Shown here one piece after another: positions 1 through 64,000 of a DNA stretch of 64,000 nucleotides; position 1 is the stretch's first letter; every line of letters begins with the position of its first letter. The DNA lies in the NCBI GenBank assembly GCA_951406725.2, contig OX597827.1, positions 40,176,001 through 40,240,000 of the forward strand, in the 5' to 3' direction. The position numbers and the translations under genes are program-made. This DNA comes from Octopus vulgaris (lineage: Eukaryota). The notes beneath the pieces were generated by a model that was not told where the DNA came from, did no database searches, and saw nothing but the letters and a program-made list of their open reading frames with translations.

Positions 1-114
1 ATAAAGGGACAAAACACAGGACAAAAGTTACAAAGGGTTTTGTCCGTTTGAAAAAAGTCTGTGTACAAAAGCAGGATAACATAATAATAATAAGATGATG
101 AGGCTGAGGATGAT

Positions 115-1110
115 GATTTCAAACTCTGGCACAAGGCCAGCAAGTTCGGCGGAGGGGGGTAAGTCAATTATATCGACTCCTGTGATCAATTGGTACTTAT
201 TTTATCAACACTGTGAAGATGAAAGGCAAAGTCAGCCTCAGCGGAATTTGAACTCGGAATGTAAAGATGAATGAAATGCCGTAAAGTATTTTGCCCAGCA
301 TGCTAATGATACTGCCAGCTCACCGTCTTAATAATAATCCTTTTTGCAAAAGGCACAAGGCTTGAAATTTGGCAGGGGCAGTGGGGGCTAGTCTATTACA
401 TCGACCCCAGTGTTTCACTAGTACTTAATTTATCAACCCCCAAAAGGATGAAAGGCAAAGCCAACCTCGGCAGAATTTGAACTCACCACCTTAATAATAA
501 TAATGATAATCCTTTCTGCTACAGGCACAAGACCTGGGATTTGAAGGGAGGGGTAGTTGATTACATCGACCCCAGTACTTGACTGGTACATATTTTATCA
601 ACCCTGAAAGGATGAAAAGCAAAGTCAACCTCAGAGGAATTTGAACTCAGAACATAGCAACATTTTGTCCAGTGCGCTAACGATTCTTTTCTACTTAAGG
701 CACAAGGCCCGAAATTTGGGGGGAGGAGGCCAGTCAATTAGATCAACCCCAGGATGCAACTGGTACCTAATTTATCGAGCCCCAAAAGGATGAAAAGCTG
801 TCAGCCTCTGAAGAATTTGAACTCAGAATGTAAAGACAGATGAAATACTGCTAAGCATTTCGCCCGGCATGCTAACGTTTCTGCCAGCTCACCGCCTTAA
901 TAATAATGATAATGATGATTATAATCTTTTTTAATATATACTACAGACACAAGGCCTGAAATTTAGGGGACGCTCAACTGGTACTTATTTCATCGATCCT
1001 GAAAGGATGAAAGGCAAAGTTAACTTTGGTGGAATTTGAACTCAGAAAGTAAAGAGCCGGAAAAAATACTGCGAAGTATTTTGGCCATGTAAACAATTCT
1101 GCCAGCTCAA
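115..1110 (-). mobile_element. Head-to-tail cluster of about 5-6 tRNA-derived SINEs (family A)
   Basis: Repeated ggcacaaggcc...tcgaccccag...aaaggatgaaaggcaaagtcaacct...gaatttgaactcag units separated by (TAA)n; box-B-like GTTCAAATTC on the - strand. Confidence 0.85.
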
Positions 1111-1182
1111 ATTAGAGTGTGCCTTTGTTTCCATGTAAAACAAGAGAAAAGTCCAAGGAAGATGCTTGAAATGGGTTTTGTT

Positions 1183-1372
1183 TCTTCTTCTTCTAACCGC
1201 TCAGTCGAAGTCAACTCTCGGTCACTCGTTGGATCAGTGTCCTCCAGTCAGTTCTATCCTGGGCCACTTCTTTCAGACTGGCTATGTCCATTCCGGTATC
1301 ACTCTTGATGGTGTCAAGCCAGCGGGTTCTTGGTCGGCCTCTTCCTCTCTTACCACTGACCATTGTTTATTT
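1183..1372 (-). mobile_element. RTE-clade LINE 3' end
   Basis: The - strand translates RTRWLDTIKSDTGMDIASLKEVAQDRTDWRTLIQRVTESRLRLSG*, followed by a (GAA)n tail. Confidence 0.75.
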
Positions 1373-2688
1373 AGCATTTGTTAATTCATATTAAGTTTTG
1401 ATAGAGTGACTTATAAAACTCTACATAATTTAATGTTATGTATTAAAAGACTCTTATCCCATTGTAAATAAACAAAGAAATATTGATAAGTTAGTATTAA
1501 TATATTTAACGTCTGCAATATTAAAGCATCAACTAGAAGTAAATATGTGTTAAGATAAAAAAAAAAAGAAAGAAAACTCAGTTTTGGCAATGCTATGTGA
1601 TTACGAAACTTGCTTCCCAAATATATATGGTCTCAGGTTCAATCCCACTGCACAGTAAATGTCTTCTTCTGTAGCCCTGGGCCAACCAAAGCCTTGTGAG
1701 TGGATTTGATATACAGAAACTGAAAGAAGCCCGTCAATATACACACACACATATACATGCATACGTGATATGTATGTTTGTGTGCACCCTTATCTTAACA
1801 TAACATGTTGGTTGTAAACAAGCATCACCGTCATACAAGTGATGTTGTTTATTTCCAATCTTCCAAGGAAAACATGTCTGACCATGGAAAACATTCTCTT
1901 GTTTGGAGACAGGTGAGGATTGGCGACAGGTAGGGCACCAAGTAATAGAAAATCTACAACAGATTCAATCTGATCTAAGCAAGCATGAAAAACTGGATTT
2001 TAAGTGAAGTCAAGGACGATGATGATGCTTACTTATTTCAATTTAATTTTTCCAATAAATACAAGAGATTTCAGACATGTTTTGCTTGTTTGTTTGCTTT
2101 TTTTTATTGCTTTATTCTGACTTCTTCAGCCAATCTCGCCCTCATTGTAATAAAGAAATAGTAATGAATGAGTGGACAAAAAAATATACACAATTGCACA
2201 ATTGTTGATGCGAATATATAGAAATTATTTAGAGATTCCAAAACTTGAGAATAATATTGAAGTTCAGAACCATATTGAAACACGTTCGAAACCGTCTCCC
2301 GTATTTGCAAAGTGAAAAAAAATAGAATATGCCGGAGGTATTAGACCTTAACTGATTTTCTTATTTGCTCGACATTTATTAAATATGCTAACACTAACTG
2401 GCTTATTGTTTTTTAAACACTAAATATATATAGATTCGACTACTTCTGCGTGAAAACTAGAACGATTTGAACAGAAATAACGCAATAAAGCAGAATAATA
2501 AATAATAAAATAGTGAAAACAAAATAAAACAAGACAGCTGGTAGGATTATAAAAATAGAATAAAATCATAGAGTAAGTGAGAGCTAAAAATAGCAAAAAG
2601 AAATCACTACTCAAGCGAAATAAATTAACATGCAAAGGAGACAATAGTTTAATATGTTTGGTTACAAAAATAGTTTAGATGCAGGGAT

Positions 2689-3012
2689 CAGTGTTTCTCG
2701 ACCATTTTAAATCTATGGACCCCTTTGATACCTATTTTACTCGGACGGACCTTCATATGTTTAAAAAAAATCATATTATATTTTTATAGTTAAATAGTAT
2801 TAGGAATTGTATTTAAAAATTGTTGGGATCTTTTCGGTTTGAACGGCAGTTTGTAAAAGCCAAGAGAAAATGATGTTTTATAAACACATTCTACCAGTAT
2901 ACGAAGTTTAAAATTTTTTTAGTTACCTAGAAATTATGTTACAAACTGCCGTTCAAACCGAAAAGATCCTGACCCCTTAGGACCATGTGGACCCCACCGG
3001 TAAGAACCACCG
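2689..3012. mobile_element. hAT-like MITE
   Basis: Degenerate TIRs cagtgtttctcgacc and taagaaccaccg, with internal ggacccc subterminal repeats; interrupted by the next element. Confidence 0.55.
2826..2969. mobile_element. 144-bp MITE with perfect 31-bp TIRs
   Basis: GGATCTTTTCGGTTTGAACGGCAGTTTGTAA at 2826-2856 and its exact reverse complement at 2939-2969. Confidence 0.88.
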
Positions 3013-3243
3013 TTCGGTTAAAATAATAAAGGAGAGCGTTCGGTCAAAAAGAAAAAAGAAAAAAGTACAGAACGTTTGATTGGAGTAAATAGTTTGTACC
3101 ATTCAGTCAAGTGTACACCTAAGAGCTTTCACTTTAATAGTTTATAGTTAGTTGCTAAATAGCAAAGAGAAATCTATTATTGAATAGGAAGCATGAAGTA
3201 AAAATAAGAGAAGAAAACTTTATAAGAGAAAGTAAACTGATTA

Positions 3244-3252
3244 TCACGTGAC
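3244..3252. promoter_or_regulatory. CLEAR-like E-box TCACGTGAC about 270 bp upstream of the Rab ATG
   Basis: Matches 9 of 10 positions of the GTCACGTGAC MiT/TFE/USF palindrome; lies in a CpG-retaining region; followed by a YY1-like aaaatggtg. Confidence 0.5.
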
Positions 3253-3521
3253 CAAAACAAAAATGGTGTCATAGGATTGTTTTTGTGAGTTGAGCTGTCT
3301 TCGGTGTTAGGTTTATTATTTTTTTTTATATAATTACATATTGTTATTAACGTTGTTATTATTTCGTCAGGAAAAAGTATATGTGTACGTAGAAATATTA
3401 GTGCTACGTGAGAGGTAAGAAAAGCAAGAGGATAGAATAGAAAAGTACGGGTTTGTCGTCATTTCTCGCACTAACTCTTTTTCTATCGAGTCAATCTGCG
3501 ACTTTACTCAACACAGACACA

Positions 3522-3588
3522 ATGGAAGGTGGGGAAGCAGAATCACACAAATCACTGGAAGCAAAAATTGTTTTACTCGGATCGCAAG
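3522..3588 (+). CDS. Rab5-group small GTPase (RabX1-like), coding exon 1 of 7: MEGGEAESHKSLEAKIVLLGSQ
   Basis: ATG at 3522; translation gives Rab beta1 and start of the P-loop (AKIVLLGSQ); donor AG|gtaagt at 3589, phase 1, which fits exon 2. Not in the ORF track. Confidence 0.9.
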
Positions 3589-5009
3589 GTAAGTAAATAT
3601 TGTTTGGTATTTTATAAGTGTGCATATCTCTTTCTCTCTCTCTCTCTCTCTCTACACACATACTTTTATAAGCACAGGCATACACACACGCAAACATACC
3701 ACTTGCTACTTTCATCTATCTCCCATGGGGGGTACTTTGACAACTTTGATAAATCGAACAAATTTATATCGGTCGTTGCCACTTTTATTTATATATTTAT
3801 TTTGCTTTTGCCAGAAAGGATTCGTGCTCTATAAAAAATCCGGTTTTTTTTTCAATCTGAAGACGATAAAGATGACGAGAACAATAATGATTGTCTGTGT
3901 CTAGAAAAACAAACAAAACTTGTATTGATTGTCTTTCAGATGTCCTTATATTTGTGTACAAAGTTTCTTTTCGTTGTTCAATACCACAATCGCATATTAA
4001 CGAGAGAACCTCTACGTTGTCACTCGAATTATTAGCCAAATCTACCTCCTAATCATACCCCACCATATTAAAAAAAAAAGCGTACACGTAGTCTTAGATA
4101 TGTACAAAGATGAGATGGTCACGGCTGGAATGCATTCGATTGTAAGCTCAATCAGAGCTGACATTGAGTTAAACAACAATGTAACCATTTGTCTAGAACT
4201 TCATTATATATAATATAACATTTGGTTTACTATTTTTGACATAGTAATGCTATCTTTGACAATCAAATAAATACGTAACTATTGATTTGTCTGTGTGTGT
4301 GTGTGTGTTTGGTTTTACAAACGTGAGCAAGAACTCTTATACGTAAAGCAGAGAATAATGCAAGTGTTTATTTGCTAAAAAAAACTATGTGGTGTACTCA
4401 GGGGCTCACAGATTCGTGCCAAAGCACTTCTCAAACTTTGATATATGTATGTTGTGTGTGTGATTTACATAGGCTGATTCACTTTTATTCCGGAGTTTCC
4501 TGACGTCCAGTCTAGCCAGGTAGAAACGGACTCAAGGATGACAGAGAAAGAGATCGGTCGAAATAAATTATACTCTTTCTCTCCCACATTATTAAGGCGA
4601 GTAATGGGTATGTGTGTGTGTGTGTAGAGAGAGAGATAGAGACGGACAGACAGAGAGAAGGCTCGCACGCTTATTTCATTGACTGAGATGAAATCAATTA
4701 AAGAAAGTTAACTAATACTAGCGAATTGTTTTGGAAACAAAACACGATGTCAAGTATTGGTGTTAAAGTAATTACACATATCAATTTCTTTTCTGTATTG
4801 GCATGAGTTGGATAAGGCATTTATGTTCATATTCTCTAAGAATGCCTAGCTTCTTAGATGGGACAGGAAATGCATATACTATTGACATTCCAATATATAT
4901 ATATATGTGTGTGTGTGTATGTCTGATTATTATATATATAATACACACTAGCAGAGATACCCGGCGTTGCTCGGAGTTAAAATGGCGTAGTTTTTTTTTT
5001 TGTTTCTGT

Positions 5010-5305
5010 TTTATTTGTTTCGGTCATTTGACTGCGGCTATGCCGGAGCACCGCCTTTAGTCGAAGAAGTCGACCCCAGGATTTATTCTTTGTAAGCCAA
5101 GTACTTATTCATCGGTATGTTTTGCAAAACGGATAAGTTGCGGGGACGTAAACACAGCAACATCGGTTGTCAAGCGATGCTGAGAATACAAACACACACC
5201 CAGACACACACACACACACAAATATATACACATATATACGACATTCTTCCTTCAGTTTCCGTGTACGAAATCCACTCACGGCTTTGGTGTACCTGAGGCT
5301 ATAGT
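5010..5305 (-). mobile_element. tRNA-derived SINE family B (5'-truncated)
   Basis: Shares cagtcatttgactgcggc..., tattctttgtaagcc and aaatccactcac with copies at 10310, 14360, 21130 and 26111. Confidence 0.8.
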
Positions 5306-5320
5306 ATATGTGTGTGTGTG

Positions 5321-5370
<50 letters not shown>

Positions 5371-5799
5371 TTATAATATGTATCACGCAATATCTGAGAC
5401 CCCCTTCGGTCATGACACAGACCATGGGATTGCACCTAGGAAGTTACCCTCCCAGGCACAAGTCCGGGCAAGGTTGTTTATGGAAAACCAGCAGTCGCCC
5501 ATGCATACCAGCCTTTCCTCTCTACACCACTGATGTTATCTAAGGGAAAGGCAAAGGCCAATACAGCTTGACATTATATATATAGTATATAGTACATATA
5601 TATATATTCATAAAATAAGGATAAAAATCATGTTAGTGTTTATTATCAGGTAGTCAGTATGGAATAAAATTTAATATTTAATTTATATATATATATACAG
5701 AGAGAGGGGGGAGGGAAAGAGAGAGAGAGAGAGTGGAAATCTTTCAGAGAAAGTACATGAGAAGTGAAACTTTTGTAACAGGTAGTCATGCTGGATACA

Positions 5800-6970
5800 T
5801 AGTTTTCTCTCCTGACATTCCGTATCCCCTTCTCGGTTAACTCTAAGGCCCTTTGATTCTAGACTTTGCTTCTATACCTGGAACTTCTCTTCTAGTTCTG
5901 GTAGTGATTCAACTATAAGAGCAAGGACATCAGCATAGAGGAGCTCCCAGGGGCAGTCTGTCTTAAATTCCTCTTATTGCCTGGAGGATTATGGTGAATA
6001 AGTATTGGTGGGGGTGGGAGGCTGAGCACTGATCCTTGGTGAAGCCTTACTTGTATCCTGAATTCTTCACTGTACTCATTGCCAACCCTCATCTTACTGG
6101 TAGCATCCTTGTACAGCTCTCACCAACCACTTGTCTATCCCTAGTTTCCACATTGACCACCAGATAAGGGATCAGGGGACCCTGTCAAAGGCTTTCTCCA
6201 AGTCAATAAAGGCCAAGTACAGAGGTTTATCTTTGGCTATGTATTTCTCCTGCAGCTGTCTTACCCGAAATATAGCATCAGTGGTGCTTTTCTCTGGCAC
6301 AAAACCAAACTACATCTCATCTAGGCTAACTCTCACCCTAATTAGTTGGGCTATGACTCTCTCCATAACTATCATCATCTGATCCAGCAATTTGATACTT
6401 CTGTAATTATTTCTATCTAAGGCGTCACCTTTACCTTTGTAGCAGTTGACTATGGTGCTGCTACAGCAGTCATTGGGCATGACTCCTTTGAGAACCACCT
6501 GATTTACAGTACAGGTGACTAGACTATAACCCACACTGCCAGATATTTTAAGCGTCTCAGCAGTGATTTGTGATGGACCAGAAGCTTTCCCTGCCTTCAT
6601 TTCCTTAATTGCTTTATCTACACTTTGATCTTAGCCAAAAGGCCGAGAAGCCAAGGTACTGTCAATTTGGATAGCTGGTTCCTCAGTTGGATCAACATTT
6701 GGCAGATCCTCCTCCTCCCATTCTCGATATTCAGCAGTCTTTCATAAGACATTTCTAAGCCCCTTTCTTTGCAGAATTATTAAATGCAAGTGCACCATCA
6801 TCCATGCAGACACATTTCTCTCCTATGACATCACAATTTTCTTTTACACAGTCTTGCAATCCAAATCACTTCAGTTCTTTGGTCCTCACATCACTGAACA
6901 TAGGCAAATTTCTTCTTTCTGCTTCTCCCTGTCTCCTAGCTTCCCTTCTGGCTACCTGATACAGTTCCCT
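5800..6970 (-). mobile_element. Decayed RTE-clade LINE, reverse-transcriptase region
   Basis: ORF 6310-6600 (KAGKASGPS..ITAE..K; YKGKGDALD..NYR.IKLL) plus downstream FIDLEKAFDRVP and YADVL motifs with frameshifts and stops. Confidence 0.9.
6618..6651 (-). pseudogene. 3'-truncated U2 snRNA fragment (5' end of U2)
   Basis: The - strand reads GCTTCTCGGCCTTTTGGCTAAGATCAAAGTGTAG, matching U2 from about nt 4 into the branch-point recognition sequence; no snRNA body follows. Confidence 0.88.
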
Positions 6971-8349
6971 GCTACACGCACTATTCTGGTTTGAAGGTTA
7001 TTTGAAGAATCAAATAGTTATAGGTTATGATAGTACATGTTAGTATTACAGGTTAGATGAGTGAATGAATGAATGAGGCGATTAAAAAACGAGAGAAAAA
7101 TTATTTTCCTTGCCATGCATATCATGAAACAACAGTGAATCAAGCGGCATGAAAATCTAAGAAAACATGCACTGAAGATCCTTTATAAGACCCGCAGCCA
7201 GAAATGGCCAAATAAGATGGCCAGTTTTGCCACGGGAAATAGAAATAGCAGCAAGTAGTCATTGTGAAGAGGGAGCGATGGCCAGATTACTATTGTTGAG
7301 GAGTGACACATAAAAAGACAAGGATGCAACACACACACACACACACACACAAACATGAGTGGGTGTGCTGAAAAGTTCTTGGCTTTGGGTGGAAACTTTT
7401 CAGCACTCCCTCATGTATAAATATGAGATTGGTGGGAGTGAATGGCATGGTGTGAACAGACTGGATTGTCACAGTCCAAATCAGTTATTTGGACAGTTAC
7501 TGCCTTCCTACACATTCATTTTATAGATTACACTAGAGAAGTTGTCAAGTCCTCAGCAAGATTAAAGAATCCTGTGTATTGTACATCAGCTCTGTTTATT
7601 CAAGTCAAATAGGATCAAGAGAGTGAATATAAAAAAGAATATGAGGATGATGAAGGAGGCACCAGTAGAGTTATGTTAAAGTTAGAGACAGTGATAAGTG
7701 GCTACACATTAGGGGACAGGATGGTGAAAGGAGGAGTGATGGAAATAGGGGAAGGGAAATGTATATCAACAAGAGCAAAGTAATCTATTTCAATGAAGAT
7801 TGATAAGGGAGGAAGTAATGTGTGAGAGCCTGAAGAGTTGAAGGATAATGAATATGAGTGGTAATCAGAGCAAATTATGAATAGCAATAGAAATGGGCAA
7901 CAGTAAAAAAAAGTAGGGGTTATCGTTGAAGAATGATGATGATAAGGAATTTTGAATATAGACAATTCCAGTGCCATCCCTCATTTGACAGTGATAATAA
8001 GCAAATTTAATATAGACTGAACTGGTACCCTGTCTCATTTTACAGGTGGCATGGGACAGAGAATAGAAGGAGTGCTAAATGAGAGAGTAAAAAAGGCTTG
8101 AGAAGCAAACTTAGCAGAGATATAATGAGTGAGAGACTCAAATGTAGCTACTTCATAGATCCTAACCTATCTCTACCACTGCCACCATTTTAATGACTGT
8201 TTTGCCATAGTTGCATGGGTAGGCAGGTCTTCTTCAGCACTGCATAGCATCAGTCTTCACCACTTTGTCCCATGTCCTCCCTAGCTCTCCCCTTTCCACA
8301 TTCAAGCCAAACACCCATATCTTCTTTATACAATTTATATCCTCCATAC

Positions 8350-8513
8350 ACTACACTCGCGGAGTGGTTGGCATTAGGAAGGGCATCCAGCCGTAGAAAC
8401 ACTGCCAGATCTGACTGGGCCTGACGAAGCCTTCCAGCTTCACAGACCCCAGTTGACCCATCCAACCCATGCTAGCATGGAAAGCGGACGCTAAATGATG
8501 ATGATGATGATGA
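8350..8513 (+). mobile_element. SINE family C 3' part with (GAT)n tail
   Basis: gagtggttggcattaggaagggcatccag...aacccatgctagcatggaaagcggacg...(gat)n, shared with copies at 18770, 20350, 33850 and 36475. Confidence 0.8.
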
Positions 8514-8519
8514 TACCCA

Positions 8520-9950
8520 TCATGTGTTCATAAGAGTGCTATCTTCTTTGTTGCACACTACAGCTGATTTCCATTATATCTAGCTTTTCTTTCAATACAT
8601 TTGAGTTTGGATATTCATGCACACTGTCACCATCAGAGCATGCTCATTCCACTTTACTGCCAACTTGCCTATGATCCCATCACACCTCTTGTACAGCCAT
8701 AGTTTACATAAAGCACACTTCATATAATTTCTACCTATTGTTCAGTATATCAATTACAACTATCTCCTTGACTGTTACTGGATCCTGTCTTCTCTCCTAA
8801 TTAAAACTTGAGGCTTTGCTAGGTTTACTTGGAGATCTCTTGATTCAAGTTTTTACTTCCATATTTGGGATTTCTTTGCTAAATCTTCTAGAAATTCAAC
8901 TATAATAATTTTTACAATTCAGCATATATGAGTTCCTATTGACATCTGTTTGGGTCTAGAAATCTAGGATAAACAGAAGGCACCACACACTAAATTCATT
9001 GCTGATTATTACCTTGCTGATTGTGCTTTAGTACATGGCTTGTATGACCCTCACAAGCCATTCTGGCCCTAGTTTCCTTAACAATCACCAGACTACAGAG
9101 TGCAGAACTCTACTAAATGTCTTTTCTAGGTCAACAAATACTATGCATTGGGGCTTACTCCTAGCTAAGTACTTCTATAGTTATCTCACTAAAGGGATGA
9201 CATCAATGGTATCCCTTCCTGGCACAAAGCCTAACTACATCTTAACTAGAATAATCTTGTTTGTAATCAAATGTGCTACAACTCTTTCTGCAACTTTAAC
9301 AACCTGGTCCTTCTGTTTGAGGTCTCTGTAGTAGCTTCTCATTAGCGCATTTCCTTTGCCCTTGTAACATTTGATAGTGATAATGTTTTGCAAGTCTTTG
9401 GGTATGATTCCGCCCTGTACTTCTTGACTGTTTATGCAAGTGACTTACATGTGACCTACTTCACCAGATACTTTAAGCATCTCAGCAACTATCCCTGATT
9501 GATCTGCTACCTTTCCTGCTTTATATTATTAATTGCATTTACCACCATATTGTTGCCAACATGAGTAGCTGGTCCCAGTCCCTCTATTATGTCTACTTGT
9601 CTTTATCCAGCAACCTCTTCAAATAGCATTTCCATACCTCTTTCCTTTTGACATTGGTATGGATAAGTGTACTGCTATCTTTTTCATACACATTTCTCCC
9701 CAAGGATGTGGTCCCTGTAGTTCACTGCCTTGCAATTTAGTACATTGCATGCTATGAAACATGTGCAAACCTCAGCTTTCTGCTTTTTTTTGCTTTTTTT
9801 TTTATTACTAAGTATATCTAACATTTGACTGTTCTAGTTATCTGATATTTCCTCCTTTCTTCCAGTCTTTTCAGACTGGCTCATAGATTTGAGTCTCTAT
9901 ATATGGTACTATACCACCATCATGTCACCTATCTGACCAAAACCTTGTAA
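8520..9950 (-). mobile_element. Older, more decayed RTE LINE RT fragment
   Basis: Collinear with 5800-6970 (ccttgtaacatttgat, cctggcacaaagcctaactacatc, ttcaccagatactttaagcatctcagc). Confidence 0.75.
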
Positions 9951-10309
9951 CAGTCACATAGCTGGTGCGTAGGTTGTCTGCTGAGAGCTTCAGACCAAAT
10001 ATGTGTCTGATATATCAAACATGTTCCAAAGAAACCGGATTATATAAATAATATGTGTGTGTGTTAATTCTTATGGCTTTTGTTTACTGTTTCAGAGAAG
10101 TAATCTGGTTTGTCTGGCATTGGTTTGATACAGTGCCATTTTGTTATTTAAATAACTAACAGGATGTTATTCAGCTATATGTATTTGCCATAACAAACAG
10201 GACTCCCTTCTTCCATTTGTTTCATACTTTGAAGAAGTATTTGACCCAACATTTATCAAAATTAAATAAGGAAAAGCATTTAAATTGTTCACTGTGTGTA
10301 TGATTAGTA

Positions 10310-10675
10310 TTCTTTTATTTGCTTCAGTCATTTGACTGCAGCCATGCTGGAGCACTGCCTTTAGTCGAGCAAATCAACCCCAGGACTTATTCTTTGTAAG
10401 CCTAGTACTTATTCTATCGGTCTCCCTTGCCGAACCGTTAAGTGTCGGGGACATAAACACACCACCATCAGTTGTCAGGCAATGTTGGTGGGGGAGACAC
10501 ACACACACACACAACGGGCTTCTTTCAGTTTCCGTCTACCAAATTCACTCACAAGGCTTTGGTCGGCCCAAGGCTATAGTAGAAGACACTTACCCAAGGT
10601 ACCATGCAGTGGAACTGAACCCGGAACCATGCAGTTCGTAAACAAGCTACTTACCACACAGCCACTCTTGCGCCT
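10310..10675 (-). mobile_element. Full-length SINE family B
   Basis: tRNA-like head ggcgcaagagtggctgtgtggtaag and CORE-like ggtaccttgggtaagtgtcttcta on the - strand. Confidence 0.85.
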
Positions 10676-11084
10676 ATGTGAATGTAGTTTGTACTATTAA
10701 CTATTCGTGATCAATATTTGAAGTTATTTTTATACTACTATTATAATCACCAACATGCATCTGAAAGACATTGTGTTTGATCTGCAACTATACATGTGTG
10801 GTTATATTTCTTTACATACATGGTCAGTATTTGATTGTATTTTGCACTACTGGCTATTGTCTCTCTCTTGCTGTTGTCAGTATGCCAATATGTTTTGGGA
10901 CTACTGATTATTAGTTCAACATATGTGAGCAGTATTACGATGTAATTATCATAGCCACTAATATCTGAAAAATATTGTATGTCTATGTAACCATATGCTT
11001 GCGATTGTATCTCTGTTGCATGTATGTAAGTATGCAGCTACATATATATATGTATGTATGCATGCATATATATATATAGATAGA

Positions 11085-11670
11085 TGCAGGTGTGGCTGTG
11101 TGGTAAGAAGCTTGCTTCCCAACCACATGTGTAGAACCTCAGACAAATACCTTCTACTATGGTCTCGGACCAGCCAAAACCTTGAGTGGATTTGGTAGAT
11201 GGAAACTGAAAGAAGCCTGTCGTGTGTGTGTCTTTGTGTCCATGTTTGTCCCCGCCATTACCACTAGACAACTGGTGTTGGTGTGTTTACATCCCCATAA
11301 CTAAGTGATTCAGCAAAAGAGACCAATGGAATAAGTACCATGTTCTAAAAAATAAGTTTTGGGGGTTGATTCATTCAACTAAAAAATTCTTCAAGGCAGT
11401 GCTTCAGCATAGCCACAATCTTATTTCTTTACTGCCCACAAGGGTCTACACACAGAGAGGACAAACAAGGACAAATAAATGGATTAAGTCGATTGTATCG
11501 ACCCCAATGCGTAACTGGTGCTTATTTAATCGACCTCGAAAGGATGAAAGGCAAAGTCGACCTCAGCGGAATTTGAACTCAGAACGTAGTGGTAGACGAA
11601 TTACCGCTAAGCATTTCACCCGGCATGCTAACGTTTCTGGCCACAATCTAATGACTGAAACAAATAAAAG
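11085..11670 (+). mobile_element. SINE B (+) with a SINE A (-) nested in its tail
   Basis: Family A sequence at about 11420-11640 is flanked by the direct repeat gccacaatct. Confidence 0.75.
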
Positions 11671-14359
11671 ATGTGTGTGTGTGTGCAGGTTTATGTGCAT
11701 ATATTGAAGTGTATGTATATGTATTCATGTATATGTGTGCGTGAAAAGGGGAAACATTCTGTGTTTATCAGTTTTGCAGAAAGTAAAGTTGTTGAGGAAA
11801 CCTCAGTAGCAAGTTTTTTTCAGCTGAGGAGTTTGACCTTAAGAAACAGAAGGACAAACTGTTGAAAATCTATGCTGCAAATGATTAACAAATGTAATTA
11901 CAAAATAGAAAATGATAACATAGAGCGAAAACTGAAGATCATGATCATTAGTTGTAAAAATCCATTTATCAGTATCAATAGGAACATATATTGTTTAAGG
12001 GACTACTGATCATGAAGCAAGTCAAATATTGAAGTTAATCATGTATATTCACAAGGCTTCTGATACAAATTTACGTCAAAGCATAGTATTAAATATTTAA
12101 AGAGTTGTGGTGATATGGTATCCACTGATTGATTGTAGAGCAACTGAGAAATTTCTTAATGTATTGGCAAACATTATCACTGATAAAAATTTTTAATAAC
12201 AGATGAAGGTATACAATGGTGACAAAATAGCATTGTTCTGGTGTTATTGTGACAGGAAAGCATTCACTGCAGCTGATACACACATGCATGCACATGCACA
12301 TTTATATGTGTGTGTGTCTATATATAACGTGGATTGTCTGTATGTCTGCTTTGCATTCAGAAGCTACGAAACTAACATCTCCCAGACCATGTATAGTATT
12401 TATTATCTTACAAGGAAGATTTATGTAATGTTTATTTTGAGAAATAGCAGCCAAATCGCTCTCAAACCGCACCTTATTATCAGTGAATAAAGATGGAAAA
12501 AGGAAGCACGCGGAATTGGAGTTGTATTAGCAATAAGCTAAAACCGATAAAGTTGGAAAAGAGTAAATAAAAATAGATTAAAAAATACATCTCTCTTGAT
12601 ATCAGATTTTCTTCCTCCTTGGATCTCTCTTTAATTTTTTTCTCTTTCTATCATTCTCTCTCACACTCTCTCTCTCTTTTGCTCCCTCTCTCTCTCTCTT
12701 TTGCTCCCCCTCTCTCTCTTAGTCTCTCTTTCCTCTCTGTCTCACTCTCTGGAACAGTAGAATTGAGAGAGATAATGAACAAGAACCACATACAAAGAGA
12801 CAGATATAATTAGAGCGACAGCAGGGAAAATGGTGGCAATGGTTTTGTTTAGATTTTTATCACTATATCCTATGGCAGCTTCTGTAAACAATCATTGGGT
12901 TTCAACATTTTTTTAAGTTCTAGAAATAGCAGCCAAATCCTAATGGTCAATATGTGTTCATAGGTTTGTACAGAGCAATGTTGTCACAGCCTGATAGAAA
13001 TGGCTGATGAATCTCATTGAAATCTCAGGTATGGCTGTGTGGTAAGCAGTTTGCTTCCCAACCACATCATTCTCAGTTCAGTCCCACTGCATGGCACCTT
13101 GGGCAAGTGTCTTCTACTTTAGCCTCAGGAGTGGATTTGGTAAATGGAAACTGAAAGAAACCTGTCGTGTATACATATATATATATGTATGTATGTACTA
13201 GACTACCCATGACCCCTTGGGTCACCAGGCAAGTCTGAGTTTCCCAACAATGGAGTTTTGTTTTGTGGGAATTTTTTTTCTTTTCCAGGTTATTTTGCAT
13301 GCTTTCAATGAATGTAACATCGAAATCACACGTAAATGGCTCCTTTCGCCAGGAAAGGGAAGATTTGGCTGCTATTTCTTGCATGCCCTGCTACCATGTA
13401 GCAGATATTTCAGGTCCTTTATTGCAAATAGCTTTACATGGTTAGCAGGACATGCTAGAAATAGCAGCCAAATCTTTGGAGGTGAGATATGTCAACATAT
13501 CTCACCTCGAAAGAAACCTATGGAAAAAACTCTTTCACACTGAGGTTTCAAATGGGTCTTTTATGAAATATTTACTGTAATTTTAAAGTCATTTTCACTT
13601 CAAAATATTTGCCCTCATAATGTGTCTAATGGAATGGTTAGAGTTTCTTCCCTTCCCAGGTTAAGTTATTTTCAGAGTATGTTCTCATTATGCATTATTT
13701 TGGGTATTTATACTCCCAAAACCCTGAATAACCACTGGTTTGATTTACACAAAACTTGTTTTATTCCATTTGTATTCACATTTCAGGGGCACTTTACTTT
13801 CAAAGTATTTTCCTATTATGTGCCAGTTTGGCTGTGTAACATTGCAAGCAAGCAAGCAAGATTGTAATTCATTTTTTAATGTATTATATAGATAGATAGA
13901 TGTATGGATCTATGTATGTAGGTATATGTATTTAATTCTGTGTTTGGACATCACCACCACTTGACAACTGGTGTTGGTGTGTTTACATCTCTGTAACCTA
14001 GCAGTTCAGCAAAAGTGATTGATAGAACAAGTACGAGGCTCAAAGAGATAAGTCCTCTGGTCAATTAGTTTGCCTAAAATTCTTCAAGGCAGTGCCCCAG
14101 CATGGTCACAGTCAAATGACTGAAACAAGTAAAAGATAAAAAATAGTATCTTATGCTTGTATGAGCCAATTATCTTAGTTTTCAAAATAACCATGCAATT
14201 TCCATGGATACTGAGATTGTAAACCCAATCAATACTTTACCAGTATAAAATTTTGTTCTTGTAAACTATGGCTGGTCATCCTTCTATTAATAGTTCACCT
14301 TGTCATCAATATATGTGTGTGTGTGTGTATAAATATATATATACTTTCTTTTCTTTTAC

Positions 14360-14727
14360 TTTCTTTTGTTTCAGTCATTTGACTATGGTCATGCTCGAGC
14401 ACTGCCTTTAGTCAAGCAAATCGACTCCAGGACTTATTTTTTGTAAGCCTAGTACTTATTCTATCGGTGCCTCTTGCCAAACCGCTAAGTGACGGGGACA
14501 TAAACACACCAGCATCGGTTGTCAAGCAATGTTGGGTGGGGGGACAAACACAGGCATACAAACATATACATACATGTATGCATGCATACATACAACAGGC
14601 TTCTTTCAGTTTCCGCCTACCAAATCCACTCACAAGGCTCTGGTCGGCCCGAGGCTATAGTAGAAGACACTTGCCCAAGGTGCCATGCAGTGGGACTGAA
14701 ACCAGAACCATGTGGTTGGTAAGCAAG
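14360..14727 (-). mobile_element. SINE family B with truncated head
   Basis: Same consensus as 10310-10675; ends abruptly at the foldback element. Confidence 0.85.
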
Positions 14728-15043
14728 GTAGACGAACTTCAATTCATAATCCAAGTTAGAACAGAACCAATATACATTCTACAAATTGTTTCAGAGTCTA
14801 ATTAATTCCAAAGACAAAAACGAAGCGTTATTTGTTCATCCTCGTCTGGGCTATGAAAGGTCTTTGTATATCTTTGACAGTCGTAATTATTCATACCAGT
14901 ATGTAATTCCTCAGGAGGAATCTAACTTTTATTTCACAAAGAGTTTTTCATTTTCGTCTTTGGAATTAATTAGACTCTGAAACAATTTCTAGAATTTATG
15001 TTGGTTCTGTACCAATCTGGATTATGAATTAAAGTTTGTCTAC
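14728..15043. mobile_element. Foldback/MITE with ~95-bp imperfect inverted arms
   Basis: gtagacgaacttcaattcataatcca...aaattgtttcagagtctaattaattccaaagac pairs with gtctttggaattaattagactctgaaacaattt...tggattatgaattaaagtttgtctac. Confidence 0.85.
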
Positions 15044-15139
15044 ATTTGCAATTTTCCTTTCCTTATACTTCATTTGTTGTTTTTGCAAATACTGAATATA
15101 TATCTTTATAATTATTTTTTACTTGGACTGTACCGACGG

Positions 15140-15518
15140 ACTTGGATGCTTGACATCAGGATAATGCTAGGCCAGGATAATACAGTGAGGATGACATTCC
15201 AAGGGCTGGAGCAGTTTGAATGGGAAACAATGCCCCTACCACCATAATCGCCAGGCATTACCCCATTTGATTATCATTTATTCCTCAGTCTTCAAAATCA
15301 TTTGGACGGAAAAAATATGAATTCTGTAGACAAGGTCAGAACAGTATTGGAAGAGTATTTTTTGTCTCAGTCAAGTGAATTTTGGAAGAAGGGTCTTGCA
15401 AGTCTACCAGATAGATGAAGGAGGATATATTTTAGATTAAAAAAGAACTTTGTTTATCTTAATTTTGTAAAATAAAAGAAGAAAAAAAAATCCGCATTAT
15501 TTATGTGATGACTTAATA
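15140..15518 (+). mobile_element. Mariner transposase C-terminal relic with right TIR
   Basis: Translates HQDNARP...DYHLFLSLQNHLDGK...FWKKGLASLPDR; ends cgcattatttatgtgatgacttaata. Confidence 0.8.
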
Positions 15519-15959
15519 CTTAACAATCCTTCTATCTGGCTATCCACTTTTATCAATCCATCTATCTAAATACCTTCTCCTCTCAGTATCTCTGGTATGT
15601 GGAGTGTTTAAAAATTGTTGTAATAACTTCATTATTTACCATCAGGTCTCATATTAACCCTTACGAAAAAAACAAACATGTAATTATGATACAGAAATAC
15701 ATTATCTTTATTATTATTTCTAACAGCATTAAAGAAGGCAAATGACTGGCAAAGTTGTTAAAGCATCAGTTAAAATGTGTTGCATTACTTGTTCCAGCTC
15801 TTTACATTCTGGTTTCAAATCCTGCAAGGACAATTTAACCTTTCATCCTTCTGGTGTCAATAAAATAAAGCACCAAGGCACTGGGGTCAGTGGTATTGGT
15901 TAAACCCACTTCCCCAAATTTCAGGTCTTCTGCTTATATTTGAAACAGTAGTGTAAAGG

Positions 15960-16740
15960 TGAAGTTTCTGCACATTCTAAGTTCAAATCTCACTCAAATC
16001 CTACTTAGCTATTTCCGAAGGGTCAGGAACGGAGCACGTATGTATGGGTCAAAGCTGAACCCCAGGAGAGATTGCATCTGATGGAGTGTGGATCTAAGAA
16101 AGCTCCAGTAGAAGTAACCAATACAAAAGGTGAGAAATGGGTGGGGGCCATAGGCAGTTATGCCAGGAGATTTGTGTACCAGGCGGCAAGCTGGCAGAAA
16201 CGTTAGCATGTCGGGCGAAATGCATAGCCGTATTTCGTCTGCCATTGTGTTCTGAGTTCAAATTCCACCAAGGTAGACTTTGCCTTTCATCCTTTCGGGG
16301 TCGATAAATTAAGTACCAGTTATGCACTGGGGTCGATGTAATCGACTTAATACCTATGTCTGTCCTTGTTTAGCCCCTTGTGGGTAATAAAGAAATAGGT
16401 AGCTGAAAGCTATGCTGATGCTAAGGGCAATAACACTGTTTGCACCAAATTTCACAAGAATGAGAGCCTGTCGGTGAGTGATGTAGGAGAGTAAGTTTCA
16501 GTTAGAACTAAATTTACAAAAGCCATGTTGATGGCCATTAAGGAGGAAGAGAGAGTCAAAATGTCGGAGAAGGTTGTTGTTGATGGCTATCTCCTGCACA
16601 TTTGAGAGGTTGGAAGTAAGTGTGATAGAATGATAATTAGCTGGTTATCATCTCCCACTGGGAAAGTGATAAATTCCATATCTCATATCCCATTCCCAAG
16701 AAGTAAAATAGGACACATTACAGCATGTTTCCAAAGATCA
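15960..16740 (-). mobile_element. Decayed LINE RT fragment (CR1/Jockey-like), interrupted by a SINE A at about 16181-16400 (+)
   Basis: The - strand translates PANYHSITLTSNLSNVQEIAINNNLLRHFDSLFLLNGHQHGFCK, a degenerate NYRPISL...QHGFR RT motif. Confidence 0.7.
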
Positions 16741-16797
16741 AATATTATCCCTATAAGAGAGAGACATTTTATTTACCAATTATTTTTCTACTTTCAG

Positions 16798-16894
16798 CTG
16801 TAGGAAAAACCAGTCTTATCATTCGTTATGTTGGCGGTATATTCAGCAAGCACGTCAGCCCAACGATAGGGGCCTCATTTTTCACACATAAATT
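16798..16894 (+). CDS. RabX1-like GTPase, coding exon 2: (A)VGKTSLIIRYVGGIFSKHVSPTIGASFFTHK
   Basis: Acceptor tttttctactttcag; completes G1 GSQAVGKT and switch I TIGASF (Rab5/21/22 group); donor gtaagt; 97 nt, phase 1 to 2. Confidence 0.93.
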
Positions 16895-17279
16895 GTAAGT
16901 TGCTTTTTCACATTTGTTCATGTTTACATTGATGTTGTTATTCTCTTTTACTTCTTTTCTTACTTTAGTAATGTGGTGTGTGATTAATATTGTAAGAATC
17001 AAGTTTTACAAATGAAATGACAATTGTAATATACATAATTAATTACTGAAAACCAATGCCACACTTTCTAATTCATTGTTAATTCACAGGGAGGAAGCTC
17101 AGCAAAAATAGCATTTACAGTTGATCAGACAATGAAATGTTGGCATTCCCATGTTGCTTACCATCAGCTCTTGTCCTGTGATACATTTTTTTAATGACTT
17201 AGTCAGACGAAGAAAGGAAACACCCTGTGACCTTTTGTAGGACATTTCAGACAAAGTGAGGAAGAAATCATGCGATAGG

Positions 17280-17642
17280 CATGGCTGATTCGTTAAGAAT
17301 TTCACTTAACAATCACATGGTTTTGGGTTCAGTCCCACTGCATGGCACCTTGAGCAAGTGTCTTCTACTATAGCTCTGGGCCAACGAATACCTTGCTTTG
17401 TGAGTGAATTTGAAAGAAACTGTGTGGAAGCCTGTCATGTATAAGTGTGTGTACTGCTTGATAACTGGTTGGTGTTGGTTTGTTTATGTCCCTGTCGCAT
17501 ATAGGTTCAGCAAAAGAGATCAATAGAATAAGTACCAGACTTTAAAAAATAAATACCGGAGTTGATTTGTTTGACTAAACCCCTTCATGGTGATGCCCCA
17601 GCATAGCCACAGTCCAATAAATAAAACAAGTAAAAGATAAAA
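17280..17642 (+). mobile_element. SINE family B (older copy)
   Basis: gggttcagtcccactgcatggcaccttgagcaagtgtcttctactatagc...tagaataagtacc...gccccagcatagccacagtc. Confidence 0.8.
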
Positions 17643-17954
17643 AGGTAACACATAATGATCTGGAGTTAACTATCTTTACATTGAAAGGCCTGGTCTAAAT
17701 TCTTGCAAGAGAGGGGAATACACTAAAGGTATCTGAAGGCCAGACGTTAATATTAAACTAAGTGACAGATAGTCTGTACGTCAACATCTATGAAAAAATT
17801 TAGACAGGAAGGGTTAGAGGATCCTTTATTATCTATAAATTCAGAGTAGTAATGTCTTTTTTCACTAAGAAATGAAGGCGTCTAACCTAACTTATCCACT
17901 CCCCTTAAAACTGCTGGCTTTGTGCCAAAATTGAAACCATTATTATTATTATTT

Positions 17955-18265
17955 TCCAATTGATTTGCATTTTATTTCATCTCCTGACCGGGTCTCAGCC
18001 AGAGACCTAAGGCACATATATATATTAGATAGAGAGAAACTTCCTGAGATTGTGGGTGGTTGACATCAACGCAATTTTTTGAGTCTCATAGCTTGTTGGT
18101 TTCCCAGGGACCTGGTCAGAAACTTTGTCAGTACTTTTCTTGATTGTTCCCAGGACACCTACAACAAGAGTGGTGGTTTAAGTTTTTAATTGCCATGTTT
18201 TAGATATCTCAATCTCAAGGTCCTTATATTTCGACAATCTTTCAAATTCCTTTGCTAAGATGTTG
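17955..18265 (-). mobile_element. 5'-truncated R4/Dong-clade (REL endonuclease) LINE 3' end
   Basis: The - strand translates KEFERLSKYKDLEIEISKTWQLKT...VVGVLGTIKK...VPG...QKIALMSTTHNLRKFL*; ends at a (TAA)n tract, the usual Dong target. Confidence 0.75.
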
Positions 18266-18268
18266 CTA

Positions 18269-18397
18269 TCTTCTTCTTCTTCTTCTTCTTCTTCTTCTTC
18301 TTCTTCTTCTTCTTCTTCTTCTTCTTCTTCTTCTTCTTCTCCTTCTTCTTCTTCTTCTTCTTCTTCTCCTTCTTCTTCTTCTTCTTCTTCTTCTTCT
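18269..18397. repeat. (TTC)n microsatellite, about 43 units
   Basis: Direct reading; two CTC interruptions. Confidence 0.98.
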
Positions 18398-18769
18398 ACT
18401 ATTATTATTATATATTTATTATATGTTGTTGTTGTAAATTGGAGGAATTATTAAACATCAGACAAAAGGTTCTTTATGTTCTGTATTCAAGATGATAACT
18501 TGATATTGCTTATGGTGGTTGACAAGAAACCATTGTATAATAAACAGAAAAGGTCAGAGAGAGAATAAAGCAAAAGTTTTAAGTAGAAACTTTTGTAAGA
18601 TCATAGCTTTCCATATTACTATCCTTGTCTTTACATGCCATTGTTTCAAAGCATGTAGTAAAATAACTGTCGTTATTTTGAAACCAATATTAAGGACCTA
18701 AATTAACATGGAATTTTGAGGGAAAGTTTTGATTCAGATCTGTTTAAAATGAGTTTGTTGCTTTTTGAA

Positions 18770-19237
18770 ATCAAAATCAAAATCAAATTCGATGACTGGC
18801 ATCCATGCTAGTGGAGTGCTAAGAGCACCATCCGAGCGTGATTGTTGCCAGTGCAGCTAACTGGCTTCCATGCCAGTGACACGTAAAAAGCACCATTTGA
18901 GTGTGATCGTTACCAGCATTGCCTTACTGGCATGTGAAAAAACATTTGAGCGAGGTCGTTGCCAGTGCTGCTGGACTGGCTCCTGTGCAGGTGGCACATA
19001 AAAAACACCATTTGAGCATGGCCATTGCCAGTACCACCTGAGTGGCCCTCATGCCGGTAGCACATAAAAGCACCCACTACACTGTCAGAGTGGTTGGCAT
19101 TAGGAAGGGCATCCAGCTGTAGAAACTCTGCCAGATCAAGATTGGAGCCTGGTGCAGCCATCTGGTTTGCCAGTCCTCGGTCAAATCGTCCAACCCATGC
19201 TAGCATGGAAAGCGGACGTTAAACGATGATGATGATG
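18770..19237 (+). mobile_element. SINE family C with internal tandem repeats
   Basis: Repeated ggcacgtaaaaagcaccatttgagcgtg.tcgttgccag units, then the conserved 3' part and (GAT)n tail. Confidence 0.8.
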
Positions 19238-19449
19238 AAGTTTGTATCATAGAACCCAGGGTAATCCTCAGGCACGTTAGTATGAGAAGGGTTAAAGTGT
19301 ATTCTTTTACTTGTTTCAGTCATTTGATTGCGGCCATGCTGGAACACTGCCTACTCACAATATTTATGTCTACATAGATCTCCAATTATTGGCAGGAGTT
19401 TTATTTCTGCATATATACATAGTTCTCTGCCACAAAGTCCAATCCTGAT

Positions 19450-20215
19450 TGCACTGTAGTGCCTTATGTGCCTCAATTACTCTGCGAGATATGCCTACAG
19501 GGTGCAAGCTCTTGGTAAGGGCCTCCCATAACTGAGTAAGTTAAGGGGTCAAAGGATAGAGGCCAGACTAATATTGGTTTCAAATTTTGGCACCAGGCCA
19601 GCAATTTTAGGGGAAGGTTAGGTTGATTACATTGACCCCAGTGTTCAACTGGTACTTATTTTATCAACCCCGAAAGTCATCCTTAGTGGAATTTGAACCA
19701 GAATGTAGAGACAGATGAAATACTGCTAAGAATTTTACTCAACATGCTAATGATTCTGTCAGCTCACTGCCTTAGAGGCCAGACTATTATTGGTTTCAAA
19801 TTTCAACTCGAGGCCAGCAATTTTAGGGGAGGGGTAGGTTAATTACCTTGGCTCCAGGGATCAACTGGTATTTATTTTATCAACCCCAAAAGGATGAAAG
19901 GAATTTGAACTCAGAATGTAAAGGTGGATGAAATGCTGCTAAGCATTTTGCCTGACATGCTAATGATTCTACCAGCTCACTGCCTTAGCAGCCAGACTGA
20001 TATTGATCACCTCTTCCTAGAGGTAAAAATAGGTTTGCTTAGGCCCACCACCCATATCTAGAAAAAAGCAGTATTCCAAAAGCATCAACGATTGTTCAAA
20101 ACCAACAAGACCTGAGAGAGGAAAAGACAGCCCAGTGTTGAGAACAGTGGAGAAAAGTAATCAATAGCCTATGCCTCATATGGAGCAAACAGCTTCAGTA
20201 TGTAGTAAGTACGTA
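19450..20215 (+). mobile_element. Interspersed repeat (family D) carrying two tandem SINE A insertions (-)
   Basis: Homologous to the uninterrupted copy at about 22530-22860; the target agaggccagacta(a)tattg occurs three times. Confidence 0.75.
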
Positions 20216-21129
20216 GTCCCAGACTGGATTCAGTTGCATTTAACTTGAAATTCTTCTCTGGTAATTGATACCTGCCTTTAAGTGATCTGATTCAAAAAGG
20301 TTCACTGTCTTATTGTTATGCTGTATAGCTTCTTAAATATCATTGTCAACATCATCATCGTTTAACATCCGCTTTCCATGCTAGCATGGGTTGGACGATT
20401 TGACCGAGGTCTGGCGAACCAGATGGCTTCACCAGACTCCAATCTGATCTGGCAGAGTTCTACAGCTGGATGCCCTTCCTAACGCCAACCACTCCAAAAG
20501 TGTAGTGGATGCTTTTACATGCCTCCGGCACGAGGGCCAGTCAGGTGGTACTGGCAATGGTGCTTTTTATGTGCCACCTGCACATAGAAATGGCTTCTCG
20601 TTTAATGACTTGCCAGATTCCGTTTTTTCTTTCTTTCTTTTTTTTTGCAGGAGGAGTCACTTTTCTTGATATCATCTTATATAGACATATACCACACACA
20701 CCATAGCTCATCTTCTCTATCCTTGGCACATTGAAGGCAAATCAAGTGCTTTAAGTCTAGCCACACATGTATGCAAGCATTGATCCTGTTTCAGCCTACC
20801 TCTTTGCAAAGGATTACCATATTGTGCAGTGTTGCAGTTTATTGAAGATATTAAGTCTGGTTGCAATCTAAACAGAGATAAGGATTCACAGATACAAATG
20901 TGTGCAGATAAACAACTGAATGATATGTATCCTCAGATGAGAGATAAATTTTCCTCTGGCCAGAATATAATTCATTCCTTCTCTGGCTTCAGTCATTGGA
21001 CAAACTTGAAAACTAGTGTTGATTTTATGGACTTCTTTTTTTTTACCTAAAGTCACTGCTTCACTCACATAATACCATCAACTAAAAAAATAAGAATTTT
21101 ATGTTTACCTGAGCCAAACAGGTTACTCT

Positions 21130-21465
21130 TTTACTTCTTTCCTTTAGTCAAGCAAATCGACCACAAGACTTATTCTGTGTAAGCCTAGTACGTATTCTAT
21201 TGGTTTCTTTTGCTAAGTTATGGGGACGTAAACACACCAGCATCGGTTGTCAAGTGATGTTGGGGAGACGGACACACAAACACTCACACATATATATGCA
21301 TATATACGATGGGCTTCTTTCAGTTTCCATCTACCAAATCCACTCACAAGGCTTTGATTGACTCGAGGCTACAGTAGAAGACTCTTGCCCAAAGTGCCAC
21401 GCAGTGGGACTGAACCCGGAACCATGTGGCTGGTAATCAAGCTACTTACCACATAGCCACTCCAG
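21130..21465 (-). mobile_element. SINE family B
   Basis: Family B consensus, just upstream of Rab exon 3. Confidence 0.85.
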
Positions 21466-21645
21466 CGTTCTGAACCTTTGTTAAAGTCATCATTTGTCTT
21501 TTTTTTATATTTCATGTTATATTTTATTCTAATTCCAACAATTTTTTGCTGTATTTTTCTTTGCATTTTTTCTTTGCATTTTTTCTTTTATTATTTTTTA
21601 TTAATTAATTTACTAATTGGTTAATTTTAATTATGCATTTTGTAG

Positions 21646-21715
21646 GACTCTGGACAAATATAGAATTAAGCTACAAGTATGGGATACTGCCGGACAGGAA
21701 CGATTTCGCTCCATG
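21646..21715 (+). CDS. RabX1-like GTPase, coding exon 3: (L)TLDKYRIKLQVWDTAGQERFRSM
   Basis: Acceptor ttttgtag; G3 motif WDTAGQERF; donor gtaaaa; 70 nt, phase 2 to 0. Confidence 0.96.
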
Positions 21716-23760
21716 GTAAAATTTTCATATCCTTATCAATGCATGTGTGTGCTGAGTTCTCTTTTGATGTATATCCCTTCCTCACTTCACCGCAACACTA
21801 TCCAGTTTCAGCTAAATATACTATGTTCTGTAGCTGTTTAGCAAGTTTTTAGCCCACTAATTTAATATTATGTTTGGTCATCCTTCGATAGCTGTAGGAA
21901 TTAATCCAGTGAGGAACAACAACAACTTGTATAAGTTTTCAAAGACATCATGTACATGGAGTATTTATTCCAATCCGGGATGAGAGTATTTTACCCAGCT
22001 TGTATATTAACATTCAACAGAACAGAATGGAAGTTGAATAAGAAAAGGATTTTGTCTTGCTGCCTTCCATGAATGGTATTGAAGATTTAACAAAATTCAA
22101 ATCAACGCGGGGTTGTCCCATAGCAGGAACAGAGATGTAGAAGACGTAGTTAGCTGCAGTCCGTGTGGGAGAGAAGAGGATGTTACTTGGCTGTGCGCAC
22201 CTTTTTATAGCTATCTAACGAGCGTCACCTAGTTGTTAACTATATGACAGGGGAGATAACTCTAGATGACTCTCATCAAAACATGACAACACTGGATTCA
22301 AATAAGGTTGTCATGGTAGTGGTGAAACATCAATGGTGCCTGTTATTTCTGCCACACTTAAGCTTTTATAATACCATTTCAATCCAACCAGCTGATGTTC
22401 ATCTACAGCTACATTAAAACTTCAGTATACCTTTGCTGGTTGGTCTCTGTTGGTTTTTAGGTCTACCTGTTCAGAATGGCTAATTGCAGTTTGGGCTCTT
22501 GTGATTTGTCCTGACCATCAGCACAAGGTCCACTCCCTGTTGTGTTGTGGTGGCTTGTGCGCCTTCATGATCCTGAGAGCACAGGCTCCTGGTAGGGCCT
22601 CCCATGCTGGACAGGTCAGAGGGTCAAAGGATAGAGGCCAGACTAATATGGGCCACTTCTTCCTGGAGGTAAAAATGGGTTAGCATTGGGTCAGCACCCC
22701 TACCTAGAAAAAGAGTTACAGAAGCATCAGTGACAATACAAAACCAACAACATCTGGGAGATGAAAGCCTTAAATAAAGCCTGGAGTCAAGAACAGTGAT
22801 GAAAAGTCATCAATAGCCTATATTTCATAGGGAGTGAATGGCTTAAGTAAGTATGTAAGTAGCAACACCAGGGTGAGATTTGGGCTCATGACACAAGGAT
22901 CCAGAACAGATAACACAAGGTACACAAGGCATCTTGTCCAACACTTAAATAATTTTGCTAATTTCCAACTCTGCATTGTTTAGCAATTGATCACAAAAGA
23001 ATTTAAGACACAGTAGACTTCAGTGTAGTTTGAACTCTAAATGCAGAGAGCAAGAATGAATACTGTAAGGCAATCCAGCCAACACTCTATTAGCTCTGCA
23101 AATCAAACTACCTTACTTACATTGCATCTCCAGTCTGGAGCCATTCTTGCATCCTATCCAGAATATCTATCTACTGGAAGATTGGAATCTTGTGCAGCTC
23201 CTTAGCTTGCCAGCCCTGGTCAAACCGTCCAACTCATGCCAGCATGGACAATATGATGATGATGATGATGCACAAGATTCCAACTGACTAACCAACTTAT
23301 TCTCTCTTCCCACCAATACCACTCAGCTGGTTTACCAAGCTTTCTATTCAAAGAAATATTCTTAGAGTTAACTCATGCTGAACTTAGCTCAGATATTTGC
23401 TCCCTTTCCTTCTTTTCTCAAGCTGGGTACCTTAAAATCAAACCTTGAATTGCCCTCTTCTTTCACTTGAATCTAAACCATAAGCTACTATTTGCTGTCT
23501 CTTGAATTTTTGTTTATACTAACACTTCAACTGATTCTTTTGCAAACTTTTACACAGATTCCTTTATAACCCTAAAGCTGACTCCTTCCAAGTTACTCTT
23601 TGTTTGAACTTCACATTAACTCTTTTTTTTAATCCTGGATTGAATCCCATGTGTTTAATTTCAAATTAGCTCCTTCCTTGTCTTGGACAGTAAATTGACT
23701 TTTTGTGTTGAACATGAAGGCCTGAAGCTAATCTCTTGTACTGAAACTCTTCTTCCACAG

Positions 23761-23854
23761 GCCCCTATGTATTATAGAAAGGCTAATGCTGCATTACTGA
23801 TGTATGATATCACATGTAAAGATAGCTATTATGAAATCAAGGACTGGGTCAAAG
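23761..23854 (+). CDS. RabX1-like GTPase, coding exon 4: APMYYRKANAALLMYDITCKDSYYEIKDWVK
   Basis: Acceptor cttccacag; APMYYR..AA..YDIT Rab5-group signature; donor gtaaga; 94 nt, phase 0 to 1. Confidence 0.95.
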
Positions 23855-24348
23855 GTAAGACACAAACCTTTTATAATTTGTGTGTGAGTAGGTGTTTAAT
23901 TTTAAATTTTAGTTAATTTTGTAAAATTGCATTTTTATCCCTTTGCATTTCAAATTGGAACCTGCGAGTGTTGAATTTGCTTTCATCCATCTTTGTGGGG
24001 TGAAGTGAGTTGAGGTTTGGTAAGATAAAGGATTGAACTACCATTGTTAGATATACTATGTCTGAAAAAAATAAAAAGGTAAGAGGGTCCTGACTATAAT
24101 ATGGTTGGTCATAAGCCTGCTTGATCAGAGCTGATCTGTAGCTAAACAACCAGGATAACAATATGTGCCAACAAAGGAACTGCTATGCAGATGCATGACA
24201 TTTGGGAAATAGTAACCAAATCTCCCTCAGATCACACCATATTATCTTTAAGAAGGAAAGATACATTAAGTAATGTTGTTCTTGGTATACAAAGTTTAGA
24301 AAGATGGGATGGTCTGTTGAATAAGGGATGAACTGAGGCTAAGCAGTA

Positions 24349-24800
24349 TAATAATAATAATAATAATGAAATTATTGTATACAGTGCTCAGGTGCACCAC
24401 AACTTGTCAGAAAGTGCATATAAAGTACATGCAGTAATGTAAAAATGTCTGGAAAGCGAACATGCTTGTGTATGTATCAAGTGTAGTGTTGGCGAATCTC
24501 AGGAAGCATGGAAGTTTTGAAGGATGCAGTGCTCCGACAACTAACAACCGATGCCGGCAGTTTTTTCCATGCTTCAGCAACTCTCAGCGTGAAAAAATGT
24601 TTCCTGAAGTCATGGGAGCTGTGGTGTTTTCTTACTTTGTAAATATGTCCACGGGTGTTAGATGGGTGGAGTTTGAAGAGGTGCTCAGAGTTATTGTTTG
24701 TGCGATGGTTGATAATTTTATGGGTGTCTGCCAAGTCAGCTGCCAGACGTCGGAGTTTCAATGTGTCCATGCCCAGGGAAGTAAGGCGTTCAGTAAGAAT
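24349..24800 (-). mobile_element. 5'-truncated CR1-like LINE 3' end with (TTA)n tail
   Basis: ORF 24477-24806: ERLTSLGMDTLKLRRLAADL..THKII...NTRGH.YK...RKHFFTLRVAEAWKKLP.SVV...FK. Confidence 0.88.
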
Positions 24801-25003
24801 AACCAAAGATTTTTTATAGAAAACATTGTTCCAAAAATGGATATTAAATGTCTAAGTTTGTGCAAAGTGGAGAAATGATTTAATGAGGTTAATAGCAAAC
24901 AAGAAATAAAGGAATTATAAAAAAAAAACCATCTGTACAGCTATGTATTAATGGTTTATATTTGATTGTAACGCTTGACTTTTTTTTTACCTTTTATTTT
25001 CAG

Positions 25004-25033
25004 AGTTGAATAAAAATGTTGATACACCTATAG
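25004..25033 (+). CDS. RabX1-like GTPase, coding exon 5 (30-nt micro-exon): (E)LNKNVDTPI
   Basis: Strong pyrimidine tract ttttttttaccttttattttcag and donor gtaagt; supplies the alpha3-loop residues missing between WVK and VLCLLGNKQD; phase 1-1. Confidence 0.88.
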
Positions 25034-25257
25034 GTAAGTACTAAGCTTATCATTGACACATTCCTTTTATATTTTTTTGTGTAATGTTTTGTTGGAGTAT
25101 TTAAGATATTGGCAGGCTTATATTGTTCAGGTATTGACCTGTTCATTGATATTCCACTCAGGTGACATACAAAGGGGAACATTTTGAACTACCTTGCTGG
25201 TAAGTGTGGAGTTATAGTGAATGAATGGTTAAGGTGTATTGATATTGTAATTCCTTT

Positions 25258-25489
25258 AGGCGGCGAGCTGGCAGAACCATTAGCACGCCGGGCGAAATGC
25301 GTAGCTGTATTTCGTCTGCCATTACGTTCTGAGTTCAAATTCCACCTAGGTCAACTTTGCCTTTCATCCTTTTGGGGTCGATTAAATAAGTACCAGTTAC
25401 GCACTGGGGTCGATGTTTTCGACTTAAACCGTGTGTCTGTCCTTGTTTGTTCCCTCTGTGTTTAGCCCCTTGTGGGTAGTAAAGAAGTA
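25258..25489 (+). mobile_element. Young full-length SINE A with 17-bp TSD
   Basis: GATATTGTAATTCCTTT at 25241-25257 and 25490-25506; CpGs retained. Confidence 0.92.
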
Positions 25490-25899
25490 GATATTGTAAT
25501 TCCTTTCATTGCACATTACACGGGGATACATCACATGTTCTATCTATGGCAAGAAAACATCTTAAGACATGAGTAGAATATCTTATTACATGTGAATTCA
25601 GCTGTGACATGGAGATAAAGATACGCTACATAGTATAGGGAATACCCTGTACCATTGGAATCCTTGTTGCATAAAAATGGCTGCTGGGGACAGTGTCGGA
25701 ACGACAAACTAAAGTGTCGCCTGTTCATATATGACTACAAACATCTTGATTGTATTAATGTTATTACTGCACCATTTCCTGTCTCGATGAACTTGTCCAC
25801 TAATTTCTTTCAGTTTAGCATTGATAAACACCAAAACAACACATATCAGTTCTAGACAATGTCTATGCCAGTTACAGCTATAAACTATCCCCCACCTCC

Positions 25900-25959
<60 letters not shown>

Positions 25960-26110
25960 TCCCTCCCTCTCATATTTTACTTCAAATAAAAGGTCAGTAT
26001 TGCTAAAATTATGATTTGTTTCTTGCCAGGTTTGTTAACAACACCCAGTATCAAAAACTGTTATTATAATTGTATTGGACAAAGTGCATAGTAGTGTTTC
26101 TTCTGGTACT

Positions 26111-26504
26111 CTCTCTTTACTTGTTTCAGTCATTTGACTGTGGCCATGCTAGAGCACCGCCTTTAGTCGAGCAAATCGACCCTAGGACTTATTCTTTGTA
26201 AGCCTAGTACTTATTCTATCGGTCTCTTTTGCCAAACTGCAAAGTTACAGGGACATAAACACACCACCATCGGTTGTCAAGCAATGTTGGGGGAACAAAC
26301 ACAAACATACACACACATATATATATACATATACATATATATGATGGGCTTCTTTCAGTTTCCATCTACCAAATCCACTCACAAGTCTTTGGTCGGCCCG
26401 AGACTATAGTAGTAGACACTTGCCCAAGGTGCCACGCAGTGGGACTGAACCCAGAACCATGTGGTTGATAAACAAGCTACTTACCACACAGCCACTCCTG
26501 CGCC
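26111..26504 (-). mobile_element. Full-length SINE B with ~52-bp TSD
   Basis: Flanks 26059-26110 and 26505-26556 are direct repeats with 2 mismatches. Confidence 0.9.
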
Positions 26505-27385
26505 TGTTATTATAATTGAATTGGACAAAGTGCATAGTGGTGTTTCTTCTGGTACTTTATGTTTGAAATTCAAATCCCACTGAAGTTGACTATGTCTTCC
26601 ATCTTTTTGGGATTGATAAAATAAAGTACCGCTGAAGAGTCGAGGTTGATTTAATTGACTTGCCCCCACTCCTCTCAAAATTGCTGGCCTTGTGCAAAAT
26701 TAGAAAGAATTATTATTGCACTTTTATAACCCGTGAGTTTGCAGAGTTTAGTGTTCAGTTGAATATTTTAGAAGGTGGTAAGCTGGCAGAATCATCAGTG
26801 TGTTGCACAAGATGCTTAGCAGCACTTCTTTCATCTCTTTACATTCTGAGTTCAAATCCCACTCAAGTCAACTTTGCCTTTCATTCTTTCAGGGTCGACA
26901 AAAAAAAGTGCCACTCAAATATTGGGGTCGATGTAATCAGCTAACCTCTTCTCCATAGAATTTCTGGCCTTGTGCCCAAAATTTGAAGCAGTTATTGTTG
27001 TCCTTTTATCATTACTGTTGCTATCATTGTTGTTGCTCTTTACATTTTGTGGAACTGAGTCTAATCAACTTAATACCACATACAAAATCCTGGGATAAGG
27101 CATCTTATCTCTCACACCCATCTTAGAACAGATATGGTTGAGGGATAATGACTTTGGACATCAAATTGAAAGGTCGTGTGTTCAAATCCACTGCAAGTGC
27201 TTTGTTGTGTATCTAGACAGTTCACTTGATTTTAACACTGCTTCAGTTCACGAAACGTCTCATTTTCTTTATGTATATGAGTAAACATTTATTCTATCCA
27301 TATGTAAACATGCTAATTTCCTTACTTTTCTTGTTCTACGTCTATATATTTCCTTATTACTTTTTCATTTTTCTTCTCCTTGCAG

Positions 27386-27511
27386 TGTTGTGCCTTCTTG
27401 GGAACAAACAGGATCTGGAACACCAAAGAAGAGTATCCTCAGCTGAAGCCCAACAATATGCCAAATCCATTGGAGCATACTTCTTCGAAACATCAGCGTT
27501 ATTTAATACAG
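27386..27511 (+). CDS. RabX1-like GTPase, coding exon 6: (V)LCLLGNKQDLEHQRRVSSAEAQQYAKSIGAYFFETSALFNT
   Basis: Acceptor ttcttctccttgcag; G4 NKQD and G5 ETSAL; donor gtacac; 126 nt, phase 1-1. Confidence 0.95.
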
Positions 27512-28114
27512 GTACACTTGAAGACTTTGTTCAACATTAATATCCAAACTTGTGTACCAGTTTTACTTCTGTATCTGTTACATACACATACAAATGGCAA
27601 AGTCCCTAAAGTAATATTTAAGGAAGCCTAAATAGATAAATGGAGGGAAACCCCCTTCTAGTAGTGAGGTCTTAGCTGGGGAGCCCACTAAACCACTACC
27701 CTATTTCTATTGTCTAATCAATAAGCTGTGTCAAGCCACTGCAGAACAGCAGCTAACTTGCATAGTTGGGGACATCATGGATCTGTTATATGCCCAGTAT
27801 GTCAGGTAGACCCACAAAACACACACTGTTCCCAACCTTTCTAATATCCAGGCCAGATCTAAAACCTGGATTTTTTTAGGCGCTGCATCAAAAAAAGTAA
27901 AACACAAGTCAAAGATGCTTGAGGGCCACATGGTTGGGGAGTAAGCTTCTCCACCACACAGCTCTGCTTGCACCTATGATAATAATTATATAATTGTATT
28001 AGTTATTACTTATTTAGTTCTTTAGGAGATTTTTCAGTGAATTTGACAACTACTAGTTTTTTTAATATTTTTTGTTATTTGTTTAATGCTCCTTTGTTTT
28101 GGTTTTTTGTATAG

Positions 28115-28287
28115 GTATTGATGAAACATTTTTGAAATTAGCTCAAGGTCTCGTCGAATTAAGTGAAAAACCAAACTCTGGACTAAAAGTTCATCATTCT
28201 CCCTCTTTGGAAGGATATGAAACAAACAACACAGTGCAATTGAACGACAGATCAAAACCCAATGATGAGAATAATTGCTCCTGCTGA
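28115..28287 (+). CDS. RabX1-like GTPase, last coding exon: (G)IDETFLKLAQGL...DENNCSC*
   Basis: Acceptor ttttttgtatag; alpha5 helix, hypervariable tail and CxC geranylgeranylation motif, then TGA. Spliced CDS is 657 nt (218 aa). Confidence 0.95.
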
Positions 28288-28818
28288 ACTTAAACAATTA
28301 CCAATTATTACAGTAAATATAATTGAGTCGAGATTGACAGGTGGTAATTGACTAACATATTGACATAGACTAGACACAAATTTGAAGGCAAACGAAACAT
28401 GAAGTACCCTGACAAAAAAGATCCTTTTGATGCTGAATCTAACTATACCAAACAATTGTATAGAGGCTTCCTTGGAGTTAATGAAAGAACTGTAAAGTAA
28501 TCACCAACCTACAGGAAATTCCCTACAAGCCTCAAAATGCAAGAACATAATGAATGATGAAGTTCAATGTACACTATACCTGTATAAAAGATGGGCTGAT
28601 CACAGCTGGAATACCTTCAGTCACAAGTCTGCTTGATCAGGGTTAAACAACAACATATGCTAGCCTATGCCCCATTAACAGATCATCTGCCTTCACTATT
28701 TTCCTTTTTTTTTTTTCTTTTACCAAAAATGACTCCTTCCAACAAATTGTTGATTGTCATAAATAACTTTGTATCCCTGTGACTATATATTTTAATATGC
28801 TATCAATTTCCCAAGACT

Positions 28819-28856
<38 letters not shown>

Positions 28857-31800
28857 CACACACATACATAGAAGTAATTAATCTCCATGCTGATCAGGCA
28901 CTTTTCATGTGGTGCAGGGAATATAAATAAACAAGTGCCCAAACATAAAATACACACACATACACACATTTGCAATATCATTAGTGTTATACACTTAATT
29001 CCATCCACTGCCCTCTCTCACTCACAAAATACATTCACACATATATACCTATGTATTCCTATACACACATACATATATGAACGCATACAAATACACACAC
29101 ATGCAAGCATACCCACACATACATTTAAACCTGTAGTTTATTCCCATATTTTATTACCTTATTGCTTTTCCATTTAAGCAGAAATTATTGAGCCACTCTA
29201 TATTTGTGATATGGTTGCATGTGATAGGGATTACTAATGACAATAATATAGGAACTTAGTTAACCCATATTCATGCCAAAATATCAGTAGATTATACATG
29301 TAACATTTTGTGTGTGTGTGTGTGTGTGAGTAAAGAGAAACAAAGGAAGGTTTTTAATTATAATATATTTTATACATATAATTGGTTTCACAAACAGAAG
29401 AAAGTTGACTATTTTCTTTTTAGCTGAGAAGCTCCAAGAGATTCTCGAGTTTTATGCCAATGCACTTATCAAAGTTTGTTAAGCACATTAGTGTAAAACT
29501 CTCGAGGGACCTGGAACCTGATGGCTACTAGTGGTTAGGGTGTTTGGTTTACAGCTGTAATGTTGTGGGTTCAATCTCTGGATCATGTGGTACTTCATTT
29601 CATGTTGCTCCAGTCTACACACCTGAAAGTGAGTACCAGCCTTGTGCTGCTCCAGTTCCTGCTCTCTCTCTAGTTGTCACAACCTGGGTATGCCCCTGGA
29701 TGATAGAGAGGGAGAGTTGAGGAGGGTATCTATGTGAGCTTGCAAAGTATTTAAAACACAATTAGTGGAAGCATTGTACAAACTATTCTATATTTTTAGG
29801 ATGATGGATTATGTACATTATTTACAATGGACGGATAGGAGTCCTCATCTTGTTTGTTAACACAACGTTTCAGCTGATGTCGTGGTGGACCTATCCGTCC
29901 ATTGTTAATAATGGGCATGTTACCAAGCCATACTCATATATGGGTGACACTTGGCTCTCCTTTTATATATATATATATACATGCATACACATACTATATT
30001 TTTGTAAGGAAGATATTTGACACAGACATGGCTGTATGGTAAGAATTTTGCTTCCCAACCACGTGGTTCCAGGTTCAGTCCCACTGTGGAACCTACAATA
30101 GTCTCAGGCCAACCAAAGCCTTGTGAGTGAATTTGGTTGGCAGAAACTGATAGAAGCCTGTCATGTGTGTGTGTGTGTCTGTATTTGTCCCTCACCACTG
30201 CTTCATTACCAGTGTTGGTGTGTTTACATCCCCATAACTAAGCAGTTCGGAAAAAGATACTGATAGTATAAACACCAGACATAAAGAAAATAAGTTCAAC
30301 TAAAAACTCTTTAAGGTGATGTCCCTAATATGGCCACAATGTAACAACTGATACAAGTAAAAGACTGTAACCATGATTGGACTTGATCATAATATAATTA
30401 AAAGTTGTAAGAGAGCAGTATCCGTGAAGTTGGATAAGTTAAGAAGTATATACTGAATATCATACTCAAATTTTTAATTTATTGAATTCACCGAAATTCA
30501 CCTCTGCAACAGGCAAGGGAGATAAATTATTTGCTGCGTGGCAACTGTTAAGAACTCTAAAGCAAGGGGACATAATTTCATGAACTCAGATTCTCAATTG
30601 GAATTGTTTGATGAAGAGATAACTAAAACATAATGTTCCACTTTGACCTCAGCTGCATAATATAGCTTTAACTCTGCTACCAAATCACTTGTAGACAATT
30701 TTGTACATACAATACGAATCTAGTATATTTTTGTTCGAGGGTAATTTCCATAATTAAAACTAAAACGAACTAATTCAAAAGAGACAGTGGCATGGATTTG
30801 GATAATTAACTTAAAATAGTGATACACTGAATACTATATTCATCAAATTCTTAATTTGTTGAAATTTTCCTCAAAGACTAAGAAAGAAGACTAAAAACTA
30901 GCAGAAATTGTTAGTAACTCTGAAGAAGAAGGCGGGATAATTTCAAGACTATATTTCTGACTGATTTAACATGCTTGGGAAGTTTAAGCTCTATATAGTA
31001 GTTATGGTTGAATTACCCTTTAAGCCAAGGACTATTTCCCTTTTGTACCTTATGAAACAAAGAACTAGGGTTGGTAGAAGTGGCTAAAATCCCTTGAACC
31101 GAGCTTCAGTTCAATTACTAAAACCAATATAAAAGAGATTAACTTAAGCTGAAAACTTCGTTAAGCTTTTATTCCCATTAGGTCAGCTTCCAAACTGTAA
31201 GCTGACCATGTGTTAGCTTCAATTACTTTATTTCAGGGGTCAGAGTGAATGTTTAAATTCATGCTAGCAAAGCTCAGCGTGGTTAACTTAAGTGAGTGAA
31301 TGTTTAAATGCATATCATACAATTTAATAAGTAACAGTAAAACAACTACATAAATATAACTTTAAATTAATAATTCTAACTTCAAATCCACTGCAATCAT
31401 TTTGCTGTTTTGTGGGGCTGTACACATGATTCATAGAATCACAGTTTTCCTACATTAATCTGTGGTAGACAGGTTTCCTTTCCTTGGAGACAGTTATCTT
31501 ACTCATCTTCACATCACAAAACCAAGACCAAAATACTGGTCCTCAAAAATTCTGCTGATCTTAAGAGAAAGTTTTACATTTAATTGGCCCAAATACAAAC
31601 CAACAAGGAAACCTTTAAGTGGGCATTCAATCTGCTAGAAATATCAACTAAATTTCCCTTGAATCACATCCTACCATCTTTAATTAAAGGTGGTTACAGA
31701 GGATTACTAATTTTATAGGGACATTTATCAATCAACCCAAATGATATTTAGCAGTCATATTCCACTATTAGATGACCAAAATACTTTCTCAGTGAGCCAG

Positions 31801-32654
31801 TCCATCTGGTTGTAAAATAGGTACCACATGTTAGAATGGCTGGCTCCCGCTGATGTAAGCAGTGGCAATAATGCTATATTACCTTTGAATATTTATTTTC
31901 TTCAGTTCATAGTGCTGCAGTGTTCATGTGGTGATGCATATTGGAAGTCCTAAGAACATGGTTCAAACTTCAGCTCTGCTTCAGAATAGGGACAAAGTGA
32001 ATAGCCCCTGCTGCCATTTTCTCCCTATTTGCACACACCTGCTTCTTGTGTTACTTTCTCCTATTGTGACAAATCCTGTACATTATTTAATCAGAAATCA
32101 TGGACTGAACAACTTTAGGAATCCGTAAATCTTCTGCATTCTGGAAATTGCCAAATTCTTTATAAAAAAAAAATTTTTTTTTTTTGCATTACTGAAGAAA
32201 AAAACTTCATCTATGGGGGTTTTTTTTTAAAGAAAAAAGGAAAGAACAAATATATATATATATTGTTTCTATTTTGTTATTTTTATTTTATCAAAGTGGC
32301 TGTGAAGTATTGAACTACTAAGTTCAAACTCATTACCTAAATGTCTGAGATGCTGGACTAACAGCCTTATCTTTACAGATAAAACATCTGATATTTAAAT
32401 CTACACATTTCAAATAGTTTGATCTTGATCACGATTAGGTGTCTTATTCTTGGATGTGCACATGGTCTGAAACAAGATTAAAATAAGGAGCCCTTATTAG
32501 TACCCTTACTTTAGAATTAAAGTTTCTTGGATCAAATCCAAACCAGTCCTATGTTTTCTATACCCGTATCAAGGAATAAAATAAAGGATAATGATCTGAG
32601 GGCTAATCAACCAAGGTGCAGAGTAGCTGTAAGCTTTGTTTAAATAGGCAAAAG

Positions 32655-33020
32655 TATGGCTGTGTGGTAAGAAGCATGTCTCCCAACTACATGGTTGTGG
32701 GTTCAGTCCCACTGTGTTACTTTTGGCAAGTGTCTTCTGCTATAGCCCTGAGTTGACCAAAGCCTTGTAAGTGGATTTGGTCGACAGAAACTGAAGGAAG
32801 TCCATCATATGTATGTGTGTTTGTCCTCCACTTGAAAACCAGTGTTGGTTTGTTTACATCCCCATAATTTAGCAGTTTGGCAAAAAATTACCAATAGAAT
32901 AAGGACCTACCAGGCTTTAAAAAAAAATAAGTACTGGAGTTGATTTGTTCAACTAAGCCCTTCGAGGTGGTGCCCCAGCATGGCTGCAGTCTAGTGACTG
33001 AAACAAGTAAAAGATAAAAT
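32655..33020 (+). mobile_element. SINE family B (similar copy at about 30025-30360)
   Basis: Family B consensus from head to tail. Confidence 0.82.
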
Positions 33021-33557
33021 ATTTCTTCTCTGAAGATAAGGCTAATATTTTGAAAAGCTTTAATCATAGTTTCAAACCATAACAGAACAATAAATCATTG
33101 GTTAACACTAGACAAAAATTCACATTTGGCTTCTAAAATTATCATTATTATTATTACTTGCTCTTCACCATGTGTTTTGCTCCATGAGTTCCTGTCCTTA
33201 GATTTTGTGATGTTGAAGATCAACATCAACCACATTGATCTCACTAGTCACGTAAGTCTTGCAGAAGTTGCAGGTGCTGCTTTGCCTCCTGATTAAGCTG
33301 TTAAGTCCTTTTTAACTGTCACCATCAATTTTATGTTTGCTTTTTCCATGCTGGCATGGGCTGTACAAGACTTCTTGAGGCAGTACTCTATAGTTGGATG
33401 CTTTACTTGTTTTTCAGTAAAACATTTTATCAATGTCACTAGTCATCAGCTTTTACATGCCAAATATCAGAACAGAAACAAATGCCACTGCTATACAAGC
33501 AGTGTCAGGGTGAAAACACATGGACATAAACATACATATGCTCACTCTGTACAGGTC

Positions 33558-34408
33558 CAGGCATGGCTCTGTGGTAAGAAGTCTACTTTCCAACCATATG
33601 GTCCTGGGTTCAGTCCCACTGTATGGCACCTTGGACAAGTGTCGTCTACAATAGCTTTGGATCAATCAAAGCCGTGTGAGTTCATCGTGTATGTCTGTAT
33701 TATATATGTGAAGACCTGACAAAGTGAGTTCATGGCTGTATCCTACATCAGCTTCACACAACCAGTCCCAGCCCATTCAAAGTACCTTGGATCGCAGAAC
33801 GGCCTGTGGTGCTTACCTTGGTTTGTGGGGTAACCTGCTGTGCTTGAGGAGACCTATTGGGTCAAGTACATCAACATCAAAATAAAGATCAAATGGAATT
33901 GTAGTTATGATACCCGTGCTGGTGGCACGTAAAAACACCATCTGGATATGCCAGTGCCGCCCTGGCTACCTTCTTTGCTGGTGGCACATAAAAAGCACCA
34001 ACCAATTGTGGCCGTTGCCAGCCTCCTCTGGTCCCTGTGCCAGTGGTACGTAAAAAGCACCCACTACACTCACGGAGTTGTTAGCATTAGGAAAGGCATC
34101 CAGCTGTAGAAATACTGCCAGATCAGACTGGAGTCTGGTGCAGCCTCCTGGCTTTCCAGACCCCAGTCGAACTATCCATCTCATGCTAGCATGGAAAACG
34201 GACATTAAACGATGATGATGATGTATGTGTGACTTTCACCACTGCTCAACAACCAATGTTGGTTCATGTCCCCATAACTTAGTGGTTCACTAAAAGTTGG
34301 CAATAGAATAAGTATCAGCCTTAAAAATATAAGTTGTTTTGTTCATCTAAACCCTTTCAGACAGTACCCCAATAAGACCACAGTCCAAAAACTGAAACAA
34401 GTAAAAAA
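33558..34408 (+). mobile_element. SINE B interrupted by a family C element (about 33710-34222)
   Basis: B head at 33560-33690, C with (GAT)n tail, then B resumes at about 34225. Confidence 0.75.
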
Positions 34409-34529
34409 TGTGCGTGTGTATATGTATACACACACACAATGCACTTGCATAGTTTTCATCATGTCGATGAATTTTCTTGCAATGCCACTACTGAAATAAA
34501 AACTGATACACTTAAGGAAGACACTAATA

Positions 34530-36245
34530 ATAATGGTTTCAAATTTTGGCGCAGAGCCAGCAAGTTCAAAGGAGTGGGTAAGTCAATTACATAGACTCCA
34601 GTGCTGAACTGGTATTTACTTTATCGATTCTGAAAAGGTAAAAGGCAAAGTCAACCTCGACAGAATTTGAACTCAGAATATAAAGATTGATGAAATGCCA
34701 CAAAGCATTCTGCCTGGCGTACTAAAGATTCTACAATTCTGCCACCCTACCACCTTGAAGGCTAATAATGCTTTCTACTATAGGCACAAGGGCTGAGATT
34801 TGTGGGGAGGGTACTAGTTGATTACATAAACCCCACTGTTTCAGTGATACTTAATTTATCAACCCCAGAAAGATGAAAGGCAAAGTTGACTTTAGCGGAA
34901 TTTGAACTCAGAACATAGCAACAGGTGAAATACTGCTAAGAATTTTGCCTGGCATGCTAACAATTCTACCAGCTCGCTGCCTCACTTGAAGACTAATAAT
35001 AATGACAATTTTTAGCATTCATACAGGATTACAAATTTGGTGGGAAAGTAGCTATTAACCTCGACAGGATTTAAACTCAGAATATAAAATTTATTGCTCA
35101 TAAATTTTATCAAAAAAATCTTATGTGGGCCTCCAAGAGCCATACAGACCCCAACTGAGAACTACTGTCATAGATGAATTGTTCACCTTGTAAGATAATG
35201 GAGTGCATAACCAAACCAACAGAGGTGCCGTTTGAACAAGTCTCAAACAGCTACATTTGATGGGAGTTGATGTTTAGCTTGAACTTTTATGAACAAAAGA
35301 AATATGAACATGGTGGGAAATGAGATACAGTAATAATGCTTTCTACTATAAGCACAATGCCTGAAATTTTGTTGGTAGTGGGTAAGTCAATTATATAGAC
35401 CCTAGTACTTGACATACTTCAACCCCAAAAGGATGAAAGGCAAAGTCAATCTTGGCAGAATTTGAACTCAGAATGTAAAGATGGATAAAATGCCACAAAA
35501 CATTTTGTCCTACATGCTTAACAATTCTGCCAGTACACTGACAGTTTAGGGGTTTGACAGGTTCATTTGAGATACAGTAATATTGATTTAAAATTTTGGC
35601 ACAAGGCCAGCAATCTCAGAAGCAAGTTAATTACATTGACCCCACTGCTCAACTGGTACTTATTTCATCAACACCAAAAGGATGAAAAGCAAAGTTGACT
35701 TTGGTGGAACTTGAACTCAAAGCGTAAAGACAAACAAAGTGCCAGCAAGCATTTAGCCTGGCATCTTAACAATCCTGTATATGTATATATATATATCAGT
35801 GAGGTGTTAGTTGTAGTTTAGTGTTGCAAGTTAATCTTTACCTCTTATTCAGACAGTCTCTCTTTAGGAAAAATTAGGTATGTTCATGTGTAGTAGCTGC
35901 ACAGTCCTATGTAGTAAGGGCCATTCTAACCTATGAGTCATGAAGTGTCCAGAGGTGATGACAAAGGAAAAAATAGAATAAATTTTTAAAAATCTGGTAA
36001 ATTATTTACAGGAAATACTTAACAGTAAGTTTGTCTTATATTCTGTTCTACTCCATGTACAAGGCCCGAAATTTTGGGGGAGGGTGCCAGTTGATTAGAT
36101 CGACTCTAGTACATAACTGGTACTTAATTTATCAATGAGAGGCAAAGTCGACCATGGCGGAATTTTAACTCAGAACATAAAGACAGATGAAATACTGCTA
36201 AGCATTTTGCCTGGCATGCTAATGTTTCTGCCAGCTTGCCACCTG
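34530..36245 (-). mobile_element. Cluster of about 5 SINE A copies, all on the - strand
   Basis: Family A units at about 34530, 34770, 35340, 35590 and 36050. Confidence 0.82.
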
Positions 36246-36309
36246 TTATATATTGAACAGAGATGAATTAAAGCAATTTTGCTCAAACCCAAATGTAAAA
36301 GGTAAATAT

Positions 36310-37035
36310 ATAGGTGCAGCCATGGCAGTGTTATAAGAGGCTTGCTTCTGAACCACGTGTCTGGGTTCAGTCCCACTTCATGGCACCTTGGGTGAAAGTC
36401 TTCTACTATAGCCCCAGGCCAACCAAAGCCATGGAAATGAATTTGGTAGACAAAAACTAAAAGGAGCCTATCATCATCATCATTTAATGTCCGATTTCCA
36501 TGCTAGCATGAGTTGGACGATTTGGCAAACCAGACTCCAATCTGATCTGGCAGAGTTTCTACAGCTGGATGCCCTTCCTAATGCCAACCACTCCGACAGT
36601 GTAGTGGGTGTTTTTACGTGCCACCGGCACGAGGGCCAGTTTGGTGGTACTGGCAACGGCCACGCCCAAATGGTGCTTTTTATGTGCCACCTGCACAGGA
36701 GCCAGTCCAGTGGCACTGGTGACGACCTTGCTCGAATGTTTCACGTGCCACCAGCACAAGTGCTAGTAAGGCGACGCGGTAATGATCACACTCGAATGGT
36801 CTGTTTAACATGCCATCAGCACGAAGGCCAGCTTGTTGCTCTGGCAACGATCTCACTCGTATGATATTCTTAGCGCTCCACTAGCAACGGATGCCAGTCA
36901 CCGAGTTTGATGTATATTTATGTGTATGTGTTGTGTAGGTGTTTGTCCCCCACTGCTGCTTGACAACCAGTGTCAGCTTGTGTATATCCCTGTAACATGA
37001 CCACAGTCCAATGACTGAAACAAGTGAAAGACAAA
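36310..37035 (+). mobile_element. SINE B interrupted by a family C element (-, about 36470-36910)
   Basis: B head to aggagccta, then the (CAT)n tail of an inverted C copy; B resumes at about 36920. Confidence 0.75.
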
Positions 37036-37269
37036 AAGAAAGATATGTGAAAAGACTTTAAGGAGCTTTTAAAGTCCAGTACTTTCAGTGTGTTAAATAA
37101 ATAAAGGATAAGTTTTCTCTGAATGGACATCAGTTTATCACATTATTTACTGATACCCAACAGCCAAGGGGAAATGGAAGCATGTGGAAATTAAGTAGTG
37201 TACAACTGAAAGATGGATTAAAACTCCTTCAATGGATTTGAACTTGAGAGTTATGATTTGGTAGCTTAA

Positions 37270-37467
37270 CCCTTTGGCATTCAAATTAGTCAGATGTGAT
37301 GCTTATTTATTCACATTGTTTTGAATTAATCTTGTAGCTTCGATGATGTGATTGTTTATTGTTAGATAGATATTGTATGATAGGTGTGAGAGGTCAAATC
37401 TGGCTGCTTTGAACATATGACAAGTAGAATATTTGGGCAGGATATCGCCTGTTTAAATGCTAAAGGG
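37270..37467. mobile_element. piggyBac-type MITE
   Basis: ttaa|CCCTTTGGCATT ... AATGCTAAAGGG|cta. Confidence 0.6.
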
Positions 37468-38376
37468 CTACTGCAAACAACAACCATTTACCTAGCAATT
37501 TGCTTCTTCAGCCTCAAATAAATAGTGACATCAAAGTAAAACTCAAATTATTTTTTAATAAGTTAGCAATGTAGTATATTAATACTGAATATTGGTTACA
37601 AATTTTGGCACAAAGCCAGCAATTTCAAGGAAGTGAGTCAATTACATCGACCCCAGTGCTCAACAGGCATTCACTTTAGCAACCCCAAAATGATGTAATG
37701 TAAAGTTGACCCAGGTGGAAGAACAAAGGCAGACAAAATACCACCAAGCATTTTGCCCAGCAGGCTAAAAATCTGCCAACTCAGCACCTTGTTAATACTA
37801 AATATTAACATATTAAAACAATCTTTTTATAATAAATTGCAATAAGGTGTATATAGAGAAAACTTACATTAGCCACTGTGAGATGGCTAACTGCAGAACC
37901 ATTTTACCTCTAACAAAGCTTGTTTAGTTTAGACAGTTGGCTTATCTCATTTGCAACGTCAGTATGTTCTGGCAGTAAAAGGAAAAGATACTTCTTTAAC
38001 CTTCAAAGTCTAACTGAAGTTTAATATGGAATAATTCTTTTCTGATATGGGCACAAAGCCTGAAACTTGTGGGGTTACATTGACCTCAGTGTTCAATAGC
38101 TACTATTTTATTGATCCCGAAACAAAGAAACAGAAAATCAAGCTAGGTGGAATTTGAACTCGGAATATTAAGACATGCTAACAATTCTGTCACCTCACTG
38201 CCTTGAGAACATGGAATAATAAAATCAAAAGATCCAGTCATTGGTAATGTGAAAATGCTAGCAGTAAAGATCAAGTAGATAGCATAAGTCTCCTACATTG
38301 TCTGGTATGTCATTTAATGACTTTATAATTTTTCAAACAAGCAAACAAAAACATTTTATTTTTACAGTGGAGAAAC

Positions 38377-38382
38377 TTTATT
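38377..38382 (-). terminator. Candidate poly(A) signal for TMED exon B (second AATAAA at 38355-38360)
   Basis: Two AATAAA on the - strand followed by the GU-rich tttttgtttgcttgtttg. Confidence 0.4.
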
Positions 38383-38434
38383 TTTTAAAAACATACATTT
38401 TATCATGAAATGGTGATGTAGGTGCATGTATTTT

Positions 38435-39016
38435 TTAATGCCTGTATGTATGTATATATATATATAATGTACACGCATACATATTGATATGCACATATGT
38501 ATACACATACATATTGATATGCACATATGTATATATATATATATACACACACACACATATATACATAGATATATAAGATATATATACATACATATGCATA
38601 GATATATATAAGATATATATACATACATATACATAGATATATATATATGATATATATACATACATATACATAGATATATATAAGATATATATACATACAT
38701 AGATATATATAAGATATATATACATACATAGATATATATAAGATATATATACATACATAGATATATATAAGATATATATACATACATAGATATATATAAG
38801 ATATATATACATACATATACATAGATATATATAAGATATATATACATACATATACATAGATATATATAAGATATATATACATACATATACATAGATATAT
38901 ATAAGATATATATACATACATATACATAGATATATATAAGATATATATACATTACATATATATAGACATACGTACATATACATTACATATATATATACAT
39001 ACATACATACATATAT

Positions 39017-39047
<31 letters not shown>

Positions 39048-39532
39048 CATACGTATACATACATACATATATACATACGTATCCATATATACATACGTAT
39101 CCATACATATATATATACATACGTATCCATACATATATATAACTATACATATCCATACATATATATATCTATACATATCCATACATATATATATCTATAC
39201 ATATCCATACATATATATATCTATACATATCCATACATATATATATCTATACATATCCATACATATATATATCTATACATATCCACACATATATATAATA
39301 CAAAATGGGACAAGAACGCTAAACATCCGGACAGCTAGGTGATATACATACATATATATTTATACATATACACATATACATATATACATACTTATACACA
39401 TATATACATACATATACATACATATAAACATACATATACATACATATAAACATACATATACATGCACATATACATATATATACATACACATAGATACATA
39501 CATATATATATACATGAGAGAGGTTGAGCTTG

Positions 39533-39570
<38 letters not shown>
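38435..39570. repeat. About 1.1 kb compound (TA/CA) micro/minisatellite
   Basis: 30- and 36-nt units agatatatataagatatatatacatacat(atacat), then 26-nt atccatacatatatatatctctatac units; lies in the putative 3' UTR of TMED exon B. Confidence 0.97.
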
Positions 39571-39573
<3 letters not shown>

Positions 39574-39614
39574 GTAATTATATATGTATTAGGGTAAGGC
39601 CCTAAGTGCAGCTA

Positions 39615-39848
39615 TCATGACTGTATCGTGTTAGCTGGACGTTTGTCTGTGAAGAAGCTATGCAGAACTATGATCTGGCCAATTCCAACAACAATCACTG
39701 CCACTGTCTCGCATATAGACCAAAAAAATACTCTCTCATTCAGGAACTCAGCAAAAGCTCGCCCACTGGACTCCCGCAGCTTGAAGTGAGTCTGATAGTC
39801 AGCAATGGTGTTCAGTTGTGCATGTGTATTCACTGAAGTCTGCTCCAT
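39615..39848 (-). CDS. p24-gamma (TMED7/TMED3-like) terminal exon B (distal): coiled-coil, TM and tail FFTDKRPANTIQS
   Basis: Intact ORF paralogous to exon A (37 of the first 70 aa identical, no gaps); acceptor tttttttcttctctatcttcag immediately before the same M codon. Confidence 0.92.
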   Translation of the reverse strand: MEQTSVNTHAQLNTIADYQTHFKLRESSGRAFAEFLNERVFFWSICETVAVIVVGIGQIIVLHSFFTDKRPANTIQS

Positions 39849-40018
39849 CTGAAGATAGAGAAGAAAAAAATACGAAAATTATATTTTAGGTGGAATTCAT
39901 AACAAGTCCTCAATAAAACAAGTGTTAATGACATTGTTTTGAAAGTGTTTAGAAGACACTTAAAATCAGATTTAAAAATATATATACAAAACTGAGTGTA
40001 AATGTCACAATGTGTGTT

Positions 40019-40051
<33 letters not shown>

Positions 40052-43000
40052 TACTAATCATTTGACATTAGTAGTAAATTTACATTAGCTTCAGAATAAA
40101 GTGTTGGTTGAGTACAAAGTGTAATGTGACAAAGGAACAGGAAATTATGCAATGAATTTCATCAGTTTACAACTATTCTCTGCTACAGGATGCAGTGCAC
40201 TCACAAATGAGTTCTTTGGGAAAGCATTTACTAGCATTTCATTTTAGAAGCTCTGAGGAAGCTAGAAGGTAGTGCACATGTATTCAGAGATGCATCTTAT
40301 AGCAGAAACAGCTTTAGGCTAATGAAGTTCATTGCCTAAATTCTTGTTGTTTTGTCATTTAATTTCATATACAATTAGCTGAAAATGACAAAGACCTGAG
40401 AGTGACGTTTACCACTTATCAAACCAGAGCTCCCTTATTGCATGCCACTTACCAAACTGTGGCTTCCTCAATGTCTCATGGCAGTACTATAACCTTTAAT
40501 AAGCATCATGCACAAAACTCACAACTCCTTCCTAACTTTCTGCCAAGTAAAAAGATTAACACACATACTCAGTATACTAAGTTCTGTTTCTGCAGTTCTA
40601 CCACTCAATATAAGAACATTCTTAAATCAAAAATGGAGACCAGAAATCCAGAGTTATATTTTACAGATTCAATGCTTTAGTGAAGAAAATCTGTTAGTTA
40701 ACATGCAGTTATATCATGTCACTAGCTATTCGGCCTACAAGAAATAGTAACCAATGTTAATTTCCTTTTCTTTAAGATGGTAGGACATGATTTTGAAGGA
40801 GATTTGACTGTTATTGCTAATAGGCCTAGTGACTGCATAGAGACTCCATCCCAATGATAACACTTTAAAACACTGTCTTGTTATCTTAAAAATACTTAGT
40901 TGAACAGATTTTTTTTGTTAGTGTACAAAGTTTATAAATGCATGGCAAAAAGTCAATCAAATTTAGCAGAGAATTTAATTCAAATTTCTCCAGAATGCAA
41001 CCCAAAATCCCAATCACATGATCACCATTTTAAATTTTGTAGAGGGAAATTTTACTGCTTCATTGATCTTGCATATCATAGTTCAGAATTTAAAGTTAAT
41101 AAGTTTACTAGAGACTTAGTCACTATATGCAGCAAGTCAAGCAACTACATAACAACTGAAAAGAAACTAATGTTACACTTGGACAAGTCCACCTTGCATG
41201 CTTCTCCTTTGCTATAGTCATTCATACCAGCAAGCTAACAAGGGAGATTATGTGGTTACTTGACATGCTAGAAATAACGGCCAAATTTCTTCCAATCAAA
41301 CCAACCATTTCAAAAAAAGTAGTCACTAACCAATATAGTCCTAGATATACAAAAAAGATTGGCTGATCATAGCTGGAACACCTTTGGTCATAGGTCTGCT
41401 CAACCAGGGCTGACTTGGGGTTAAACATTAATAGCAGTTATTCAAGACTGGACAACTGAAGGAATGCAATACACTGACTCATAAACTGCATTCTACACAA
41501 CAAAATGACTGCATGTTGTATATAATATGGATGCCCTCAACCAGATACAAGTACCATAGGCTATTCCTAGTTATTTGAACAAGTACCTAGGTACTGTAAA
41601 CCTGCTTGAGCAAGGCTAACCTGCATTTCATAGCAGCAACTAGAGAAACTCCTTCACTGATTCATGTGATCTTCCATTTAGTCCCTTTTGATACCAAACT
41701 ACCTGAGACTGTCTTTGGTTCTATGATGCAATCTTCCTATTTTAAAGCAATTTCAGTTAAAACCTCCCATGAAAATTTCATGTTGATTTTATGTTCCAAA
41801 CACCAGCTTAATAACAACTAAGTTATTTTACTAAATACTCCATTATTTTCAAAATCAATTGAAACAAATGCAGTGCATTTCAACAAAAATATAGTAACAA
41901 GTGGGTTACACATACTAAAGAGTTTGCTGGTGGAGAAGATTTGGTGGTAACATTGAGCAGGTTGATTTCACAGAAGCTCTCTTGCTGGCTTATGTAAGAT
42001 CACCTATTTTAAAGCCAGTATTGTGTTTGTTAGGGGAAAATTTGGCTGAGACACTGAGCAAGTCAAACTACAACATAGCTCCCTTGTCTGGTTTTTCTTT
42101 TATTCTTTTACTTATTTAGACTGTGGCCATGCTGGGGCACCACCTTGAAGAATTTTAATTGAACAAATTAATGCCAGTACTAATTTCGTTAAGCCTGGTA
42201 GTTATTCTATTAGTCACTAGGCTTAACAAAATAATTTTATTAACCCTTTTGATACCCACCCACTTGAAGTTGTCTTCAATCTTATAATACAAAATTGTCT
42301 GTATTAAAATCATTTCCATTTAAAATAAAATCTCCCATTGTTATATAAAGTTATGTTCTAAACACCACTTTAATAATGAAAATATTTTATCATACCAAAG
42401 CCTTTCAAATTCTTGATTATATTCAGAATTAATTGAAACAAATAAGCACAGTAATTTAGTAAAAAATAAAGTCATGAAAAAACTTCAAAGAATTTCTGAA
42501 GTGGTATTTTGTTGGCATTAGAAAGGGCATCTAGCCATAGAAACCAAGCCAAAACAGACTGGAGCCTGGTGCAACTCTCCAACTAGCCTGTTCCAGTGAA
42601 ACTGTCTGACCCATGCCAGCATGGAAAATGGATGCCAAATGATGATGCATTTTAATAAATATTTTGTATCTGTTTAATTAAATAAATACAATCTTTTAGA
42701 CAAATTTTATCATTTACCTTCATTCGAAAATAAATAAATACCACTGAAAATAAGATAATCAAGCAAATAGGATAAGCAGATTTTTTTTTTTTTTTTTTTT
42801 TTTGTTAGAAAGCAAGCTGAAACAATTAGAATATATTAAAGGCAGAAAATAAGAGTCATGCTTGAATTTGTTGCTCAATAATCAATTTTTCTTTCTGATA
42901 CTAATACATAGTTCATCCACAGCAGAGGAATAAAAAACAAAAAATGATGCTAAAGCCAATCTCTGTAAAATTTTGAACTCTTACAGAAAAGTATGATATT

Positions 43001-43057
43001 AAATGCTGTAATCTATTTAATCTAATATTTTACTGGTTCAGTCATGTACACCTTTAA

Positions 43058-43274
43058 CCCTTTTGATACCAATCAGCTGAAACTGCCCATGGCTCTGTAG
43101 TACAAACATCTTGTTTTCATAAGTTTTGAATAAAAATCTTCCACCAAACCTTAGTTGCAATTTATGTTCCTAACACCAGCTTAATGATAACTATGTTATT
43201 TTACTAAATTCTTTGTTATATTTTAAATTAATTGAAACACAGAGCATCTCAAAATAAATATGGTAACAAAAGGG
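43058..43274. mobile_element. piggyBac-type MITE; decayed siblings at about 41680-41908 and 42243-42470
   Basis: TTAA|CCCTTTTGATACCA ... TGGTAACAAAAGGG|TTAA; shared internal ttatgttcc.aacaccagcttaat. Confidence 0.85.
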
Positions 43275-43489
43275 TTAAGTAACATTAACAATTATGAATT
43301 ATGTTAATTTCTCACATTTGATACAAGGCCATAAATTTCTAGAGAAAGACATAGCTAACTGAATCAAATTTAATACATACATGTCAACTGCAGAAGATGA
43401 ACAAGAGACAAAAATGTTAAAAAGGGTGCATTGCATTTAGTCTGATAGTCTACTGCTTCTGCCATCTACAGTCAAATAGGAATAATATA

Positions 43490-44340
43490 ATAATAATCCT
43501 TTCTACTGGATGTGAAAAGCCTGAAATTTTTTTGTGGGAAGAGGGCTAGTCAGTTACATCAACACCCGGGCTCAACTGGTATTTCATGGAGCCCAAAAGA
43601 ATAATAGGCAATGTCAACTACGGCTGAACTTGAACTCAGAATGTAAAGATGGATGAAATGCCCCTAAGCGTTTTGTCTAGCATGCTAACAATTCTGCCAA
43701 ATTCACTGCCTTAATAATAATAACAGTAATAATTTTTCTGATTTAGGCACATAACCAATAAATGAGCAGAGGGAATTAGCTAATGCAATTGAGCAGAGAG
43801 CTTGACTAGTACTTTATATTGTTGATCTGAAAAGATGAAAGCCAAAGTTGACTTTGGCAGGATTTTAACTCAGAATGTTAAGTGTTGGACCAAATGCATC
43901 AAAGCAGTTATTTCTAAGCTCTAACACTTCTGCCAGCTCCCTGACATTATAATAATAATAATTTCAAAGTAGGTCCCAGTCCAGCAATTTTGAGAGAGGG
44001 TTTAGTCGAGTAAACTGACCCCAGTACTTAACTGGTGCCTTTATTTTATCAGCCTGAAAGGATGAAAGGCAAAGCTGACCTCAGTGAGATATGAACTCAG
44101 AATGTAAAGAACCAGAACAAATACCACAAAACATTTTTTTCTGACATCATAATGAATCTTTAATAATTTTTTCTATCATAGGTACAAAACCAGGGAAGAG
44201 AATTAGTCAAAATTCATCAACCCTACTAATTAGAAAAAGGACTTTATATTTCAACAGGTTAAGGATGAAAGATTCAACCTTGGTGGGAGTTGAACTTGAA
44301 ATGTAAAGAACAGGAACAAATGCCACAAGGCATTTATCCA
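43490..44340 (-). mobile_element. Tandem array of 4 SINE A copies
   Basis: Units separated by (TAA)n at about 43490, 43715, 43950 and 44160. Confidence 0.8.
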
Positions 44341-47300
44341 ATAATTTACTGATCTAAGCAAAAATAAAATGATTAGGATATTTTTTTAACAAGACAAAGA
44401 AAATATAAGGAGCTTACAGTTGGTGGAATTTTAAATAGTATATTATTTGGTGGTTATACTCTAACCTTTATACTAAAATGGATGCAGCAGAAAATAAGAA
44501 AATAGGATAAAAATGGAGTATCATCTTGAAAAGAAAGTTGAAACTTTGAGAATATATTTAACATAAAAGCCTAAATTTTTCATGAGCAACACAAATTAAG
44601 AGAAATGCTTTGAATTTAAATTTCACTGGTAAACATTACCCTTCATTCCTAAGAGATGACGGTTAAAAATTAATTTAGGCAGAATTTGAACTCAGAACAA
44701 ATCAGAATGGAACTGAATATCACAACATATTTAATCAGGCATTTTGTAGTGTGATTGACTCTATACCACCAATAATAGCTGGTGCTTATTTCATTGAGCT
44801 CAGAATGATAAAACGTTGATCCTGATGGCTTTGATTTCAGAATGTAAAGAGACATATCAAAATGTCAGCTGTGCCAAAACAATCATCCTATACTGGCTAA
44901 TAATGATGATGATGATGATATATTCAAATAAAGCCTCAAATATGTTGACAATAGGCATGATCAATTAAACTGAATTTCAGCAGAAGAGCAGAATTCTTAG
45001 TCTTATGAAACTAAAGTAAGTATATCTATATATGTAACCGAAACAACTGCTAGCCTTTCTCATCACCTGTCACATACTACCAAAGTAATTCATACCTCAC
45101 ACTGCCTCTGACACTAATTACCACCTTTCTAAAAGAATGAAATAGAAAGTTTAAAAGAATGGAAGGGAAAGAGTTGTTTCGAACAAATGTTTATATCATC
45201 TAGTCTGCCTTGATATTAAAAATATTCCCTCCTCCATGTAAGATGCTGTCAATGTATATCAGCTGGTCTTGTTGTTTAATAAAGGAGCTACCACTTGGGT
45301 CACTCAACTTGCTGGAAACAGTAGCCAATTATCCCTCAAATTTACAACCTACCATCTTAAATGAAGGATATTATTATTAAACAATGCAGTTCCTGATATT
45401 AAAAAAAATCCTGCAATTCTAACAGTTGAGCATACAGCACCCTACAATAGTAACAAAGAAGATAAGTATTACTGCAATGATGACTGGACAGTTATTTATT
45501 ACCAGTTATTGCAAGAAGAGTTCATCAATTGGGGAGAGGGAAAATGATAGAAGTGTTAAAATTTTCATAAACATCTTACCAACAGCCCTTGTCCAGTATG
45601 ACCCGAGTTCTATACTATACATTGTTAGTAGAAAGAGTTACAAATTCCCAAAAAGCCTCATATGAGAATAAAGAAATTTTAAAAAGACATTTATTGTTAC
45701 TACAATTTAGCCCCTGGCCACATGGTAAGGCTTGGTCCAGCAGACCTATGATTAAAGGCACTCAAGTCATGACTTTTACTCAGACATGCTGTATCTAGAA
45801 CTACATTATCCAACATGGTCTTCCTTTATCCAAATAACAGGCTGTTGTTTGAGGAAGATTTGACTGCTGTTTCTGGCAGGACAAGTAGCTGCATAAACAC
45901 TCCTTTGTTGGCTCTTAAAAATTACTCTGAGTTATGTGTATGTATGTGTGGAGAGATCAGAGATTTATTCTTCATGTTTCAGTATTCCCTGCAAAGTGTA
46001 ACATGGCTATTTTCCAAAAATCAATACAATTAACCACCTGGTGATAGAAGCATTTTATCAAAGCACATAGAAACCTAAAGCAATTTGGTTATCACATTTT
46101 ATTTTTTATTCTTTGATTTTTCTATTTTCCATTTTATTGTTTTCTTCTTTAGTTCCAGATCAGTTCCAAAAGAGAAGATAGGTTTTTTTTTTTTTTTTTT
46201 AAGAAAGCGAATCCAACTATGACCAACCCCTCATTTTCTTTAAGATATGACACAATATGTCCTTTTCTGTTTGAAAATATGATTTGCAGAATGAAGATTT
46301 GGTTGTTATGTCTAGTAGAGGTTCCATCTCAATTTTGCTTTCATATGTGAGATCCATTATTAGTTGTTTTTTGGCCCTTTTATTTATTTGAAAAAGGAAG
46401 AAAGTATTATCTTATCAGTCAAGAAAACCAAACCATTGTGACAAGTCCCCTTCCCATGGATGCAACCTGTTGTTGAACTAATGACCAAGTTGTCAATAGA
46501 CCAGCAGAAAAAAAAAAAAAATCAAGTCTATTGAATACGAACAAACTGTAAATGACGTCACTTTAAAATCATTAAATTTAATAATCCATTTCATATCATT
46601 TCTTCAAAAATATCAACCGACTTTTTAATCATTGTATTTTCTGACATACAAATCAAATTTTCCAGACCAAATTAGACAGGTCAACTTATAAGATGACTTT
46701 AGAAGACCAAAAATACTATGTGAAATGCAGCAGGATTTGGAAAGATAGTTATGACAATGTTTACACTATATACACCAAATTATATGCCAGAAAATACAGA
46801 AATGAATTTCAAGTATTCATTACTATTTTGTGGAAAAACAAAATGGAATTGTAACCATAGAGACGATGATCATCTCTACAACAGTTTATAATAAACCAGT
46901 ACACTTTAGACAGGCCATTTTTAATTTGTTAACACTATAACTAAACCCTATCCCCAAGTATCCTACAGATGGATACTAACAGTTTCCTAAAGACAGCCAA
47001 AAATAAATGTGTCAAATAGCTGTAGTGTCAGTGCAAATTAGTTGAAACAGGCTTTGGGGCAAACCAAAAAATACCATATAAGAGGTAAGCAGAGAACCTG
47101 TACATTTATATAAGAATCTGTGGTACAAGATTCTGTTTAGTTTGCATTAGCGACAATAATTGTAGAAAAACAGGAATGGTTTATTAATAATGTTAGACAA
47201 ACAGGTCAAAGATTGTCAGTTTATATTCTAGCAATGGCACTGAGTGTGTCCATGATCATGACATTTAGCTTTCAAGTAAAATTTACCTTGCTGAAACAAC

Positions 47301-49488
47301 AAAATAGGCACAACTTGCCACCATAATCAGTAGGTACAAAGTAAACTTGGCAGCTAACTGTACATGACAAGATCAACTTCCCATGTAGGTAGAGCTTGAA
47401 GAAGAGCAAGTCTTCCCATGCTGATTGACTCTATAAGCACTATAGGAAAACAAGGTATGCAATTGTGCCCACAAAAATCCATAAATCCTGTGTTTAATTT
47501 AAGTTTCTTCAGAATTATGTGAATAATGATAAACCTCCAGCTGGGCTGGCTCCCTAACACTACTGAAATCCTAAGTTGAAGATCAACCATTGCAAGGGGC
47601 ATAACCAGATAACAAAAGATTTTGATCCATGCACTACTAATTTTGCCAACCACCATATAATGGCATTTTTTTTTTCCAATCCACTATTGTCATGTATGAT
47701 AGTACGTCAAAACTAATTACAGATTTCAATGACATTAAGTAACTGAGACATTTTACTTTTACATAAAAAGGAATGTTAATTTATTGTAAGCTTTTGTTTC
47801 AAATCAAATCTGAGACTAAAACTGCAAGCTAATGAAAAGAAGAAAATATAATCCCTACAGCTTTCAGAAGTGAACTGTAGCTCTCCACTAGTTAATGACA
47901 ATATAGAGCTTAAGTGGAGCGCATGAAGTTAGTAACCTGATTTAAAACAGCAATAACTGTTTTGTTACTATACTGATTTTGAAATAGACTACTTTTGTTT
48001 TAATTAATTAGTTTTGGAAATAATAAATTCATTAGAATAACTTTAATTACTAGGTGATTGGAATATAGATTAACGTGAATATAAAGTAAATTTGGAATAT
48101 ATATTTACAGGTTTTAATTTAAATCCATTTAAAAAGAATTTGTATCACAGAAAGAAAGGATTAAATTCAGTTCTCCACAGAAAAAAAAATCCCAAAGTAC
48201 ATGCAAATGTCAAAATTTTGAAAAATAGCCAAAGAATATTTTCTCTTGACAGTATATCCAGTTTTTCAAGATTTTTATTAACTTACCCATTGTCTTTGGA
48301 ATTAGACTTGGAGAACATTCTTACAAGAGGACAAAGTCACAAATTTGCTGAAGGAGCTATACTTAAATATGATAGTTACAGTTAGTATATGATGGTACTT
48401 ATTCTATAAATTCCCAGAGAGATGTAAGTCAAAGTCAACCTGGAAAGATTTAAACTGATAATGTGCAAGGTTGACATTAGATTCCGAAAAATTATTCAGT
48501 CCATCACAACCACTGCTGTAATTGTTTCTGTATACATTCAGATCAACATATTAAAACAACTACATTTCTAAGTTAGTTTGAAGTAATTTTATTCTATGCA
48601 TCTTCAATTTTGCTATTTAATCACTTTTAACTATTAAAACAATGCTAAAAATGATTACTTTAGACTGTGCTCAAAGTAAGTTTTTGCAATAGATGTAAAA
48701 GATTTTAAGCAATCCATACATATTACTGGTATATGATGCTACAAAGAGCATCCAACCAAAGAAACCATGCCAAAGCAAGCATTGGAGCTCAACACAATGC
48801 TTTGACTTGCTGGATCCTACCAAACCATCCAAACCATGCCAGATGTTAAAATGAAATTAATGATGGCAAGACTGGAATTACTATGGAAGTTATTTTGTCC
48901 AATATGCAACAATCTGTGAACATATTACCTTAACCAGTAATATAATAATAATTGTTCCTAACAGGCACTAAGCAAGAAATTTTGAGTACTTGACATGTAC
49001 TTCATGTTACTGACCTCAGCCCAATACTTGATTGGTACTGTAGTTTATCAACCCTGGAGGAATAAAAGCAAAGTTGAATGTGGCAGGATTTGAGCTCAAG
49101 ACAGACAGTAATATAATTCTAATTTTGAAAGAAGGCCAATAGTTTTAGGGGAATGGAGGTTAAACAATTACATCAACCCCAGTACTTGACTGGTACTTTG
49201 TTTCTAAACAGACGAAAAGCAAAGTTGACCTTAGCACAATCTGAACTCAAAATGTAAAGAGCTGGAAGAAATGCTACAAACCATTTTGTCTCATGCACTA
49301 ACAATTCTGCAATAAATAATAACAAGTACAGTTTCTTGCAAAGACCCAAGGTCAGTATTAAAGGGAAACTGTCAACTCAGCCCTGTTACTTGTATTTAAT
49401 TATAACAGGAAAAATAGTATCCTCAACTTAATAAAACTTTAAAATGGCACTACAGCTATCAGTTTGTTTCATACTTATTTGTAATATA

Positions 49489-49721
49489 CAGTGTTAGCCA
49501 AAAGTCACCCGACAGTAAATCAAAATTCCATAAATATTATCTGTAATTCTGCATTGACTCAAACGGAAAAAAATGTATTGCTCAAGGACTTCAGTTTGAA
49601 CAATTTTCATGATGTTTCATATTTAGATGCTTTTATTAAATTCATTCAGTTGTTAAACATAAATAAATCTTGAGAATTAAAGGATTTTGATTTACTGTCA
49701 GGTGACTTTTGGCCAACCCTG
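49489..49721. mobile_element. Tc1/mariner-type MITE
   Basis: TA|CAGTGTTAGCCAAAAGTCACCCGACAGTAAATCAAAAT ... ATTTTGATTTACTGTCAGGTGACTTTTGGCCAACCCTG|TA. Confidence 0.88.
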
Positions 49722-50801
49722 TATGACTTCATATAGGTAATACAATATTGAAAATTTATGGCATATATGCTCTGGGTGTTACCAGTACAATTTGGAATAT
49801 GTGGAAGAAAACTGAAGCCAATTCATAGATATGGATCACATAGAGCTTATATATTGTATTATATATATAAACACTTGGAGGTTGGGGGGGGGGGCTTACA
49901 GTATGATGTCCAGTTAATGATAAAAGTGTGTACAATGAATTTAGTATTGAACAGAAACTACATGCCAGCTATCACAAAATTTCAGATCTAATGGCAAGAC
50001 TGATTAACTTTAGTAGCCTTAATTTTAAGAATATTTTCACTGTCTGGTATATTAAGATGTTTTAAAAATCAAAGAAAACTCTTACATAAAAGTGGGATGG
50101 AAAGTTTTGATTTATATATAAACACTTTAAAGCAAGCAGTTGTGTCAAACAACTAGAGGTGGTCTCAGGCAGGTTAAAAACAATTTCATAACTTTATCAT
50201 ATATTTTAATTGTATGAATTAGAAGAATGATTTTCATAAAATAACCAAAACTGGTGGTTGAGGGAGGAAGAAACAACTTATGGGTTGCTGCAGTAGGAAG
50301 CATTGCACCACAGACATCAGGTTATCCTCAGACAAGAGACTTGGACTGAATACTTTCAACAAAGTTTTGCTTAAGGCTCCCAAGGCTTAAGAAAATATGT
50401 TGTGGGTTGTGAGATAAATCAGACAACCATGCAATGCTACATAATACCAAAACAACCTCATCAACTGTGGCATGAAATTAATATTACCCAGAATAATGGG
50501 TTATATACTATTAAAAAATAACAGGCTTTTTTTAATGTTAAGCAAAACAAAAAAAAAAAACACCTGTCTCCTTCGAAATACCTTCACCCATAACACCCGT
50601 TTAAGCAATCCCGACTACCCTAGGCCGAGAGGGCCAGTTTCACTTTGGAAACCACTTTTATAGCACTGTTCTCAGAGACCACATGCCTAATTTATTACAG
50701 TTCAAATTTTACCTCAATGAATAAGTAAAATAAAAATTCATATTTTGATGATAAAAAAAAAAAAAAAACACTAACACTTTCGCCAAAAGAGAAACATTTC
50801 A

Positions 50802-50807
50802 TTTATT
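50802..50807 (-). terminator. Candidate poly(A) signal for TMED exon A (implies a ~3.5 kb 3' UTR)
   Basis: AATAAA on the - strand followed by a GU/U-rich tract (gtgttagtgttttttttt); AT-rich context makes chance hits likely. Confidence 0.4.
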
Positions 50808-51033
50808 GATTTCTGGACAAAAACAATCAAAATATTTTTTAAATCTTGAAATATTACAAAAAAAAAAAAAAATATTCTTAGATTATAAAAAAAATGTTTA
50901 CAAAATTTACAATGAATTCAAAGAAAATCTTAATATATCAACAATTCACTAGTCTGCTTATTTTGAAAAAAAAAAAAAATTTACAAATTATTTCCAATTA
51001 AAATAATCAAACCAGATGGTAATTTCAGTACAA

Positions 51034-51064
<31 letters not shown>

Positions 51065-54000
51065 GTTCTATATAAAATATCAAATTGATAAAAGCATTTT
51101 TTTATAAACCAAAAGAGAATCATGTTAGAAAAAAATTTTAACTAAAGCCATATCAAATACAAAATGAAAAATATTGATATGAAATAAAATAAAAAAATAT
51201 TCAATCTTTAAAGTTTCATTGTTGAATTTTGATTTGAGTTTGAATTACTCTAGCTCCAACTTTCCATAATACTTGGATGTTTTCATAAATGAAAATGTGG
51301 AACATACAAAGGTTATGGACATTGACATTCTCAGACTAACTCCAAAATGTTTTCAGTTTCAAATATAAAATATGCAAAAAAAAAAAAAAATGAACTGAAA
51401 CTCATCTTGTAATAAAACAGTTTACCCAGAGTAATTCAACTAAGGTTGGTAGAGTCAGTCTGAAAATGGAACTCACAAACTCTTTCACTGCTTTGTAACT
51501 CAGAGATCATAACACCCTAATTTAGTGGTAGATTTGTTCATTAAAAATAATTAAAAATTATGAATCAAAGACACACACACATACAAAGTAATTGTTCAGT
51601 AAACTATCTCAACCTCAGTTTACATCTAGTGCTTACAGATTGAGTGTATGGAGAATTAAATTCAATGTAGACAGATAAAACTATATAATGAAAGGCATAG
51701 CTTGGCTCTACCAATTTACAATAATTATGACAATTATAAAACTTATGAGAATGAAGATGATAAAGATTTCTTAATCACAAAGCTAATTTTTGTTACAGAG
51801 TTATTGATTATAAATGCATGAACCCCACTGTAACATTGGTGTAATTTTATTGGTCATCGTGGAAATAAAAGGGAAAAACAAACAAGACAAAACTTGGATT
51901 TAATAACAAGCAGAATAACACTTAGAAATACTACACATATAATACTGTATATACTACCCAATAATTTCATATAAATAAAAACAAGACCAACTTTCACAAT
52001 GGTGAAGGGATGTAGACAGTTGAATCAACTTTATTACTACTACAACTCTATTAAACTGAAAGAAAGAGAGAGAGAGAGATGAAAAATGAAGTAAACTACA
52101 GAGAAATTTAAATTCTGAAAATACAGAAATGAAACCAAATACACGAAGACAATGAATGTTGATTCGCCACTCTCACCTAATAATCATAAAACGCTGGAAC
52201 ATTTCAAACTATTATATTTCACTACTTCTCTCCAAACTATTATATTACATGACTGAATAAATGCAGTCAGTTTTAATACTGAAATAATAAAAATGATTTG
52301 TAACACAGGCATAAGGCCACAAATATTTGGAAAGTATTGTCAATCCAACTGACTCAAATATCTATTTTATCAAGTCCAAAAAGTTGAAAAGCTGAATCAA
52401 CCTCAGCAGGGTTTGAACTCAGAATGTAAAGTGATATAATTATACACTGTAAAGCATTCTATCCAGTGTTTTACTAATTCTGACACTCAACCATCAGCAC
52501 ACAGCCATTTATATACAGTGAGAGGAATATTTGATTTAAATTACCCCAGAACTTGATTCATATTATGAAATATTCATTGATTCTGAAAGTATGAAACACA
52601 CAGTCAACTAATGGGATTTGAACTCTTTATATATGAGAATATGATGGGTTTTATACTGGTACAAGGATAAACTTATAGAGGAGGAGCATAGTTGACTCAA
52701 TTGAATCAACTATAAAATACTGTTTTTTATATTATTGACTTTAACAAAATAAACAATAAAATTGCTTTGACAAAATCTGAATTCAAAGAGTAAAAGGAGG
52801 TAGCTAAATACAGTGAGGCATTTTGCCCGAAACTCTACCTTTTCTTTTCACTCTTTCCAATTGTTGGTCTTTTGTGATAAAAATAATTTCTGATGTAGTC
52901 AGAAGGCCAGAAATTTTTTTTATGGACTCCAGAAGGATGAAAGGCAAAGTTGACTTTAGCAGGATTTCAAATCAGAGTGTAAAAGACCATAACTAACTGC
53001 TGCAAGGTATTTTGTTTGATGTTCTGAAGAATTCTGCCAATTCACCAAATGATAATAAAAAATACTGGTTTTCATGCAACATACCCAAAGACATAAAATA
53101 CAGACAAACATACAACCAAATTCAATTATTTTCACTGGTTCAAATTTCAAAATGATAAAACTATCATAGCCATCTTAATTTGAATTATGAGTGAAAAATT
53201 TTTTAAAATCAACTGAAAAAAAAATACTTAAAAACTGAAATCAAAATTTCAACTCAAATCAAAATTCACTTTTTTAATCAATTTAGTTTTTATGTTAAAA
53301 TGAATTTCAATTTTAACATTTAAAAATATTTTTAATTCTATTTATTCTTCCCTTTGATTGGCTCATTTATTTAAACATTTTAGTATCATCCATTTGAAAT
53401 TTTAAACTGAAAACAAACAAAAAAACTTTTTAAGACCCTAGGTATCAGTCTTGTTGAAAATCATCTTTTCTTTTTCTTATTCTACATAACCAATAATAAA
53501 CAAATGCCAGTAGAGGTAAAAAGATAAAGATAAGGAATTGGATGGCTGGATAGATTATCATTCAGTTTCACACTCACTTTAGATGAGCAGGCAACTTCTA
53601 CAGTTCATTTTGCTATGAGGTAGGGGAAAAGCTGGGTAAGTTCATGGCTCTTCAAGGAAATGTATAAAATTGATAGGAGGATGAGCAGGAAGGGATTATA
53701 TTCCTATTTCATGTACTTCACAGAAATAGCAAAAAAAAAAAAAAATAATACTGAACCTTTGAATACTGTCTTCATTAAAAGATTAACTTAAAGGAGTTTA
53801 TTATCAAGTAGGGCATAGTAAGACAAAGGGAAAGATGGTGTTGCTGTATGGATAAAGGTTGTTCGTTTTCATGGGAGAGGTTATCAATTAGAATTCTAGA
53901 CAATTTTAAATTGCAGCAGTAATTGTAGTTTGCAAATATAAGCAAAAGAAATTATTTGCAGCTACTGGTATAATCTATAAGCCAGTGTCTTTCTGTTTAT

Positions 54001-54303
54001 CTGACAATGAAATATATGGTTGGCTTCATCTATAATTAAAGTTTAAATCTTCTCACAAAAGAAAAAAAAAAAAATCAATTGCAATGTCTGTTTTCTGATT
54101 GGATAAAATGTCCAAATTTCTGGTTTTCATTAATTTTTTTTTTTTAATAATAAACCCCATCCCTACTTTATTATATTTGTTGTTTATATATATATTTGAT
54201 GGGTTTTTTTCTCTTCTTTCCAGTTAAAAAAGGTAAGGTTGTGAAATAAACATGATCCGCATCTCACAACCTCTTTGTAGTTTTTCTTGCTTTCTGCCCT
54301 GCC

Positions 54304-54528
54304 TTACGTCTTGACCTCTCTTTTATCAGTGAAGAAACTCTTCATGATGAGCACCTGCCCAACTGTGATGATTAAGATGACTAAAGACTGACCCACGGAC
54401 CAGTACAGCACACGCTCATTGAGGTCTTCAGCAAATGATCTAGTCTGGCTCTCTCTAAGTCGGAAATGAGTTTGATAGTCCACTATCTGATTTAAATGTT
54501 CATGGTTAACCACAGCTGAGCTCTCCAT
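54304..54528 (-). CDS. p24-gamma (TMED7/TMED3-like) terminal exon A (proximal): coiled-coil, TM and tail [10 protein letters not shown]
   Basis: Motifs [21 protein letters not shown] and GQV...SFFTDKR are diagnostic of TMED7/3; preceded on the - strand by acceptor tgtctgttctcttgtag; the initial M is internal (phase 0). Confidence 0.93.
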
Positions 54529-54907
54529 CTACAAGAGAACAGACAAACACCATTTTCCAGTTGACCGCACACAAACAAAAGTTAAATAAAAATAAGCAAT
54601 AATTGAAATAAACAAAATCAAAATAAATATAACAAAATGTAGCAAGGAATATTATTGTTGTTGCTGTGTTGCTCATGACTAACATAAGCTAATTATTCTG
54701 TTGTGCACAAATAAAAGCCATGGCTACAGTGGATTTGTACAGAGATTATGAGCCAACCAGCCAACCATTTCTTTTTAAGAGCTAATGTTTAGTTATGACT
54801 ATTTTTGGTATTGATGTTCCACTACCTTAAAGCTAATTTAACAACTTTGAATTAGGACATGGATGCTTTTATTTAAATTTTTACACAGATGATATGAAAA
54901 TAATATT

Positions 54908-55433
54908 CAGTGCTACTTTGGTGTGTGATCTACAATTTAAAGAGAAATTACTTTCGGTTACTTTTTAGTTTGCTTTTCAATTTCTAAATTTTTTATAAAT
55001 TCTTTTGTACATACTTAGCATTGTTAATGTGTTTTTTTCAAAATTGTTACTATTTTAATAATAATAAAACCATGTTTCACTTATGTCTTAGTAAATAATA
55101 AAAAACCAAGAATAAACAATATGCTAATTAAAATAAGCACGTAGATCACAAAAGTTTGAGAGCTGCCCGTTTTGCAACGTAAAGTTGGCAAAATTTCACC
55201 ACTTTTCTCTTCTCTTCAAGCTTCCTGCATTTCTCCACCACAACGACGACATGGTACAACATTTTCTGCATCATTTAAAAGGCCATTTTTTCATGAAGAT
55301 ACAACTGCCTTTATCTCATTGCTTATTGCATTGTAAAAATCTTTAGGTAACATCTGAAGGGTTTTTAGAAATTGAAAAGTAACCTAAAGTAATATGCCTT
55401 TAAATTGTAGATCACACACCAAAATAGCCCCTG
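54908..55433 (-). mobile_element. Internally deleted DNA transposon, Merlin/IS1595-like
   Basis: About 70-bp imperfect TIRs (tttggtgtgtgatctacaatttaaag...ttactt); relic ORF from 55353 on the - strand MLPKDFYNAISNE...GLLNDAENVVPCRRCGGEM...PTLRCK. Confidence 0.7.
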
Positions 55434-58400
55434 ATATTCTATGACTAAAACTAAACTATTTGTTTCTCATCACTGTGTGAAAATTATTATTAACACCATG
55501 TAGCTTCTTATTAGTACTATTAGTATTGAAGGTGGCAAGCTGGCAGAATTGTTGCCATACCAGACAAAATGCTTAGCAGCATTTTATCTGTCTGTTTTGA
55601 GTTCAAATTCCACTGAGGGCAACATTGCTTTTCATCCTTTCAGTGTTGGTAAAATAAGTACCAGTCAAGCGCTGAGGTCAATGTAATTGACCAGCCCCAA
55701 CCTAGCCAAAAGTTCAGGCACTGTGACTTTAATAGAAAGGATTATTATTATTATTATTATCATTACTATTATTGTGGCCTAGTGGTTAGGGTGTTAAACT
55801 CAAAATTGCAATATCGTGATTTCAATTCCTGGACTGGCCAAGGTATTGTGTTCTTGAGCAATCCTCTTCATTTCACATAGCTCTGCATCTAATATATGAC
55901 ACATTGTGCATCTGTACAGGCAATGTCAGTTTGATGGAGGGAGTGAGCTGATAATGTCCAGCACAAACATTTGATTACTATAAACAAATCTGCACAGCTA
56001 GTTCAGCAAGAAATTGTGGAACTCTCATCTACTACAGATAATGATTATTATTAACAGTAGTAGTTCCTCCACATTTAATTCAATAACTACATTCTACTTA
56101 GGTCAGCTTCAACCTAAGGTAGAATAAAACAATGTTATATACTGGCAAGATCAAGTCAATTGCATATAAAACCTTCCCCAATTAAATATCTATTTAAGAT
56201 GATTATTATTATTATTATTATTATTATGGTGGATTTCGTGCAAATGCCAGAAAATATTATCATTAATACAATAGCTAAGTGAGTAAGATATTGAACTATT
56301 GGCTCACAGCAATGTTTTGTTATGTCTCTGGCAACAACTTGCTTAATTACTTGTCTCAGTATTCCTCTTTTCTAATCATTGTTTTCTTTTAAATAATTAC
56401 CATTATCTTTATATTTATTCTACATCTATTTCATGCTTGAATAGGTTGGATAGTTCAACAAATGCACACATTTTCATGGATAATGTTAATACAACCAAGG
56501 AGATAGAGCAAAGAAAGTGCTTAAATATGCATATCCAAATGTCTATGTGAAAACTAAAATGCCAGTGTGCATGCTGTTCCATATTAATAGATGCATTTGT
56601 CAATGTGCATATGCCAGTGTGCACAAATATGTAACTACACCTATTCATATATATACAGGAATAAAAGCCATAGATTTTATACAGGAAAGATATGAGATTG
56701 AATAACAATGATGCATTCAAGGACATTAAAGCACAGAGGTCTCAATGAGAAATTAAAACAGGTTTGTATGAATCATTATTGCTACAAGCAAAAACAAATT
56801 TGCTATACAGGCAAGACGCCACAAATATATTGAGTACAAGGAAATGCAATTGTCTGATCAATCTAGTTTCAGTTGCACTAAGTGATGCATGATTAAATAA
56901 AGAATAAAACATTGAAAAACAATCTTAAACACTCCATATGAAACCTGCACTGCTTTCATGAACAGAGACCTTGAAAACATTCAATGGTAGGGTGAGATAT
57001 GACAATCTTATATTTTTTGACAGCACAAAGTCAATCACTGCAAGCAGCAATCTTTTTCTCCATGTACCATGTCTAAGATAACAATAATCATGAACCTCCA
57101 TGCCCTCTAGTACCCCAACACAACATAATTGGGATGGTTTTCCTGAAGCCAACTGGTAAAGCCATTGAGTATCTTCTCCTCTATCTGCTTCTTCTTTTCA
57201 GTTTCTCAGTTGTCACCAAATGCTCAAAGCTCCTTATGTCAGTGAGAAGCTTTCCAATGGTTTTTGCTCATCTAAGGAGCTCATTGTTTATTACTGTCAG
57301 CATAAGATAGCTTCAGCTTTCTTCTAAGGAACCACATCTTTGTAACACAATTTTGTGGTTGTTGATGTTCCAATACACAATAACCTCAAAGTTACTATAA
57401 ATGCTAAACATGAAAATATGATCTTTCTTGGCAAGATCATCTTTCACATAAGATCTGCTTCCCAGATCTTTCTGCTCAGGGTCAGCAACAAAGTTTAAGT
57501 AGGCCTACATCTAAGACAATTATGCTGCTACACACACAAACATATTTAACTGTATGCAACTGCATTCAACAGATTGCCTTATTCTGTTTAATTCCATTAT
57601 TGCTGCAATAAGGGCTTCTGCTTCTCAAAACTAACTAGATGCATACCTCCTCCACTTAAATCTCTTATCTATTGCCTCTTGTCATCCATACTGTGTTATA
57701 TATATATATATATATATATCCAAACCCCACACAAATTACTTCCCAATCCTTCAATACCAAAATTTCAAATGCTCAAAATCCCTTTCTGTACATATTTTTC
57801 TTGCAGATATTAAAATACAGATGTTTAAACTGAGCATCATTCATATCAGTCTCACCAACCAATTTCAGTTTGAAAATCATGGAAGCCTAAACCAAACTAC
57901 AATATTGACAGCAACATAGGTGTACGTGAATAGCAGTGATGGAGTGAATGCACACAAATGGCTTGTATATTGGCCAGGCCAGCCTCAGTTATGGATACAT
58001 GATGAAATATGATTTTGTCAAACAACTATGAAATAAAGGAGAACATTGTGGGATAAACAAACAACACAAAAATAGATATATTTTGTTGAAATTAATAATA
58101 ATTGACATGAGCAGAGAGGGTTTATTAATTTAAATGCCACTGAAGCAAGAATGGATAACTTTCCCAATAGCTAACCATATTATGGGATTACTTTTGTTAG
58201 AGCAAGTTAACTAAGGCCTTTTGATTTATGTGCATTGCTCAGGTTGTGGTCAAAAATCACAACAGATTAATTGTACAGGTAAAATTTACTTACTGTTGAG
58301 AGTCAGCAATGTAATTGTACAGTAAGCGAGTGCTGAACATATCTAATTCAATAAAATATCAGCTATTTGAGGAATCAGCAGTTTGTATCCAAAGAGTAAC

Positions 58401-58849
58401 AGTGAGGTGTCCACGATCTAAGTATTTAACTCTATAATAGCACAGTACATCTAGCTGTACATAGGTGCTAACATTTTAAAATAAGTTAACTCATTCTGCT
58501 AGTTAGGATATCTATTATGACCTTGTTGAGCCATGATGGAAATACTATCACAGTCACACTATAAGTGTGACTATTTCATGACCGCTACTATCCACAGGAT
58601 TGATTAAAACTATTATTCATCAATTTGATGATTGTCTTCAGAATTTTCCCCATTTTTAAAAACTTTTTCAATATATTTAGGTAATTTAAAAAGAGGATGA
58701 TAATAATTTAATAGTGGTAAGAGCATCAGACAAGATATATATATATATATATATTTCTAGTTTGCTGGTTTGTGGTTCAAGTCCTGCTGAAGTCCATTTC
58801 AGCTTCTCATCTTTTCAACATAGATAAAACAAGCCTGTAACTCTAGTAT

Positions 58850-59720
58850 GATATAAGAGAAGGGCTTATTCCAACCAATAATCTAATAAAAGTGAATCTC
58901 AGAAAACATAGGAATACGTTTTCAGCCACCAACTCTAGGTGTGCAAGAGGGCTCATAATGTAGCTTATTGTCATTACAAGTATTAATGGTAACATGCAAC
59001 TCAATACAATCTGTTGCATAGTCAAGTCACTGGTGACTAAACCAATAGCCCCATCAAGCTTGCTTGGTGAAAAAAGTAATTTGGAGATTTTGTGATGTCC
59101 ATGACATTTTCATCAGTATTATTTAATATAACTGAATTATTACCAATCATGAATTAAAACCCACTCTCAGACATGACACTTGTCAACTTTTTTATGTCCA
59201 AGTCAGTGAAAGGTCAGGTAATATCAATGACTTCAACAAACCATCTCAGAAAAAAAAAAAAACCTACCACTAGGGAGACAATGGAATTCAGGAGAATCAA
59301 TGGCCAACCAATTTTGTTTATGACGCTTGAAATGACTAAATTTTCAGTTGATTGCACAGAAGAAATCCAACAAGTTTCAACTGGTAGAAAGGCAATATCC
59401 AGCAGCATTACCTGGTCTTCTCACTGCATTGCTGATAAAACCCCAATCATCTTGGATGCTATGCTATTGGTCCAGAAAGTAATTAGGGACGAGAGATTGG
59501 GGCTGATCATCCAGTGCAGACCTTATTCACCATCATCTAAGTACAGTGTAAGTCAAGACTCAAGCGATTTCAAACCACACACACAGACAGCAAATCTTTC
59601 ACTGTAAGAAGCAGGGTATTGCAAGAATCTGCCACAATGAAGTACAGCCACTTCTATAGTTTCATTGCTTAGAAGGTGTAATTATAGGCAGAAGCAATCA
59701 CAAATCTGATTACCTGTGTA
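58850..59720 (-). mobile_element. Heavily decayed LINE fragment, probably endonuclease region
   Basis: Higher-complexity pseudo-coding stretch sharing acacttgtcaa.tttttatgtc with about 61050; no intact motifs. Confidence 0.35.
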
Positions 59721-62489
59721 GATGCATCCCGCATTGTTGTGGTGTATAGTAGTAAAGTTTTGGTCATTTTCAGAAACAAAGAACAAACATCAGCCAATAA
59801 TGCAGATGTGTTAAGAAGCCAAGACAGAACAGAACTCATTTGCTAAAGCTTAGAAGTGGTAGTAATGTTACAGCTGCTATAGATGTTAGTGTTAAAATTT
59901 TGATGTTATTGTTATTTGAATTACTTTTGGATTAATAATTGTTTCTTAGATTAGAGAAATGATTGCTTACACTGTTCTTATAACATTTATCAATATAGAA
60001 GCACAGTCTTATATTGATTCATAACTGAAACTGTTCATAGACCAAGTGTATATGGAGAAAACATATCATGGTTTTCCATTAATGAATGGTGTATGTAATT
60101 TGGAAAAACTATTTTTGTTTGTTCTTGTTCCTCACTGTGTATATGTACATATATATATTTATATATATATTTCAAAATCTAATGGAATAGTTTTATCTGA
60201 GATAATGTTCCACTTTTAATTACTACTGTTCTCGACCATTGCATGGTTAACGCACATCATTAATTTTTCACTTTGGATTCACTGACATGTGTTTTATTCT
60301 TTAACTTAACCATCACAATTTAATTTCTTTCAGACTATTAATGTAATCTTTTATATGTGCATCAGTGTTTGATCAGTTTCACCTTTGAGTGACAATTGTC
60401 TTCACATGTCCTATATTTACTAATAAACATAGGCTGAGTAGAATGTAGAATTAATATTTCTACTTGGCAGATATCAATGTTGTGAATCTCAAAACAGTAG
60501 GTAAATGATTCAGGGTTTTAGAACTCAACATTTATAAATAAAGGTTCTGAACTAGAACTTCAAATATATATACATATATCTAAATATAGGCATGAAAATG
60601 TAGTGAAAGCAACAATCAAGATAAGAACACTAGTCCGACCAATGTAAATAGTGTACATGAATAATTGAAGACCAAATTAATCACAACGTTGTCTAACAAA
60701 CAAATACACAAAAGAGATGATTAATAAATCCGAAAAGTGTAAGTCGTCATAGCAATAACTCAAATTAAAAGTACAATTACCTTGCTTCAAAACACACACA
60801 TATACAAAGCAGCAGCAATAGAAGAGTGTGTAGAAAGTACATCAATCAGTTAGAAATTAGTAATTCCCATCTCCCATCCAGGGAGGTACATGTGAAACAG
60901 TAAGTTTCAAACTTTATAGCAATTTATTACTTTGGCTCAGTTTTATAGATGATTGGAAATGGGATTTTGTGACATTCGTAGCATTTTCAGCTGTATCAAC
61001 AATAATTGAACTACAGTCACTCATGAATCAAAGCCCGCTCAGATTTGACACTTGTCAATGTTTTTATGTCAAAGTTAGCAAAAGGAGGACAGTACCTATA
61101 ACATTTACAGGCTCTCCCAGAATGCTGTGGTTGATAAGGCTGATATCAAACTTGAACACCCACAGGAAAACTGTAGGTGGGAGTAAATGCTTGCAAAGAG
61201 CAGAGTAACCTAAAAACCTCAAAAGACCAAGGAAATACTACTTTACAATAATTACATACAAGCTTCCACCCTTTTGTTGTAAACAAATATATCTTCTATC
61301 TCTTACTTGTTTCAGTCATTGGGCAGTAGCTATGATGGAATTTTTACATAGGAAATTCTAATGTATTTTGAGGTCTAAACTAAATTAAGATTCCCTTAAT
61401 GTTGATATATATATATATACATATTAATTAACTCCCTTGTTTCTTGAGAATGTAGCATGACAAGATTATAAATTTTTAAAAATGCTTTATAACACACTGT
61501 TTGAGCTTTACATTCAAGTAGAAGAACCATGATGAAAATCAGCAAATCATGGTGAAAATCAGACTTGAAGCAAGGCAGATTCTTTTATTCCTTTATTCTT
61601 TCTCTGGTTTCAGTCATTGGACTGCATCTAAGTTAGTATATATTAGCCCAGAATTTCTTTTACTGGTCTCTATTTGTCAAACTGCTGCTTTATGGAACCT
61701 ACAGAAACAACGCCAGTTTATAGACCAGAATAAAGAATCTTAGTCACACATGATAGACAACTACACAGTTTCTGTTTATCAATTTCCACCTACAAGGTAC
61801 GAGTCAACCCTAAATTTTAGAAAACACTTGCATAAAATGATGTACAGTTGGGTCACCCCTGGAGCCAAGTGGTTGCTAAGTCAACTTCTTAATCATACAT
61901 GTGCCTATAGTATGAAGCAATAAATATAGCATAAAATGTGGCTTCAATAAGTAAAACTCTACTGAAATATAGATTCTGAGTTAGATGAGAATTGGATGAA
62001 AGATTGACAGATTTATTGCCAAAGGCTAAATGTATATTGCCAATCAATTTACACATCAGATTTACACAACACTTGTGTGGACAGACTAACACTTCTTGTA
62101 CAAAGATACAACAATGGCAACCCAAAGGAGCTGCATATAGTCACTTAACTTGCAAACAATAATCTATTTAATAAACTTCACTACACACGTGCACATACAC
62201 CATCCAGAAGAGGAAATTTCAGATTGGAAGCAAAATAAGAATCAAAAAACCTTTAAATAAATCTAAGATTAAAGTATTAGCATAAAAGAAAACAGCCATC
62301 ACCATCCAGGAAGTGGCCATGCTCGATCTGCAGAAAAGAAGGGGGTAGGAATTCCAAATGATGTACTCTAAACTATGGATGCACAAGAAGTGTAGTGGGA
62401 TCACAAGCAGTATAAGCAGGCTGACAGGAAAGATAGACTTCATACGTAACAAATATAATTAACAGTAAGAGTATACATGAAATAAATTC

Positions 62490-62965
62490 CTTCAAATGCT
62501 CAAAAGGTTCCCTATAATTAGGTGATCTAATTAGCAGTGGAGAAGAGTATTCTGAAAGCACAGCTACCAGGGTAATAACAGTATGAAAAAAAATTTGAGG
62601 AACTATTGACACTGCTAACAAAGGAATTCTCTCTCTGAGTGAAAGACAGATTGCATGATGCTTTTGTATGACATGCAATGTTGTATAGTAGCAAGACATG
62701 GGTATTAGATGCAGAAGATATGCAAAGATTGGAAAGAAATAAGATGAACATGCTCTGTTGGATGGGTCATATTAGTGTGCATAGACAGAGCACAAATGAG
62801 CTGAGAGTAAAAAAGATACAAGAGGAATCATAAGTAGCATGCAAAAGAGATGACTGAGTTGGTATAGACATGTGAGGCACCTTAAAAACGACTGTTGAGT
62901 AAAGCCTGACAATCCAAGTAGAAGGAACCTACAGGAGAGGAAAACCAAGGAAGACACAGGAAGAA
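62490..62965 (+). mobile_element. Decayed RTE LINE 3' region
   Basis: Relics of KGRLYDA...ETW, LERNKM.ML.W and SMQ..LSWYRHV...VEG..RRGKPRKT. Confidence 0.7.
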
Positions 62966-64000
62966 ATTAAGGAAAATGCAAAGTGTATTGGTTATTTGTG
63001 AACAAACTATAGTGAGCTGTAAATGGCAGGTGGCCCAAATTACACTTTGTAGTATGCAACAAACATCGACTTGCTCATTTCTTTTTCAAATGTATCAACA
63101 GCATCAACATGTGAATTCCAATTTGACACAAAAAATGAAAAGGCATGTGGCTCTAGCAATTCAGAGATCACCAGCTTCTTGAATGTAGTGTTCAAGAAAA
63201 AACTAGAAGACTCAAGCAAGGGACTTGGCATCTATGGCTAAGATCTATTATAAAAATGAGAGCTCCAGCAGACCAATGTGAATTATTACCAAGAAGCTTA
63301 AAAGATAAGTGGTGCAAAAAGAATCATACAAGTTCTACATAAGAGGGCAGTTCATGTTTGGCAAAACCCAAGACAGCCATATAATCATACAACCCCAACA
63401 TCAAATAGCTTTCTAAATCTCCAGATTTAAATCACCTGAACTGAATACTGTTGGTGACAGAACATTCACAGGGCCACTAGACATCAACCCACAGGACCAA
63501 CTATTTGTCAGAGGTTTTCATTGTTAGTGTGGTAAGTGGCAGCCACCTTATCCTGCTATGCAACTGCTTCATTTTTCCTTTTTTTTTTTGTTTGATGCTT
63601 TTGTTTTTCATTGTATTTTGTTTTGCCATTAGTTGCCTGGCACACATACAATATATATACATAGAACTGCCAGTCATGTGAAATGTTTCAAGTTGTAAAA
63701 TCAGAACTTAATAGAAACAATAGACAGGCACAAAATAAGAGATATTGGAGTAACTTAAGAAAATAGAAAACTTCAAACAAAAACTCTACTCAACCTAAGA
63801 TCAGTAAACAATATACAAGGATGCATATAAACTTTTCTTATATATGCTTTTGTTCATGCCACTAGCTCAACAATACACTTTTCTTGTTTCTAACCATACA
63901 ATTGTGAGCAGTAAAAAAATAAACCTGTTATCACCAAGAAACCAAGCAAACAGTGCAATGTGTCTTAATCTTACAACCACTGTGCCTCAAACTGTTTTGA

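Follow-up and report, generated by a model that had tools for sequence, protein, structure and literature searches.

A p24-gamma cargo receptor gene with duplicated last exons in Octopus vulgaris and other molluscs

Organization of the locus

The window that was analysed (the whole stretch of Octopus vulgaris DNA, 64,000 nucleotides) carries on its - strand two intact paralogous exons, both of which start with the codons M-E immediately 3' of an AG acceptor and run to a stop of their own: exon A (54528-54304; 74 codons + TAA), the proximal last exon, and exon B (39848-39615; 77 codons + TGA), the distal one. Exon B starts 14,455 nt past the stop of A, in agreement with the preliminary description, which had put the copies some 14.5 kb apart. 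Each exon encodes a coiled coil, a transmembrane helix and a tail (in exon B: FFTDKRPANTIQS); exon A completes a form of 217 aa and exon B a form of 220 aa. The upstream exons that are shared by both lie 16-20 kb past the window end and are each the sole one of their kind: the GOLD exon (contig positions 40256143-40256391, - strand; 249 nt, phase 0) and the signal-peptide exon 1 (coding part 40260383-40260562, - strand; 180 nt), with part of intron 2 falling within the window (54529..64000, - strand). All splice sites are canonical and in phase 0. The gene has a single GOLD exon and two last exons. The GOLD exon donor, GTGAGT, is common to exon A (intron of 25,614 nt) and exon B (intron of 40,294 nt). 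The 3' splice site of exon A (54529..54578, - strand) is GT-rich with a shorter pyrimidine tract and terminates in TTGTAG, that of exon B (39849..39898, - strand) has a long pyrimidine tract and terminates in CTTCAG.

We searched the window plus 100 kb upstream (8,929 six-frame segments) with two profiles, one of GOLD (128 rows) and one of the last exon (130 rows). The hits were exon 1, the GOLD exon, A and B and no others; after these, the best matches in the region had E-values of just 0.49 and 0.032, and neither a second GOLD exon nor a second first exon was found. A CpG o/e of 0.75 was reached by no 1-kb bin between A and B, and the bins around exon 1 had values of 0.96-0.99. The profiles and the CpG bins thus agree with the earlier claim that a signal-peptide exon, a GOLD exon and a CpG-rich promoter are absent between the copies. 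A blastn comparison of 6.6 kb around A with 6.5 kb around B aligned the coding exon only, and no trace of the duplication was seen in the flanking DNA.

The 3' untranslated region of exon A (51140..54303, - strand) extends over ~3 kb to the limit of the overlapping contigs in 4 runs, and is followed by candidate 3' end features (a genomic A-run at 51059-51034 and AATAAA at 50807 and 50696). The separate candidate poly(A) signals on which the preliminary description had relied turned out to be uninformative, because AATAAA occurs at 1.45 per kb on the - strand and the contigs cross the hexamers nearest the stop of A for ~3 kb. Beyond exon B an AT-rich microsatellite (38523..39572) begins ~40 nt past the stop and masks the end of the untranslated region. 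An unrelated third ending of 25 codons (52956..53033, - strand) lies inside the untranslated region of exon A and is present in one database model (P0008 = CAI9732890.1), which amounts to a GOLD domain without a membrane helix. Among the contigs listed there is no fork at 53033, and those of runs X2, X5 and X6 cross this acceptor uninterrupted; the ending is probably a minor or spurious form.

Family membership and predicted structure

Judged by its sequence, the gene is a p24-gamma of the TMED3/TMED7 type. The two endings score 58.5 (A) and 54.2 bits (B) against PF01105 (cut-off 25.9), the paralogue-named matches within the best 120 are TMED7 or TMED3 (or ERP2), and other octopus loci match TMED5, TMED9 and TMED10 better, with a TMED5/1-like gene existing separately in the genome. 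In other species p24 hetero-oligomers cycle between ER and Golgi and bind COPI and COPII, according to a review (PMC7045115). The structure of a p24 hetero-oligomer has already been solved (21GL).

In the predicted structures residues 9-29, from exon 1, form a hydrophobic helix at the N-terminus, the best fold matches are the p24 GOLD structures 7RRM, 5AZW and 5GU5, and a single long helix spans residues 134/140-210. The exon junction (143/144) corresponds to the start of this long helix in both models, and the folds predicted for the 217-aa and 220-aa forms are alike. The hydropathy over 19 residues is 2.08 and 2.23 for the two endings.

RNA and database evidence for both endings

The translation of exon 1, exon 2 and A is identical to P0019 (XP_029644670.1) and that of exon 1, exon 2 and B to P0007 (XP_029644669.1 / CAI9732889.1). 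In RefSeq, XP_029644669.1 and XP_029644670.1 are the consecutive isoforms X1 and X2 of Octopus sinensis, both of them predicted; since models of both products exist, the arrangement is undescribed rather than unannotated. A description of duplicated last exons for p24 was not found in the openly accessible papers that were searched.

Splicing was read from contigs of probable RNA runs, by the number and place of the loose letters at contig ends. As the first 6 nt of A and B are alike, a 31-mer fork behind the common exon should leave 24 upstream letters, the last of which coincides with the acceptor G, and hence 23 loose ones. Contigs terminate with exactly 23 loose letters at 54529 in 4/4 runs (4 studies) and at 39849 in runs X6 and X11. 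The fork signature at both acceptors bears out the junctions that had been predicted from one common donor to 54528 and 39848. The contig depths for B and A were 246 and 29 in X11 and 142 and 38 in X6; in X2 and X5 the depth of A was 66 and 19 and position 39711 in exon B was uncovered. As contig depth cannot rank gene parts and a hole in the contigs proves nothing, these figures are no more than a lead on tissue ratios. We conclude that this is almost certainly one gene of which both last exons are used. The fork, the lack of a GOLD exon between the copies and the purifying selection described below uphold the central proposal of the preliminary description, that the choice of last exon joins a single GOLD domain to either of two membrane and tail modules.

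Divergence and selection

The alignment of A with B is gapless, with 37/70 aa and 120/210 nt identical, and reproduced the M-E start, the identity and the separate stops noted earlier. At the three codon positions 37, 56 and 27 of 70 sites are identical; synonymous change has reached saturation (pS 0.84), against a pN of 0.31. Exon B is identical to its Argonauta equivalent at 70/77 residues. Compared with their counterparts in a cuttlefish-like pair, A and B share 56/70 and 53/70 residues, vs 38/70 and 41/70 with the opposite copy. At the level of protein comparison each copy is conserved across species under purifying selection, and the suggestion of an old, selected duplication stands. The octopus helices have 4/23 residues in common. 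The FF, the dibasic pair and the helix Gln are present in both endings, and both tails read FFTDKR and have a net charge of +1, so that no sorting motif has plainly been gained or lost.

Spread across molluscs

The first homologue search used exon B alone as a query and 20 candidates were scored. The pair is not specific to the octopus: the comparison across taxa recovered it in protein records of cephalopods, basal gastropods and bivalves. We retrieved 12 pairs from 12 lineages, related and not independent, in which the GOLD domain is identical (111-115 positions) and the last exons share 36-47 identities over 73-76 positions. Both forms carry one locus tag in Sinanodonta, and in oyster records either ending occurs both with and without an insert of 4 residues at the junction. 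An amphioxus pair (P0100/P0183) was left uncounted, its second ending being non-homologous (12/60). Pairs were not found in the chiton, higher-snail and non-mollusc records retrieved. For the chiton, a GOLD-only search with its protein gave no partner in the best 120 of 709 matches, an absence that is weak evidence because the GOLD-only search also overlooked partners that should have been found for Mya X2 and Argonauta X1.

The two forms differ in a consistent direction: in 12/12 pairs the coiled coil of the longer-tailed form is the more distant from 16 outgroups (0.55 vs 0.66). Exon position 11 is Ser in 9/12 long forms, 0/12 short forms and 0/16 outgroup rows, and this Ser is common to long forms from all three classes; the change of Gly to Cys at exon position 46 is specific to cephalopod long forms.

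These data bear on a reading in which the two exons are both in use and yield interchangeable proteins, selection keeping two 3' untranslated regions or poly(A) choices that set the amount, stability or tissue of the mRNA, with the amino acid differences as drift. The retention of every named sorting motif in both endings, the similarity of the predicted folds, the unrelated untranslated regions and the ~3 kb such region on exon A would all fit it. Drift does not sit well with copies that are each far nearer to their counterpart in another cephalopod than to their twin, with an asymmetry of coiled coil and tail length that has the same direction in all pairs, or with the dissimilar octopus helices and changes such as that at position 46, and we regard the reading as unlikely. 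The two forms are probably functionally different proteins.

Origin of the duplication

Trees were built from 70 columns with 52 and 54 selected rows out of 133 and 202. The long forms largely cluster (13/15, support 93/83), with two gastropod long forms outside this group and the single chiton form inside; the short forms do not make one clade. In AU tests the following histories were not rejected: one duplication (p 0.11-0.31), three class-level duplications (p 0.07), a cephalopod-only duplication (p 0.30) and a clade of long forms plus TMED3 (p-AU 0.09, 35.4 log units worse). The simplest history, and in our judgement a likely one, is that one duplication predates the split of cephalopods, gastropods and bivalves. 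The pair would then likely be more than 500 million years old.

A convergent history, with the splicing model correct and separate last-exon duplications in cephalopods, basal gastropods and bivalves, appears improbable. Besides the tests that leave three duplications or a cephalopod-only event standing, it can draw on the identities across classes, which are no higher for long-long (0.50-0.58) than for long-short comparisons (0.55-0.63), and on the convergent 3' exon duplications reported for tropomyosins (PMC9741552). The three-duplication tree, however, is the lowest of six, 35.8 log units below the free tree; three gains would have fallen within one phylum while homologous pairs are nil among the non-mollusc rows, and the Ser at position 11 is found in long forms of all three classes.

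That the second exon is a silent leftover, a tandem-gene remnant or an assembly duplication has next to nothing in its favour: the junction letters themselves are not displayed in the contigs, but the 57% nucleotide identity of A and B rules out an assembly duplicate, the absence of a first exon or GOLD exon between the copies rules out tandem genes, each reading frame has been preserved from species to species, the fork is seen at both acceptors, and the sole variant listed for exon B (39711, third position of codon 46) is synonymous.

Comparison with known systems

The vertebrate genes TMED7 (p24gamma3) and TMED3 (p24gamma4) resemble the mollusc forms in family, domain order and outcome, namely two versions of one ancestral gamma receptor. 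The short forms have an average identity of 0.52 to TMED3 and 0.60 to TMED7 and the long forms of 0.52 and 0.58 (the TMED7 averages exclude one aberrant and one truncated record); as neither ending is nearer to TMED3 than to TMED7, the proposed splicing-based analogue of the vertebrate duplication holds as an analogy only, and these identities do not pair A with TMED7 and B with TMED3. The GOLD domains of the vertebrate paralogues also differ (72-83/110 identical), whereas that of the mollusc forms is exactly shared. Vertebrate TMED7 records with unrelated endings (P0190, P0198) diverge at the same junction, past ...ALTQ. The GOLD domain of the human splice variant TAG (TRAM adaptor with GOLD domain) derives from TMED7 read-through. 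In TAG, a GOLD + TIR adaptor (PMC7904555), GOLD likewise obtains another C-terminus by splicing, but there the ending is an unrelated TIR adaptor described in human only, while the octopus ending is a homologous duplicate that completes a type I membrane receptor.

A survey of human genes (PMC9741552) reports 236 events of tandem duplicated exon substitution, of which 77 exchange the C-terminus, and notes that such terminal regions are rich in single membrane helices and coiled coils. The mollusc gene resembles this class: its two 3' coding exons are homologous and lie in tandem, each transcript uses one of them, and they are old and conserved. Unlike the events presented in the main text of the survey, in which 'TMED' has 0 occurrences, it is a mollusc case and exchanges the entire third of a cargo receptor that anchors it in the membrane.

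For human TMED7, a preprint (PMC13404660) reports that GRASP55 binding is set by coiled coil and tail and ascribes cargo binding to GOLD. The parts that decide there between 'entrapment' (TMED7/2/9/10) and 'non-entrapment' (TMED5/TMED1) are those swapped in the octopus, although its chimeras concern human paralogues with misfolded cargo, and TMED7 vs TMED5 is a more distant pair than the mollusc endings. The view that the coiled coil is the assembly determinant, given as established in the preliminary description, is not secure, because dimerisation is assigned to GOLD in a review (PMC7045115) and a TMED7 chimera carrying the TMED5 coiled coil still binds TMED2, 9 and 10 (PMC13404660).

Proposed mechanism and function

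We favour a single-GOLD gene whose RNA is spliced to either last exon, which probably yields two receptors with the same head and a different stalk, helix and tail, differing in place and partners. The 217-aa form would arise from splicing and polyadenylation at exon A; when this exon is skipped, the transcript would extend 14.5 kb to exon B and give the 220-aa form. Because each exon has its own stop, the products are mutually exclusive without a special switch. After the duplication the long-tailed copy would have diverged more in its coiled coil. If human TMED7 is a guide, the exchange of endings might tune the Golgi anchoring (GRASP55) or the coat binding of the p24 hetero-oligomer and leave cargo recognition unchanged; that the specific difference between the forms is GRASP55 binding or Golgi retention is a tentative suggestion at best. 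A wider scenario, likewise doubtful, is a splice switch as old as shelled molluscs that alternates, with the same head, between a Golgi-anchored, cargo-retaining and a freely cycling, cargo-exporting p24-gamma. It would be under tissue control in organs that secrete heavily; cephalopods, bivalves and basal gastropods would have retained it, and caenogastropods and heterobranchs would have lost it.

Implications

The mechanism of tandem-duplicated 3' exons was already known and both proteins are predicted in databases; with the present case the ancient duplicated last exons on record come to include a membrane-traffic gene, and the duplicated exon is a possible rare genomic marker within molluscs. 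The pairs bear on the questions of why animals maintain more than one p24-gamma subunit and what part of the protein distinguishes the subunits. A 2026 preprint locates TMED7-specific Golgi anchoring in coiled coil and tail (PMC13404660). In the mollusc pairs GOLD is identical and only stalk, helix and tail differ, so consistent residue differences indicate where the determinants lie. Molluscs with the pair likely produce one receptor in two versions that are sorted differently and, if the reading as a splice switch is true, the dozen or more natural pairs would form a domain-swap series for the contribution of the p24 stalk, helix and tail apart from GOLD.

One gene with two last exons

The two last exons of the p24-family gene lie on the reverse strand: the proximal exon A at 54528-54304 (74 aa) and the distal exon B at 39848-39615 (77 aa). 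Each starts with M-E immediately 3' of an AG, is open up to its own stop and exceeds the PF01105 cut-off, and they align without gaps (37/70 aa, 120/210 nt), so that the two intact paralogous exons of the preliminary description were confirmed. We added 100 kb of upstream DNA to the window (G000:C14:40176001-40240000) and searched the resulting 164 kb with GOLD and last-exon profiles on 8,929 six-frame segments. The only matches were exon 1 (C14:40260383-40260562; 180 coding nt, ~20 kb past the window end), the GOLD exon (C14:40256143-40256391; 249 nt, ~16 kb past it), A and B; no second GOLD or first exon was found in the 164 kb. The profile search thus bears out the earlier expectation of shared upstream exons beyond the window end, with no GOLD or first exon between the copies. 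The donors of exon 1 and the GOLD exon are GTGAGT, the gene is in phase 0 throughout, and a whole-genome family search gave at least 15 matches, three of which are on this contig (GOLD exon, A and B). Exons A and B belong to one gene, not two. Translation of exons 1, 2 and A is letter-identical to P0019 (XP_029644670.1, isoform X2, 217 aa; the short form) and that of exons 1, 2 and B to P0007 (XP_029644669.1, isoform X1, 220 aa; the long form); the products have exact counterparts among the records of Octopus sinensis and O. vulgaris.

A third database ending (protein record P0008; 52956-53033, reverse strand, acceptor at 53033) lies inside the exon A untranslated region and adds 25 unrelated residues without membrane helix. 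If real, it would yield a GOLD domain lacking a membrane anchor; the junction at 53033 was without support among the contigs listed.

Probable expression of both endings

Exon A was present in 19 of 24 listed runs, for none of which RNA status is recorded. The contigs of four runs from four studies were mapped onto 39580-55000 and end at the acceptors of A and B, as expected for spliced RNA. Because A and B have their first 6 nt in common, a fork in the 31-mer graph predicts 24 upstream letters, of which the last matches the acceptor G and 23 are loose. Precisely 23 loose letters were found at 54529 (exon A acceptor) in runs X2, X5, X6 and X11 and at 39849 (exon B acceptor) in X6 and X11; there was no exon B contig among those listed for X2 and X5. 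The number and place of the loose letters are strong but indirect evidence, as the letters themselves are not displayed, that both exons are spliced onto a shared upstream exon, and they support the alternative splicing from one upstream donor to 54528 and 39848 that had been proposed. Both forms are very likely expressed. The exon A contigs extend ~3 kb beyond the stop. Very high contig depth at 42100-44700, 48850-49900 and 52000-52960 comes from elsewhere, drawn by interspersed repeats in the intron and the exon A untranslated region.

Neighbouring and related loci

A Rab/Ras-family GTPase exon (27384-27537, forward strand; PF00071, E 4e-10) is on the opposite strand and converges toward the p24 gene. 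Elsewhere, an intronless p24 gene (L015, G000:C11:49252237-49252767, forward strand, 244-codon open frame; 49% identity to exon A across 68 aa) is possibly an old retrocopy or a TMED6-like gamma member. Other p24 genes (L017, L018, L021 and L023 on C22, C15, C11 and C26) comprise TMED9-like, TMED5/1-like, TMED10-like and one strongly diverged gene; no clear TMED2-like locus appeared in a first genome look, whose counts are lower bounds.

Distribution among molluscs

A homologue search with P0007 (best 120 of 1,179), supplemented by cluster look-ups, retrieved 12 pairs with an identical GOLD domain and a diverged last exon: Octopus, a cuttlefish-like record pair (labelled by likeness to a Sepia cluster), Haliotis, Gigantopelta, Patella, Mytilus, Magallana, Mizuhopecten, Mercenaria, Ruditapes, Dreissena and Sinanodonta. 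Further oysters and scallops among the 202 rows also have such pairs. The last-exon pair is mollusc-wide; among the annelid, nemertean, brachiopod, arthropod and deuterostome rows of this set no homologous pair was found. The one amphioxus pair was rejected, its second ending being unrelated (12/60).

A search with GOLD alone (best 120 of 709) retrieved no partner form for the chiton Liolophura or for the snails Aplysia, Biomphalaria, Lymnaea, Physella, Elysia, Arion, Bradybaena, Littorina and Nucella, and the names of these records, where given, are without isoform number. Loss of the second ending in higher snails is only hinted at, since this search also failed to retrieve partners that were expected for Mya X2 and Argonauta X1, and it likewise left Pinctada, Solemya, Lottia and Mactra partnerless.

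In the oyster records P0150, P0152, P0165 and P0166, an insert of four residues where GOLD meets the last exon is found with either ending, which suggests four isoforms and a microexon of 12 nt. Bird, turtle and amphioxus TMED7-type records (P0190, P0198, P0183) have the intron position after the GOLD exon in common and continue into unrelated sequence, probably as gene-model variants.

History of the duplication

The two-ending arrangement is real and old. An old, selected duplication had been proposed, and A and B have a pS of 0.84 (synonymous sites saturated) against a pN of 0.31, in keeping with purifying selection. With long and short forms assigned by tail length, the coiled coil is farther from 16 outgroups in the long form in all 12 pairs (0.55 vs 0.66); the membrane helix has no such bias (5/12). 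Serine at exon position 11 occurs in 9/12 long forms, 0/12 short forms and 0/16 outgroup rows. At position 18, the conserved Tyr that precedes QTH is retained by 9/12 short vs 3/12 long forms; octopus B keeps it, both vertebrate TMED3 rows have Ser, and the pattern may point to relaxation of the more derived copy in parallel.

A tree built from 52 rows and 70 columns groups 13 of 15 long forms with the chiton at 93/83 (not starred), places two gastropod long forms elsewhere and does not resolve the short forms. AU tests rejected neither one duplication (p 0.11-0.31), a cephalopod-only duplication (p 0.30), a single long clade (p 0.226), long forms with TMED3 (p 0.09) nor three duplications (p 0.07); the simplest reading, put forward here as such, is therefore that the duplication arose once, in an early shelled mollusc. 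As to vertebrate TMED3 and TMED7, neither mollusc ending is closer to the former than to the latter.

Duplicated 3' exons with homologous C-termini are a recognised class (77/236 human events; PMC9741552); TMED goes unmentioned in the main text of that paper. TAG, a human GOLD-bearing splice variant, also joins GOLD to a spliced ending, but its ending is unrelated (PMC7904555). The literature searched, mostly outside subscription journals, yielded no description of a p24 gene whose last exon is duplicated; pipelines annotate the arrangement, which is apparently undescribed.

Functional implications

In the predicted structures of both forms a GOLD sandwich, matching p24 GOLD structures, is followed by one long helix beginning near the exon junction, so the alternative last exon is predicted to exchange most of the stalk, the entire membrane helix and the tail. 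Octopus A and B are identical at 26/40 stalk, 4/23 helix and 7/7 FF-dibasic motif positions; helix identity averages 0.54 over the 12 pairs. Exon choice would require no special device, because B can be used only if the proximal exon A is skipped, and each has its own stop.

According to a preprint (PMC13404660), TMED7, not TMED5, binds GRASP55 via tail and coiled coil, GOLD likely mediates cargo binding, and TMED7 carrying the TMED5 coiled coil retains TMED2, 9 and 10 binding; in a review (PMC7045115), GOLD is credited with dimerisation and the tail with coat binding. None of the known sorting motifs is gained or lost between the endings, which counts against a change in sorting. An ancient retention-versus-export switch, a bolder reading, seems unlikely. 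By analogy with these domain roles, exchanging the last exon would be more likely to affect anchoring and sorting than to affect cargo choice or basic assembly.
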